The notes under the pieces are model-generated. The model saw nothing but the letters and a program-made list of their open reading frames with translations. It was not told the origin of the DNA and did not search any database. Shown piece after piece: positions 1-64,000 of a stretch of 64,000 nucleotides of DNA. The stretch lies in contig JAANOX010000228.1 of the NCBI GenBank assembly GCA_020184695.1, positions 93,443 through 157,442 on the forward strand. The letters run 5' to 3'. Source of the DNA: Histomonas meleagridis 2922-C6/04-290x (taxonomy: Eukaryota > Protista > Parabasalia). The position numbers and the translations under genes were made by a program. Numbering within the stretch: position 1 is the first letter of the stretch; every line of letters starts with the position of its first letter.

Positions 1-1635
1 GGTGATTATGCATTTTCATTTTGTTCGAATTTAACTCGTGTTATTATTGATGAAAATATCAAGTCAATTGGAGGTTATTCATTTTCATCATGTCCGTCTT
101 TAATTAATGTTGTTATAAATTCCAAATTCGTAATTTATGGCCACAAATGTTTTAGCAACTGCAGTCAACTAAGTCATCAGTTCCTAAATAACTTAAACAT
201 GTTTTCACGTTCACCAACATGTTTGTCTGAAAATAAAAATAAATTCATGCAAGCGAAAGAAATTACATCTACATCATCATTTACATTATCTGTTACGAAT
301 GTTCAAAGTTATATTAATATTAAAGAAACCATTGAAACTAACACGAATTCATTTCTATATTTTAACACGACAACATCGACATTCATTTACACGATGACGA
401 AATCTATTACATCATCACCTTCTATGGCACGAACAAATTCACACACTGATTCATATGTTAATTCATATATTGACATCCAAACATCAACATTATCATACAC
501 ATCAGTATACACAACAATTCAAACATCATTATTTACAAATATTATAACAAATATATTTGTGAACACTATGACTACTACATATACAAGTATTCTAACAATG
601 ACTTCTTCACCATCAAGTAGCATTTCATTAGGATACACAACTACGCTTGTGAATGGAAGAACGACACTTACAGAAACATATGTTACTACAGTCACACATA
701 CATACACACTAACTTCTACATATGGATCAGTATTATCTTATACATCGGTACTTTCACCTACAACAACAATATCAAATATTATCACAAACACGAATTCGTT
801 AATATCATCACAAATATATATTCCAATTACGACAGGATCATTAACACAAACATTAACGAAAACGAACTCAGAAACGATAACACGAATATTTAGTGAATCA
901 ATCACAGAATCAAAGACATGCACATTAATTGAAACGAATTCCATTTTTTCATCATTAACATTAATCACATCGGAAACATTGACAATTATAACATCAAACA
1001 CAATATCAGAAACATTTATTATAACGCAAACACATTCATATATAGAAACAGAAATACATTCACAAACAGAAACACAAACATTTTCATATATAGAAACAGA
1101 AATTGAAACAGAAAGGAAAACACATTCATACACAATTTCATTATCGAATACTTTAACACATTCATTAATAATTATGAATACAATTTCTATTAATGAAATA
1201 TATCTTTCAATTACGATCACATTCACAGGAAATTCTGAATATTTTGGATATATTATAAGTGAAATTATTTATTATGATTATACGATTCTTATATATTCTA
1301 CATATATAACATATTATTCTAATTTTTATCATATTTATCAAATGAATGAAGGAAATGAGAATGAATATGAAAATGAAAATGGTTCGAAAACGATTTTAAT
1401 AATCGGAATTGTTATTGGAATTATTTTATTTGTTATTATTCTTATTACTATTATTATTTTAATTGCACGACGACATCAAAAGAAGAAAGAAACAAATTCC
1501 GAAAATGAACATGGATATGAACATGAACATTTAACGCATGAAATGAATAATTGTAATGTATTAAGACTTCAAGATATTGCTGAAGATCCATTTGCGAATG
1601 ATTTTCAAGAACAAATTTTTATTCCGAAACTTTAA
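1..1635 (+). CDS. BspA-like LRR / Thr-Ser-rich stalk / TM surface protein, copy A (5' end beyond window)
   Basis: Frame 1 is open from base 1 (GDYAFSFCSNLTRVIIDENIKSIGGYSFSSCPSL, LRR_5-type repeats) into the 199..1635 ORF. It continues as a Thr/Ser stalk, then TM segment ILIIGIVIGIILFVIILITIIILI and an acidic tail. Confidence 0.8.
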   Translation, partial: GDYAFSFCSNLTRVIIDENIKSIGGYSFSSCPSLINVVINSKFVIYGHKCFSNCSQLSHQFLNNLNMFSRSPTCLSENKNKFMQAKEITSTSSFTLSVTNVQSYINIKETIETNTNSFLYFNTTTSTFIYTMTKSITSSPSMARTNSHTDSYVNSYIDIQTSTLSYTSVYTTIQTSLFTNIITNIFVNTMTTTYTSILTMTSSPSSSISLGYTTTLVNGRTTLTETYVTTVTHTYTLTSTYGSVLSYTSVLSPTTTISNIITNTNSLISSQIYIPITTGSLTQTLTKTNSETITRIFSESITESKTCTLIETNSIFSSLTLITSETLTIITSNTISETFIITQTHSYIETEIHSQTETQTFSYIETEIETERKTHSYTISLSNTLTHSLIIMNTISINEIYLSITITFTGNSEYFGYIISEIIYYDYTILIYSTYITYYSNFYHIYQMNEGNENEYENENGSKTILIIGIVIGIILFVIILITIIILIARRHQKKKETNSENEHGYEHEHLTHEMNNCNVLRLQDIAEDPFANDFQEQIFIPKL

Positions 1636-2509
1636 AATAAAAATATTTGGAAACTTAAATATAAATTTTTAATATTATATTAAAATCAAAATGATTTGTA
1701 TTGATTATAGTATAACTTATATATAAACTAACTATCATTCTTACAGTATTAATATATTCATAATTATTATTAATGATCATTATCTTCAAAATTATACATC
1801 TCAAAACAAAGGGTATTACGCCATCACTCGATAAAAGACAACAAAAAGAAAATCAGAATTAATTTATGATGGTTTTAGATTTGCTGACAAAAATGATCAA
1901 TGACAACATGTTGTCCAGAATTTTTCAAAAACACTTCAATAAATGAATTATTAATGGACAAAAGGTGATTTCTTGTTAAAAAACTCAAATAAAAATCATT
2001 TATAAAACAAAATTAACCAAATAAACTATAAACAAAAGAAATTAATTTCTTTCTTTTTTTTCTTATTTTGCTTTTTCTGTTAAATATTCGAATAGTTATA
2101 AATATATTTCCTGATTTTATTAAACTTTTCGAACAATATGTTGAATCACTATCAAATTTTGGACTGTTTTGTGGATAAGCACAGTTCAAATTAAACTTTT
2201 ATAGTCAAAAAATTTTCGGTAGGATTGGAATGTGTTTATATAGTCACGATTTCCCATTGCTTTTTATCCATAATTTGAAATTTTTTTAATCACTCAAATT
2301 TTTTATCATATTTACTCATTCAACGATCGTTGACTTAAGATTTACTCATAAGCATTTAATTCAATATTCAATGCTGCCTTGATGCCATTCCCAAATGAAC
2401 TTAATTTAACTGTAACTTTCTTTAATTTTTCACTGTTTCAATTCAAATGATCGTAACAAAGAATACTATTTGTGCATAAACAAAATCACACATAAGCAAC
2501 TCGTTAAAA
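259..2509 (+). repeat. ~2.25-kb inverted duplication, arm 1 (partner 16411-18678)
   Basis: Stalk, TM, tail and ~870 bp of 3' non-coding DNA match the reverse complement of 16411-18678, ending at ...caactcgttaaaa. Confidence 0.9.
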
Positions 2510-2511
2510 GT

Positions 2512-3172
2512 TTATTTTAGAAGGTCAATAATGCTACGGAGGGGTTCGAGCTGATTGGCTGGGATTAATTGAAACTCGTTCGTATAATACATGAAATGTC
2601 TAAACGACGAATTTAAGTTTTCCTCGATACCGCATGCAATAACGTCTTCGCGATGGTGGTGGTAAAGATGTGCATAAATTCGAAATAGTCTTTTGAAAAT
2701 ATTTTGAACAATCTTAAGGAAATCTTTGGGAAACGGAGCATTGGGATCAGATGGGAAGATTTTTTCGTCGTTTAAAAGACTTTCAACCCAGATCATCACT
2801 TTTGTGATATATTCATTTGCTGGAAGCATTGTTGGCTTTTTATATTTGTCATTATCTTGCCAGTAATATTTGAAGCCTGGTCCAGCTGTCATCTCGGGAC
2901 ACTTCTCAGCCGTACAATATCCAATTACAGGAGCAACAAGACAGCTAAGCTCGTTGAAAAAATCTACAACACTCACAGCAAGCCAGTCATTTAGATTTTC
3001 GCCAGCGGGGAGCTTAACTGCGCCCCTGATATCTCCTGCGCCTAATGTTGCATGTGAAATTTCTTGAAGTTTGTAAGCTCGATGTTGTTTTGGGACTTTT
3101 TTCATAGGTCTAAAAGTTCCTTTATCTTTTCGGCTAGGGGTTAGAATAAAAAACATACAAGAAAGAAAACAT
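2512..3172 (-). CDS. MOB1: MOB kinase activator, spliced: join(3172..3159,3133..2512)
   Basis: VKLPAGENLNDWLAVSVVDFFNE, CPEMTAGP, QNIFKRLFRIYAHLYHHH and LNSSFRHF are MOB1 motifs. Removing the 25-nt intron gives the N-terminus MFSFFRKDKGTFRPMKK. Confidence 0.93.
3134..3158 (-). other. 25-nt spliceosomal intron in MOB1
   Basis: GTATGTTTTTTATTCTAACCCCTAG has a GT donor, a TTCTAAC branch point next to the AG acceptor, and restores the frame from ATG 3172. Confidence 0.85.
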
Positions 3173-3425
3173 TATTTGGAATTAACAGCCCAGACAAAGA
3201 AATATTTAATAACGTTTTGAAAAATCGAAATTTCAATAAATTCAAGTAAAAGTGACGTGATTATGTAAATTACCGTTTACTTTTTCAGCTCTAAAACGAA
3301 AGATTTCAAAATTCTTCTCAAAATTTTAATGAAAAAGAAAACAAATCTGTCTAAGATCATTCTTTATTTTATATAGACTATTATTGGAAATCAAACCATA
3401 AGAAATTATAATTAATCTACTAGAT

Positions 3426-4019
3426 GTGGGAATATCCTTTCTTCGAGTGCTTATAAACGTAGAGTTGAGTTTTTCAATTTTTTATGTGAAAGTGTCTCTT
3501 TTTGAAAACAGCGGGATTTCTTCTCAAAAAGTTATTAAAGAAACAAGATTTTCATGCAAAGCCAATTTTTCGCTCCAAACTCTAACTTTCGTCTTCAAAT
3601 ACCCGAACCACGAGCTAGCCATCCAGGTAAAAATATTTGCTCCCACAAAAAACCTAAGAATGGTAAAATTAGACACACAGCCTAATAATACTTATGTTTA
3701 TGACAAGGTTTTACAAGTTTATAAAATCCTAGTTGTACGTTTTAGTAGTGGTGTTAGCATATTTGAGCTGAACAGCATTGCAATAATTTTATCAAATCTT
3801 TTAGGAATTCAACCACCTTCAAGAGAGATGAAACGTAACTTTGAACGTCTTCTTACATGGTACGCAGATAACTGGGAAGTTATCTATCCTGTTCTTCCAA
3901 ATATTAACTTGATGGATGAAAATTATCACACAATAAATTTGGAAAGAGAGCAATCTGAACACAAAAGGCATAGGCCAAGGCACAGGAGTTTATATTTTGA
4001 TATAACTCAATATAAATAA
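3426..4019 (+). CDS. hypothetical protein (start uncertain)
   Basis: 197-codon ORF with a protein-like C-terminal half (REMKRNFERLLTWYADNWEVIYP). No family recognised. Confidence 0.5.
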   Translation: MGISFLRVLINVELSFSIFYVKVSLFENSGISSQKVIKETRFSCKANFSLQTLTFVFKYPNHELAIQVKIFAPTKNLRMVKLDTQPNNTYVYDKVLQVYKILVVRFSSGVSIFELNSIAIILSNLLGIQPPSREMKRNFERLLTWYADNWEVIYPVLPNINLMDENYHTINLEREQSEHKRHRPRHRSLYFDITQYK

Positions 4020-4354
4020 TTTTATTTTATTCTATTTTATTCAATTTAACTAAAATTCATTGTGTAATGAATAAAAATGTTGCACGTGAATGTTCCCAAT
4101 AGACAATTCAAGCTTATGTTGATATTTCTTTTTTGTTGTTGTTGCTTTGATGTAGACAATCCAAATATCTCTATATAGATATTTTATGTTTGCAAACATA
4201 AGATGCTTACAATTTTATGAGAGAAACATATGGTTACATGGAACTTAGGACTGCACATCACATGCATAATGAAATAAATATTTTATTTCTTGCATAAAAG
4301 AGGATTCCGCTGAAATAAGAAAATAAACCATTAAAAACACACTTTTTAAATAGT

Positions 4355-5989
4355 TTACAAATCCACATTTTTTCTCGATTCATTAATCTGTTGAAAGAAA
4401 GGAAATATTATCCTTTTAAATTCCTCTATATCTATAATTGAGCTCTGATCCCTTATTACATCATGGCACTTTATTCTTTCACACATGTTTTCCTCTCCCA
4501 AGATGCAATCGTTAATTCTGCTTTGAGGGATATTCGGATCAATTTTTGAATGATTTACATCTTTAGTGTAATATGCAAAGTATTGAATCCTTGCCATGTT
4601 TGCCAAGTGGTTGTACCACTTTCTACAAGTATATCTATAAGGGAATATCTCATAAATCCCTGTCGGTAGCTTTTCAGTTGAAGGCTTCAGCCAAATTCCA
4701 TGGGTAAGACCACTTCCATGCATTCCAACTAAAAGTGATGCATTATGTACCAAAGAAACTTGCCCAACTTTGTTGCGTTCTTGCATGTCTACAATTCTAA
4801 CATCACAAAATGGGCATAGTTCTCGTATTGAATTAGATACATTTTCAATGTTTATTATAGAACGCTTTAAGCTTGATCCTTTTCGTTTTATTATAATTAT
4901 TAGCGGATTCTTTATGTTCGGAAGTTTATTTCCAGTGACATTTATTGTATCAAGAAAATACTCTCGAAGACCTGAAACACCAGAAGGATCTATTTCATAC
5001 GGAACTGTTAATTGTGATGAATAGCGTCGTTGAAGAATTGGATTTTTTTCAGTTTTACGAAGACCAAAATTAATTTGTTCAAAACATCTGATTTTGGGTC
5101 TAAGAAAATCTATAGGACTTGAAGATAGATAACGAATGTAAAAAAGTCCGTAAATCGTGGGATCAGAAAAATCAAGTATATGCCAAGAATGATCAATGTG
5201 TCCATATCTTGGATCAGTTGAATCCCATAAATTATTTGTAATACATGCGTAATTGGAAGACATAGTCCAATACGTAGGAACGACATAATCCATAAGATTA
5301 TGCCATATCATTAAATGATTAAAGAACTGACTTGTGACCTGAAATGGATCAGTTTCGAATTCTGATGTTGGAAATTGACTTAAAATTGAGATTTGTGATG
5401 AAAGAATTCTGTTTTTTTCGATGTCATTAGGTGGTGCTTTAGATCCGGGTACAACAAATACTTTCTCGAATGTGGCATTGAATGGAAATGAAAAAATTAT
5501 TTGTGATCCTTGGAGACAAACTCGTCGAAGTCGACACCACCGATTAACAAAAGAATCGCCAACACAGAAAATTTGAGTGTATTGATAATTATCGAGAAAT
5601 GGTTGATTCATGACTTTTATAATCTCATTATATATAATTTTATCATTATAAAAAAGACTTACATTGTACTCGGAATTTATAGGAATCGTGAACGAAAAAG
5701 AAATGATATCTTTAGTTGTTTTGAGATTTTCAAGTTGATTTGAATTAACACTAATGTTAACAAATGGTGAGTTAAGGTACATATTAATATTATCAGAAGA
5801 TCTGATTTCACGTGTTTTAGGAATTTGAATAATTAATTTTGATAATTGTTGATCAAAATTAAATAGTATAGTTTTGCTAACGTTAGTAATGGGATGTATC
5901 GACTGTAGAGAAGATATATTTAGAAGAATGATTGATAGAAATGAAATTTTTAATGAAAGCCCGAGAAGTTTCTTCTTTCTTTGTTTCAT
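4355..5989 (-). CDS. glycosyltransferase family 61 (DUF563), type II membrane protein
   Basis: N-terminal signal anchor, IIIIKRKG..RSIIN and QVSLVHNASLLVGMHGSGLTHGIWL, the GT61 signature. Confidence 0.8.
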   Translation of the reverse strand: MKQRKKKLLGLSLKISFLSIILLNISSLQSIHPITNVSKTILFNFDQQLSKLIIQIPKTREIRSSDNINMYLNSPFVNISVNSNQLENLKTTKDIISFSFTIPINSEYNVSLFYNDKIIYNEIIKVMNQPFLDNYQYTQIFCVGDSFVNRWCRLRRVCLQGSQIIFSFPFNATFEKVFVVPGSKAPPNDIEKNRILSSQISILSQFPTSEFETDPFQVTSQFFNHLMIWHNLMDYVVPTYWTMSSNYACITNNLWDSTDPRYGHIDHSWHILDFSDPTIYGLFYIRYLSSSPIDFLRPKIRCFEQINFGLRKTEKNPILQRRYSSQLTVPYEIDPSGVSGLREYFLDTINVTGNKLPNIKNPLIIIIKRKGSSLKRSIINIENVSNSIRELCPFCDVRIVDMQERNKVGQVSLVHNASLLVGMHGSGLTHGIWLKPSTEKLPTGIYEIFPYRYTCRKWYNHLANMARIQYFAYYTKDVNHSKIDPNIPQSRINDCILGEENMCERIKCHDVIRDQSSIIDIEEFKRIIFPFFQQINESRKNVDL

Positions 5990-6251
5990 TCCTATGTTTT
6001 CACAAGCTGTAACTGGTTAAATTGTTTCTTATCGAAGATATATGTAAAGTTCACAAAAAAAGCAAAAAAACGAAACATCGAACCCCGCCAAAACGTCAGT
6101 GACAATTTAAAACCATAAAATTTCAATTAAACCAACCCACAGTTTTGGATGAAAAGTGCTGTTATTCATTCACAAAAAATCCGTTAATCAAGATTTCTCT
6201 AAAAAAGCTAAATAATCCATTCAAATAAAAGCACTTTTTGTTAGGAATTGA

Positions 6252-8078
6252 ATGAATATTCAAACCAACAAACTTGCGGGTTTAATGAAGAAGCGTTCAG
6301 CGAAACCAAAAAATAATAAAGCTCGTTTTCCTATACGCAAAATAAAAGGCGAAAAATCCAAGATGAACGCTATAAATGAATATTTAAGTGAACATTTTAA
6401 TTCTTATAATAATTTTGTACCATCAGTTTCTAAATTAAAATCAAAGGCACAAAAATCAAATTTTGCACACAATGCTGCTCCTGATGGCGATTTCAGGGAA
6501 TTCAAAGAAAACATTTCAGAGCAATTATCTAATGTAAAAATTAATAGGAAGAAAACTTTAATTCCAGCTGATACACCTGAAGTTTTACAATTAGATGATT
6601 CTTTAAAGTTAGTTTTAAAGCCAAATTCAATTTCATACATTACAGACACATTTCCTTTAAGTGCAAAAAATGTTCTAGAAAACATTTCTACAAAAGAACG
6701 AAATTCTCTTGTAGCTGTTGCACACCTAATTAGTGGTAAAATGGACAAAAATGAGGTTGTCAGCTGGCTTGGATTTCATCTTGTTCCCAAAAACTGGCAT
6801 AAGAAATCATCAGGCAAACAAGAAGTAATTCTCTGTGGGATTTTTTATCGTTACAAGAAGATATTCAAAAACAAAACCAAGTATTGGGTAATTATAGATA
6901 AATCAGATCAATGCAAAGTCTTGACTATGGATAACTTAAAAGTTGTAAACAGCTTCCAAGTTGACCATGTTGACCGCTCCAATAAATCCAACACAATACG
7001 AATTTGGAAGGAAAATGAAGTTTGCGAACGTTTAGTACCACTTTTTAAGATTTCTTATGATGTATGGACCACTCAGCCGTATCTATCACCTCTATCATTT
7101 CCATATCCACCTGACAATGTTCCACAAGAAATAATTGATTCTTTTCACCAAGCACTTGTTTCACCTGATACATATCTTCTTCAAGCTCTCTTAGATTTCG
7201 ACATTATTAGCATGAACGTTTCACACAAAGCTATGCATGATCTTTTTACTGTATTTTCATATGATAAACTTGTTCATCGATTTATATCTACAGTGTGTGC
7301 GGTTGAATTTGCTCAACCAGCACTCACTGAAGGTACAGTACTACGACATAACTCACACCTTACATTTCTTTTCCAAGTATATTATGATCTTTTTGCCGGA
7401 GATTTTTTAAATAATATACTCAAGCCAATAATCAACAAAATAGATGATACCGGATATTTAGGAATCCGAGAAAATGACATCAGCAAGATAAAAAAAGTAT
7501 CCAAACTTCTTAATTGGGTACTTGACAAATTTGTATCAGGCGATAAATTCATCACTCCACAGATTCGACACATGGCAAATGTATTACGGTCACAAGTATC
7601 TCTTGTTTTAAAGACCAAGCATGCAGTTTTTAATGCACTTTCCTCATTTTTCTGTTTACGATTTTCAAATGCGGTAATTTCAAATCCATTTTATTATGAA
7701 AAAAAAGGCCGAACAGACATTGAAATACATAAAATATCAGTACAGTTCACACAATTGCTACAATTGCCATTTAACTTTCAGCTTATTTCTGATCGATATG
7801 AATATCTTCAAGAACTTAGTGAACAAATCGTAGACAGATTTGAGGACATATATAACTTCGTCATAGGGATTTCCGACTTTAAAGTTACAGAGAAAGTTAA
7901 ATATCCAAAGCCGCGTAAAAAGGAATGCGACGAAGCAATAAAAAGGCTGATGGGATATGCTTCGGCAGGTAAGGAATTGTTGGTAGAAAGATACAGAAAA
8001 TTGTATGATGGAGAGGAGCAAAGAGCTGCTGCTTCGTTCGCAGTTTCGAATCTCCTTTCAAAAATGTTCACCAAATAG
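6252..8078 (+). CDS. RasGAP-domain protein
   Basis: EGTVLRHNSHLT (arginine-finger-like segment) and FFCLRFSNAVISNP (FLR-motif equivalent). Confidence 0.75.
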   Translation: MNIQTNKLAGLMKKRSAKPKNNKARFPIRKIKGEKSKMNAINEYLSEHFNSYNNFVPSVSKLKSKAQKSNFAHNAAPDGDFREFKENISEQLSNVKINRKKTLIPADTPEVLQLDDSLKLVLKPNSISYITDTFPLSAKNVLENISTKERNSLVAVAHLISGKMDKNEVVSWLGFHLVPKNWHKKSSGKQEVILCGIFYRYKKIFKNKTKYWVIIDKSDQCKVLTMDNLKVVNSFQVDHVDRSNKSNTIRIWKENEVCERLVPLFKISYDVWTTQPYLSPLSFPYPPDNVPQEIIDSFHQALVSPDTYLLQALLDFDIISMNVSHKAMHDLFTVFSYDKLVHRFISTVCAVEFAQPALTEGTVLRHNSHLTFLFQVYYDLFAGDFLNNILKPIINKIDDTGYLGIRENDISKIKKVSKLLNWVLDKFVSGDKFITPQIRHMANVLRSQVSLVLKTKHAVFNALSSFFCLRFSNAVISNPFYYEKKGRTDIEIHKISVQFTQLLQLPFNFQLISDRYEYLQELSEQIVDRFEDIYNFVIGISDFKVTEKVKYPKPRKKECDEAIKRLMGYASAGKELLVERYRKLYDGEEQRAAASFAVSNLLSKMFTK

Positions 8079-8756
8079 TAAAAATAGTTTCACCCTCGAA
8101 ATTTGATGTTTGATTTCAATGAGAAATGATCGTTTCCCTCTGAAAATATTGTCATTTTGCTGTAAAACTATCAATTTACATTAAAAACTTAAAAAATGTT
8201 TTTCTATATTTATTTAAAGATATTTCATCGTACTATCGATTCTTATCAATAAAAATAACGATTATTGAAATTCCTCTTTCAGCAGTTAATCTTGGAGTAT
8301 TAATTCAACTGAGACAATACGAACTTGTTAATATGACGAACGTTTAAGCAAATATAATAATATAATATAAATTTATTCAAAAAGTGTTTTGTATGACATT
8401 TTTTGTAAATCCATTCCTTGCTTAACTTAGTTAACCACTTTTGAAATAGTTTCAAAAATTTTGTATTTCAATGATTCGACTTTTAGCAAATATTGTTAAC
8501 TTCAATACAAAAAGTGTATTTTGCTTCATATCATAACAATACATAAATATCTATTTCAGAAATAAAATTAATCAATAAAATGTTCAACATAAAGCTAAAC
8601 TTTTCAATGAAATCATAATTTCATTTGGTAAAACATATTTGCATAAGAAATCGATCCAAATTGACTTTTTTCCGATTTATCTCTTGAACATCAATTGAAT
8701 TGTCCGACAAACTTTTAAATGTATTCAATATTTCAAAACTTTATAAACTTTTTGCA

Positions 8757-9338
8757 ATGGGCGACTCGGGAGAGAAAGTTTCCTATAGCATTGTAGTTTT
8801 TGGTATTGCAGCAGTTGGAAAGTCAGCGCTTTTGATACGCTTTGTTCATGGATATTTTGAAGAAGAGTATGATCCAACAATTGCAAGTGATTATAGTAAA
8901 ACAATAAAGCTCGATAACAAGTCTATAATGCTTAAATTACTTGACACTGCTGGACAAGACGATATTAGGTCAGCTAGAGATAACTATATTAAGAAAGGTG
9001 ATGGATTTATTATTGTTTATGCAATTGATGACGAGCAATCATTTGAAAAAATAGAAGAATTCTATGAATCAATTATACAACTCAAACCAAACCCTTGCAT
9101 TGTACTCTGCGGAAATAAGGCAGATAAAACTGATGACCGCAAAATCACGCAAAAAGAAGGACAAGAGCTTGCAGACTACATGCACGCATCATTTCTTGAA
9201 ACATCTGCTCTTACAGGACAAAACTTAGAAAACGCATTTATCGAAATTTCTAGAAAGATACGGGATGAAAAAGAAAAGAATAAGCCTCAAACTCCACCTG
9301 CAAAGAAAAGCTTCTTTGATAGGTGTGAATTACTTTAA
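8757..9338 (+). CDS. Ras-family small GTPase (CaaX)
   Basis: GIAAVGKS, YDPTI, DTAGQ, NKAD, ETSA and C-terminal CELL. First ATG is at 8757. Confidence 0.92.
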   Translation: MGDSGEKVSYSIVVFGIAAVGKSALLIRFVHGYFEEEYDPTIASDYSKTIKLDNKSIMLKLLDTAGQDDIRSARDNYIKKGDGFIIVYAIDDEQSFEKIEEFYESIIQLKPNPCIVLCGNKADKTDDRKITQKEGQELADYMHASFLETSALTGQNLENAFIEISRKIRDEKEKNKPQTPPAKKSFFDRCELL

Positions 9339-9633
9339 ATAGCGGAATTTTTAAGTGACATTAATTCTTTCAATACTTTCCATAAACGGTCACGTCATAT
9401 TTTACTTTTTCTATACTTCGGTTTTGATCGGCATTTTTTTGAATAGATTACAAAAATGTTTCCAAATATGAAATATTTTCACTTTGTGCTCGTTCAAGAG
9501 TGTCAAGATATCAAATTAAATTTGTGATTTGCTATATTTCTCTAAGAATTCATTAAAATATTTATTGGGTAATCATATTTATATCCTATGAATAAGGAAA
9601 AAAATAATCAAAACATTTAGATAAAAGTGTAAG

Positions 9634-10650
9634 TTATATTACTTTATTTTGCAAAGATACATCATCATTATTTTCAAGGATTTCTGCCGGTGGTTGAGGG
9701 TAATCATAGCCGTTCTTTGTACCCTTCAGAGGAATCGGAAGAAACCAAAGAGGAAGCAAAAAGACTGGTCCAAAAATCTCTTCAAAGTTTTTGATCACTC
9801 CTCTGTTGTATACATTTGGAAAGCCAAAGCGGCTCTCAACATATGTGTAATTTTCAACAATTCGTTTTACTCCTAAAACTAATTGCTGAATATGATATGA
9901 AGCAAACAGGCCAGTTGTGCAAAAGGCCAATAGGTAGAGCCAGAGTTTTTTGAACGAAAATGTGGGATCTTCATGATAAGCAATATAAGATGTGATAAAA
10001 ACATAAATTAAGTAAATGGACCCATACATCGTTGCAAGTAAAAAGTATTTGAGATTATGTATACCAACCCATTGATCAGCAAAAAAGCATATATGTTCGG
10101 CACGAAGAACTGCAAAGCCATATGAGTAAGAAAAAAATGCTCGTGGAGGTAGTTCATGATCTTTTCCCCATTGCTTTTGCTCGGGAGTAGTGGCAATTCC
10201 ACTTTTAATCTCATTTGAAGAATAACGTGTTCGACGAGTTTCTGACCAATTCCAAGGAATAATGCCAGGATTAACAAAGTGTGTAAGTGTGTAATTTATC
10301 ATCGCTAAAATAAAACATATTGTAAGAATTGGGAAAGTTTTTGATTTTAAGCTTTCAGAAAGATAGGGGTATGCAAAATTATACCAATACAAATAAACCA
10401 ATGCACTTAGTAAAATGAGGAAATAAAATGGAAAAAATCTTAAAATAGTATAGCCAAATCGAATTTTTTTTTCTCCTTTGAAATGCCAAAAAATTGGGCA
10501 AGCACTGTAATATGACCATTCTGTGGGTAAAGGAACTTGTTCTATTTCTTTTTTCTCTGGAACAGTTGTTTGTTCTTCCATTTGTTTCCTTTTTTGTAAA
10601 CGGTCATATTTTTTTCTTCCTTTTTTTGACTTTTCTTTCTTTGTTGTCAA
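9634..10650 (-). CDS. DHHC-family palmitoyltransferase-like protein (EHIC variant)
   Basis: Four hydrophobic segments, NPG, RAEHICFFADQWVGIHNLKYF, TYVE and a YNRG..KNFEEIFG C-terminal motif. Confidence 0.8.
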   Translation of the reverse strand: MTTKKEKSKKGRKKYDRLQKRKQMEEQTTVPEKKEIEQVPLPTEWSYYSACPIFWHFKGEKKIRFGYTILRFFPFYFLILLSALVYLYWYNFAYPYLSESLKSKTFPILTICFILAMINYTLTHFVNPGIIPWNWSETRRTRYSSNEIKSGIATTPEQKQWGKDHELPPRAFFSYSYGFAVLRAEHICFFADQWVGIHNLKYFLLATMYGSIYLIYVFITSYIAYHEDPTFSFKKLWLYLLAFCTTGLFASYHIQQLVLGVKRIVENYTYVESRFGFPNVYNRGVIKNFEEIFGPVFLLPLWFLPIPLKGTKNGYDYPQPPAEILENNDDVSLQNKVI

Positions 10651-10941
10651 TCAATATCAGATTTAACATTAATACACTCACCTATTCTATGCATACTAAA
10701 AAGTATTAAAATTTAGTTAGTTGAGATTTCAATGTAAGATTGATTATTATAATTTTAAGAACATAGAATTCAACATATTAGATGATCAAATAATCTCAAC
10801 ATAATTACAAAACACGCTTTATATTCATGAATATTATAAGATTTGTTTTATTTTGAATAAAATCAAAACGTTTCCGGTTTATTTCAATCGCTATTTGGTT
10901 GCTGATTTTGATGACAAAACCGCCTTTTAACGGTTTCAACA

Positions 10942-11220
10942 ATGTCTAAACCAGCAAAAACTACAGTCCATCTTTTAGGAAATGGACTCCCAACCATCAA
11001 AAAAAATACATATGCCTGCGCAGATACAATGACATGCGCCAAGATCATTACAGTGATTCGAAAACATCTTGCAGGTCAAATTTCAGAAAATGATACTTTA
11101 TTCCTGTATTTTAAAGAATTCGCAATATACCCCGACACAACAATAGGCGAAATTATCGAACATGTACCAGGAACCAAAGAAATTGATATCAATTATAGTT
11201 GTAGGCCTGCTTATGGGTGA
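10942..11220 (+). CDS. ATG12: Atg12-like ubiquitin-fold protein
   Basis: GNGLPTIKK, LFLYFKEFAIYPDTTIGEI and C-terminal AYG match the Atg12 pattern (PILK, LFxY..FAPxPD, AWG). Confidence 0.65.
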   Translation: MSKPAKTTVHLLGNGLPTIKKNTYACADTMTCAKIITVIRKHLAGQISENDTLFLYFKEFAIYPDTTIGEIIEHVPGTKEIDINYSCRPAYG

Positions 11221-11503
11221 ATCACACATTATACAACGAAAAGCCTCATCTGATGCGCTAAAAATTCTTTATATTGATTTTCATCTTTTTCTATTTAAAT
11301 CAATCCGATAAAATTTCTCAACACTTGAATATATTGTTTGAAATATCTTAAAGCAATGAGGCTTATTATGTGTTTAAACTTCAAGAAGACGAATTATTCA
11401 TGTTTTTTTGAAGCTGATTTTCTTGAATTATTTTTCAAAGGTTTATTTGCGTTATGTGATTAGACTGACATGTGATCTGAAAATAGGGATATCCCAATAC
11501 CAA

Positions 11504-12214
11504 ATGAACAACACCATTACTTATGACTCTGTTTTTGATTACGGTGAATTTATGTCCAAAGATTTCCAAAACAATGGGATGATTACTGATTGCACTTTGA
11601 TTATTGATGGTCAACCATATCGATCACATACAACTATTCTTGCAAATAGTTCTGTGTTTTTTTACAATGCTTTTACAAGTGGTATGCAAGAAGATGTTGA
11701 GCGCCAAGTTCCAATTGATGTAAATCCTGGAAATCTATTTCTTGATGTATTGAGATGGTTTTATACAGGAAAAATACAAATTTTACCAGAAAATGTAATG
11801 TGTATATTTGCTATTGCAAGGTTTTATGGAATTGGGCTTCTTGCTAATGCAATTGAAAATATTCTCAATTCTGGCATTAACGAAGAAAATTTAATTACTT
11901 TGATAAATCAATGTTACGAATATCAACTGAATGCAGAGTTAAGGTACTTAGCTAAATATATTGCAGAATTTTACTTTTCAAATAGAATATCAATATCAAC
12001 TTTATCCAATGTCTTAGATATACCAACATTTTGTCAAGTATTATCAACACGTAAGTTACAATTTCGTGAGTTACTTAACACATTAAATGAATTTATTGGT
12101 GATTATAATTGTACCGAAGAAGAAATTCAAGCTATTAAATCCTTGTTTGACCTGAAGGACAAACAAGTTTTGCAAACTTTGAAGAGCCAAAATCTTCCAT
12201 GGATGCCTTTATAA
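11504..12214 (+). CDS. BTB/POZ-domain protein
   Basis: TDCTLIIDGQPYRSHTTILANSSVFFYNAF and FLDVLRWFYTGKI. First ATG is at 11504. Confidence 0.85.
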   Translation: MNNTITYDSVFDYGEFMSKDFQNNGMITDCTLIIDGQPYRSHTTILANSSVFFYNAFTSGMQEDVERQVPIDVNPGNLFLDVLRWFYTGKIQILPENVMCIFAIARFYGIGLLANAIENILNSGINEENLITLINQCYEYQLNAELRYLAKYIAEFYFSNRISISTLSNVLDIPTFCQVLSTRKLQFRELLNTLNEFIGDYNCTEEEIQAIKSLFDLKDKQVLQTLKSQNLPWMPL

Positions 12215-12524
12215 ATTTTTAATCTTGGATAATTTTTTTTTCTTTTGTTTGTTTGTGATAATTATTCGAAGGCTTTTTATACCGTTTGTTTTTTCATCTT
12301 ATTTTTCATAATTTTAAATAATTAATTTTTTTAGATTATATCAATTTCTTGACTTTAAAAACGACTTGAATTTCCTTGTTATTTTCATCTTGTTTTAATT
12401 CTTATTTTCATTAGTTTTGTTTAAATTTTTTTTTTACAGTTTATATCCTGTATCTAACAGGATCACTTTCCCGTAAGATTATCAAAAAGTTACAAGTTAT
12501 ACAAAGACAATGGATAAAAAGTGA

Positions 12525-15162
12525 ATGCAACATGAAGAATTGATAACTTTACAGATATATTTGAAATATTTTTTTTTTTTGGTTTATTTCCACGGCCAGT
12601 AGTCAATTGCTTTGGATAGAAAAAGTGGAATGTCTTAATCAAATTTTTTGGCGAATGTCTGTTCCTTTCATTACACTTCATCGCCAAGTATTACAAGAAA
12701 GACAACTCACCAACCTACTTAGTACAGAGATTAATCGTCAACGCGATTTCATCGAAACTTCACTACGAGGTTTAATTTCTGAATTACGATCGTTTGCGTT
12801 ATGCGACATGTGGTATCCCAAATTATCAGAAACAGATGTTACAACATTCATCAACTCATCGATTTATAAACGAGACATTAGTCAAATATTTGAGACCCCA
12901 TCATCTTTACCATTTAGTACATCCATCACAGTCAAGATCAACAATTTTATGAAAGGGATTCCACAATATTATCCATTATTAATTAAATGTATTTTTAAAT
13001 ATTTTACAGATTCTTCGTTAACAAATCGACCAAATCTCAATTACATCCCATCACCTTCCATCTTATTTTTTGCATCCTCAACGTTTCCTTCTTTATTTGG
13101 GTATTGTTGGTGTATTGAACAAGGTGTTGCATATGTTCATGCATTATGTGAACTTATTGACATGCAAATCAAATCCTGTGGCTCAGTTACTTCAGCCCAT
13201 TTCCGTAACTCATTTATTCGTGAATTGATTCGACAATTTTTACATAATAATGGAATCCAAAAATATCTCCAACTTGCGTTATCATCCGACTTAAGCATCA
13301 TAATGAACGACGAAGTCCTTACCTCCATGCAGGAGAGCTCCTTAGAGTACATTGAGATCCTATTAAAGTATGCCGTCAAATTAACCAACGAGTTAATCTA
13401 TTGCATTCCCAAAATCCCGAGCATCATTCGGTACTTCTTCTCAGAAGCGTTTAAGGTTGCGTTACGGAACTTCCCAGAACAAACCTCCGAAGCATATCAA
13501 TTAATGGAATACTTTTTTATTAATATCATTTTACAACCTGCGATGTTGAATCCGAAATTGTTTTGTTTAGTGACAGAGACAGCCGCTATCACTCGCTCTA
13601 ATCATTTTACCACGTTAACGAAACTCTTTCGATGGAAACTTAACCATAAATTAATACCCGAAATGTACATTGAGAAAGGGATATTATGTAATGACACGTT
13701 CAAGCAATTACGAGTCTTTGAGATCTTAGAAAAGATTGGGATTTATGATGGAGGTGTTGAAGGTATTTCAGCGAAGAAGCTTCAAAAAGTAACGAAAGTT
13801 ATGTCACATCCATTGTTATTATCTGTCAATGACATTTTATATTTAACTCAATTAGTTAATGACACAATAAATTTAATTGAAGTCGACTCAAGTGAAAAAG
13901 CAGCGCGATATAAATTTAAAGAGTTATGTAACATCGGAAATGTAACGTTAGAAAATGATGAACTTTTAGACTTTTGGTTCCAATCATTTAAATTACCGAC
14001 AAATAACATGACGAATATTAACGATGATGAAGAAGAAGGAGCAAAAATTGTATTACCAATCATTAACAAAATTAGTAATAATAATAACGGAGAAGAGAGT
14101 AAAGAAATCGAACAATTAATTGTTCACTTGATTAATTATTTACAAGGTATACATCCTGATCCGAATGCGCCAACAAATTTAACAAAGTTCTTACAAAAGC
14201 AAATGGAAAAAGCTGAAGATATATCATCAAATGAATGGATAACTCGAACGCAAGCAATACAATCGAAGATTAAAAGATCACATAAAAGTGATGACGAGAT
14301 ATTAAAGATATTACATAACACTATTAACAAACGAATATTTGAACATTCTTCAAAGTTTTCCATTTCATTTAAACTCCAAGAACGTGGTCAAGAATTAGAA
14401 ATGTTATATCAAAATGCGAAGAATGCGAATTTGCAATTAAAGCCAATCGTTTATCAGGCAGTACTTAAGTTGTTCTTGTTAAGGAATGACTTAGTCGAGA
14501 AGGACATCGGAAGTAACATATTGGCATTAATGGTGAAGGATCAGGACTGGCTAAGTTTCTTCTCTTCAACTGCTGACTCACTTTTCAAGTTCGCCGAGCA
14601 AATCGGTTTGGATAGCTCGAGTAATATGGCTTTAGCTAGGCAATTACATAGTGGATTAGTTTCCAAACTACCGATGAAGAATTTCATGATCGTGAATCGA
14701 GAGTTAATGCAAAAGAATAACCAAGTCGTGGATTTGACCGATAAAGCAATGGCACTTTTCATGAAGGAAACTCACTCACAAAATCTGACGAAACTTTTTG
14801 AGAACCCAAACTGCTTCGAGCCCGTTTATAGGATATTAAGAAATGGTACAATAACTGGCGCACCTTTGGAAAGATTGGCTTACATTTGTGACGCAATGAC
14901 TGCACTCCAAAATATTTACTTGTTCGAAACTGGTGAGGCATGCGCTGGAGATGACTTCTTACCATTGGTGATTTATACTTTGCTTGGTGCAAAATTACCA
15001 AATCTTGCTACACTGGTGAAATATATTTCACATTATTTGTTTGCTATAACAGAAAAATTAAGGGTTTTGGAATCAAAGGAAAAATATGTCGCAACAACAT
15101 TCGTAAGCGCGGCAGATCATATATTCGCTTTGATCGAAAATCTTCAAAAAAAAGATAAATAA
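12525..15162 (+). CDS. RasGAP-like + VPS9-domain protein (GAPVD1/RME-6-like); probable homopolymer frameshift near 12570-12580
   Basis: C-terminal VPS9 motif AGDDFLPLVIYTLL and an N-terminal GAP-like helical region (IPSIIRYF, ILQPAMLNP). ATG 12525 joins the 12607 ORF if the 12-T run gains one T. Confidence 0.75.
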
Positions 15163-15602
15163 ATCGAACTCAATTTCGGTTACATCGGCAAAAATAATAA
15201 AATCAAATTTCAAAATTTTTTGTTTTGATATGTACAAAATCTTTTAAGTTGAGTACAGTTTTGAGAGATCATTTAAATATTAAAATGCGTTTTAATGATT
15301 ATTTTTATTGTAATTCATGAAATAATCATTTGATAAATTATGAATTTTTTTGTGAATTGAATGATAATATAATAGAAGAAATCTAAAGTATTTCTATTTC
15401 TTTTGTAATTTACATATTTTTTTTGATATTGATAATGAATTTTTCGGGTTAAAACAAAGGAAGAATGTGAAGTCAAAATAAACACCCAAATTTTGCTCTC
15501 AATTTGTGGAAATTTTCATTCAAATTTGAATCGCAATTTTCAAGTACTTTGTTTAAATATTGATTTTGAAAAGAAAACTGTTTTAACATTTCACTTTTTT
15601 TA

Positions 15603-15953
15603 ATGTCTGATCAATTTTACGACCCAAGAACCTTCAAGAAGGTTCCACCACCTCCTGGTTCCGTTGCTGCTAAGAAGGCTGCTGGACAAAAAATCCCACG
15701 TCCAAATGCCAAAGCAAGAGCAATGAACGAAATCGATAACAACACAGAATGCTTCGAAGTTAACACAGTTGGTTTCGAATTCGCTAGCAAAATGAAAAAT
15801 CTACGCAACCAAAAAGGTTGGACACAAAAAGATTTAGCATTACGTGCAAGTGTTAAAATCGATGTTGTTCGCGACTATGAAAATGGTACAGCTATTCCAG
15901 ATAACAGAATGATCAAGAGGTTTGAGCAAGTCCTCGGTGGAAAGCTGCGTTAA
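15603..15953 (+). CDS. MBF1: multiprotein bridging factor 1 (HTH)
   Basis: RNQKGWTQKDLA..VVRDYENGTAIPDNRMIKRFEQVLGGKLR. Confidence 0.9.
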   Translation: MSDQFYDPRTFKKVPPPPGSVAAKKAAGQKIPRPNAKARAMNEIDNNTECFEVNTVGFEFASKMKNLRNQKGWTQKDLALRASVKIDVVRDYENGTAIPDNRMIKRFEQVLGGKLR

Positions 15954-16410
15954 ACTTGATTATTATTCTTAAATAAAATTTAATTTGCTCATTCTATGAA
16001 AATATCTTTTTGGTTCTTATTTTGTCCGTTCCTTTTTTGTTTTAACTTCAGCCAACTTTAATAAAAAGTAATAAGATTATTAATAATTGAACAATAAAAG
16101 AAAAAGTTTTGATTCTTCAAGTTGCATATTCAATGCAATATCGAAAACTTTTTAAGAATTAGATAAAAAAACCATTTGGCCCAAGTGACTTAGATGAGAA
16201 ATCGCAGCCACCAAAATATCCCTTTATAGAACAACATTACCAAAAATTTTTATATGTTGCCATGAAGAATCCGGAATGTGTTGATCACTCTATGAAATAA
16301 GATGCAAAAAACAAAGAAGAAATTTTAAAGTCAAAATTTCCGTGTGTGGCTTATTTTTATTGAAAATACAGTGACAAAATTTTGCATTCCTCATTCAAAT
16401 TTTTCATCGT

Positions 16411-18678
16411 TTTTTAACGAGTTGCATATGTGTGATTTTGTTTATGCACAAATAGTATTCTTTATTACTATCATTTGAATTGAAACAATGAAAAATTAAA
16501 GAAAGTTACAGTTAAATTAAGTTCATTTGGGAATGGCATCAAGGCAGCATTGAATATTTAATTAAATGCTTATGAGTAAATCTTAAGTCAACGATCGTTG
16601 AATGAGTAAATATGATAAAAAATTTGAGTGATTAAAAGAAATTTCAAATTATGGATAAAAAGCAATGGGAAATCGTGACTATATAAACACATTCCAATCC
16701 TACCGAAAATTTTTTGACTATAAAAGTTTAGTTTGAACTGTGTTTGTACACAAAACCGTCCAAAATTTGATAGTGATTCAACATATTGTTCTAAAAGTTT
16801 AATAAAATCAGGAAATATATTTATAACTATTCGAATATTTGACAGAAAAAGCAAATTAAGGAAAAAAAAAGAAAAAAAAAAAAAAGAAATTAATTTCTTT
16901 TGTTTATAGTTTATTTGGTTAATTTTGTTTTATAAATGATTTTTATTTGAGTTTTTTAACAAGAAATCACCTTTTGTCCATTAATAATTCATTTATTGAA
17001 GTGTTTTTGAAAAATTCTGGGCAACATGTTGTCATTGATCATTTTTGTCAGCAAATCTAAAACCATCATAAATTAATTCTGATTTTCTTTTTGTTGTCTT
17101 TTATCGAGTGATGGCGTAATACCCTTTGTTTTGAGATGTATAATTTTGAAGATAATGATCATTAATAATAATTATGAATATATTAATACTGTAAGAATGA
17201 TAGTTAGTTTATATATAAGTTATACTATAATCAATACAAATCATTTTGATTTTAATATAATATTAAAAAAATTTATATTTAAGTTTCCAAATTTTTTTAT
17301 TTTAAAGTTTCGGAATAAAAATTTGTTCTTGAAAATCATTCGCAAATGGATCTTCAGCAATATCTTGAAGTCTTAATACATTACAATTATTCATTTCATG
17401 CGTTAAATGTTCATGTTCATATCCATGTTCATTTTCGGAATTTGTTTCTTTCTTCTTTTGATGTCGTCGTGTAATTAAAATAATAATAGTAATAAGAATA
17501 ATAACAAATAAAATAATTCCAATAACAATTCCGATTATTAAAATCGTTTTCGAACCATTTTCATTCTCATATTCATTCTCATTTCCTTCATTCATTTGGT
17601 AAATATGATAAAAATTAGAATAATATGTTATATATGTAGAATATATAAGAATCGTATAATCATAATAAATAATTTCACTTATAATATATCCAAAATATTC
17701 AGAATTTCCTGTGAATGTGATCGTAATTGAAAGATATATTTCATTAATAGAAATTGTATTCGTAATTATTAATGAATGTGTTAAAGTATTCGATAATGAA
17801 ATTGTGTATGAATGTGTTTTCCTTTCTGTTTCAATTTCTGTTTCTATATATGAAAATGTTTGTGTTTCTGTTTGTGAATGTATTTCTGTTTCTATATATG
17901 AATGTGTTTGCGTTATAATAAATGTTTCTGATATTGTGTTTGATGTTATAATTGTTAATGTTTCCGATGTGATTAATGTTAATGATGAAAAAATGGAATT
18001 CGTTTCAATTAATGTGCATGTCTTTGATTCTGTGATTGATTCACTAAATATTCGTGTTATCGTTTCTGAGTTCGTTTTCGTTAATGTTTGTGTTAATGAT
18101 CCTGTCGTAATTGGAATATATATTTGTGATGATATTAACGAATTCGTGTTTGTGATAATATTTGATATTGTTGTTGTAGGTGAAAGTACCGATGTATAAG
18201 ATAATACTGATCCATATGTAGAAGTTAGTGTGTATGTATGTGTGACTGTAGTAACATATGTTTCTGTATACGTCTTTCTTCCATTCACAAGCGTAGTTGT
18301 GTATCCTAATGTAATGCCACTTGTTGGTGAATAAGTACTTGTTTGAAGACTTGTATATATAATAGTCAAAGAATTCACGAATGTATTTGTTATAGTATTC
18401 GTAAATAATGATGTTTGAATTATTGTGTTTACTGATGTGTATGATAATGTTGATGTTTGGATGTCAATATATGAATTAACATATGAATCAGTGTGTGAAT
18501 TTGTTCGTGCCATAGAAGGTGATGATGTAATAGATTTCGTCATCGTGTAAATGAATGTCGATGTTGTCGTGTTAAAATATAGAAATGAATTCGTGTTAGT
18601 TTCAATGCTTTCTTTAATATTAATATAACTTTGAACATTCGTAACAGATAATGTAAATGATGATGTAGATGTAATTTC
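16411..18678 (-). repeat. ~2.25-kb inverted duplication, arm 2 (partner 259-2509)
   Basis: Near-identical reverse complement of arm 1, including the non-coding 3' flank. Confidence 0.9.
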
Positions 18679-19191
18679 GTGTTCTTCAATGATTTCATTT
18701 TCATTATTTAAAAGTATTGGTGAATATGTAAATATCGAAAAATTAGAATGTAAATGTTTCATTTGATTTGCAGAATTAAGTTGAATTTGTTTATTAAGTC
18801 GACTGCAATTCGAAAAACTTTGAATACCTAAATGAAAGGTTTTAGTGTTTATAAAAACGTTCGTTAATAATGGACATGATGAAAATGCATAATCTCCAAT
18901 AATTTGTATACATCAATAATGACTTTATTCAAATTCGAACAATAAGAAAAACAATAATCTCCGATAGAAAAAACAGATGAAATATGAACTTCTAATAATG
19001 AATTCCAATATGAAAATGAATATTCTGTGAGATGATTCACATGATCATAAACAAAAAGATATTTCGTAAAACTTTCAAAGTCTGATAAATTTTCGTTCTC
19101 TTTCGTAACTTTAAGGATAAAATTAGTTTCATTGAATGATGTTTGATGTGAAAATAAATTTCAAACAAAAACAAATGATAAATATTTCCAT
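17302..19191 (-). pseudogene. BspA-like surface protein copy B (divergent LRR head, two frameshifts)
   Basis: The head LFSHQTSFNE..YSFSYWNSLLEVHISSVFSIGDYCFSYCSNL / IGDYAFSSCPLL is read across shifts near 19165 and 18905. Stalk and tail match copy A. Confidence 0.75.
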
Positions 19192-19594
19192 AACATTTTC
19201 GAAAATGTTTAATATGTTGAAACAAGCCAAATGTTGATTAAACGGTCGATAAAAATATGTTTTTTTATGAAAATAATTTTGATTTTTTAAAAATGCTTTG
19301 GAAAGATAATCAAAAAATAATATAACTATGCTCACATATTCGATTCCAATCAGGTTTTATCAGAGAATTAAATGTAATTTGATTAGAAAAGAAATTTGGC
19401 TTAAAGAATCAAACCACTGCTTCTTCAGAAGTCGTTATTGAGTATAAAAAAACGATTAAATTTGATATATTTAAGACAACGATAGATCATCTATCGTAAG
19501 CGTTCTAATGATTTATATTTTACAATTGCATAAAGTATTTAAACAAAATTGAATGTTTTATTTACAATTGAGTATTAGTTTACGGTTTTAAAAT

Positions 19595-20926
19595 TTAGTT
19601 ACATTTATCCGAAATGTTTGGACACAAAATATATAAATTCCCTTCAAAAGAAAACAACTTAAATGGCTCACCGAGAATGAACTGATCACCGGTTTCTCTG
19701 ATATGCAAAACGTCCGAACTTTTAGCAATTAAATAATATTCTTCTTCATTTAAAGCTTCGATTTGTGACTCGATAACTTTTGCCTTGATGACTCTTGAGT
19801 AGCCATAGTACCACAGGTCCAAATCGTCAGTTTCATCAGATACAAATTCAAATGTTACAATATTTCGTTTGAAGAATTGGCTTAAGTTTTCTTCGTCAAT
19901 TTGTTCGCCGCCGAGGGGATGGCGGAACGAGTCCGCCGAAAAGAATTGCGAACTTTGACTTGAGATCGGATCATATACAACATCTTCATCATTTTCATTG
20001 ATTTGCGATGAAATTGGATCAGCTTCAAATGCTTCGTTTCCTTGTTTGGTTATAACTCTTCGATTTGGTTGTGTAAAATAATTTTCGGCTTCTTCATATG
20101 ATTCAATGTCTTCCATAGAATCCGGTTTGTTTTGCTGCTGAGGTACATATGACGAATCGCTGTCCTCATTGGAGTCAATAACTTCAAAGGATTCGGTGGA
20201 ATTTGAGTTCGGCGTATTGTGTGATGATATATTTGTTGAATCACTTTCATCTTCGATTTCTTCGATGTACTGTTGGGATGTTTGGGTTGGATTTGGTTGA
20301 AGTCGTCTGTTTGTTTTAGGCTTTCGACGTGTAATTATTTGTGGTGGAAATGAACTTTCACTTTCATCAACAGAATCAACTTCTTCAATTAGCTCTTGAT
20401 ATGGGTCATTTGAGTTAGGAGAAAAATGTTTTTGTATGTCAAGTTTTGGTCGATCAACTCGTTGATATCGAATTCGATTCGAATTTTTGTTGCTAGTGAC
20501 ATCAACAACACCAGCTGGAGAACTGATTTGTAGTGTAATTGGTGGAGGTTCATGTTGCGAAATGAAAGACTTTTCTTGACTTGTAGTATTTGGCGAAAAA
20601 CTTTGAAAATCATCACTTCCAAATCGTGTTTTTGATTTTGCTTCTGGGGATTTAAGTGTTTTTAGTGAGCTTACATTTTTTTTTGGTGGTGGTGATAAAA
20701 ATTTTTGAGATTTTTCAGGTGATAATATTGTTCTTTTCAAGGATAAAATTGCTTCGCTAGTATCATCCTCCAGATAATCTAGTGAATCGATATCCATTGA
20801 CTGGCTTAAATATTCTTCTTCTGATTTTAATACATCAATATTTTCAATATCTTGATTTTCACTTGTACTACTTAGCCATTGAGATGTTGACTCAGAAGTA
20901 GTATTTGCATTTGTTCTTTTCTTCAT
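19595..20926 (-). CDS. Ser/Glu-rich low-complexity hypothetical protein
   Basis: 443-aa ORF, divergent from POLA1. No family recognised. Confidence 0.65.
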   Translation of the reverse strand: MKKRTNANTTSESTSQWLSSTSENQDIENIDVLKSEEEYLSQSMDIDSLDYLEDDTSEAILSLKRTILSPEKSQKFLSPPPKKNVSSLKTLKSPEAKSKTRFGSDDFQSFSPNTTSQEKSFISQHEPPPITLQISSPAGVVDVTSNKNSNRIRYQRVDRPKLDIQKHFSPNSNDPYQELIEEVDSVDESESSFPPQIITRRKPKTNRRLQPNPTQTSQQYIEEIEDESDSTNISSHNTPNSNSTESFEVIDSNEDSDSSYVPQQQNKPDSMEDIESYEEAENYFTQPNRRVITKQGNEAFEADPISSQINENDEDVVYDPISSQSSQFFSADSFRHPLGGEQIDEENLSQFFKRNIVTFEFVSDETDDLDLWYYGYSRVIKAKVIESQIEALNEEEYYLIAKSSDVLHIRETGDQFILGEPFKLFSFEGNLYILCPNISDKCN

Positions 20927-20991
20927 TTAATGCAAAAATAATTTTTCTTCACCAGTGAAATACGATAGAACGATAGAAAAAAGGAAAAATT

Positions 20992-23900
20992 TTGGCGAAC
21001 GAAAATTTAGACGAACCACCATTAGCTGTCGTTGTATCGAATGACTCAGCAGATTCTAGAGAACTCCTAATATCATTGTATCCAGATCAATCCATTGATT
21101 TTAGTGAACAATCTGATATCTTGATTCCTCAACCAAATAATATTATTTTAGATGAAAAAGACATAATAGAAGCGTATTTATTTCAAACTCATGAAGAAGG
21201 TGGGAAATTATATCTTTTTTTAAAGTTGTTGATTGATGAAATTTTTCAAACAATTTGCATTCAAATTCAAGAACCTAGATATTATTTGCAATTTTTACCA
21301 ATCGAAGGTAAGAAAGAAGAATTAATTGATGAAGTAAGAGAAATCGCAATTAAATGTGGTGGTAAATTAATCGAACCAAAAGATAACAAATTTTACTTTT
21401 ATATGAATTATGCATTTAATGACCCTAATATTCCAAAGGCGGCCGAATGGTTATGTGCCTCTTTTTCAAGTGATTGTAATCTTACAAATGTTCCTTTAAT
21501 TGGTGAAAATTATTCCAATGTTTTTGGTCTTACATCCACATTATCAGATTGTTTCCATACCAAGAACCAAATCAAAGGTCCATCATGGGTTCAAATACGA
21601 AAACTTCAAAATGTTGATCGATCAATTACAACTGTTCCAATGTTTACATTAAAGAATCCCAAACACATCACGCTCATAAGTGAAGAACGGAAGCCACCCA
21701 AATTCAACATCTGTTCCTTTTCATTACGAACATATTTTGAAGAAGAAAAGCAAATTCATCATGTTCTAATGCTATCGGTCCGACTTTTTAAGGATTGTGA
21801 TATTGAATCATTTGAATCGAATTCAGTCAACGCCACCACTTTTTCAAAAACCTCTGAAATCCCAAAAAGTGACAACGTCATTTTTTGTAAATCAGAGATT
21901 GAATTAGTTACTGAATTTTTTAATTTTATACATGAACAAGATATTGATATTTTATTCTCATATGGTTTACAATTTGATTGGAACTTAATATTTAATACAC
22001 TTCAACAAGAAGAAGTCTTCGGATGGTGGAAATGTGGACGTATTCGACGAGGATTTTCATTACCGAACTATGAAATTTCTCCATTTTTTTATCTTTGTGG
22101 ACGAATTTCATTTGATTTACGTATCTTATGTAATGAATTCTTGAATAACAAAACGAATTCATTATCATCGATAGTCAAAGAAGAGTTTGGACAAGAGCGT
22201 CAATCGCTTGAAGGCATTTCCATACTTAATGAGATTGAAACTCCACAGCGCTTAAAGAATTTAATTCAATACACAGAACGTGATTCGTATTATGTATCGA
22301 AACTCGCCGAGAAATTATGTGTTATCCCATTATCGATACAATTGTCGCAACTTTCTGGATGTCCATTACGTAAAGTGTTTCAAGGTCTTACGAACTTGCG
22401 ATGCGAATATTTGTTTTTACATACGTTTTCAAACTTAAATTATTTGATACCCGAAAGAACATTAAATAAATCGATAAAAAGAGAAGTGCAATATGAAGGA
22501 GGACTTGTCCTTGAACCTAAAAAAGGGTTTTATAATGAATGCGTTATGTTACTTGACTTTAATTCGTTATACCCTTCAATCATTTGCGAATACAATTTAT
22601 GTTTCATCACGTTGAATAGAACAGCACAAAACGATCAGGAAAGAATTCAAATCGCAAACGATGCAAAGGATTTGAAAGTAAAAGGAGTTTTGCCAATGAT
22701 AATGGAAGACTTGCTCAGGGAACGTTTAAAGGTGAAGCAAAAACTTATTGAATCAAACGATAAGCTGACGAAACAAAGACTGTCAATTAAACAGTCGGCG
22801 ATCAAAATCCTCTCAAATGCAATGTACGGTTATTTGGGATACCCCAATAGTCGGTTTCCTGCAATTTATATTGCTGAAATTATTACTTGTCTTGGAAGAT
22901 ATATATTACAAAAAACTGTTGACGAAATAACAGAGAAACAATTCGATGTGATATACGGTGATACTGATTCAGTGATGGTGATGAGTAAAACAAAAGATTG
23001 GAAAAGAGCAAAAGAAATTGCAATACAAATAGGAAAAGAAATAAGTTCCCAATATAAATACTTGAAACTTGGCTTCGAAAACATTTTGTTACGACTACTT
23101 CTGACAAATAAGAAGAAATATGCAGCATTAATCTTTGAGCCGCATAATGATAACGAAGAAATTAGTTTTGAAACTGCAGGTGAAAAAGAAATACGAGAAA
23201 ATTCTCGAATTGAAATCAAAGGCCTTGAAGTTATTCGAAGAGATTGGTGTGGCCTTTTGAAATACTTAGGAATGTTTGCACTTGATCAGTTTATGTATTC
23301 GGATACAAAGGTCAACGCAGCTAAAGAGATCCTTCTCGAGGTCAAACGAATTGCTGAAATGATTCGCAATAACGGTCAACCGGTTATTTCAATTGAACCG
23401 TCGTATTTCAAGAAGAAAACCGAAATAACGCTGAACGATTTGGTCATAAACAAGTCAATTACAAAGCCGATAGAGCAATATGACCCATCAAAGAAAGCGG
23501 TCAATGTTTCGGTAGCGAAATGGATGATGAAACATGGGTATAAGGTAAAGGCAAACGATGTAATACCTTATATAATGGTGGACAACAAAGCAAAGGATTA
23601 TGATTTGAAAGCTGTTCATCCAGATAATCCATTAATATCAAGTGTTGATGATGCTGACGTGGAATGGTATTTATCAACGCAAATAGTACCCCCTATTGTT
23701 AGACTTTGTGAAGTGTTTGGTATGCCAACTAAAGATCAATTAATGGATATAATCAAAAAACCGAAAAACCAAAAAACTAATGCAAAAACAAAATACTGTT
23801 ATTTGATCGAACCATATTTCTTTTGTCCTTATTGTAATACAGTGATTACCATCAAAAAGAAAATCACTTTGAAATGTACAAAATGTAAAAACGATTTGAA

Positions 23901-24258
23901 TTGGAAGACCGTTTATAACCGTCTGACCGAATTCATGTGTAAACTTCTCAATACTTATCTGTGCTGCGGTTACGGTTGTAGCTGCGGTTATTGGACGGTT
24001 CAGCTCCCGATGACAAACATTGAACATACATCACCTTCATTAAATAAGTGTAAGGGAATGCTACAAGTGAAAACAAGAAGTGTTGAGGCATATAAAGCAT
24101 TAAAGAATTTAATGACAATATTTAATGCTGATGCGGCTGTGGGAGACGCAGCAATTTTGTGCAAACATATGAAAGACTATATCGAAAACATTGTTGAATC
24201 ACATGAACTGTCGCGAATTAAGTTCACGACAATTTTATCTGTTGGTGAATATGAATAA
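20992..24258 (+). CDS. POLA1: DNA polymerase alpha catalytic subunit (family B)
   Basis: LLDFNSLYPSII, KILSNAMYG, YGDTDS, KKKYAAL and KGLEVIRRDW, plus C-terminal Cys clusters (CPYC..CTKC, CGYGCSC). Start codon uncertain. Confidence 0.9.
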   Translation: MANENLDEPPLAVVVSNDSADSRELLISLYPDQSIDFSEQSDILIPQPNNIILDEKDIIEAYLFQTHEEGGKLYLFLKLLIDEIFQTICIQIQEPRYYLQFLPIEGKKEELIDEVREIAIKCGGKLIEPKDNKFYFYMNYAFNDPNIPKAAEWLCASFSSDCNLTNVPLIGENYSNVFGLTSTLSDCFHTKNQIKGPSWVQIRKLQNVDRSITTVPMFTLKNPKHITLISEERKPPKFNICSFSLRTYFEEEKQIHHVLMLSVRLFKDCDIESFESNSVNATTFSKTSEIPKSDNVIFCKSEIELVTEFFNFIHEQDIDILFSYGLQFDWNLIFNTLQQEEVFGWWKCGRIRRGFSLPNYEISPFFYLCGRISFDLRILCNEFLNNKTNSLSSIVKEEFGQERQSLEGISILNEIETPQRLKNLIQYTERDSYYVSKLAEKLCVIPLSIQLSQLSGCPLRKVFQGLTNLRCEYLFLHTFSNLNYLIPERTLNKSIKREVQYEGGLVLEPKKGFYNECVMLLDFNSLYPSIICEYNLCFITLNRTAQNDQERIQIANDAKDLKVKGVLPMIMEDLLRERLKVKQKLIESNDKLTKQRLSIKQSAIKILSNAMYGYLGYPNSRFPAIYIAEIITCLGRYILQKTVDEITEKQFDVIYGDTDSVMVMSKTKDWKRAKEIAIQIGKEISSQYKYLKLGFENILLRLLLTNKKKYAALIFEPHNDNEEISFETAGEKEIRENSRIEIKGLEVIRRDWCGLLKYLGMFALDQFMYSDTKVNAAKEILLEVKRIAEMIRNNGQPVISIEPSYFKKKTEITLNDLVINKSITKPIEQYDPSKKAVNVSVAKWMMKHGYKVKANDVIPYIMVDNKAKDYDLKAVHPDNPLISSVDDADVEWYLSTQIVPPIVRLCEVFGMPTKDQLMDIIKKPKNQKTNAKTKYCYLIEPYFFCPYCNTVITIKKKITLKCTKCKNDLNWKTVYNRLTEFMCKLLNTYLCCGYGCSCGYWTVQLPMTNIEHTSPSLNKCKGMLQVKTRSVEAYKALKNLMTIFNADAAVGDAAILCKHMKDYIENIVESHELSRIKFTTILSVGEYE

Positions 24259-24563
24259 TAAAAAATTTTTTGTTTTGCTTCAAATCGAAAATATGAAATT
24301 TCCTTTTGGAGACTGTATAACTTTCTGTTTTAACTTAAATGGAATGTGATTTTTTACATAGAAATGAGAAAATCAAAAATAGAAATAATAACACTTTTGA
24401 GTAAAGTATACAATATGGTTTGATCGTTCAATAAACTTTTTATATACTTTATATATAATTATTGTCGAATGAATCAATTTCACTTCAAAATGATTGGGAA
24501 ACATTTGTGTGTTATATTTATTATGCAGCATTTTTTGGATCAATTAAATGATTTAAATATTTA

Positions 24564-25110
24564 ATGTTAAATAATGCATTTCTTATCTTTACGGGTGAAT
24601 ATGCAGTTGCAGGTGGAAATATTGAAATATTTTATATATGTGATCGTTCAGTGATTGTAAATGGATATGAAATAGCAATTAAATTCCATAGAAATGACAT
24701 CTTTAAAGATGAAAATAAATTAAGTAAAGTCGAAAATTTCGGTGAATTAGGAAAGTTATGTATTTTATATCATAGTTTTAACATATTTAGAAGAAGAAGG
24801 TATGAAAATTACTGATACCATTATTAATGAAGCAGCAAGAAATGGGAATATGTTTCTTACCAAATATTTCCTTCAAAATCATCAAACTCCAAAAGATATT
24901 ATATATTTTGTTTTTTTCGCGGAATCAGCAAATACTGAACTCGTCAAATATTTTAATAGAACAAAAAGGATGTAATATTAGTAATGATAGATATGTTTCA
25001 AAATAAGATTAAATGGCAATTATTCAAAATATTTGAAACAGCACTTATGAAAGCTGCTGAAAATGGTAACACAGAAGTAGTAAAATTACTTCTTTATTAC
25101 CTTATGCTTT
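24564..25110 (+). pseudogene. ankyrin-repeat locus ANK-1 (degraded) with AT-rich spacer ~24988-25034
   Basis: EYAVAGGNIEI, EAARNGNMFL and ETALMKAAENGNTEVVKLLL lie in broken frames. Confidence 0.65.
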
Positions 25111-25625
25111 TTTGATGAAATATTATTTTTTCTTTACTCAGTGATTCATGTTCATTTCATAAAATGAAGAAAAGACTTTCTCGAAATATAAAGAAAATCA
25201 TTAAATATTGCAAAATATTCAACAAATTATTTTTAATTCAGCAACTCAATGCATTTATATAAGTACATTTAATTCTTTGAATATGTTGATTAGAGGAAGA
25301 AAGATTTCTAAAAGAATGGATATTTATTTATTTCATGCCAGTCATTTTATTTTTGCCATGAAGTAGAGCAATAGAAGTAAATTTGCTTCCTCAAACAGTT
25401 TTTTAATTTGTGACAAAACTGGAATGTTTTGTCACTTCCCGCTTTTTGAATTATTTTTGATCGGTATAGAAACACTAACACATTCGTTTTTCTGTTATAC
25501 ACAATAAAAATTCAAATGGAAAATCTTTGTTTTTCTATGATAAACTTCTTTTTCCATTGATTTTTTTGAAAGGATACTTGGTTGAACAACAACGTTTCTG
25601 AGCAAAATTTTGATTCATATTTTTC

Positions 25626-26975
25626 ATGATTACCGAAGTAACATATAAAATTTCCAGACCGATTAATGTTCCTCAAGCTCCATTTGATATGTTTTCATAT
25701 CAAACAAAAAATTTACCACAAGCTTCAGTATTAAATATTCAAGATCAATCAATATGTTCAATTATTAAAAATTTAAGTATTAAAAATAATTTATCAACAC
25801 GAAAAAATGCATTTCTTGAAATGATAAAAGCAGTACAAAAAACATCAGATCAGCGAATGTTTTATTTAATGATTAAACCAATTTGCTCGATTTTCAATCA
25901 AGAAGTCACTGACTTTTATCAAGAAGCTCGACTACTTTCTTTAAAATTAATTGATCAAGTATTTACTCGAATTAAAAAAATCAAAAATTCAAATGACCTT
26001 TTAGTATCAATATCAAAATTAATTTACCCTCCACTTTTAATTCTTTCATATGATAGTGATTTTGAAGTTTCTAAAGCAGCCAAAGACATTTTTGTTGGAT
26101 TTTTCCCAACATCAGAAATCCAAAATTCTGTTATCTCAAAAATGCGCCGTGAAATTTCTCTTTGCCTTAAATCTGTATTTAACGAATTAAAGAGTCCTGA
26201 TTGGCCTCTTTCGGAGAAAGATAAAAATGATAATTGGGAACGAGTTTGTACTGCAGCATTAGAATTAGCTAATCATGTACTTACTGCATGTCATTTTTCG
26301 AAATATGTCTATACATCCTTTGGTGAAATTCCATTAGTTCAATGGATGAAACTAAAGAATGGACATTTCGAACCAAATGTAACACCAACAATGCGAAGTG
26401 CAGCTTATTCACTTATCGGCTTTGGTATTCAATGCGATTTGATCCGACTAAACGGCCCCAAGGAAATTGTGGAGTTTATTTCAGCCGATACGTCACCAAT
26501 TTCACAAATGAAACTTATAGAGTTAACAAAGATTTTAATACAAAAGAAACTTGTAGACGTCAAAGACATTCAAGATGCATTATTAAAATCATATGAATTA
26601 TTTTATGAACCTGAAATGATAAATTTAAATTCATTACTTATCTTAATAAAAGATTCGGAATTTATAGAAAAATCATTAACAAAAGTTGCATTATTTAAAG
26701 ATTTAAATACAGCATCCAAATTATTTGATTGTATTTTTAAATCAGAACCAAATATTTCCACAAATTTCTTGATCGAATTATTAAAAAATTCCATTTCGTT
26801 AACTCCGATATCAAATTTTTATTCACATTGTAATCTTAAATATTTTGTAGCATTAAAAGATAATGAAAACATTGATGAAATATTAAAAGAAGGAAATGAA
26901 TTACGCGTAATTGAGTATTTAAATTTAATTGATAAAAAGCATACAATCATTTGGCTAAAGTCACATCTAAGTTAA
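25626..26975 (+). CDS. Listerin/LTN1 N-terminal-like HEAT protein, no RING domain
   Basis: KNLSIKNNLSTRKNAF..D..ARLLSL..PPLLILSYDSDFEVSKAA resembles the LTN1 N-terminal domain. Confidence 0.5.
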   Translation: MITEVTYKISRPINVPQAPFDMFSYQTKNLPQASVLNIQDQSICSIIKNLSIKNNLSTRKNAFLEMIKAVQKTSDQRMFYLMIKPICSIFNQEVTDFYQEARLLSLKLIDQVFTRIKKIKNSNDLLVSISKLIYPPLLILSYDSDFEVSKAAKDIFVGFFPTSEIQNSVISKMRREISLCLKSVFNELKSPDWPLSEKDKNDNWERVCTAALELANHVLTACHFSKYVYTSFGEIPLVQWMKLKNGHFEPNVTPTMRSAAYSLIGFGIQCDLIRLNGPKEIVEFISADTSPISQMKLIELTKILIQKKLVDVKDIQDALLKSYELFYEPEMINLNSLLILIKDSEFIEKSLTKVALFKDLNTASKLFDCIFKSEPNISTNFLIELLKNSISLTPISNFYSHCNLKYFVALKDNENIDEILKEGNELRVIEYLNLIDKKHTIIWLKSHLS

Positions 26976-27902
26976 GTTTCTTTATCTGCTTAGTGATGAA
27001 AAAAAAGAGAAATAAGTAAAAATTATATTTCTTTAAAAAATTTTTAAATTTCTAATTCATGTCCATTTAATGCTCTTTGATTTTGTCCATTACCAACATC
27101 CCTAAACCCAACAAATATGAACCGTAATTGAATTGCTGTTGGTGGCCTTGCAAGGCTAAATGCATTTTTCTGTTTCTTTCAATAATTTATGGTAAATTAA
27201 TATTTTAGTTTTGTCAATTAGTGCTTGTTCTTTTTGTGCAACCCTATCAGCAATGTCGCTTTGTTGTTCAGGGAAAATTGAGCTTAAATCAAAAGTAAAA
27301 GAGAGCGATGCAACCTTTTGCCCATATTTTTGGATAATATTGTTATATTATATTATAGTTAAACTATAGAAATGAGTTCACTTTTGTTTCAAAAAAGAGG
27401 CCCTTTAGGGTCCGACCAGATATGTATTGAAAGCGTTTTTGCATAGAATATAAACTCCTCTAAAATATGATAATATATTTTTACACATATCAAAAGAAAT
27501 GTCGAAATATAACTATTCATTTATATGGCAAAATAAAATTGATATTTATTTTATATTATCTGATTTAATCGATTAGGAATATATTTACGAATGATATTCG
27601 ACGTATTCCGATTTATCGTTTTTTGTATTATTTATTTGTCTTCTCGTTATTACCCATCAATGATCATTTAATTTGGATGAAAAAAATGGTTGACAGGGAA
27701 TTCAGAAGTCATTCAAATCATTGAATTTTAAAAAAAAAAAATGGGCAAAAAATATCCCTTGCATTCAATATTCTCAAACTTTGTTATTTGAGTGATTATT
27801 ATATGAAAATATTATTAAAATTTGAAATTTTAAAAAACAATTTGAGTAAAATATTTATTTAGAGTCATATTAAAAATTGATATTTTATTTTCTATTTTAT
27901 AC

Positions 27903-28630
27903 ATGCAGTCCTTAAATATTTATTTAGAAAAGGAAGGTCTGAAAATTGATTCCATTATTGAAGATGTTGCATTAAATGGCAATACTTTTTTGATGAAATA
28001 TGTCGAAAATATACAAATTCCAAATGCAATTTTAACATATTCAGTTAAATCAGGAAATATAGAAATAGTAAAATTACTTTTAGATAAAGGAATTGATGTT
28101 AAGGCAAAAACTATTCATTTGAATAATTTAGAATATGTTTTAATAATTTTTTATATGTTTTAATAATTTAAAATATGTTTTAATAATTTAAAATATGTTT
28201 TAATAATTTAAAATATGTTTTAATAATTTAAAATATGTTTTAATAATTTAAAATATGTTTTAATAATTTGAAATATGTTTTAATAATTTGAAATATGTTT
28301 TAATAATTTAGAATAAGTTTTAATAATTTGAAATATGTTTTAATAATTTGGAATATGTTTTAATAATTTAATATATGTTTTAATAATTTGGAATATGTTT
28401 TAATAATTTGAAATATGTTTTAATAATTTGAAATATGTTTTAATAATTTGAAACAGCACTTCATATAGCAGTTAGAAATAATAATATAGAAATAGTAAAA
28501 TTACTATTAGAACAAAAAGATGTTAAATTTAAAGAAAAAGTAAATTATTTGAGATATTTTATATTTATGTCAATATCTTAAAGGCGCTTTATTAATTGCT
28601 TCAGAAAATGGTTACGTTGAAATAGTCAAT
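27903..28630 (+). pseudogene. ankyrin-repeat locus ANK-2 with interrupted repeats
   Basis: SVKSGNIEIVKLLLDKGIDVKAKT / spacer / ETALHIAVRNNNIEIVKLLLEQK / spacer / LIASENGYVEIV. Confidence 0.7.
28121..28450 (+). repeat. 20-bp minisatellite x16.5 (TAATAATTTRAAATATGTTT)
   Basis: Exact 20-nt periodicity with point variants and no spacers. Confidence 0.95.
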
Positions 28631-29351
28631 TTTTTAAATCATTTAATTAGGAGTCATTGATAAACTCATTCAACATTATTTGGTTCTGATGATAAAAAAA
28701 AAGTGATTATTGTTAAATAATTGAAACATTTGATATTTTTTGAATTTTGAACCAATAAAAGTTATGAGACATCAAATTTGGTGTTATCTTTTGTGAATCA
28801 TTGAACTCTATCTAATTAGATAAACCTTTTAGATTTAAATGAAATTTTTCACAATCCAAAATGTAAGATTTTTGTAAATATGATTTGGGTTCTGTATTTT
28901 TATTATTGCATCGAATACATTATATTTCTGTAGGTTCTCATAAGAGATTTAATGGAATCTTCTAAAGTTATTGGCTCTGAATGAAGGAGTAATCTCTTTT
29001 ATCAGTTATCAAAAAGTGTTTTGAAGCAAAAAATTATCATAAGGGTTTCTGCCCTTTCATTTTCTGGTAAAACAACAAATGCAAAAAAACTGGCAAAAAA
29101 ATAAGTGTAGAATTTTTTAGCATTCCATTACATTTCGAAAGTTCTTGTTTAAAAATATTTTCGCAATGGTTACAAAGCATTGAGTTGCACAACATAAGAC
29201 AAATTAAATAAATAAAATATAACGTTTACAAATCGTTAAAATTATTGACGATAATTTCCTTATTAATTCTTTTTGTGAAAATCGATTATTTTAATATATA
29301 CAAAAATAAATTATAAATTTTATTAACATATACATCATAATGCATTTCAAA

Positions 29352-30026
29352 TTATCCACCAAGCGTGGAGAAGCCAATCGAAATGATCTTCTTATAACTT
29401 GGTAGGACTGCTTGGCAAATAGAAATCCCAACAGATATCAAAGAAGCTGTTACTGCGCCAACTGTAGCTCTTTTAATTGACTTCCGAGCAATTTCTTCGG
29501 TATCTGTATTGGTAAATAATTTCATGGCAGCTGGATATATTGTCAATGAAGAAATAAAAGTAGAACCATAAGCTCTGCCAAGAACAACTCCTAGTGTTGT
29601 CATGAAGCTTTCGCTTGGTATATAACCATAATATTTGGATAATGTTGATATTATCCCTTTACCGATTTGATATGAATTTTCAACAGCAATTTCTGATTTG
29701 AGTCCATTGAATATTTGGGGAAAATTTTTAGGATCTGTGTATTGCCTGATGTAAAAGATATCAATCGGAACATTAGGATCTTTTCGTGAATCATATTGCT
29801 TTTTTAAGTTCCTCTTTGCCACAGTAAAAATTGATCTAGAAGTTCCAATTAAACATCCTCTTACTGCTGTTTCAGCAATTTTTTTCATTAAATCGCCCTG
29901 TAAAATTTTTCTTTTTCCGTATTTTAGATAACTTTGTCTTACTGATTCGAAGGCGGGTCTAAGGAGTGAATCATATAGTTCAGAAGTGTATGGTTCCACA
30001 TTCACCAAATGAAACTTTTCTTCCAT
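29352..30026 (-). CDS. hypothetical protein
   Basis: 224-aa ATG-started ORF with hydrophobic, Gly-rich C-terminal helices. Confidence 0.6.
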   Translation of the reverse strand: MEEKFHLVNVEPYTSELYDSLLRPAFESVRQSYLKYGKRKILQGDLMKKIAETAVRGCLIGTSRSIFTVAKRNLKKQYDSRKDPNVPIDIFYIRQYTDPKNFPQIFNGLKSEIAVENSYQIGKGIISTLSKYYGYIPSESFMTTLGVVLGRAYGSTFISSLTIYPAAMKLFTNTDTEEIARKSIKRATVGAVTASLISVGISICQAVLPSYKKIISIGFSTLGG

Positions 30027-30580
30027 CGATTTTAGGTTTTGATAAAGTTTTCAAAATTCTACAAAGCCGTTGAGGAACCAAACAAAACTCGTTTATTCAT
30101 TTAAAATTCAAACAAAGTTCGTCATTTGTGTTGGGATTTACTCAAGAACTACAAACCATTTTTTAAATTTTTTTATTATATAAAGATTTTAACCCAACAA
30201 TTGCTATTTTGTCAATCAGTTTCGAAGTATTTAGTTATGAGTGATATCCAAAAGAAGTAAAAATAAATTATTTAAGTTGGGCATTAAATCGGAAAACTTT
30301 GGAAATTTATGTTTTCATGTGAAATTTGTATCATGTATTGCCTCAAGTATAGTTTTAATGGAAACAATGGTATATAGCAAAAATTTCAAAAATTATGATG
30401 CAAGAAATGAGAATTAGAAATATTTCTCTTGATACTGAATTATTTAATTCTTTTGTTTTTTTTTAGGCAAATAATAATATTAGTTCTTATTTATGAAATT
30501 TTTCTTATTTATAGGGATAAATAAGCTTTGGAAGACATTTAATAGATTAAAAAAAAATTAAATGAAACTAAATAAACAAG

Positions 30581-30917
30581 TATAGACTGCGATGAAAAAT
30601 CTGTGGACCAACACCTTATTATAACCCACGTCTACACTGTAGCATTATTCATAGAGAACATATATAGTAATATATATTTAATAATTTTTTTCGATTTAAT
30701 TTTGTAATTTTTGCAATATTCCTATTTTCACTCACTTCACTAAGGAGAACGATGAAAAAAAATCTTTTTTCTAGATTTTCATTTACATATTTTAATTAAT
30801 TCATATTTTTGGGGCTGAACATATGTTAAAATTTCTATTTTCTAGCAAATTTTTTTAAAATTAATGATTTATGTAGAATTTTGTTGTCGGTCTACATGTT
30901 TTTCACGGCAGTCTATA
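30581..30917. mobile_element. MITE-like element, 33-bp imperfect TIRs, TA(TA) ends
   Basis: 30581-30613 TATAGACTGCGATGAAAAATCTGTGGACCAACA against the reverse complement of 30885-30917 matches at 27/33. No ORF inside. Confidence 0.7.
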
Positions 30918-30964
30918 AAAATAATGTGAAAATGAAACCCAATTTTTACTGATAAATAGCTATT

Positions 30965-32289
30965 TATAGCGTGTGGATGATTTTCTTTACACATTCTTTG
31001 AAATATAATAATAAGATTGCCTCAAAATAATAATTGGAACAATGCCTCCAACAGCAATAGGAGTTGTATAACTTTTATTCCAATTATTTTACTTCTATTT
31101 CCATTACTTTCAGTATTTGTGTAACTAATTGTATTTGTGTAAGTAATTGTATTTGTTATTGTTTCTTGTGTGCATTCAGGCATTGATGAAACTTTAGTCA
31201 CGTTTACTTCTCCAAATGTTGTACCATTGTATGATTCCAATACGTAAACTTTTACTGGACTTTCGAATAAAATATCATTGCGTGGTTCTTGTTCACAATA
31301 TAAATAAACACATCTCAAACTCACACATCTAATAAACGGCAATGACATATATTTGATACCTTTTCCCAAAGAAATTGTTGTTAAATTTGTACAATAGAGA
31401 AATGCTTCAGAATATATCTCAACTACTGAATCAGGAATATCAATATTAACTAATGAATAACAATAAGCAAATGCAGATTCATAAATTATATTCACGTTAT
31501 TCCTATGATAACTGTTTCTAATTTATTACAATTCATAAATAAAGTGCTATCTATTATATCAAGTGGTTGAGGAAGAATTATTTTTTGTAATGAAATACAT
31601 GAAAGAAATGCACTATAAAGAATTCTTTTAATATGATCAGTTAAATTAATGTTAGTTAATTTATAACAATTTTGAAATGAATTTCCACCAATTTCAACAA
31701 ATGATTCTTGGAATGTTATACTTGTCAATGATTCGCATTGGAAAAAAGAGCCTCTTTCAGTTTTTGTTAGATTTTTTCCAAATATAATATTTTCTAACTT
31801 AGTGCAACCACCAAATACCCATTCTCCAATCGAAGTAATTGAATCAGATATTGTGAAATTAACAAGCGAACTACATGAATTAAATGCATTCTTATCAATT
31901 GTCTTTGTTTTATGACTATATATAACTTCAATTAATTTGGTACAGTTATAAAATATTTCTACAGGAAAACTTGTTATAACTGCATTAATATTAACTTTCT
32001 GTAAATTAGAACAATTATAAAATGCATTTCTTTCAAATGATACAAAATTCCCATTTATAGTAACTTCTTCTAATGAAGAACAATTCTTAAATGTAAAATC
32101 ACCTATTGTAAGATTGGAACTAGATATAATTAATCTCATCAATGAGATGCAATTATGAAATGCATAATGTTTTATTGAAATTATGGTATCAGGAATGTTG
32201 ATAAATAAATACAATAATAAACGGTTTCTATAGATATGATGATCCCGAAATTTTTCTTGTGGGCTTAAGGGCAAGCCATAAACATGCAT
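30965..32289 (-). pseudogene. BspA-like LRR surface protein, frameshifted
   Basis: Multiple LRR_5 units (IPDTIISIKHYAFHNCISL, ITSIGEWVFGGCTKL). A -1 shift lies at ~31495, with further shifts in the TM-coding segment (~31020-31070). Confidence 0.8.
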
Positions 32290-32544
32290 AAACTAGATGG
32301 CTCAAATTGACCTATTTAGCTTTTTTCCCCTCCGCGGGGTATATCCATATTAAAAATTTTTAAGTGCATATCCCCCCCCCTCCCCAAAAAAAAGTACGTT
32401 TGGTATTGCAAAAATTAACTTCACAAAAACTGGAGATGGATTGTTGGAATATTTGGCATGATAAATTGAATTGATTTAGTTGACATAAATAATATTTGTC
32501 AAATAATTCAGAAAAATTAACGGTTTGGTCGGCCTTTCTGCCCG

Positions 32545-33387
32545 ATGTCTGCAAAGATCATCAAGAACTCATCTTACTTTTCACGCTACCAAACCCCATT
32601 CCGCAGGAGGCGTGAATGCAAGACTGATTACGTTCAACGTTCATCTTTGATCCAACAAGACAAAACAAAGTATGGCGCAAAGAAATATCGTCTTGTTGCT
32701 CGTATCACAAACACAAAGGTCATCGCTCAAATCGTTTATGCAGAACTTGATCATGATGTAACAATGGCCCAAGCCCAATCAACTGAACTTGTTAAGTATG
32801 GAATCAAGCTTGGTCTTGCTAACTATCCAGCAGCTTATTGCACAGGTTTACTTGTTGCTCGTAGACTTCTTAAGAAGCTTGGCCTTGATGAAATCTTCAA
32901 GACAGCCGTTAATCCTGAAGAAGAAGATGAAGATGCTCGCCGCCCATTCAAAGTTCTCCTTGATGTTGGTCTTCGTCGTACAACCACAGGTGCACGTGTT
33001 TTCGGTGTTATGAAAGGTGCTGTTGATGGTGGATTATTTGTTCCACATAGCGACACTCGTATTGCTGGTGGTGAAAAGGAAAAGAAGCAAAGGTACTTCA
33101 TCCTTGGTGGTCATATTGTTGATTACATGAAGAAACTTAAGTCCGAAAATGAAGATGCCTACAAGAGACAATTCTCCCGCTATATCAAAGAAGGAATTGC
33201 CCCAGAAAATCTTGAAAAGATCTACACAGAAGCCCACAAAGCCATCCGCGCTAACCCAGATCCAGCTCCAAAGGCAACAACACATTACCAACTCAAGAAG
33301 CCACATGCAAAGAGACTTTCACCAGAAGAACGTAAGAGACTCCTTAATGAGCGCCTTGCTGCTGCTGGCCTTCCACCACGTAACTAA
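32545..33387 (+). CDS. RPL5: 60S ribosomal protein L5 (uL18)
   Basis: YFSRYQTPFRRRRECKTDY, NYPAAYCTGLLVARR and GARVFGVMKGAVDGGL. Confidence 0.98.
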   Translation: MSAKIIKNSSYFSRYQTPFRRRRECKTDYVQRSSLIQQDKTKYGAKKYRLVARITNTKVIAQIVYAELDHDVTMAQAQSTELVKYGIKLGLANYPAAYCTGLLVARRLLKKLGLDEIFKTAVNPEEEDEDARRPFKVLLDVGLRRTTTGARVFGVMKGAVDGGLFVPHSDTRIAGGEKEKKQRYFILGGHIVDYMKKLKSENEDAYKRQFSRYIKEGIAPENLEKIYTEAHKAIRANPDPAPKATTHYQLKKPHAKRLSPEERKRLLNERLAAAGLPPRN

Positions 33388-33710
33388 ATAAAGTTACATT
33401 TTGACCACTTTTTCAAATATTTACATTTCGGTGAACTGTGATTTTGAAGAAAACAATTTCTGAAATCACCAAAGTTTTCGTTATTTTGCTCATTAGCACT
33501 TATTTATTCGGTACCTTCAGCATGCTGTTGCAAAGTCTTTTTTGATTTCATTTTTAAATTTATGATCATTGTTTGAATATTCAAAAAATTACTTGGTTAT
33601 ACATGCACGCGTGGGCAACAAATGTAGAATGAAAACAATTAATCAACTTCAACTTGTTACATCAAATTGATTTCAAAAATATAAGTTCAATTCAAAACAA
33701 AAAACAAAAT

Positions 33711-34529
33711 TCACTTGAGCATATCCTTTATGTTATTTCCCATGCGTTTAACTCTAGCTAAAACGCCTGGTTTTGAGTTGACATAGTCGATCGCTTCAAT
33801 GAGTTGGCCCTTAGTTTCAGAAAAGAACCCTTTGTTCTTACTAACAAACTCACTGATACGGCTCAGCATCAAGTTTAGGTCCGAAACAGGTGTTTCCTTG
33901 AGGACTTCACTGACTTTTGGTGCGAATTGCTTGAGAGTATCTGGCTTGTCAACGTTGTTAACAAGAGCTAAAAGGAGGCCAAGAGCATGTGGTTGGAACT
34001 CTTTCTTCTCGAATCCTCTTGTCATGATAAATAAAATATCATCTGCATAATTCTCAAAACGAATAATTCGGAGGCTTATGCTACCTGCAAGAACAACAAG
34101 AGCACCGAAGTTCACTGCAGCACGACCTGCACTGATCAATTTTGGAACATAATCGTTCCATTCACCACGAAACAGGTATTTGGCAGCTACACCTGGTATA
34201 ACTGAAGCAAGGACAGATAAGTCGTTCTCATTGATATCACGTCTTTGAAGTGTTTCAAATAATGTGTCTTGAACCATTTTCTTAAAAGCACTATCGCCGA
34301 TTTTAGATATATCAAAAACTACTTTTTCCGAAAGTGCTTTAAGTTGAAGGAAAGAAGAAGCAGTAGTTTCATGGAATGGGTTTGTTTTGAAGTTTTGCAT
34401 TATAAGTGTGATGTATAATTGAGGAGTGCGAATCCTAACATCATCAAGTTGCTTTTCTGCCTTTGAGGCAACAGCTTGGTTATCATCGATTGATTGCTTG
34501 ATAAGTTCTTGGTATTGTTGAAGATTCAT
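33711..34529 (-). CDS. HEAT/importin-beta N-terminal-like helical protein
   Basis: Helical repeat-like sequence starting ELIKQSIDDNQAVASKAEKQL. First ATG is at 34529. Confidence 0.5.
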   Translation of the reverse strand: MNLQQYQELIKQSIDDNQAVASKAEKQLDDVRIRTPQLYITLIMQNFKTNPFHETTASSFLQLKALSEKVVFDISKIGDSAFKKMVQDTLFETLQRRDINENDLSVLASVIPGVAAKYLFRGEWNDYVPKLISAGRAAVNFGALVVLAGSISLRIIRFENYADDILFIMTRGFEKKEFQPHALGLLLALVNNVDKPDTLKQFAPKVSEVLKETPVSDLNLMLSRISEFVSKNKGFFSETKGQLIEAIDYVNSKPGVLARVKRMGNNIKDMLK

Positions 34530-35074
34530 TTTTGAACTTTCGGACAAAATCAAATGTCACCTAACATTTTAACGGTCGAATAAAATCTTTTATCATCATT
34601 TTCTCTTGAAATAAAACACAAAAAAAATATTTGTATTATGCCTGCAATTTAAGTATACTTGTGTAACACAAGTAAAAAATTCATAGTTTGATATTATTTA
34701 AATGATATAAAATAATTGATCAATTATCATTACAGACTTATTTTCTTTTTACATCAAAGCAATTACTCAAAATCAGCAATTTATATCCATAAATCGATTC
34801 AGTTGAAAGAAATTTTCTAGCAGAATTTTAAGTGATTCCAAAACACTTAAGTTTTTGAATATAAATCCGATGATTTTTCATCGATTTGATTCTATCGTTG
34901 ACTAACCACTTTAAAAATTTGATTTATTGTAACAATCAAAGGAAATTATTCCTTCAACAATCAATAAAAAATTCAGCCATTTATTAGGCTGTGTCTATTT
35001 AGTTGCAATGAAAGAATTTCTTTCATTCTTAAGAAAGGTAATTATTCTTTCCTTCAACAGAACATTAATTAAAA

Positions 35075-35255
35075 TGCGTCACCACTCCTTGGGTGTGCAA
35101 GAAGGAGGGTAACAACCATCATCAAGCGGTGCTTGAATGATGAAATAATAAATTCGTTTGAACAGGGCGCCCGGCACGTACCGAGCGAACCGCTGTCAAG
35201 CGATTCAGAACAGATACTACACTTATTCATAGCGAATCGCCATGAGTGCAACAAT
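35075..35255 (-). ncRNA. U2: U2 spliceosomal snRNA
   Basis: Contains AAGTGTAGTATCTGTTCT (branch-point recognition region, GTAGTA at 35220-35215). Stem I is CATGGCG-ATT-CGCTATG, IIa is GAATCGC/GCGGTTC, IIb and stem III (CATCATTCAAGC/GCTTGATGATG) are present, and stem IV carries a TTGCAC loop. Ends approximate. Confidence 0.93.
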
Positions 35256-35381
35256 AATAAAGTTATTTTTTTACATCGTTATAACTACTGATTTTAACTG
35301 CAACAAAATTTATCACATAACCGACTTCTGACACTTTTGAATAAATTCAATGTTTCGAAACCGTTTACCGCCCACCAAAAA

Positions 35382-37250
35382 ATGAAACCACAAGTTCAAA
35401 ACTTTGTTATTGTTAAAAACAAAGATAAACCGCATGCTCCAAGTAAAAAAGCACTAATACCGAAAACTATGTCTTCTCTAAAGAATACAATTTCACGACT
35501 TCTTATCTTTTCAGAATCACATCCTCTCAGAGTAATTTATAACGAAAATGGGAAGCCAATCACATCAATTAACGAAGTAATTCCAGGAAGCACTATTTAT
35601 GCATCTTCTCAAGATCCTAAAGACGATTTTGTTTCAATTACACAAAAAGATTTATCATCAAGCAACACCGAAACTGATGATGAAGATGATTTGCATCAAC
35701 AACCTCAACATGAAGAAGAAAGTGAAAACGATCATCAAGATCAACCTATTCCAGAAGAAAAAAAATCAACTCAACCATCACAAAAAACTAGCCGAAATGA
35801 GTCCATACAATCATTTATTTCAGAAGGTAATGAGCTCCAAATCATCAAAAATCCAATACAAGATCAAGAAAATGAAACTCAAAGTCATGAAACAGGTTCA
35901 TCTCATGATGAAGTTGAGGACCAAAAAAATGAAGCTGAAGAAAATTACAAATTAGAGCAACAAAAAATTCATATTGAAAACATTCAAAACCTCGTTAAGA
36001 ACTTACCAGAGCCAATGAGGACCTCTGAGTCCATTCATAAAGCCATTGGCGAGAACTTTTCCCCTCTTGTTACTGAATTTGAATATTCATATCAATCTCT
36101 TCAAACTCAACAAGAAGCCAAACTTCTATCCAGCAAGCATATTCTAAACACAAAGATCCCACCGCATTCCGATGAGCTTGATCAAAAAGCGATTGACATC
36201 ATCAAATCTTCCACCTTTACCACTTCATTTGGTTGCTATTCCTCTCCGCGTATTGCAATTGTCGGTCCACCAGAAAGTGGGAAATCAGTTTTCCATCAAC
36301 TTTTATGCAACAAAATGGTATCATATTTAATTTCCACCGGCCAATATAAGACCACTTTTATCATGCGCTTTGACATATCTGAGCTCATCGATGTCATTCA
36401 GCAACCCATTTTATTGTATAAGCGATTTGTTCGAATGATCTTCGAACGCATCACATCGCAACGAATCATCTTCAAACCATTCTGCGAGACCCTTATACAG
36501 TATTTCCAACAACTTCCGACTGTCCAACATTTCCCAATTCTTCAAAAGAACTTCAGTTTATCTGAAGATTTCCGAAAAACATCACAACAACTCAAAACTG
36601 TTTCTGAGAATTTGTACAATTGCATCAAACAACATTTTCCATTATCCATATGGCTTACTAATGTGTTAATGTTACCTAAGTTAATATCTAATTCTTTTGG
36701 GTTTGAACGTGTTTTGTTTTTGATTGATCATTTCGATCTAAGTGATGTTGATATACCACCACAAGAACCATTTATAGGTAATTCATCAGCATATGTAACG
36801 TTATCTGATCATATGAAGTTTATGTTGAATTCTGAGAGTTTTATCATCGCGTGTAAGAATGAGGATAAGTTATTCGATGTGATTGAGGCTTCGACTTTCG
36901 ATGATATCGATTTGTTCGAAGGTACTGAGTTTGTATCTGTTGTCGATACTGAGTTAAATGGACATAGTGATGAGTTCGAATTCGATATATTCGTTGATGA
37001 GAATGATGAGCCATTGAGATTAAAGCTGAGCGATTGTGGCGGATGTCCAGCGTATTTGAGGAAATGGGACGAAATAATAAAAATAGCAAACGAAATTGTG
37101 TGGAATAGTAAAAATAAAGAGGAAAAATTGAGGTTGTTGACATGTATAAGGGAAATGGCTCCAATGCTAATTGTAAGAGTGGACCCACGAAATTTAACAT
37201 TGGAAAAAATTGGAAATATGATAAACGATGTAAAAATTATAAAAAATTAA
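35382..37250 (+). CDS. hypothetical protein with doublecortin-like N-terminus and a P-loop
   Basis: LRVIYNENGKPITSINEVIPGSTIYAS (DCX-like), an acidic linker and AIVGPPESGKS. Confidence 0.55.
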   Translation: MKPQVQNFVIVKNKDKPHAPSKKALIPKTMSSLKNTISRLLIFSESHPLRVIYNENGKPITSINEVIPGSTIYASSQDPKDDFVSITQKDLSSSNTETDDEDDLHQQPQHEEESENDHQDQPIPEEKKSTQPSQKTSRNESIQSFISEGNELQIIKNPIQDQENETQSHETGSSHDEVEDQKNEAEENYKLEQQKIHIENIQNLVKNLPEPMRTSESIHKAIGENFSPLVTEFEYSYQSLQTQQEAKLLSSKHILNTKIPPHSDELDQKAIDIIKSSTFTTSFGCYSSPRIAIVGPPESGKSVFHQLLCNKMVSYLISTGQYKTTFIMRFDISELIDVIQQPILLYKRFVRMIFERITSQRIIFKPFCETLIQYFQQLPTVQHFPILQKNFSLSEDFRKTSQQLKTVSENLYNCIKQHFPLSIWLTNVLMLPKLISNSFGFERVLFLIDHFDLSDVDIPPQEPFIGNSSAYVTLSDHMKFMLNSESFIIACKNEDKLFDVIEASTFDDIDLFEGTEFVSVVDTELNGHSDEFEFDIFVDENDEPLRLKLSDCGGCPAYLRKWDEIIKIANEIVWNSKNKEEKLRLLTCIREMAPMLIVRVDPRNLTLEKIGNMINDVKIIKN

Positions 37251-37925
37251 TAAAAAATTATTTTCTGTTATGTTTAAATTGTTCGAATTTGACGTATATT
37301 TTATGCCAATGATATATAATTTAAAGATTAAAGTTTAGTGTTGATATTCAGTATTAAAAGATATTAAAATTTTATGCCATCAAAGGATTTTTATTTTAAT
37401 CATATATTCGAACCTCACTATCTATTGCAATCCAAGCAGAAAATAATGAAATTGTGAATTAAATTATTAAATAAATGATAAAATATATATGGTAAATGTT
37501 TTGATATTGAATCCTTTATGAAATTTATATTACTGATTTTTTGTTTTAAATCAATTTTCAGAATTTACATAATATGTTTTGTGATAAATTTCATTATCTA
37601 GCACAAGGAAATAATTTTGGTCAAACATTAACATGGAATTGAGTAGTTTTTGTGAGATAAGGAAACAAAGTATTTCAAGGGTTCATTGTATTGGAGATAT
37701 CTCAGTAATAAAAAATATTATTGTCTTACAATATTATATTTATTTCATCAAAGTTTGTGAAATATCATAAAAACGTGCCAAATAATAAAAATATTTACGA
37801 ATAATTCTTGATACAGAATGTGAAAACGTTTTACAAATCATTTTCATCAATTTCACTTTCTCATTTATACGCATTTTATCAATAAATTAACTAAATAAAC
37901 TTTTTATTGATCACATGTACAGACA

Positions 37926-39685
37926 TCAAATCCATTGATCCTTTTCATCTTCAACATATTGAAGATATTCATTTGTATCATTTGCTTCAAATGTTCCTTC
38001 TTCGTTTCCTACATTTACATCCGAATTTTTACTGCTTTCGCTGCTTTTGCTGCTTTCGTTGTTATTCCTAAACAGAAAAACAACAATTCCGATAATAATA
38101 ACAACAATTACAATCGATCTGCAAATAATTCCAATTAATGCGCCTCTGCTGAGCTTCGTTTGATTGCTTTCGTTATTGTTCACAAGAGTATGGAAACTAA
38201 TTAATGTGGAATAGCCAATGTATGTCGTGTACAGAACATTGACATATTCATAGCCCACAAACTCCGACACAACATATGTGTAACCATTGCCAAACTGTGA
38301 AAGAATGAGCGTGCGCGAAACATATAATTCGTTGACTGATATTGTGTGCGCGTATGTGAATGAAAATGTTAATACGTTTGAATACGTGTAATTGTCGCGC
38401 AAATAATTCGTTCGCGCTTCTGTTTCTATATATGAATGTGTTTGCGTTATAATAAATGTTTCTGATATTGTGTTTGATGTTATAATTGTTAATGTTTCCG
38501 ATGTGATTAATGTTAATGATGAAAAAATGGAATTCGTTTCAATTAATGTGCATGTCTTTGATTCTGTGATTGATTCACTAAATATTCGTGTTATCGTTTC
38601 TGAGTTCGTTTTCGTTAATGTTTGTGTTAATGATCCTGTCGTAATTGGAATATATATTTGTGATGATGTTAACGAATTCGTGTATGTGCTAATATTTGAT
38701 ATTGTTGTTGTAGGTGAAAGTACCGATGTATAAGATAATACTGATCCATATGTAGAAGTTAGTGTGTATGTATGTGTGACTGTAGTAACATATGTTTCTG
38801 TAAGTGTCGTTCTTCCATTCACAAGCGTAGTTGTGTATACTAATGAAATGGTACTTGTTGGTGACAAAGTATTTGTTAGAATACTTGTATATGTAGTAGT
38901 CATAGTGTTCACAAATATATTTGTTATAGTATTTGTAAATGCTGATGTTTGAATTGTTGTGTATACTGATGTGTATGATAATGTTGATGTTTGGATGTCA
39001 ATATATGAATTAACATATGAATCAGTGTGTGAATTTGTTCGTGCCATAGAAGGTGATGATGTAATAGATTTCGTCATCGTGTAAATGAATGTCGATGTTG
39101 TCGTGTTAAAATATAGAAATGAATTCGTGTTAGTTTCAATGCTTTCTTTAATATTAATATAACTTTGAACATTCGTAACAGATAATGTAAATGATGATGT
39201 AGATGTAATTTCTTTCGCTTGCATGAATTTATTTTTTTATTTTCAGACAAACATGTTGGTGAACGTGAAAACATGTTTAAGTTATTTAGGAACTGATGAC
39301 TTAGTTGACTGCAGTTGCTAAAACATTTGTGGCCATAAATTACGAATTTGGAATTTATAACAACATTAATTAAAGACGGACATGATGAAAATGAATAACC
39401 TCCAATTGACTTGATATTTTCATCAATAATAACACGAGTTAAATTCGAACAAAATGAAAACGCATAATCACCAATTGAATTTACATGTGAAATATTGACT
39501 TCTACAAGTGAATCCCAGTATGAAAATTCATTGTCGTTAATTTTTTTAACATTTCGTGAAATATGGAGATATTTTGTGAATCTTTTGAATTTTGATAAAT
39601 CTTTGTATTCTTTAGTTAGATGAAGAGTTTCATCAGCCTCACTCAATGTTGTTTGGTGGGAAAATAATGCAAGTATGAAGAACAT
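37926..39685 (-). pseudogene. BspA-like surface protein copy C (frameshift in A-run at ~39235)
   Basis: LRR head near-identical to copy A (39472-38418 vs 1-1053). The TM and tail are different (GALIGIICRSIVIVVIIIGIVVFLF..EKDQWI). Two extra A relative to copy A break the frame. Confidence 0.8.
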
Positions 39686-40600
39686 GATCCAGAAATTGAT
39701 TTTTATGAGGAAGAAAGAGCTTTCTTTCTCGCTAAAAACGATATGGGGTTCAAAATTCAAAAAACCGTTTTATCAAATTGAATATTGTTGCGTTCGCTCA
39801 AAAAACCGCTACGATACGAATTCTGCGTCGGTTCTGTAAAAAATTAGTCAATAATTTCTCTTGAGCAAAATTCTTAGTATATTTTAAAATAGCTTTATGT
39901 ATTTCAGCCTTTCCACGAAAATTTATGTTATTAATCTTGGGCAGATCTCTGCATAGACAAAGGGTCATAAAAAATTTCAATATAGAAATCCCACTGAAAT
40001 TATACCGTAGATAGAGGAATAGACCTACCTATATATCGTAAACAAATTGCTTTGGGATTCCTCTGTCCGTTTTGGAGAAAAAGTAAATTTTATGAAAAAT
40101 GTAGCTCTCGTGATTGTTAAAAGTTTTTAGAAAAATGATACAATTTTTATAAAGGAGTTAATTTTAGCAAATCTTGCTATATCCTATTGATAATGAGATA
40201 AACATTCCTTTATTTTAAAGTAATAAATAAAAATATTCAATACTCTAGTTTTTTATTAAAACATATTATTTATGATCTAGAAAATTATTTGTTTATAAAT
40301 GGAAATCAATTAATTTATCATTTTCGACAAACACAACAGGTAAGATTTTCAGTATAATGAGTATTGACAAGTTATTTCAATAGAATCAGGTAAATAATAT
40401 AATATTTTACCAAGTGGATAAGTTATGATTTTTGATATATTTTTATTACAAACAATCCCATTATTATAGATTTTGATTATAATGATGAATATAAATTTAT
40501 TTAAGAGAAACACAGTTATCAAAAGCATCAGGAAGTAACACTTGAACTGTTTTTGGTATTTAGGTAAATTCAATTTGAATTAATTTAATAAATTTAAAGC

Positions 40601-42607
40601 ATGGTTATAAGCAAGATTAGGAATGTATCGTTCAAATGGACTGCCCCCAAAACAATAATGTCTTCTTTTTTTACTTTAACAAATCTAGATTACATATATG
40701 AAAGATCAAAAAAATTCAGATTCAGCAGTTGCGCATTATACGGTGATTATGCAGCTTTTGGTAATTCAGCTGGATCAATACATATTTTTTCTCTTTCTCA
40801 GAAATCTCCTCCAATTATCATATCAATTTCATCTCTTATTAATAGCGTAGAACTCCTCTCATTTAGTCCATCAGGAAAATGGCTTGTTATGGGAGATTCA
40901 AAAGAACTTCATTTCATAGAAGATCCAACAGGAACAGCTTCTTTATTTTTCTCGATTGATTTTAAAGGAGGGAAACCCACAGCTGTTGTATGGACATCGG
41001 AACCACCTGGGAAATTAATCAGAACACCATTTCTTATTGCAGGCGATAGTAATGGCCAAATTTGGCAAATCAAACATCAAAGCTCCGATTTAATTGCCTC
41101 ACTTCCAGGTTCAATTATTCAACTATCAATGATCAATGATAACATCTTAGCAGCGACAAGCAATGGCACATTTATTATTCAAGAAAACACAATAACCACA
41201 GTTGGCCACCGTTCACCTGTTGGTGAATTTGGGGCTATATATGCAGATTGTTATAATGCAATATGTCTAGCAAGACCTGGAGGAAAGCTTTCATTTGCGA
41301 CCACTGAAGGTAGAGTCAAAGCTTCCCTTCCTTTTGCACCATCAGAGCCACTGAAAGGAGCTACAAATGAATATTCGCATTTGATGTTTTGCCAACCGTT
41401 TCTCATTTCATCGTGGAAAAAAACCGTTTGTTACATTGTCAATTTAACATCTGCGTCACTTATTCATTGTACCACTGATTTTTCTGATCTTATTGATTGT
41501 TCTAATGATCAAACACGAATATTATTTTTATGCAAACAGAAAATTGTCTTATTTAAAGTTTGTGCAACTGACATTGAATATATTTCATGTTTAATATCAT
41601 TAGATACTAAAGAATCGTTAACAAAAGCACGAGAACTTACAATACAACTTGAAATTACAGACGAAGATATATTAGAGAAACTTAAAGGTGTTGAAACGCC
41701 ATCATTTGATGATTATCTCGAAAAAGTTAAAATGAAAGATCAACCGAAACCAATAGAACAAGCTAATGCAACATTATATCAAAAGTTAATTGAAGAAGAT
41801 ATACCAACAGAAAAAACAATGAACGAAGTTAATGAATTACGTTCATTTCTAATTATCGATGATTTTCTTCTTGAGAAAATCGAGAAATATGTTTTGTCGA
41901 ATCCAAAAGATTATGAAAAATGGATAAATGAACTTAATGTCGATAAAATTGTTCCGATTCTTCATCAAAAAGAAGAAACAGCACAATATGCAATATCGAT
42001 TTCTAAATATGGGAAATCTGATTTGTGTAAGCTATTACAAAGTATAGATACACTTCCACTTGATTTTTGCGTTGCTAATTCTCCTCCTCTTTATCCATAT
42101 GATTTTGTTGGGAAACGAAGACTCGAATTTGAGGCCAAGCTTCGTGAATATGATATTTTTGCATCTGATGATAATGAAAAACAAAAAGAAGATGAAGAAA
42201 TATTACATGAATCGTTTTATGCTGAATGCATTGAGAAAATCGATGAGAATAATATTAACGAAGAAAAAACATTTTATTTGTTGAAGTTATATAATTGGGA
42301 AAAACAAATAAATGAAACAATCGAAGAATTAAGATCAACAGTTAATATGTTCTTATTAACAAAAGATATTAAAGGAATCCCCGAATGGGTAAAAGTGTTG
42401 TTGGATAATGGTAAAAGAATAGAAAAAGATGGAAACGGTAATTGGGGAATCCCAGTGAAGTTATCTGTTTGTCCGATCTGTGGAATGAGTCATAATCTCG
42501 GAGAATCGGTGTGCAGTGTTGCCGTCTTCCCTTGTAATCATATTTGCCATGTCTCTTGTTTGCACACAAGATGTTGCCCAATTTGTTATTCTAATTCTTT
42601 GAACTAA
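40601..42607 (+). CDS. beta-propeller + C-terminal RING-like protein (Vps41/Vps8/HPS5-like architecture)
   Basis: WD-like N-terminus (AAFGNSAGSIHIF, LSFSPSGKWLVMGD) and CPIC..CNHICHVSCL..CPIC. Confidence 0.6.
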   Translation: MVISKIRNVSFKWTAPKTIMSSFFTLTNLDYIYERSKKFRFSSCALYGDYAAFGNSAGSIHIFSLSQKSPPIIISISSLINSVELLSFSPSGKWLVMGDSKELHFIEDPTGTASLFFSIDFKGGKPTAVVWTSEPPGKLIRTPFLIAGDSNGQIWQIKHQSSDLIASLPGSIIQLSMINDNILAATSNGTFIIQENTITTVGHRSPVGEFGAIYADCYNAICLARPGGKLSFATTEGRVKASLPFAPSEPLKGATNEYSHLMFCQPFLISSWKKTVCYIVNLTSASLIHCTTDFSDLIDCSNDQTRILFLCKQKIVLFKVCATDIEYISCLISLDTKESLTKARELTIQLEITDEDILEKLKGVETPSFDDYLEKVKMKDQPKPIEQANATLYQKLIEEDIPTEKTMNEVNELRSFLIIDDFLLEKIEKYVLSNPKDYEKWINELNVDKIVPILHQKEETAQYAISISKYGKSDLCKLLQSIDTLPLDFCVANSPPLYPYDFVGKRRLEFEAKLREYDIFASDDNEKQKEDEEILHESFYAECIEKIDENNINEEKTFYLLKLYNWEKQINETIEELRSTVNMFLLTKDIKGIPEWVKVLLDNGKRIEKDGNGNWGIPVKLSVCPICGMSHNLGESVCSVAVFPCNHICHVSCLHTRCCPICYSNSLN

Positions 42608-42741
42608 TTATAAAGTTATAAACGAAATTATATTTTTTTTTGAAGTGTTTTAATGCGCATTGGAATTTGAATGCAATTTGATCGTATGCTTTGAAAAGTG
42701 AAATACGATAAAAACACTAAATTTAAAATTGATTTCCTAAA

Positions 42742-43674
42742 ATGGATGGAATTGAAGATCCGATAAACCCAGACCCAATTTTGTCACAAGAACAAATAGA
42801 AGATTTTAGTGATATACAAATTCCAGCTGATTCAGAATGGAATAGATGTTGTGCCATTTGTGGTACTTTTGAACATTCCAAAAGAAAGTTTTGTTGTTAT
42901 TGGGAGATAAGTCCAATAATGCCCATTTTTGTTACTGTTATTATGGCATTTACATATATAATATTTCTTGTACAAGTTGTCCCATACCTTGCAAACAACA
43001 CATTAAAAATAGTCTCAGTAATTCAGGTTTCAATTGGAGTTATTTTCTTTTATTGGTCATACTTTAGCGCAGTTTGTTCAGATCCCGGTTATCTTCCATT
43101 CAATTGGGTCAAAACTAAAAAAACGAAGTATTCGTGGGACGAACTTATGGCGGGCACAGCTTTAACGTCGGAACAACTTGATTACGTTAATTCTGTTAAA
43201 CGTCCTCCGGGGTGCTCCTTTTCCAAAAGCACCGGCCGATACGTCATTCGCGCCGATCATATTTGTGGGTGGATCGCAAATTGGGTTGGGAAAAGGAATC
43301 ATAAGCAATTCATTTTGATGTGCATTTGGGGATTTTATTCAGCTACATCTCTCTTTGTTTGGTCCTTTTTCAAGAAGACGAAATCATCGGGATTTTTATA
43401 TATTTTGGAATTGTTTACTATAATCATTGAAGGAATTTTTGCTTTCTCACTTTTATGTACTGCACCTTCTTTCATAGTCGAAATAACAACACCACAAACA
43501 AGAATACAGAAATATAAAGGTGAAGAAGCTCAAGAAAAATCGAAAATTGACGCAATGAGAGAAGTTTGTGGAAATCAACTAATGATTTGTTGGTTAATCC
43601 CATTCCATGCATTTCCTGACGAGTTGGAATTGCTTGATGATCTTAATCAGGAAAATAATCGGATGGTCATGTGA
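42742..43674 (+). CDS. DHHC-family palmitoyltransferase-like protein (DHIC variant)
   Basis: DPG and RADHICGWIANWVGKRNHKQF, with four TM segments. Confidence 0.82.
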   Translation: MDGIEDPINPDPILSQEQIEDFSDIQIPADSEWNRCCAICGTFEHSKRKFCCYWEISPIMPIFVTVIMAFTYIIFLVQVVPYLANNTLKIVSVIQVSIGVIFFYWSYFSAVCSDPGYLPFNWVKTKKTKYSWDELMAGTALTSEQLDYVNSVKRPPGCSFSKSTGRYVIRADHICGWIANWVGKRNHKQFILMCIWGFYSATSLFVWSFFKKTKSSGFLYILELFTIIIEGIFAFSLLCTAPSFIVEITTPQTRIQKYKGEEAQEKSKIDAMREVCGNQLMICWLIPFHAFPDELELLDDLNQENNRMVM

Positions 43675-43789
43675 TTTGTTTTAAATAAATATAAATCAAT
43701 TACAATCTATTCTTTGAAACAATGGAATTTTGGCATTAAAGTAATTTTTTCAGGATTCTAAATTTAATCTGTTTTGAGTTTCAGTGAAT

Positions 43790-44055
43790 TTTAATAATTT
43801 TATATTTCAAAATAATATTTGGAAATTATTTAAATTATTTGCTGCAGTACTTATTTTAGCATCTAAAAATAACAAAATAGGAATAGTTAAGTTACTTCTT
43901 AAACAAGAAGGAATTGATATTAATGTTTAATATTTATTTTAATAATTTATTATTTCAAAATAATATTTGGAATTTTTTAAATTATTTAGAACAGCACTTA
44001 TTTATCTGATTATGGTAATATAGAAATAGTTAAATTACTTCTTGAACTCAATTGA
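43790..44055 (+). pseudogene. ankyrin-repeat locus ANK-3 with two conserved spacers
   Basis: spacer / AAVLILASKNNKIGIVKLLLKQEGIDINV / spacer 43931-43987 / RTALIY..YGNIEIVKLLLE. Confidence 0.7.
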
Positions 44056-44240
44056 GTTTTTTGTTTGAAAATTCTTTAATTCATTATTTATAGTATACTG
44101 ATAGCTTATACCAGTCTTTAAGCATTAAATATCTTTAGTACTTCGATAGCAAAAATGATTTTTATAAACGAACACAAATTAATCTTTAAAACAGATTTAA
44201 TTTTAGTATAAAGAGAATTTTATTTCCAAAATTACTTAGC

Positions 44241-44837
44241 TTATGCATATGAAAAGATAGGACTATACCAATGGACTTCTTGTTGGCTATTGAAGAGAGG
44301 GTCAAGATTTGAATCGATTTCGATATCGTCTCTTTCGAAATCTTTCTGAATTGGACATTGTTCAAAAATAAGTGTCATGTACACTGCATCTGGGCGAGGC
44401 GTAGTGAACGTGTAATACTCTTGTAAGACAGCACTAATGTTAAATGCGGCTTTTTTGTATAAAGATATTGCTGGGATATTAGTTCTTTCTGTATGTAACG
44501 CAATTTTATCGCACTGGTAATAATGCTGAATTATGTAACATGATGCTTTAAGAAGAAAAAAACCTATTCCTTTTTTTCTATATTCTTCGGAAATTCCAAA
44601 AGTTGAAATGTAAGCATTTCTGGTCTTTGAAAAGTATGAGTTCCAAGCCCTTCTTATAATTGATACTCCAATAAGCTTTTCATTCTCAACATCGAAAATA
44701 CCTAAATCTAAGTAATTATTTAGAAAGGCTTCTTGATAAAAGTTATCGCTGTATTTGATTGGAAACAAATTGTCTTGAAGCTCCTTTACTTTATCTTTAT
44801 CACTAGAACTCAGTTGCCTGAGCAGGTATTTCATCAA
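44241..44837 (-). CDS. GNAT N-acetyltransferase (NAA50/NAA60-like)
   Basis: LQDNLFPIKYSDNFY, YISTFGISEEYRKKGIG and LHTERTNIPAISLYKK..EYY. Confidence 0.85.
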   Translation of the reverse strand: MMKYLLRQLSSSDKDKVKELQDNLFPIKYSDNFYQEAFLNNYLDLGIFDVENEKLIGVSIIRRAWNSYFSKTRNAYISTFGISEEYRKKGIGFFLLKASCYIIQHYYQCDKIALHTERTNIPAISLYKKAAFNISAVLQEYYTFTTPRPDAVYMTLIFEQCPIQKDFERDDIEIDSNLDPLFNSQQEVHWYSPIFSYA

Positions 44838-45363
44838 GGAATCGGTTTAATAAACTATTCAATTCAATTGGCTTTTTTTTCCAATTCCAAAATTACTGAC
44901 CAATTTCGTAATCAAATGATTTTATTGTTTTAAAAATAATAGATTTTATGAAAAAGATCAGTGAGAGCGACGGGACATTTCACAAAAACACGTATTAATT
45001 GCATAATTCTATTGCTTTCTTCTTGTTTACGCAGTGATTCAAAAATTGAATGAAAAACAATCGTTTGCTAGTCAATTTCCCTATCATCATTCAGACAGAA
45101 TTGTGCTATTACAAGAAATTTCTGAGTTTAAACTCAGAAAAACTTAACAAAACACACATCGCTTTCAAATTTTGTTTGCTTTTTCGAGGTCTGATTACAC
45201 AAAATGCGCTTTTATATCAATTTTCTGAGCTTATCTGGCTGCAGCCTTTTTCTTGTACCTGTAACACACAAAAATTAACTTATACCGTATTATGTTTACA
45301 TTCTTTTTGTTTTTATTAAAAATTCTTTCTGAAAAAAGCAGTTATTCGATAATATACATTTAT

Positions 45364-48300
45364 TTACAAATCTGGGTTCAGTGCGAGTGGGCTATTGCTT
45401 GGCTTCGGCGTTTGTCCTCCGTAGTTACTTTGGATAATTTTTTCCAACGGCGTATACACGTTTTTGAAGTAATTTTCCCATTTCGGCACCATCTGCGGCT
45501 TCAGTTGACTTTCATAGTTATCGATTAGCTCTGAGATCTGATGCAAATGTCCCCAATACGACGCCATTATTTGGTTCTTCATGTCCATTACGTTCAAAAT
45601 CCTTTCTCCCAAATTACTTTTCTCCATTACATCTGAAAACAAATCTGTGTACTGATAAATCGTATTAATGATTTCAAGTGTTGAATTATGAAGAAACGAC
45701 AAAAAAGGCTTTTCGAAGAACAAATCGATCATGAAGACGACAGTATTAATTATTGGAGCAGTATCTATAAATTCACCGATTTCTTCTTCTTCTTCATTTT
45801 TATTCATTTCTTCTTCTTCTAAATGATTATTATTGTTATTATTATTAGTTATTTGTAATGAATTATCTGATTCATCAGGTACTTCGGCAATGGAAAAACA
45901 TAAATTATTTGTGTTACAATTCGAAGAATCAAATAATTCACTTGAATGTGTATGTGATATTATTTCTTCGCTATGTTCATCAGCGTTTTTATTGTTCAAG
46001 TCAAAGTTATGGAATGACGAAGGATACAAATCATCTTTTAATGAACGAGTGATTTGATTCTTAGGTATCATTGATACTAATGAATATGAACGACGTTTCG
46101 CGAAACCATTTTGTGTAATGAATTTCGATTTAGGAAATTTCTCAACTGGCGATTGATTTAATGTTTGATAATCATATGAATCATATTCTTCATCATGATC
46201 ATCTTCATATAAGTCATCAAATAAGTCATTCTGCGATGTACTAATATCACTTTTATCACTAAAAAAATTCGACTGATTCTTCGCTAATAAAATCGCCATA
46301 GGATTATCACAAAGTGTTAATAACTTAGATGTACTATTAGATGATCCATCGTGAACTGTCGTTGGTTTACGCTGTTCAATTTGTGCTTTATTTTTTACGA
46401 TCGCAGTCGATAATCGTTTAGTATTCGCTGGTTTTGGTATCGATGGAAAACTTACATTATTATTGTTGTTCCGTTTCGTGTTTTTCGCAATGCTGTTAAA
46501 AAACGTAGTCGTCGTCTGCGCAATAGATGCAGGAGGCGTAAATGAAAATCGTGTTCGTGTTATTGGCTTCTTAATCACTGGCTCCGAAAAATCGTCGTCT
46601 TCTTCTTCAAATGGCGTCGAACTATCGAAGTTGTTATGATGGAATATTGGAAATCGTTCATCGAATTCTACATTATCATCTGAATCAGTTTCATTCTGCG
46701 AATTATATAAATCTTTTTCTACTTGCGTTTGCGAATCTGAGGATGTGCCTGCGGGTTTGATCTGCTCGAGAAGTGGATTTGTTTTATGATCAGAGGCGTC
46801 TGATATTGTCTCGGATTTAAATTTGGATTTATATGTTTTCGGTTCTTCAACAAGGTCAAAGGAATCAAAGGACTTCTGCGCCTCGATTTTGGATATTGTC
46901 TTAAGTGGCGTTGCGTCTTCATGTTCGCTGTTTATGTCGAATGAATCATTGGAATGTTGGTGATCATCTGAGTGATTTACTTCTTTGGTTTGGGTTTCTG
47001 TTTCATTTTGTTTGTTTTCGTTTTTTGGGTTTTCTGTTTCTGTTTTTATTTCTATTTCTTTGTGCGAATTTGGTGAATCTGTTTCTTCTTCTTCAATGAT
47101 TTCAAATGTTTCGTCTATTTTCTGTTGTTTGTCTGTTTCCTTTTGCGATGTTTCGTTTATTGGTTCTGGTTCTTCTTCAATGATATCAAACGTTTCTTCT
47201 ATTTTCTGTTGTTCATCTGTTTCATTTGTTTTCTTTATTATATCAAAACCTTCTTCTGTTTCTGCTTGAGGTGTTTCGCCTATTGGCTCTGGCTCTTCCT
47301 TGATGATATCAAACGTTTCTTCCAATTTCTGTTTGCTATCTGTTTTATCTGTTTCCTCTTTGATTATATCGAACGTCTCTTCTGGTTTCTGCTCTTCTTT
47401 TGTTTCATTTTTTGTTTCTGGTTCTTCTTCAATGATATCAAATGTTTCTTCTAATTTCTGTTTGTTATCTGTTTCCTTTTTGATTATATCGAATGTTTCT
47501 TCTGGTTTCTGTTCTTTCTTTGTTTCGTTTATTGGTTCTGTTTCCTCTTCAATTACATCAAATGTTTCTTCTAATTTCTGTTGTTTGTCTGTTTCCTTTT
47601 GCGATGTTTCATTTATTGGTTCTGGTTCTTCTTCAATTACATCAAATGTTTCTTCCAATTTCTGTTTGTTATCTGTTTCCTTTTTGATTATATCGAATGT
47701 TTCTTCTGGTTTCTGTTCTTTCTTTGTTTCGTTTATTGGCTCTGTTTCCTCTTCAATGACATCAAATGTCTCTTCCTGTTTCTGTTGTTTGTCTGTTTCT
47801 GTTTCTTCTTTTATTACATAGAGTGTTTCATTTGTTTCTTTTTTCTGTATTTCATTTTCTTTTTCTTTTTCTTCTGATTTCGTTTGTTTGTCTATTTCTT
47901 TTAGTTTGTTTTTATTTTTCACGTTATTTTCTATTTCTGTTTCCTCCTCAATTACATCGAATGTTTCTTCGTTTTCATTTTTCTCCTCTTCGATTATATC
48001 GAACATATTTTTCTGATCTTTTTCCTCATTTTTATTACCATTTTCTTTTAATGGTCCCAAATTATAGAAATCGATTGAATCACATAAAATGTTATTTCTC
48101 AAATTGTTCGTATTTTTGTCTTCTTCTTCTTCTTCAGAATTTTCACTCGAATCGTCCGGCGAAAATACGTTATGAATTATCGAGCATAACAATGAGCACG
48201 CGGCTTGTTTACCAGAATCGAAATCTTTCGACGACATTAAATATTCAGCAATTCGATTCGAGTTATTATTTATCAGTTTTATCGCAACTTTGTCAAATCC

Positions 48301-49029
48301 ATGTTGACATAAATATATCGACAAAAGGAGTTCAAGACCTGATTGAGCTGCTGATGGTGACTTTGTTGTTAGTGAGAAGTTAATGAGTTTTTGTAAATTG
48401 TCGGGATTAAATAATGGTGATACTATTGGCGATGTCATAACAACAGATCGTGTAAGAAAAAGAATAAGGGTAATGTATTGCTCTTGTAGTGTCTCTGTCT
48501 CAAATAGTCCTTTAAGAAGTAATGAGGTAAGATTTGATTTCTCAAAAAATCTGAATTTAGAACTGGTTTGGGTAGATACAAAATTAATCATAAAGTCATA
48601 AAATGAAAGATATGTAAGATTGTTGAGAAGAGATTGTAGAAATTGAGGGCCATTAACAATTTGATCAAGAAAATCAAATTCTGAAAGAAGAATTAAATGT
48701 TCAAGAATTTTGCAATAAAGGCCACGGATACGAAAGGTGGAAGTAGACGCCCTTAAAGGAAAATCTATTATTAATTTAAGGATTTCAGGATTTGTATTTA
48801 ATATTTGTTCAATTTCAATTGCTTGTGAAAAAACTATAAGTGAAGAAAGTTGCGTAAAGGTCCTAGATGCATTTATTTTTGAATTTAATAAACATTTCAT
48901 AATAACAGACATATTTTCATTTAAAAATTTTAAAAATTCCGGGGTTGGTGATTTTGCTAGAGTTTTGATGTCGTTTTCTTCAAGATAGCTTAAAATATTC
49001 GGAGGTACTTCATTTGGGCTTTCATCCAT
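45364..49029 (-). CDS. SAPS (SIT4/PP6-associated)-like protein with a long acidic repeat insert
   Basis: Helical N-terminal domain and C-terminal YWGHLHQISELI..WENY (SAPS-like), separated by ~700 aa of acidic or disordered sequence. Confidence 0.65.
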   Translation of the reverse strand: MDESPNEVPPNILSYLEENDIKTLAKSPTPEFLKFLNENMSVIMKCLLNSKINASRTFTQLSSLIVFSQAIEIEQILNTNPEILKLIIDFPLRASTSTFRIRGLYCKILEHLILLSEFDFLDQIVNGPQFLQSLLNNLTYLSFYDFMINFVSTQTSSKFRFFEKSNLTSLLLKGLFETETLQEQYITLILFLTRSVVMTSPIVSPLFNPDNLQKLINFSLTTKSPSAAQSGLELLLSIYLCQHGFDKVAIKLINNNSNRIAEYLMSSKDFDSGKQAACSLLCSIIHNVFSPDDSSENSEEEEEDKNTNNLRNNILCDSIDFYNLGPLKENGNKNEEKDQKNMFDIIEEEKNENEETFDVIEEETEIENNVKNKNKLKEIDKQTKSEEKEKENEIQKKETNETLYVIKEETETDKQQKQEETFDVIEEETEPINETKKEQKPEETFDIIKKETDNKQKLEETFDVIEEEPEPINETSQKETDKQQKLEETFDVIEEETEPINETKKEQKPEETFDIIKKETDNKQKLEETFDIIEEEPETKNETKEEQKPEETFDIIKEETDKTDSKQKLEETFDIIKEEPEPIGETPQAETEEGFDIIKKTNETDEQQKIEETFDIIEEEPEPINETSQKETDKQQKIDETFEIIEEEETDSPNSHKEIEIKTETENPKNENKQNETETQTKEVNHSDDHQHSNDSFDINSEHEDATPLKTISKIEAQKSFDSFDLVEEPKTYKSKFKSETISDASDHKTNPLLEQIKPAGTSSDSQTQVEKDLYNSQNETDSDDNVEFDERFPIFHHNNFDSSTPFEEEDDDFSEPVIKKPITRTRFSFTPPASIAQTTTTFFNSIAKNTKRNNNNNVSFPSIPKPANTKRLSTAIVKNKAQIEQRKPTTVHDGSSNSTSKLLTLCDNPMAILLAKNQSNFFSDKSDISTSQNDLFDDLYEDDHDEEYDSYDYQTLNQSPVEKFPKSKFITQNGFAKRRSYSLVSMIPKNQITRSLKDDLYPSSFHNFDLNNKNADEHSEEIISHTHSSELFDSSNCNTNNLCFSIAEVPDESDNSLQITNNNNNNNHLEEEEMNKNEEEEEIGEFIDTAPIINTVVFMIDLFFEKPFLSFLHNSTLEIINTIYQYTDLFSDVMEKSNLGERILNVMDMKNQIMASYWGHLHQISELIDNYESQLKPQMVPKWENYFKNVYTPLEKIIQSNYGGQTPKPSNSPLALNPDL
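47085..48010 (-). repeat. coding tandem repeat, ~14 copies of (E/D)ETFD(V/I)I(E/K)EE
   Basis: Visible in the translation and as near-identical nucleotide blocks. Confidence 0.9.
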
Positions 49030-49522
49030 TTTGGATGTTTGGAGGATCGGTTTTCCGTTGTTTCGATTTAAAAAGAGAAATCAACCGCTTTTTATCGGAG
49101 TTATTCGAACGATAGGAGAAAATAGCCGCCAAAAATATTTACGAGGCAAAACTCGATGTTAATATATTTTCGTTATTATAATCAACTAAAAATTCAGCCG
49201 CCTAAATCCTATATTTACTAATACTTGGAGGTTCTTTCTGATAAATATTATATATTATGCATAAACAAAAAAAATATACATTTCTTAACGATAGAATTAA
49301 GTGAATGAAAAACTATCGTATTCACAATGAAAAACTGGTGATGGCCGAATTCAAATTTATGGGTTTGCTTCATTTTAACGTGCTTTCTCAATATGATATG
49401 AACACTCTTGTGCCGCGAGTTGTACCTGAAATAGTTGTTGATAACTTTACCAATATTTATAAATCTTGATGATGTACATATGCTTATTAATAAATGGTTT
49501 ATATGTTTGATAGTGTCCAACC

Positions 49523-50226
49523 TCAACCCCAGGTACTACCGCCAGATGGAGCTAGTGGTTCACCTTTGTTGCTTACAAAAGTACTCCCTGATGCAGTCCA
49601 ACTATTTGTTGGTCGTTGTTGAGTACTGGGAATGATTGATGCAGCCCGATCACCATGTGGTGATGTTCGATAATTTACTAAAAGCATTTTCTGCTTTCCA
49701 AATTCCACATTATTTTGATTATTGAAGTTTACCACACCCCAATAATTGTCTGAAGATTGATTAATAATTTTACCACGTTTGTTATTTAGATCTTCTTCCT
49801 TAAGGGAATAAACAATTTGGGAATTTGAATTTTTAGACGCATACATTAGTGCTGTTTTATGTATTTTAAATAATTACCAAATATTATTATCTAATATTAT
49901 GAAAATAAAATAAACCACATATAAAATAAAATAATATCTTTGGTATTTTTATCGATTCCTTTTTGCTTAAGAAGTAATATTGCTATATTTGTATGACCTT
50001 CAACACAAGTATAAATCAATGCTGTTTTAAATCATTATAATAAAAATCATATATTATTTTGAAACATAAAAAACATAAAACAAGCGCATAATATGTGAAA
50101 TATACATCCTTTGCATCGATATCACTTACTTCTTGTTCAAGAAGTAATTTAACTATTTCTCTATAACCATATCTAGATGCAAAAATAAGGGCAGCACAAA
50201 ATAGTTTATATTATTACCAAATATTA
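49523..50226 (-). pseudogene. ankyrin-repeat locus ANK-4 (three repeats, two 77-nt spacers), truncated by the mariner
   Basis: CAALIFASRYGYREIVKLLLEQEVSDIDAKD / 50105-50029 / KTALIYTCVEGHTNIAILLLKQKGIDKNTKD / 49935-49859 / KTALMYASKN, which runs into the 49523..49846 ORF. Confidence 0.75.
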
Positions 50227-50228
50227 TA

Positions 50229-51309
50229 GGGGGACGGAAATGTTTTATCCTAAATTTAATAAAATCGAAATAAAAGATTTTAATTATTTTTTTTAGGTTT
50301 ACTTATGATAGTAGTTACCTTTGTTCTTTATCACCCATTGACATCTTTCAATCCATTCTTCAAAAACTTTTGCTAAATTATCCTTTGAAATTTCACACAA
50401 AATTTCAGTTATTTTATCGTGCAATTGTTGAAAATCATCGAATTTTTCTCCTTCTAGTTGATTTTTTAAAAAACCAAATAAAAAGAAATCTGAAGGAGCA
50501 AGATCTGGTGCATATGGTGGCTGTGGAGCTCTTATAAAACCATTATCAACCAAAAATTTAGTTGAAGCATTAGAGGTATGGGGAGATGCATTATCGAAAT
50601 GTAAAACATATGGGTTTTCATTGGGCTTTTTTCTTTGTGGGTATACAATTTGCTTCAAGGGTTTAATTATATTATTAATAAAATACTTTGATTTAAATTT
50701 TTCACCATCTTTCATAATATCAACTATAAAGAATTGATCAATATTCCAAAAGATAGTTACCATATATTTTATCATGTCAATTTTTGTATCGATAATTTCA
50801 GGTAAATTATCTCTTGATTGTGACCACATATGCTTGTGATCATATGATAAGAAAAACCATGATTCATCCCCGATTATGATTCTATGGAAACCTTTTCTCT
50901 TACTAACTTTTAAGATATCAAGAAGCTCAGTTGCTTTTTCGCACTCTTTCTTCTTTCATTTCACATGTCAGTTCATATGGAACCACTCTTAAATTATTAT
51001 AATTATGGAAGCCTAATTTATTGAGGTGATCATTTATGGTGGATCGTGGTATAGATAAGGCTTCACTTAATGTATATGTCGAATGAAATGGTTCCATTCC
51101 GAGTGCAGCCAAAATTTTTGAATCAATGAAATCAAGTACTGGTCTTCCTGGATCTTGAATGTTTGTTATTTCAGATCTCCCTAATTTAAATTGATGCACC
51201 CAATATTTTATGGTATTAATATCAAGTGCATCTTGGTGATAAACATCATCTAACTCTTGTTTAATTTGGCTGAGTTTAAAGCCTTTTCTTTTCAGGAAAA
51301 ATATGACTT
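50229..51309 (-). mobile_element. mariner (DD34D) transposon, frameshifted and interrupted at 51309/51310
   Basis: VIFFLKRKG..DPGRP (HTH), NLRVVPYELT, IGDESW, HFDNASPH and PYAPDLAPSD with 34-residue D-D spacing. TA at 50227-28 precedes the putative TIR GGGGGACGGAAATG. Confidence 0.9.
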
Positions 51310-51410
51310 ACACACACACACAGCACAACTTCACTTCGTTTCATTGTGCACTTCGCTCCGCTCGGTGTGTGTTCTCAGCTCACTCGCGTTCGCTTCGAAG
51401 AATAAAGTTT
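51310..51410 (+). repeat. structured element terminus: (AC)6 plus nested inverted repeats
   Basis: ACACACAC pairs with GTGTGTGT (51365-72) and GCACAA (51323-28) with TTGTGC (51344-49). CTTCG motifs recur. Confidence 0.7.
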
Positions 51411-51453
51411 ACTTTCAAATAACAACAATTTCAAATAAATAATATGTTAGAAA

Positions 51454-51786
51454 TGTAACTGTTACAAGTTACATATGTGCTACGCACAACATTCAAATGG
51501 TAATAGGAAAACCTCTAAAATTCCCTATACTTTTTGTAGTGTAACATTGTAACATTTGTAACCTGTAAATAAATCAATATAGATAATAAAGTATAATAAA
51601 GTATAAGGGATTTCAAAAATAGACGTTACAGACGTTACAAAAGTTACACTAATAATAAAGGAAATAATGATGAAATTTATAGTACTTTTGATACAAAAAT
51701 AATGGTAGCTACAGGTTACAGAAGTTACAAGCTACAGGTTACAGAAGTTACAGAAGTTACAGAAGCTACAGATTACAGAAGTTACA
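51454..51786. promoter_or_regulatory. GTTACA/TGTAAC iteron array, putative replication origin
   Basis: 15 exact hexamers plus variants, arranged in opposed clusters around an AT-rich spacer upstream of the helicase. Confidence 0.6.
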
Positions 51787-51807
51787 AAAATAATCTCAAA
51801 ATAATTT

Positions 51808-53327
51808 ATGAATAAATGTATCTCCAAAAAAGTATATGTTTATAAAATTTTAACATTATTTTTATTTGTAGCAAAAGATATGACAACCGTTACAGAACAA
51901 AAGTTAACATTTGATGACGTTAAAAATACTACAATTGATATAAATGATAAATTAAATTTAATGGATATTCGTAAAAAATGTCCATATGATTTAAATAAAT
52001 TAGATGTATTAGTTGATATTAAAAAATGCTTTGTAGTATGCGATTCAACGCCAGAAGTCTTTATGTTTAAAGATTATGACGGCTTAAATAATTGTGTTAA
52101 AGTTAGTTATACTAATGAGAAAATTGCTATGAGTAAATTAAAAAAGATTATTGTCGGCAATAGAATTGAAGGCAAAAAACAAAATCAATAAATGCTCGGG
52201 ATTTATACTTAGAAAATACATTATTATTTACTGTTAAAGCATTAAAATTTTATTTTTATGATTCTGAAAAATACAGTTATTTTAGAGGTTATGATTATAA
52301 TAATTTAGATGAAGTTAAACAAGAAATTATACAACCGTTTTTAGATCATGTATTAGAAGTAATATGTGATAATAACCGAGAAATTTATAAATATATATTA
52401 ATATGGATAGCATCAATAATATTACAAAAACCCAATTTTAAAACAGGTATAGCTATTGTTATACTCGGTAATCAAGGAGTTGGAAAAAATACATTTTTCA
52501 CTGATATTATTTGTAAATTAATGGCCAGATATGCTAATAATAAAAATGTTACCAATATTGAAAATATTGTCGGTAAGTTTAATGCTACATTAGAAAATAA
52601 GAAATTATTAGTATTAAATGAATTACAAAATATAGATACTAATAAGTTTTTAAACTCTGATGCATTAAAATCAATTATTACTGATGATACTATTAATATT
52701 AATCAAAAAAATGCACCTATAAGAACAGTTGAAAATGTGGCTAATTTCTTTATGGTTTCTAATAACGATATCCCAATTAAAATTGATAATGATGATAGAA
52801 GATATTTAGTAATTACAGCTTCAAATAAACATAAACAAGACTTTTATTATTTCATCAATTTATATAATACATTTACTCCTGAGTTCTATGAAAACTTATT
52901 TACATTCTTTATGATGATGAATACAACTAAAGTTAATCTCAGAAATATACCTAATACTGAGGCTAAAGACAATATTAAAGAAGCCTCTATGTCATCATAT
53001 GAAATATTTGTTAGAGATAATTATGATAAAATTAATAATATCACAGGACCTAATTTATTTAAATTATATTGTGAATTTGTAGATCAAAATAGATTTAATA
53101 GTTGTTCATCTAAAACATTTATAGCTAATATTAAAAAATATACTGGTCAATCTATTTGTGTAAGAGTTAATGGTAAAGTAGAAAAAGTATATTGTTTAAA
53201 GGATGAATATTATAATGAATATAAAGCTTATCATGATAAATTAGTTGAGTCCTGCACAGAAGAAATTAATGATGATTTGTATATTGCACATAAACAATTA
53301 GAAGAGTTAATGAATACTGAACTATAA
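51808..53327 (+). pseudogene. D5-like/DUF5906 superfamily-3 helicase, frameshifted
   Basis: Walker A GNQGVGKNT (52467-52493), Walker B LLVLNEL, motif C VSNN and DDRRY. Broken frames lie between 52190 and 52420. Confidence 0.85.
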
Positions 53328-53485
53328 AAAGCAATATAATTTAATCTAAAGTTATCGTAATTATAAACTGTTCAAAAATAATATGTCAAAGTATTGTTTT
53401 TATAAGTATTATTTTTATAAGTATTGTTTTTAAAAAAAACATCGTTTATAAAATTTTTTAATTTTTTTTTATTCTACTATATATC

Positions 53486-54052
53486 ATGAGTGCTGATGGC
53501 CAATGGGTTAGTTGCGTTGTTGATTCTGATTACGAAATATGTAATCAATATCCTTATCAAATAAGAAGAAAATCAAATAAAAAGATTATCAAAGAACACT
53601 TGAATTGTGATTATATCAAATGCTATTTAAATAAAAAACTATATTTGAAACATAGAATAATTGCATTACAATTCATACCAAATGATGATCCTGACAATAA
53701 ATTAGAAATTGATCATATTAATCATATTAGATCTGATAATAGATTAATTAATTTACGTTGGGTTTCTAGTAGTGATAATAATAAAAATAAATCATCACAT
53801 AAAGGATATGAATATGTTGATGATATTGATGACGATTGTATTTTAGTTGATGTATATGGAAAGTATAGTTTTGAAAATTATTATTATAATGATAAAGAAG
53901 ATGTATTTTATTACTATAACGGAATCAATTACAGAAAACTAAAAATAAATTATACAAAATATAATAAAGCATTTGTTTATGCAAGAGATATAAATAATAA
54001 GCAAGTAAAAGTTTATTATTCAATTTTTAAAAAGCAATATAATTTAATCTAA
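53486..54052 (+). CDS. HNH endonuclease (HNH_3 type)
   Basis: LKHRIIALQFIPN..EIDHINHIRSDNRLINLRWVSSSDNNKN. Confidence 0.9.
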   Translation: MSADGQWVSCVVDSDYEICNQYPYQIRRKSNKKIIKEHLNCDYIKCYLNKKLYLKHRIIALQFIPNDDPDNKLEIDHINHIRSDNRLINLRWVSSSDNNKNKSSHKGYEYVDDIDDDCILVDVYGKYSFENYYYNDKEDVFYYYNGINYRKLKINYTKYNKAFVYARDINNKQVKVYYSIFKKQYNLI

Positions 54053-54490
54053 AGTTATTAATATATGTTATAATTAATATTTTTCTTCACCAGAACATAT
54101 AGTTATTTCATTTTTGTTTGGATCAAACATTAGTATGAAACGTCCTTTAGACATATTTGTTAACGGTTCTTTTATTTTTATATTAATATTATCATGTATA
54201 TCATACGGTATTAAACCTAATTTTTTAGACTTTTTTAAAATATTGCTTTTAGCAATTATAACATATTTATATATTACTAAGTCCTCAATATAAAAATTGA
54301 TTAAATCATCGTGAAAAAATATAACCTAAAAAAAGTCTCAAAATGACCATTTTGCTCAAAAGTGACCATTTTATCTGGCAATGTTGCCGGATCCGACAAT
54401 GAACAAAAAAACACTATAAAAATAGCTTAAATCATCGTACTTCTAATACATACTCTTTATATAATCATTTAACTAAAACACTATATAAAA

Positions 54491-57400
54491 CTAAATTTTA
54501 AAAACGGCTACTGTATTATTATCAATTATTGAAGTTATTTTTCCTATAATCATACTGTTTATTTTTGTTGTTAATACAGTATCATCATCTAAAATACTGC
54601 CGTCATATAAAACTATGTCACCAATATTATATTTACTGCTATCATTAACTTTAAAATAATAATCACCATGAGTAGCAAAATCTATAGTATTTTGATTAAT
54701 ACTAATATCTTGTTTTATAGTATCACCTATTTGAAAAACACTGTTAGCAATATGTTTATCAACACATATTCCTATAAACTCTTTATAAGAACCTGTACTT
54801 TTAACAGAAGGTATACAGTTAGTAGAATCTGTTGTAGAAATATACTTATTAACATTATTTTTGCCGTTTAATTTATACACATTCCCTGTTATAAATACAG
54901 GTTTTCCAATAGTAAAATTATCAATATTTTCATCAATAGGGCAGTTATGCGTAATAGTTTTATTAATTTGACCTCCACCTTCTGCTGAAATAATTGCTTT
55001 TCTATAAGTATCATTAGAATAATGCCAAAATCCTAATTCATTTTGATAAGAAGTTATTCTCCAAGTATATGTTCCTGGTGCTTCTGTTGATTGATCATGA
55101 TATACAAAATCTAAAAATCTACCTGTTTTTAATACAGCATTTTGATAAGGAACTATATCACTTGGTTCATGAGTATGACTCGTTAATGCTAAATTATTTA
55201 AGTTAATTCCGTTAACAGTATTACAATTTATATTACCGTTACTGTTAAAAGTAATTGATCCAGAACCGTTTCTTTTAAACTCTAATGAATCAGTAGATGT
55301 TATTCTCCAAGAGTAATCACTGTTAAATTCATTATTATCATGAAAATCTATATAACAACCTACTTCCATAACACCGTCTGTTTTAACAGTAGCTATACAA
55401 GGCAATGTGTTTAAATAATTTCCTGCTGAAGAACCGTTATTCAAATAATAATTATTAATTTTACCGTTAACAGTTAAGTCGTTATTTATAGTATTATGAG
55501 TATGATTTATTAAAGAATATTTATCATCATGATTATGTGTTGTTAAAGAGAAGTTATCAACAGGTATATTATTAATATAATTTACTTCTAAATTACCATA
55601 TATTTTTAAATCGTTATTTATAGTGTTGTGAGTATGATTTTTCTAAGAATATTTATCGTCATGATTATGATCTATTAAAGCATATTTTTCATCATGATTA
55701 TGAGAACTTGGCGGAAAAGTTGTTGGTTTATCAGTAATATCATTATAACTATGAGTATGATTTATTAAAGAATATTTATCGTCATGATTATGTGTTGTTA
55801 AAGAAATATTATTAGTATCAATTCCGTTAATAGAATTACAACTAATATTACCGTTTTTATATATACTTACATAATTACCGTCACAAGTTTTAAATCTTAA
55901 ACAAGTATCAATATTATCATCAGAACCTACGTAATGTTCTATTACACTACAATCATCTCCATATGGTAATACACCTATTTCCATTCTGATAGAATTACCT
56001 GTTACTGCATTAGATCTATAAATGAATAATCCTTGATAAATATTTGTATCATCTGGATATTTGCTGCAATCAATATTGATATTACGTTTTGATGTTAATA
56101 TTCTGCAGGAAATATCATTATCTACTAATAAATCTTGTTCAACCTTTGTCCAAACGCCGTATTCATTATAAGAAATTCCTGTTAAAGCCTTATTTATATC
56201 AGTTAAATTATCATTAGTTAAATACTGATCATGAGTATGATTTATTAATGAAAAATTATCAACAGGTATATTGTTAACAGAATTAACTTCTATATTACCG
56301 GTACAAATAGCACTGTCAACAGTTATGTTGCCGTTAACTTTTAAATCTTGATTTATATCAGTATATATTTCATAGATATCTTCTTCCTCAGTAGTTTCTA
56401 ATATAATCCTTATTATAACTAATTCCTGTTAACTTGTTATTTATGTTAAATATATCATTACTAATAACAGATAATTCATCTAAATCAATGCCGTTAATAT
56501 TATTACATTCTATATCACCATTTATTTTTAAATTTTGATTTATATTAGTATATATTTCAAAAACATCCTCTTCCTCCTCTTCTTCATTAATAATTGTCTC
56601 AACATAATCCTTATGATAAGTAATTCCTGTATAATTATTTAAATCAGAGCTTATTAAGTAATTATCATGAGTATGATTTATAAAACGTTTATATATCTGA
56701 CAGTCAACTAATAACATACCTAATTCATTAGTTCTCTGTCCTTTAGAAACATCTTTATAATAATATTTTAAGTTCTTAAATATAGTATTCATTTCAGGAA
56801 ACAGATTTATTAAATAGTTATATTCATTAAAGTTATTATCGATATCAGTATCGTCAGGACCTTCTAAATCATCTAAATTTTCATCAGTTGATATATCATA
56901 TTCATCAAATACAACAGATCTTAATGTAGGTATAGGTATATAACCCCTGGCTCCTGTAAACACATTTTTTAATCTGCTAATTAACGACATAGCCCAAGAA
57001 CTGTTTTTAATACTGTTATATACTTTACTTGCCAGTTCAGCAAATTCAGCTAATGACATAGCAAAAGAAAAGGCATCTAATAAGTATTCTAGCCAGTTCT
57101 TTTTATATCCTTCACCATCTTCTCCAGGTGCTCCTGTTAATAATTCTTGTATCTCATCATCATCTATAATCATTTGTTTTGTTAAATAGTATTCTGATGT
57201 TAATACTCCATCAACATTAACTATACCATAAGTATGTCCAGAATCTTCTAACATAATACTATTACCGTTAGGAAAATTAATTAATATATTGTTTTCAGTA
57301 ATTCCTTCATCAGTTGTATTATCATAAGTTGATATATTAACGCCGTTTTCAAATAATATTACATCAGAAATAGTTAAAATACCGTCTTCAATAAGTGCTA

Positions 57401-58631
57401 TATTATTAGTATCAATTTCATTAATTTTACCGTTAACGATAAGATCCTGATTAATTAATGTATATTTTTCATAAATATCCTCTTCTTCCTCAATATTTTC
57501 TAATAATTCTTCGTTATAATATATACCTGTAGTATTGTAATGAGTATGATTATTTAATGAAAAATCGTTAACAGATATATTATTAATACTATTTGTTGTT
57601 ATATTGCCGTTGACAGTTAAATCTTGATCAATATTAGTATATATTTCGTAAATATCTTCTTCTTCGTTGTTGTCGTTAATAATTGTTTCTATATAATCTT
57701 TATTATAAGTAATACCTGTTAATTTATTGTTAATATTTTCTAATTCAGCATTTGTTAAATAATCACTGTGAACATGATTTATTAAAGCATATTTATCATC
57801 ATGATTATGAGTTGTTAAAGATATATTGTCAGTATTAATTCCGTTAACAGAAGTACATGTAATATTACCGTTATTACTGAAACTTATTGTCGAACCTCCT
57901 TTTGCTTGAAAACTTAATGTACTTGTAACAGCTCTTATTCTCCAAGTGTTATCACCGTCATTATTATAATGAAAATCAATATATTGACCTACTTCCATAA
58001 CGCCGTCTGTTTTAACAGTAGCTATACAAGGAATTGTTATTGTTGAATTAGATCCTCCTCCAGCACTGTTTAAAATATAATAATCATTAATTTTACCGTT
58101 AACAGTAATATCATTATTAAATATATTATGAGTATGATCTATTAAAGAATATTTGTCATCATGATTATGATCTTTTAAAGAATACCTGTCGTCATGAGTA
58201 TGATCTTTTAAAGCGAAATCTTCTGTAGAATAGCCGTTAATAGTTTCTATCAATAAATTACTTATACTGACGTTATTATTATCAACATTTATTTTAACAA
58301 ATTCTTTGTATGAAGTCAATACTTTATCAATATCACTAAACATTTGTTTTAAATAAGCATTATTCATAATATTTGATCCTGTAATAATATCACTTACTAA
58401 AATATCATTTATTAAAACAAGATTTTTAATGCTGTTATCTAAAGGATTAATTATTATATGATTTCTTCCGTAAGTAAATATAAATGATTTATCTATACTA
58501 TTAATTGTTAATGAACATATACCGTTACTAATAGTATCTGCTGTTTTACTGTGATTAGAATATACAACACTATTTTTATTTAATAATGATTTTACAACGT
58601 TTTCAATTCTGTCAATCCTATTATTTAACAT
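54491..58631 (-). pseudogene. ~1380-aa phage-tail-fibre-like protein split by one +1 shift (~56400) and one TAG (55643-45)
   Basis: The 747, 113 and 317 aa ORFs join after those two lesions. It carries at least 15 HxH motifs, ITDKPTTFPPSSHNHD, and a duplicated module IPCIATVKTDGVMEVG.YIDFH..WRI. Confidence 0.7.
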
Positions 58632-58650
58632 ATTTTATTATAATTAAATA

Positions 58651-59478
58651 ATGTATAAAAATGAACGTCAAATGAGCACTAGTGTATCACAGTTACCTGT
58701 AGAAGAAATATATACAAATTTTGATATACAAGAAAATGAACAAAATATTGATAAATTAGATAAAGGTAAAGGTTATACTTTTCGTTTTCCACAACGTTGG
58801 ATTGAGTGTCCAAGTCAAAATAAAGTTATCAGTTTAAGACGTTTAAAAATAACACCTACAAGTCATACTATTATGTTAAAAATTTGGGCTAAAGGTCCGA
58901 GTCAATCAAGCGGTCTTACACGTAATGTTACTTTATATATTCAATCAAATAATACATTACGTGAAATATTATTTGATATGTGTAATCAATTTAATGAACA
59001 GGCGACAAATTATATATTATTATTCGATTTAGATGAAAACAATACATTAAGGTTATTTTGTAAATATAAATCTGATACACAAACAATAAATCAATGCAAT
59101 TTTTGTTTTCAAGATGTCAAAAGCACTTCTAATGAAAATCTAACAAATTTCTTAAAGTTTTTGAATCAAGATACTTCACAAACAAATATTAATAAATTAA
59201 AAAACCAATCTAATACAAGCTTACAATTTGATAATGTGTGGGACCGAGAATATATTGAATTTAATGCTTCATTTAGTGATAATAAACGCAGATTTATCGG
59301 TCTAAATAATGATTTTTATGATAAACCTACTGTATTATTTAATCCTCCAACAGACGGTAATACTTTTAATATAACATTTTCAAACAGTAATAAAAAATTT
59401 ATATATCCAAGATATTGTAAATTTATTATACAATTAGTATTTATATATAATTATCGAAATGCAGTTACATTGAAATAA
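58651..59478 (+). CDS. conserved-looking element ORF, possibly penton/minor capsid
   Basis: Intact 275-aa beta-strand-rich ORF, divergent from the fibre gene. The fold call is inference only. Confidence 0.35.
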   Translation: MYKNERQMSTSVSQLPVEEIYTNFDIQENEQNIDKLDKGKGYTFRFPQRWIECPSQNKVISLRRLKITPTSHTIMLKIWAKGPSQSSGLTRNVTLYIQSNNTLREILFDMCNQFNEQATNYILLFDLDENNTLRLFCKYKSDTQTINQCNFCFQDVKSTSNENLTNFLKFLNQDTSQTNINKLKNQSNTSLQFDNVWDREYIEFNASFSDNKRRFIGLNNDFYDKPTVLFNPPTDGNTFNITFSNSNKKFIYPRYCKFIIQLVFIYNYRNAVTLK

Positions 59479-59536
59479 CCCCGTAGGCTTAGACTTTTTC
59501 AAAAAAGTATAATTTGTTAATATCGTTATCTTAAAG

Positions 59537-59930
59537 TTATATATTTTTAAAGTATTGCTTTTCAATATTACTCATTATTTGAGGAGTATTTACGCGTAAA
59601 TAACTTATTGGAATGATATCTTTATAAGGTTTATCTCCCGGTACTTTAAATAATACAGTATATTTATTTTTATTCTTATCATAATTAAGTATTTTAATAA
59701 TTTCACCGTTCCGTTTATTAGGTATTGTATTTGCAAATATAGGTTTATGATGATAATTATCTACAATAATTAATTGATATCTGGGTTTGGTTATAACAGT
59801 CCCGTCTTTAGCAATTAATGTATACATATTACCTTTGCGGTCATCAATTTTATACATTTCTCAGCTAATTTGATAACGTTTTTTATGAATACCGTCATGT
59901 CTAGGTAATATATATCTTCCGACATAAATT
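59537..59930 (-). pseudogene. C-terminal part of a Polinton-type retroviral-like integrase
   Basis: RYILPR..KKRYQIS*EMYKIDDRKGNMYTLIAKDG..RYQL (SH3-like), then a chromodomain-like IIKILNYD..KYTVLF. The catalytic core is absent and is replaced by CRESS DNA. Confidence 0.55.
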
Positions 59931-60216
59931 AATAATAATAGAAGATATGGGAACAAACAACTCAAAGATATTGGTGGCTCATCTTAAGGTCTGGGCTGAT
60001 AGGTACTGGTTTGCTGGAGAAATTAAAGGAGGTGCAATCAAGATTAATCCATGTAAATGGTTCCTAATTATAACGAGCAACCATAATATCGAAGAGTCTC
60101 CCGATAACAAAGAAGATATCAATGCAATAAAAAGAAAATTCAAAGAAATAAAAATCGATGGGACTAATGACATATTCCTACAAAGCCAACTAGATAAGAA
60201 CATTTTGACTCAATGA
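59931..60216 (+). pseudogene. rep: CRESS Rep SF3 helicase C-terminal fragment
   Basis: Walker B IIIED, WADRYWFAGEIKGG, motif C IITSN and Arg-finger region AIKRKF. Confidence 0.85.
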
Positions 60217-60299
60217 AAAGCCTTATAAAATTATTTTTTAGGTACCAGTCACTTTTTGAGATTCCACTTTTTCTATATGTATTCAATTGGTCCAAAAAT

Positions 60300-60381
60300 A
60301 TATTTCCACACCAGGGTAATAAGATCTTGTCTGGAGGTACCAACTCACGTCCTCCGCAAGATGAATTAGGTGTGGAAATAT
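60300..60381. promoter_or_regulatory. three-tier hairpin A, candidate rolling-circle origin
   Basis: ATATTTCCACACC/GGTGTGGAAATAT, ATCTTG/CAAGAT and GGAGG/CCTCC stems. TATTAC lies on the minus strand at 60321-60316. Confidence 0.6.
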
Positions 60382-60762
60382 TTATATTTATTTTTAAACG
60401 TACTCGAATAACGGTCGAAATTGAATTAAAAATATTTAAACCTAACCCCCACCCCTAGTACACTTTATACTGATCACTCTGGTCTCACGCCCCTTATATA
60501 AAAAAGGGCTCCGCGAGGTCGGGCTACGGCCAGCTCGTGATAAATGCACTCATTCGCCATTAGGGCTTCTTTTGGGGGAGGGGGTACCTTGGTTTAAAGA
60601 AAAAGAAAAAAAGAAAAAAGTTCTCAATTGCCCATAGAGTGAACAAACTTTGTTATTATCACTTATGTGCTGAGTCGAAAAGAAAAAAATAAAATTAACC
60701 AGAAAAACCGATAGATAAAAAGAAAATATCTTAAAATCAATTGAATGGTTTACATTTTACAA

Positions 60763-61395
60763 TTAAAAATTAAATGAATAATTAGAATTAGGAACAATTA
60801 AAACACTGGGTGCAGATACTTCAAAATTGGTTTCACGAATATAAAATACAAGAGAATTATTAGATGTAAAAAAACCAACTGTACGATTATTAACTGATGG
60901 ATAAGTAGTACCAAAATCATATAAATAATAATAATAAGTACCTGAACTAGAAATAGATGATTGATGTAAATAATTGACATATATCTCAGTATATTCAGAA
61001 TTGGGTTGATTAGGTTCAATTTGAATAATAACATAATAATGTGTTGGATCTATTGTCTGATTTAAATTAGTGATATAAGTAAATTGTGATAATGGAATAA
61101 AACCAGGAATATCTGAAATAGATATAAAAGATATTGGTATAATAACCTTAATAGTAGATCCAATTTCATAAGCAATTCTTTTAGTACTAGAACCACCAGG
61201 ATAATTAACAATGGTATCTTGAATAGTATAATTAGGAATCCTACCATTATTCTTAAGAACTTCATAAGCACGATCTAGATCATATTTAGTAAGAGGTGGA
61301 TTAATAGGAGGTACCAACTTACGTTGTATAACACGTCCCTTATTGCGTGAATAATATGATTCACTAATAGGTCCTATACGATGTGGATCAAACAT
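60763..61395 (-). CDS. CRESS virus accessory ORF (210 aa), co-oriented with cap
   Basis: Intact ORF, repeated in part at 63529-63987. Confidence 0.75.
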   Translation of the reverse strand: MFDPHRIGPISESYYSRNKGRVIQRKLVPPINPPLTKYDLDRAYEVLKNNGRIPNYTIQDTIVNYPGGSSTKRIAYEIGSTIKVIIPISFISISDIPGFIPLSQFTYITNLNQTIDPTHYYVIIQIEPNQPNSEYTEIYVNYLHQSSISSSGTYYYYLYDFGTTYPSVNNRTVGFFTSNNSLVFYIRETNFEVSAPSVLIVPNSNYSFNF

Positions 61396-61421
61396 AAAAA
61401 TAACAGTGGGAAAATTTTTTA

Positions 61422-61934
61422 TTAATAAGTAATAGCATAATTTAATTGAACCCCTAAGAACTTATCGGTGATTTCAGTACCAGGAATGGATACTTTTAAA
61501 CATAAAACAATACAATCACCTGAATTCAAATTACGTGCTAACCTAGTACGAAATACTTGAGTCTGTTGAGCATTAGGGGTAAGGTACCCTGACATTATAA
61601 CATTTTGATTAGGTTCATATAATGAAACTGGTGCAGCAGGGGTACCAAGTGACATTGTTTGAGGAACCGTACCATCTGGAACATATACTAGAGCCCATAA
61701 TAATGGAATATCAACATCTGTAATCATTTTTAAAGTAAAATTCTTTACTTTACGCATACCTTGGGTAGCGACGGCAGTGATAAGAGTGGTATTTACTTGA
61801 TCACCTACGGCACCGTCACCGGAGCCTGTATTAAATGTAATGTTTCCGGAACAATTATAAGTCTCATTAGAATACTTTACAGTCTTTAATGGACGTCCAC
61901 GTGAATAACTACGTCTACGTAATCTACGAGGCAT
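61422..61934 (-). CDS. cap: kirkovirus-type putative capsid protein
   Basis: Arg-rich N-terminus MPRRLRRRSYSRGR, then KYSNET, QGMRKVKNFTL, WALVYVPDG, SLYEPNQNVIMSG and RLARNLNSGD. Confidence 0.8.
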   Translation of the reverse strand: MPRRLRRRSYSRGRPLKTVKYSNETYNCSGNITFNTGSGDGAVGDQVNTTLITAVATQGMRKVKNFTLKMITDVDIPLLWALVYVPDGTVPQTMSLGTPAAPVSLYEPNQNVIMSGYLTPNAQQTQVFRTRLARNLNSGDCIVLCLKVSIPGTEITDKFLGVQLNYAITY

Positions 61935-61947
61935 AACAATAAAAAAT

Positions 61948-62307
61948 TTAATGTTGTGGGAGATTTATTAATTGAGGGTGAATTAAATAGGAAGGAACAT
62001 CCTTACGGCGACGATCATAACGGATGGCACCTATTGAGATGATTGGGAGAACAATAACCCAATTCTCAACCAACTGAGGATTCTCCTTAATAAAGCCCTT
62101 AAGTAGGCCAACATTACTGAAATATATGGATTTAACTTGTCCTTCGGAGTCTGGCATAAGACATGGAGCAGGGGGAGTAAATACTGGAGGAGGTATTGGA
62201 TACGGTTTTTCATCGTCTTCCGAATGTAAGGATTCAGGATAAACATTATTAAAATCAAAATCATTGTCACTGAAGTTAAAATTATCAAAGGATTCTTCAT
62301 ATTCCAT
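61948..62307 (-). CDS. CRESS virus acidic/Pro-rich accessory ORF
   Basis: Starts MEYEESFDNF (ATG 62307) and lies directly upstream of cap. Confidence 0.6.
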   Translation of the reverse strand: MEYEESFDNFNFSDNDFDFNNVYPESLHSEDDEKPYPIPPPVFTPPAPCLMPDSEGQVKSIYFSNVGLLKGFIKENPQLVENWVIVLPIISIGAIRYDRRRKDVPSYLIHPQLINLPQH

Positions 62308-62437
62308 TTGTTGAAAAATAAAAAAAAATAAAAATGATATTCCCACATTAGTGTCAAGTAGGAACTTGCTTATTCCTTATTTATTATAAAATTTATTATT
62401 TACTAATATCAATTGAATACTTTATTTAGAAAAGTGA

Positions 62438-62511
62438 TGGCATAAATAAAATCTAAAAAGAATGCCAAATTTAATTGAAAAAATGCCAAAATCTGAGAAA
62501 TAAATGCCAAA
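62438..62511. promoter_or_regulatory. ATGCCAAA iterons phased at 21 bp, plus one inverted ATGCCA
   Basis: Direct copies start at 62462, 62483 and 62504. TGGCAT lies at 62438-43, just upstream of the Rep ATG. Confidence 0.6.
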
Positions 62512-62532
62512 AAATTAATTTCACTTTATATA

Positions 62533-63057
62533 ATGGGAGCAAAGAGATGTATTAAAAAGAATAATGTTAGAATTAATGTCGATGGTGATAGGAGTATAAG
62601 TCAGATTAATCCGAGAGCTTGCAGATGGGTTGGAACCCTTAATAATCCTCCAGAAGATTGGCAAAGTCGTGTTGAAAAACGTATCAGAATAACTCAATAT
62701 CAAATACCTTATCGCAGAAAAGTAGTTTGCCCCTTCTACAGGCACTCCTCATATACAATTTTATTTTATATTATCTTCAAAACTACATAAAAAAATACAA
62801 TAAATAGGAAATTACAGGGCTGTTTCATGGATATTGCTAGAGGATCTGAGGTTTCAAACTACAAATATTGTACCAAAACTGGTGTCGAAATATTAGAAAT
62901 AGGTAGTCCAATTGGAGCGATTGAGAATGAACGAAATAAGATTGAAAAAACAAGAGAGATGCTAAATGATGTTATAACAATGCCTTGGATTGAGTTCACG
63001 GTTTACGATCAAAATGAATTCAAAAGTGAAAATAAAGTATTCAATTCCGAACGATAG
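62533..63057 (+). pseudogene. rep: CRESS Rep HUH endonuclease domain, frameshifted, helicase deleted
   Basis: Motif I RWVGTLNNP, motif II TPHIQ and motif III YKYCTK lie across shifted frames. Confidence 0.88.
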
Positions 63058-63084
63058 ACAAATTTTAATGGTCAAAAAAAAATA

Positions 63085-63155
63085 TTTTTTCTCGGTAATA
63101 TAATCTTGACTGAGGTACCACTAACGTCCTCCGCAAGATAGGGACCGAGAAAAAA
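63085..63155. promoter_or_regulatory. three-tier hairpin B (covarying homologue of hairpin A)
   Basis: TTTTTTCTCGGT/ACCGAGAAAAAA, ATCTTG/CAAGAT and GAGG/CCTC stems. TATTAC lies on the minus strand at 63100-63095. Confidence 0.65.
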
Positions 63156-63528
63156 ATTTTTATTTTTAAACGTCCTCAGATAACGGTCGTAATTGAATTA
63201 AGAAAAAGCGCCTAACCCCCACCCCTATTGCACTTTATCTACTTCTCTGGTCTCCGCCCTTATATAAAAAAGGGCTCCGCGAGGTCGGGCTACGGCCAGC
63301 TCGTGATAAATGCACTCATTCGCCATTAGGGCTTCTTTTGGGGGAGGGGGTACCTTGGTTTAAAGAAAAAGAAAAAAAGAAAAAAGTTCTCAATTGCCCA
63401 TAGAGTGAACAAACTTTGTTATTATCACTTATGTGCTGAGTCGAAAAGAAAAAAATAAAATTAATCAGAAAAACCGATAGATAAAAAGAAAATATCTTAA
63501 AATCAATTGAATGGTTTACATTTTACAA

Positions 63529-63987
63529 TTAAAAATTAAATGAATAATTAGAATTAGGAACAATTAAAACACTGGGTGCAGATACTTCAAAATTGGTTTC
63601 ACGAATATAAAATACAAGAGAATTATTAGATGTAAAAAAACCAACTGTACGATTATTAACTGATGGATAAGTAGTACCAAAATCATATAAATAATAATAA
63701 TAAGTACCTGAACTAGAAATAGATGATTGATGTAAATAATTGACATATATCTCAGTATATTCAGAATTGGGTTGATTAGGTTCAATTTGAATAATAACAT
63801 AATAATGTGTTGGATCTATTGTCTGATTTAAATTAGTGATATAAGTAAATTGTGATAATGAAATAAAACCAGGAATATCTGAAATAGATATAAAAGATAT
63901 TGGTATAATAACCTTAATAGTAGATCCAATTTCATAAGCAATTCTTTTAGTACTAGAACCACCAGGATAATTAACAATGGTATCTTG
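63529..63987 (-). pseudogene. second, 5'-truncated copy of the 210-aa viral ORF
   Basis: Identical to 60763-61222 apart from one Pro/Ser change, and cut at 63988 by (AC)n. Confidence 0.85.
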
Positions 63988-64000
63988 ACACACACACACA
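63988..64000 (+). repeat. (AC)n run, probable terminus of a second Polinton-like element
   Basis: Viral homology stops abruptly, and the 13 nt equal the first 13 nt of the 51310 terminus. Confidence 0.45.

What the first reader, a model, noticed from the sequence alone, without database searches (positions are those of the whole stretch)
59925..63987. Tandem kirkovirus-like ssDNA virus genome fused to the integrase of a Polinton-like virus
Seen: the integrase ORF (minus strand) ends at ~59930 exactly where Rep Walker B (plus strand) begins. About 1.5 head-to-tail viral units follow, with ambisense rep/cap, two accessory ORFs and ~99.7% identity between the repeated parts. Established: rolling-circle replication produces concatemers, and Kirkoviridae have been linked to parabasalid hosts. 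Inference: a very recent endogenisation, and possibly a CRESS virus that co-replicates with or hitch-hikes on a Polinton-like dsDNA virus.
Basis: partly seen in the sequence, partly recalled or inferred. Interest (0 to 1): 0.85.

Follow-up and report, generated by a model that had tools for sequence, protein, structure and literature searches.

The report
Endogenous kirkovirus array in Histomonas
The last 4 kb of this Histomonas meleagridis contig is a rearranged head-to-tail array of kirkovirus-like ssDNA virus DNA next to a broken integrase gene, and such viral fossils in this parasite's genome are already published, so it is a well-preserved example and not a new kind of thing.

Summary
The window is the end of Histomonas meleagridis contig JAANOX010000228.1, and base 64000 is the contig end. 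Bases 59925-63988 are kirkovirus-like CRESS-virus DNA. They directly abut the C-terminal third of an rve integrase (59543-59917, minus strand; the catalytic core is absent).

The array is not 1.5 clean units at 99.7%. It has three components:
- a 5'-truncated Rep C-terminus from a divergent lineage (38-49% aa identity to every other Rep seen);
- one complete cap-side module of three intact ORFs, including a jelly-roll Cap;
- a rep broken by two frameshifts and one large deletion, then a partial second copy.

The 2766-nt spacing is that of a rep-deleted unit. The full unit is about 3.38-3.39 kb.

Metagenome contigs share 96-99% DNA identity and carry an intact Rep. Another tandem array lies inside a 422-kb contig.

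Kinsella et al. 2022 already reported 145 cressdnavirus EVEs in these assemblies, 102 of the 104 Rep-like ones in Kirkoviridae.

The neighbour has an integrase fragment, a D5-like helicase, an HNH nuclease and fibre-like genes. I found no capsid, ATPase, protease or pPolB hallmark, so "Polinton-like virus" is unproven. Only 2 of 7 EVE loci adjoin this integrase family, so hitch-hiking is weakly supported.

The parts
51311..59917 (.). Neighbouring integrase-bearing mobile or virus-like element. It is fragmentary and its right end is lost. It starts with a (CA)6 run plus a GC-rich subterminal stretch. It carries a D5-like primase-helicase C-terminal part (52521-53327 +), an HNH endonuclease (53486-54052 +), a 317-aa ORF (54491-55444 -), a 747-aa fibre-like ORF with internal repeats (56388-58631 -), a 275-aa conserved ORF of unknown fold (58651-59478 +) and the integrase fragment.
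   Evidence: Pfam DUF5906 and HNH_3; PHROG DNA primase, HNH and tail-fibre hits; (CA)n motif; 275-aa family and model; homologous fibre/317-aa/integrase set in L009
59543..59917 (-). C-terminal third (about 125 of about 360 aa) of an rve-family integrase. It is a broken gene: 5'-truncated so that the catalytic core is absent, with one in-frame stop.
   Evidence: HMMER against 1.84 billion representatives; rve core in 8 of 10 full-length relatives; tblastn bounds
59925..60216 (+). Rep C-terminal fragment, from Walker B through motif C to the stop codon, open for 96 codons. It comes from a Rep lineage 38-49% aa identical to every other Rep seen and is 5'-truncated at the junction with the integrase fragment.
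60217..60762 (.). 3' intergenic region, copy 1. The left part diverges (about 60-88% identity to the other variants). From 60491 on it is identical to copy 2. It contains a GC-rich long inverted repeat enclosing small stem-loops.
60763..61395 (-). 210-aa ORF of unknown function, intact. It is conserved in the metagenome contigs (99-100%) and in other EVEs (62-98%).
61422..61934 (-). Cap, 170 aa, intact, with an arginine-rich N-terminus and a single jelly-roll fold.
   Evidence: 100% identical in four metagenome contigs; more than 1150 homologues of 160-180 aa, including one named Po-Circo-like virus capsid; AF2 pLDDT 83 and Foldseek hits to SPMV, nanovirus, STNV, geminivirus and PCV2 capsids
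61948..62346 (-). 132-aa ORF (119 aa from its ATG in public gene calls), intact, function unknown.
62347..62532 (.). 5' intergenic region. It holds three AATGCCAAA iteron-like repeats at exact 21-nt spacing (62461, 62482, 62503) and an 8-bp stem with a 14-nt loop (62421-62450).
   Evidence: The same triplet lies upstream of rep in L002, L003 and L006, and two copies in L007/L008. It is absent upstream of the divergent Reps of L009 and L016.
62533..63093 (+). rep remnant plus adjoining sequence up to the start of repeat copy 2. It is a broken gene: two frameshifting indels in the endonuclease half, and one large deletion that removes the helicase half (522 nt of rep) and about 100 nt downstream. 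HUH motifs I-III are recognisable.
63094..63988 (.). Second copy of the 3' intergenic region and of the C-terminal 153 codons of the 210-aa ORF (63529-63988, minus strand). This copy is the L002/L004-like variant.
63989..64000 (+). (CA)6 run, non-viral, at the physical end of the contig. The same run heads the element at 51311 and abuts the viral fragment in L006.

Best explanation
This is a chromosomal endogenous viral element: a young, rearranged, partly tandem insertion of kirkovirus-like CRESS-DNA virus genomes in a transposon-rich stretch of the Histomonas meleagridis genome.

Inferred origin. Double-stranded replicative or concatemeric viral DNA from a mixed virus population was joined into the chromosome by illegitimate (non-homologous) end joining or recombination. 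That population included a rep-deleted defective genome and a variant with a different Rep. This step is inferred, not shown.

Boundaries. The left boundary is a gene-internal break in both partners: the integrase loses its core and rep is cut at Walker B. The right boundary is a (CA)n run that looks like the terminus of a mobile-element family.

Coding state. The array cannot replicate by itself, because neither rep piece is complete. The three cap-side ORFs are still intact simply because the insertion is recent.
For: - Source and position: contig JAANOX010000228.1 of GCA_020184695.1, with the organism named. Ordinary host genes fill window 1-49 kb.
- Viral identity: an intact relative has Viral_Rep plus SF3 helicase domains and hits PCV2 Rep 7lar at 1e-23. 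The Cap has a jelly-roll fold and a named kirkovirus-type capsid hit. Iterons covary with Rep lineage.
- Mosaic make-up: the Rep C-fragment is 38-49% aa identical to all other Reps. Differences between the copies are concentrated in one quarter of the repeat. Copy 1 is L003-like and copy 2 is L004/L002-like.
- Rep breaks are counted.
- Tandem arrays are real in this genome: L016 holds a 6-kb head-to-tail array with a 3380-nt period, 23 kb from the nearer end of a 422-kb contig.
- Other EVE fragments have non-viral DNA on both sides (L006, L008, L009, L013, L015).
- Kinsella et al. found the EVE-bearing scaffolds homologous between the two independent assemblies (PMC9615429).
Against: - The array runs to within 12 nt of a contig end, so the right flank is essentially unseen.
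- The exact Cap sequence was found on only one NCBI contig, so presence in the sister assembly is not shown.
- DNA identity of 96-99% to free-looking metagenome contigs also fits episomal virus DNA in the culture.
- The assembly was made with Flye --meta from Nanopore reads (PMC8529796). A chimeric read or mis-join at a repeat is therefore possible.
- I could not inspect reads.
Confidence: 0.75

Rival explanations
1. Assembly artefact. Episomal kirkovirus replicative or concatemeric DNA present in the culture was attached to the end of a chromosomal contig by a chimeric long read or a repeat-induced mis-join. On this reading there is no integration at this site.
For: - The array lies at the contig end.
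- It is near-identical to metagenome contigs that are purely viral and that overlap each other at both ends, as a circle or tandem would.
- The assembler was Flye --meta on Nanopore reads.
- The same virus occurs 330 nt from the start of another contig (L006).
Against: - The left-most viral piece belongs to a Rep lineage not seen in any free contig. It is colinear with, yet strongly diverged from, the rest, which is unlike a fresh episome.
- The viral sequence stops 12 nt before the contig end at a (CA)n run. That run also marks element and viral junctions elsewhere.
- An equivalent tandem array lies deep inside a 422-kb contig.
- Few of the indels between copies are in homopolymers, so they are not plain Nanopore noise.
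Confidence: 0.12
2. Functional linkage. The ssDNA virus is captured by, integrated by, or travels with an integrase-bearing dsDNA virus-like element.
For: - Two of 7 EVE loci (window, L009) lie directly beside genes of the same element family: the integrase family, fibre-like and 317-aa homologues.
- In two loci (window end, L006) viral DNA abuts, with no spacer, the (CA)n run that heads this element family.
Against: - The integrase here is a core-less fragment. The junction is internal to both genes and is not at an element terminus.
- Five of 7 loci lack the integrase family. Three sit by unrelated transposons (DDE_1, DDE_3, IS481-like rve) and two by none detected.
- The element has no recognisable capsid or packaging genes.
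- The two (CA)n junctions fall about 770 nt apart in virus coordinates, so one simple event does not explain both.
- EVEs lying among transposons is a common, passive pattern (my own knowledge).
Confidence: 0.08
3. Co-opted element. The array is kept because its intact cap-side ORFs or its transcripts serve the host, for example as a source of antiviral small RNAs or an interfering capsid protein.
For: Three cap-side ORFs are intact while both rep pieces are broken. Several H. meleagridis Cap genes are annotated as full ORFs in the public annotation.
Against: - Near-identity to exogenous contigs means there has been too little time for decay, so intact ORFs carry no signal of selection.
- Other copies (L016) have split ORFs.
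- No expression data were available here.
Confidence: 0.05

Closest known systems
Kirkoviridae-like endogenous viral elements of Histomonas meleagridis (Kinsella et al. 2022, Virus Evolution 8:veac087; PMC9615429)
   Same: It concerns the same organism and the same two assemblies. 145 Rep-like and Cap-like EVEs were reported and 102 of the 104 Rep-like EVEs were placed in Kirkoviridae. NCBI already names such genes 'Cap protein', 'Rep' and 'replicase' [Histomonas meleagridis].
   Different: The paper's main text does not mention tandem arrays, intactness, transposons or integrases (0 occurrences). Described here in addition: this locus's mosaic structure, its rep-deleted unit, the interior 3380-nt tandem array (L016), and the near-identical metagenome contigs.
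Exogenous kirkoviruses (Po-Circo-like and Bo-Circo-like viruses, kirkovirus Equ1)
   Same: Shared features are an ambisense layout with more than two ORFs, a Rep of about 310-330 aa with HUH and SF3 helicase domains, and a small Cap of about 170 aa. The Cap is 47% identical to a Po-Circo-like virus capsid (PMC10654594).
   Different: The inferred unit here is about 3.38-3.39 kb, against about 3.9 kb reported for bovine and porcine strains. No Rep relative returned by my searches carried a Kirkoviridae name, so I did not test Rep placement myself.
Geminivirus-related DNA (GRD) tandem arrays in Nicotiana and endogenous geminiviral sequences in yam (from my own knowledge, not checked with a tool)
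   Same: These are head-to-tail, partly deleted multimers of a CRESS-type genome integrated in a host chromosome, with rep often truncated. They are thought to derive from concatemeric replicative DNA joined by illegitimate recombination.
   Different: They occur in plant hosts, involve a different virus family and are much older and more decayed.
Polintons/Mavericks and Polinton-like viruses
   Same: The neighbour carries an rve-family integrase with a C-terminal domain of the length and position seen in 320-406-aa integrases, a D5-like helicase and virus-like fibre genes.
   Different: I found no double jelly-roll major capsid protein, penton, A32-like ATPase, protease or protein-primed polymerase, and only one terminus-like motif.

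Membership tests
Cressdnaviricota / Kirkoviridae | Rep with an N-terminal HUH endonuclease and a C-terminal SF3 helicase | tested here: met
   An intact relative sharing about 98% DNA identity with the window's rep 5' part (L002/L006 Rep) has Pfam Viral_Rep 9e-09 and RNA_helicase 6e-08, and hits PCV2 Rep 7lar at 1e-23. In the window itself only a broken endonuclease half and a separate helicase C-terminal fragment are present.
Cressdnaviricota / Kirkoviridae | Rep falls inside the Kirkoviridae clade in a phylogeny | not testable with these tools
   No named kirkovirus Rep came back. The names returned were 'Reptile-associated circular DNA molecule', 'Circoviridae sp.' and 'Canine circovirus' MAGs. 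Placement rests on PMC9615429, which put 102 of 104 H. meleagridis Rep EVEs in Kirkoviridae.
Cressdnaviricota / Kirkoviridae | Capsid protein related to kirkovirus capsids, with a single jelly-roll fold | tested here: met
   P0424 'Capsid protein [Po-Circo-like virus]' matches at 47% identity, 100% coverage and E 4e-31. The model has pLDDT 83 and its top Foldseek hits are small jelly-roll capsids, including nanovirus, geminivirus and circovirus.
Cressdnaviricota / Kirkoviridae | Genome larger than circoviruses (about 3.9 kb in the bovine strain read here) with more than two ORFs | tested here: met
   Four ORFs are present. The unit is 3380 nt in the L016 array, and about 3.39 kb is inferred from coordinates here. 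That is somewhat smaller than the 3.9 kb cited in PMC10654594.
Cressdnaviricota / Kirkoviridae | Circular ssDNA with a stem-loop origin | tested here: inconclusive
   Iteron-like triplets upstream of rep covary with Rep lineage, and stem-loops exist in both intergenic regions. I recognised no canonical nonanucleotide, and the folding z-scores are weak (-1.3 and -1.7). Circularity cannot be tested on sequence held here.
Endogenous viral element (chromosomal) | Host DNA on both sides in one molecule | tested here: inconclusive
   The left side is met: 59.9 kb of host and element DNA. On the right only 12 nt of (CA)n are visible before the contig end.
Endogenous viral element (chromosomal) | Same junction in an independent assembly or in reads | not tested
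   The gene look-ups found this Cap only in GCA_020184695.1. No neighbouring ORF is annotated, and no read data or eukaryote genome DNA search is on hand.
Polinton / Maverick / Polinton-like virus | rve-family integrase | tested here: met
   A C-terminal fragment only; the relatives carry the rve core.
Polinton / Maverick / Polinton-like virus | Double jelly-roll major capsid protein and penton protein | tested here: not met
   There is no Pfam or PHROG capsid hit for any ORF of at least 70 aa in 49-59.9 kb. The 275-aa ORF model (pLDDT 65) has no capsid match in PDB or BFVD. A weak model and fragmentary genes leave some room for a missed capsid.
Polinton / Maverick / Polinton-like virus | Replication module (protein-primed PolB or primase-helicase) | tested here: inconclusive
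   Only the C-terminal helicase part of a D5-like primase-helicase is present (DUF5906 1e-15; PHROG DNA primase 8e-20, matching profile positions 585-835 of 855). The family B polymerase at 20992-24258 is the cellular type (PF00136) and lies among host genes.
Polinton / Maverick / Polinton-like virus | Packaging ATPase, maturation protease and terminal inverted repeats | tested here: not met
   There are no ATPase or protease hits. One (CA)n terminus-like motif lies at 51311, with no inverted partner in the window.

The most novel reading that the evidence does not exclude
Kirkovirus DNA is repeatedly joined to the ends or interior of one family of integrase-bearing, fibre-encoding virus-like elements in Histomonas. 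Two of 7 loci sit beside its integrase family, and two junctions lie flush against its (CA)n terminus. This would reflect a physical or mechanistic link between a small ssDNA virus and a larger integrating dsDNA element in the same protist. The link could be integrase- or terminus-assisted endogenisation, or co-mobilisation.
Probability: 0.08. Interest if true: 0.65.

Novelty: already known. Interest (0 to 1): 0.3.

Why it matters
Kirkoviruses were first described from diseased horses, cattle and pigs. Their EVEs in Histomonas are the published proof that parabasalid protists are the real hosts.

This locus adds descriptive detail:
- The fossils include very young, nearly complete head-to-tail arrays.
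- They are built from several co-circulating, recombining virus variants, including a rep-deleted one.
- Near-identical virus contigs with an intact Rep occur in four public sequencing runs, so the virus lineage is probably still circulating.

These points help date and interpret the virus-host relationship in a poultry parasite. They do not change the picture. The attractive idea of a ssDNA virus riding on a Polinton-like virus is not supported by the evidence at hand.

Tried and rejected
- Pfam on the window's own viral ORFs gave nothing, because the rep pieces are too short. The identification came from intact relatives.
- phmmer of the Rep C-fragment against PDB gave only chance hits.
- Exact-protein look-ups of the 747-aa and 275-aa neighbour ORFs found no annotated gene, so I could not reach the sister assembly's version of the junction.
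- No supplementary tables of Kinsella et al. are held, so I could not confirm that this contig is on their list.
- Cluster members of ten Rep relatives carried no Kirkoviridae names.
- The IMG/VR scan with the 275-aa family found no relative.
- The structure model of the 275-aa ORF had no meaningful match.
- Pfam on neighbours of the closest integrase relatives (L010-L012) was uninformative.
- The run accessions ERR15966... appear in no paper.
- Nanopore noise as the cause of the differences between copies is rejected. Only 2 of 11 indels lie in homopolymers, and 30 of 32 differences cluster in one quarter.
- One transposon inserted into one viral copy, linking this contig end to the start of contig 80, is rejected as a simple model. 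The two viral break points lie about 770 nt apart.
- A telomere reading of (CA)n is rejected: the strand polarity is wrong for a right end, and the same run occurs internally at 51311.

Full report
**Where the window comes from.**
An exact-protein look-up of the 170-aa minus-strand ORF placed the window at the end of contig JAANOX010000228.1 (157,442 bp) of assembly GCA_020184695.1. Window base 64000 is the last base of that contig. Source names on close protein relatives identify the organism as Histomonas meleagridis. Window 1-49 kb carries ordinary cellular genes: a cellular family B DNA polymerase, ribosomal protein L5e, DHHC palmitoyltransferases, RasGAP/VPS9 proteins and a GNAT acetyltransferase. 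G+C is 0.30 in that part, 0.24 in the element at 51.3-59.9 kb and 0.32 in the viral array.

**Checking the observation.**
- The 106-aa minus-strand ORF (59537-59857) matches the C-terminal 100 residues of 320-406-aa proteins (best E 2e-23). Eight of ten of those tested have a Pfam rve integrase core upstream of the matched part.
- By tblastn the integrase similarity spans 59543-59917. That corresponds to about the last 125 of about 360 residues. The catalytic core is not in the window, and the fragment carries one in-frame stop.
- On the plus strand a Rep fragment starts at 59926 exactly at Walker B and runs open for 96 codons to its stop at 60216. It aligns to residues 234-326 of an intact 327-aa relative.

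The repeat is less regular than described.
- Only 60315-61222 and 63094-63988 align, at 95.3% overall.
- Of 32 differences, 30 lie in the first quarter. The remaining three quarters are about 99.7% identical and include a 300-nt block at 100% with 2766-nt spacing.
- Only 2 of 11 indels lie in homopolymers, so the divergent quarter is real sequence difference and not Nanopore noise.

**Anatomy of the viral part.**
From left to right:
- the Rep C-terminal fragment (59925-60216);
- a 3' intergenic region with a GC-rich long inverted repeat (60217-60762);
- three intact minus-strand ORFs of 210, 170 and 132 aa;
- a 5' intergenic region with three AATGCCAAA repeats at exact 21-nt spacing just upstream of rep;
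- the rep gene start with HUH motifs I-III recognisable;
- a second copy of the 3' intergenic region and of the last 153 codons of the 210-aa ORF.

Viral similarity stops at 63988, and the final 12 bases are (CA)6.

Four metagenome contigs from Logan assemblies of runs ERR15966002, ERR15966038, ERR15966378 and ERR15966383 (L002-L005) are viral over almost their whole length. They encode a 100% identical Cap and share 96-99% DNA identity with the window. L002 encodes an intact 327-aa Rep with Pfam Viral_Rep and RNA_helicase domains, and it hits porcine circovirus 2 Rep (7lar) at 1e-23.

Measured against that Rep, the window's rep has two frameshifting indels and one large deletion. The deletion removes 522 nt of the gene, the helicase half, and about 100 nt beyond it. 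The 2766-nt spacing is therefore that of a rep-deleted unit. The full unit is about 3.39 kb by coordinates. That agrees with the 3380-nt period of a second array described below. I did not merge the overlapping contigs into a genome; the length comes from coordinates alone.

**The array is a mosaic.**
- The Rep C-fragment at the left end is only 49% aa identical to the L002/L006 Rep. It is 45% identical to the L016 Rep, 38% to the L009 Rep and 49% to a fragment in L008. At DNA level it is about 60% identical to and colinear with the other variants.
- The next roughly 180 nt are 78-88% identical to the other variants, and from 60491 the two copies are identical.
- Copy 1 resembles contig L003, and copy 2 resembles L002/L004.
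- Elsewhere in the genome a Cap module 93% identical to this one is paired with a Rep only 48% identical (L009).
- The iteron triplet is present upstream of every L002-type rep, is present as two copies upstream of the 78%-identical P0002 rep, and is absent upstream of the divergent Reps.

All of this indicates several co-circulating, recombining virus variants. It is not consistent with one genome copied 1.5 times.

**What the proteins are.**
The 170-aa ORF has more than 1150 homologues of 160-180 aa, so it is a complete protein and not a fragment. One homologue is named 'Capsid protein [Po-Circo-like virus]' (47% identity, full coverage, E 4e-31), and four are annotated 'Cap protein [Histomonas meleagridis]'. 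A model built on 30 homologues (pLDDT 83) matches small single jelly-roll capsids: satellite panicum mosaic virus, the nanovirus FBNSV (TM 0.54), STNV, a geminivirus and PCV2. A sequence profile alone found nothing in the PDB. The 210-aa and 132-aa ORFs have no family or structure match, but they are conserved in the metagenome contigs and in other genomic copies.

**What is already known.**
Kinsella et al. 2022 (PMC9615429) screened exactly these two assemblies. They reported 145 cressdnavirus EVEs (104 Rep-like, 41 Cap-like) and placed 102 of the Rep-like ones in Kirkoviridae. They argued for true integration because the EVE-bearing scaffolds are homologous between the two independently assembled strains. 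The assemblies are Nanopore plus Illumina, built with Flye --meta (PMC8529796). The main text of Kinsella et al. does not mention tandem arrays, integrases, transposons or intact copies. No supplementary tables were available to me. My own searches returned no Rep relative carrying a Kirkoviridae name. The Rep placement therefore rests on that paper; the Cap link to Po-Circo-like viruses is my own result.

**The neighbour.**
The element begins at 51311 with a (CA)6 run and a GC-rich stretch. It encodes:
- the C-terminal helicase part of a D5-like primase-helicase;
- an HNH endonuclease;
- a 317-aa ORF whose N-terminus is related to the adjacent 747-aa fibre-like protein;
- a 113-aa ORF (55643-55984) with phage tail-fibre PHROG hits;
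- a 275-aa ORF;
- the integrase fragment.

The 275-aa ORF belongs to a well-conserved family (about 50 homologues at 43-50% identity). In a metagenome contig it is paired with a homologue of the fibre-like gene. Its model (pLDDT 65) matches nothing convincingly in the PDB or BFVD. I found no major or minor capsid protein, packaging ATPase, protease or protein-primed polymerase. It is an integrase-bearing, virus-like mobile element, but calling it a Polinton-like virus is not justified by what I could test.

**Is the virus associated with that element?**
I examined seven EVE loci: the window, L006, L008, L009, L013, L015 and L016.
- Genes of the same element family lie directly beside the EVE in two loci, the window and L009. 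The L009 set is a 399-aa integrase homologue about 120 nt from the EVE, a 310-aa homologue of the 317-aa ORF, and fibre remnants.
- In two loci viral DNA abuts a (CA)n run with no spacer: the window end and L006, where a (TG)8 run and a similar GC-rich stretch precede the viral fragment.
- Three loci have unrelated transposon genes within 2 kb of the EVE: DDE_1, DDE_3 and an IS481-like rve (compare PMC10045372).
- Two loci, L013 and L016, show none.

The window's left junction is internal to both genes and lacks any terminus. That is what illegitimate joining produces and not what an integrase produces. I therefore rate a functional link as possible but weakly supported. EVEs lying among transposons is a common passive pattern.

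**Real insertion or assembly artefact?**
For an artefact:
- The array lies at a contig end.
- It is near-identical to free-looking contigs.
- Its presence in the sister assembly is unverified.

Against an artefact:
- The left-most piece belongs to a lineage absent from the free contigs.
- The viral DNA ends 12 nt before the contig end at a motif that marks junctions elsewhere.
- L016 carries an equivalent head-to-tail array (8607-14611, period 3380, 97.4% identity between copies), 23 kb from the nearer end of a 422-kb contig.
- Other fragments have non-viral DNA on both sides.

I put about 0.75 on a true chromosomal array.

**Mechanism.**
Shown:
- the gene content and its state;
- the mosaic of variants;
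- the rep-deleted unit;
- the tandem organisation;
- the truncated partners at the left junction.

Inferred:
- Double-stranded replicative or concatemeric DNA from a mixed infection, including a defective rep-deleted genome, was joined into the chromosome by non-homologous joining or recombination.
- Mobile elements inserted or broke nearby.

The array cannot replicate by itself because no rep copy is complete. The intact cap-side ORFs reflect youth and are not evidence of selection.

**Verdict.**
The core of the finding is real, but it is already published for this genome. The new points are descriptive: tandem arrays, a mosaic of variants, a deleted unit and near-identical contigs in public runs. 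The Polinton-like identity of the neighbour and the hitch-hiking idea are not supported.

Script outputs print alignment blocks from which that place can be read. The translation displayed the stop in the integrase fragment. I have deleted nothing. This report gives counts only.

Noticed in passing
window 51311-51375; window 63989-64000; L006 270-331: A (CA)6-8 run followed by a GC-rich stretch (AGCxC...GCACTCGCTCC..CTCG) heads the neighbouring element, closes the contig, and in reverse orientation abuts the viral fragment in L006. It is probably the terminus of a mobile-element family. No inverted partner or target-site duplication was seen.
   Followed up: partly
L016 8607-14611 (contig JAANOX010000117.1, 23 kb from the nearer end of 422 kb): This is a second head-to-tail kirkovirus array of about 1.8 units, with a 3380-nt period and 97.4% identity between copies. 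Its Rep lineage is 46-49% identical to the L002 type, while its Cap and 132-aa ORFs are 97-99% identical to the window's. Several of its ORFs come back as split hits.
   Followed up: partly
L006 331-2198 (contig JAANOX010000080.1, 330 nt from its start): This is a 1.87-kb viral fragment 99.7% identical to metagenome contig L002. It has a complete 317-aa Rep ORF annotated 'replicase'. A (TG)8 run flanks it on the left and a DDE_1 (pogo-like) transposase gene flanks it on the right.
   Followed up: partly
L008 5365-10837 (and L007, the same locus in the sister assembly): A Rep C-terminal-like fragment, a DDE_1 gene, an IS481-like rve gene, a 210-aa-ORF homologue and a 278-aa Rep (78% identical to the L002 type) lie within 5.5 kb. 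The arrangement is present in both assemblies, in the interior of 570-580-kb contigs. It is a nested EVE and transposon cluster.
   Followed up: partly
L009 8043-10960 versus window 60763-62346: The modules are mismatched. Cap is 93% and the 132-aa ORF 84% identical to the window's, but Rep is only 48% identical to the L002 type. The AATGCCAAA iterons are absent upstream of that Rep, which fits recombination between replication and capsid modules.
   Followed up: partly
window 58651-59478 (+) and 56388-58631 (-); L012 3-3682: A divergently transcribed pair, a 275-aa protein of unknown fold plus a long fibre-like protein, is conserved in metagenome contigs. One 90% cluster of the 275-aa family has 323 member sequences. 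In L012 the pair is followed by KilA-N and DUF4108 genes.
   Followed up: partly
window 55166-58631 (-): The 747-aa ORF and the degraded sequence downstream of it contain many internal direct repeats (families D2-D9) and a recurring H-x-H-D motif. The adjacent 113-aa ORF hits phage tail-fibre PHROGs.
   Followed up: no
window 47001-48000: There is an extreme AT skew (-0.63) inside the 1221-aa minus-strand ORF (45364-49029), which has no Pfam match. It is probably a low-complexity coding repeat.
   Followed up: no
window 50299-50829 (-): A DDE_3 (Tc1/mariner-like) transposase fragment lies just left of the element's (CA)n start. Homologues flank the EVE in L015.
   Followed up: no
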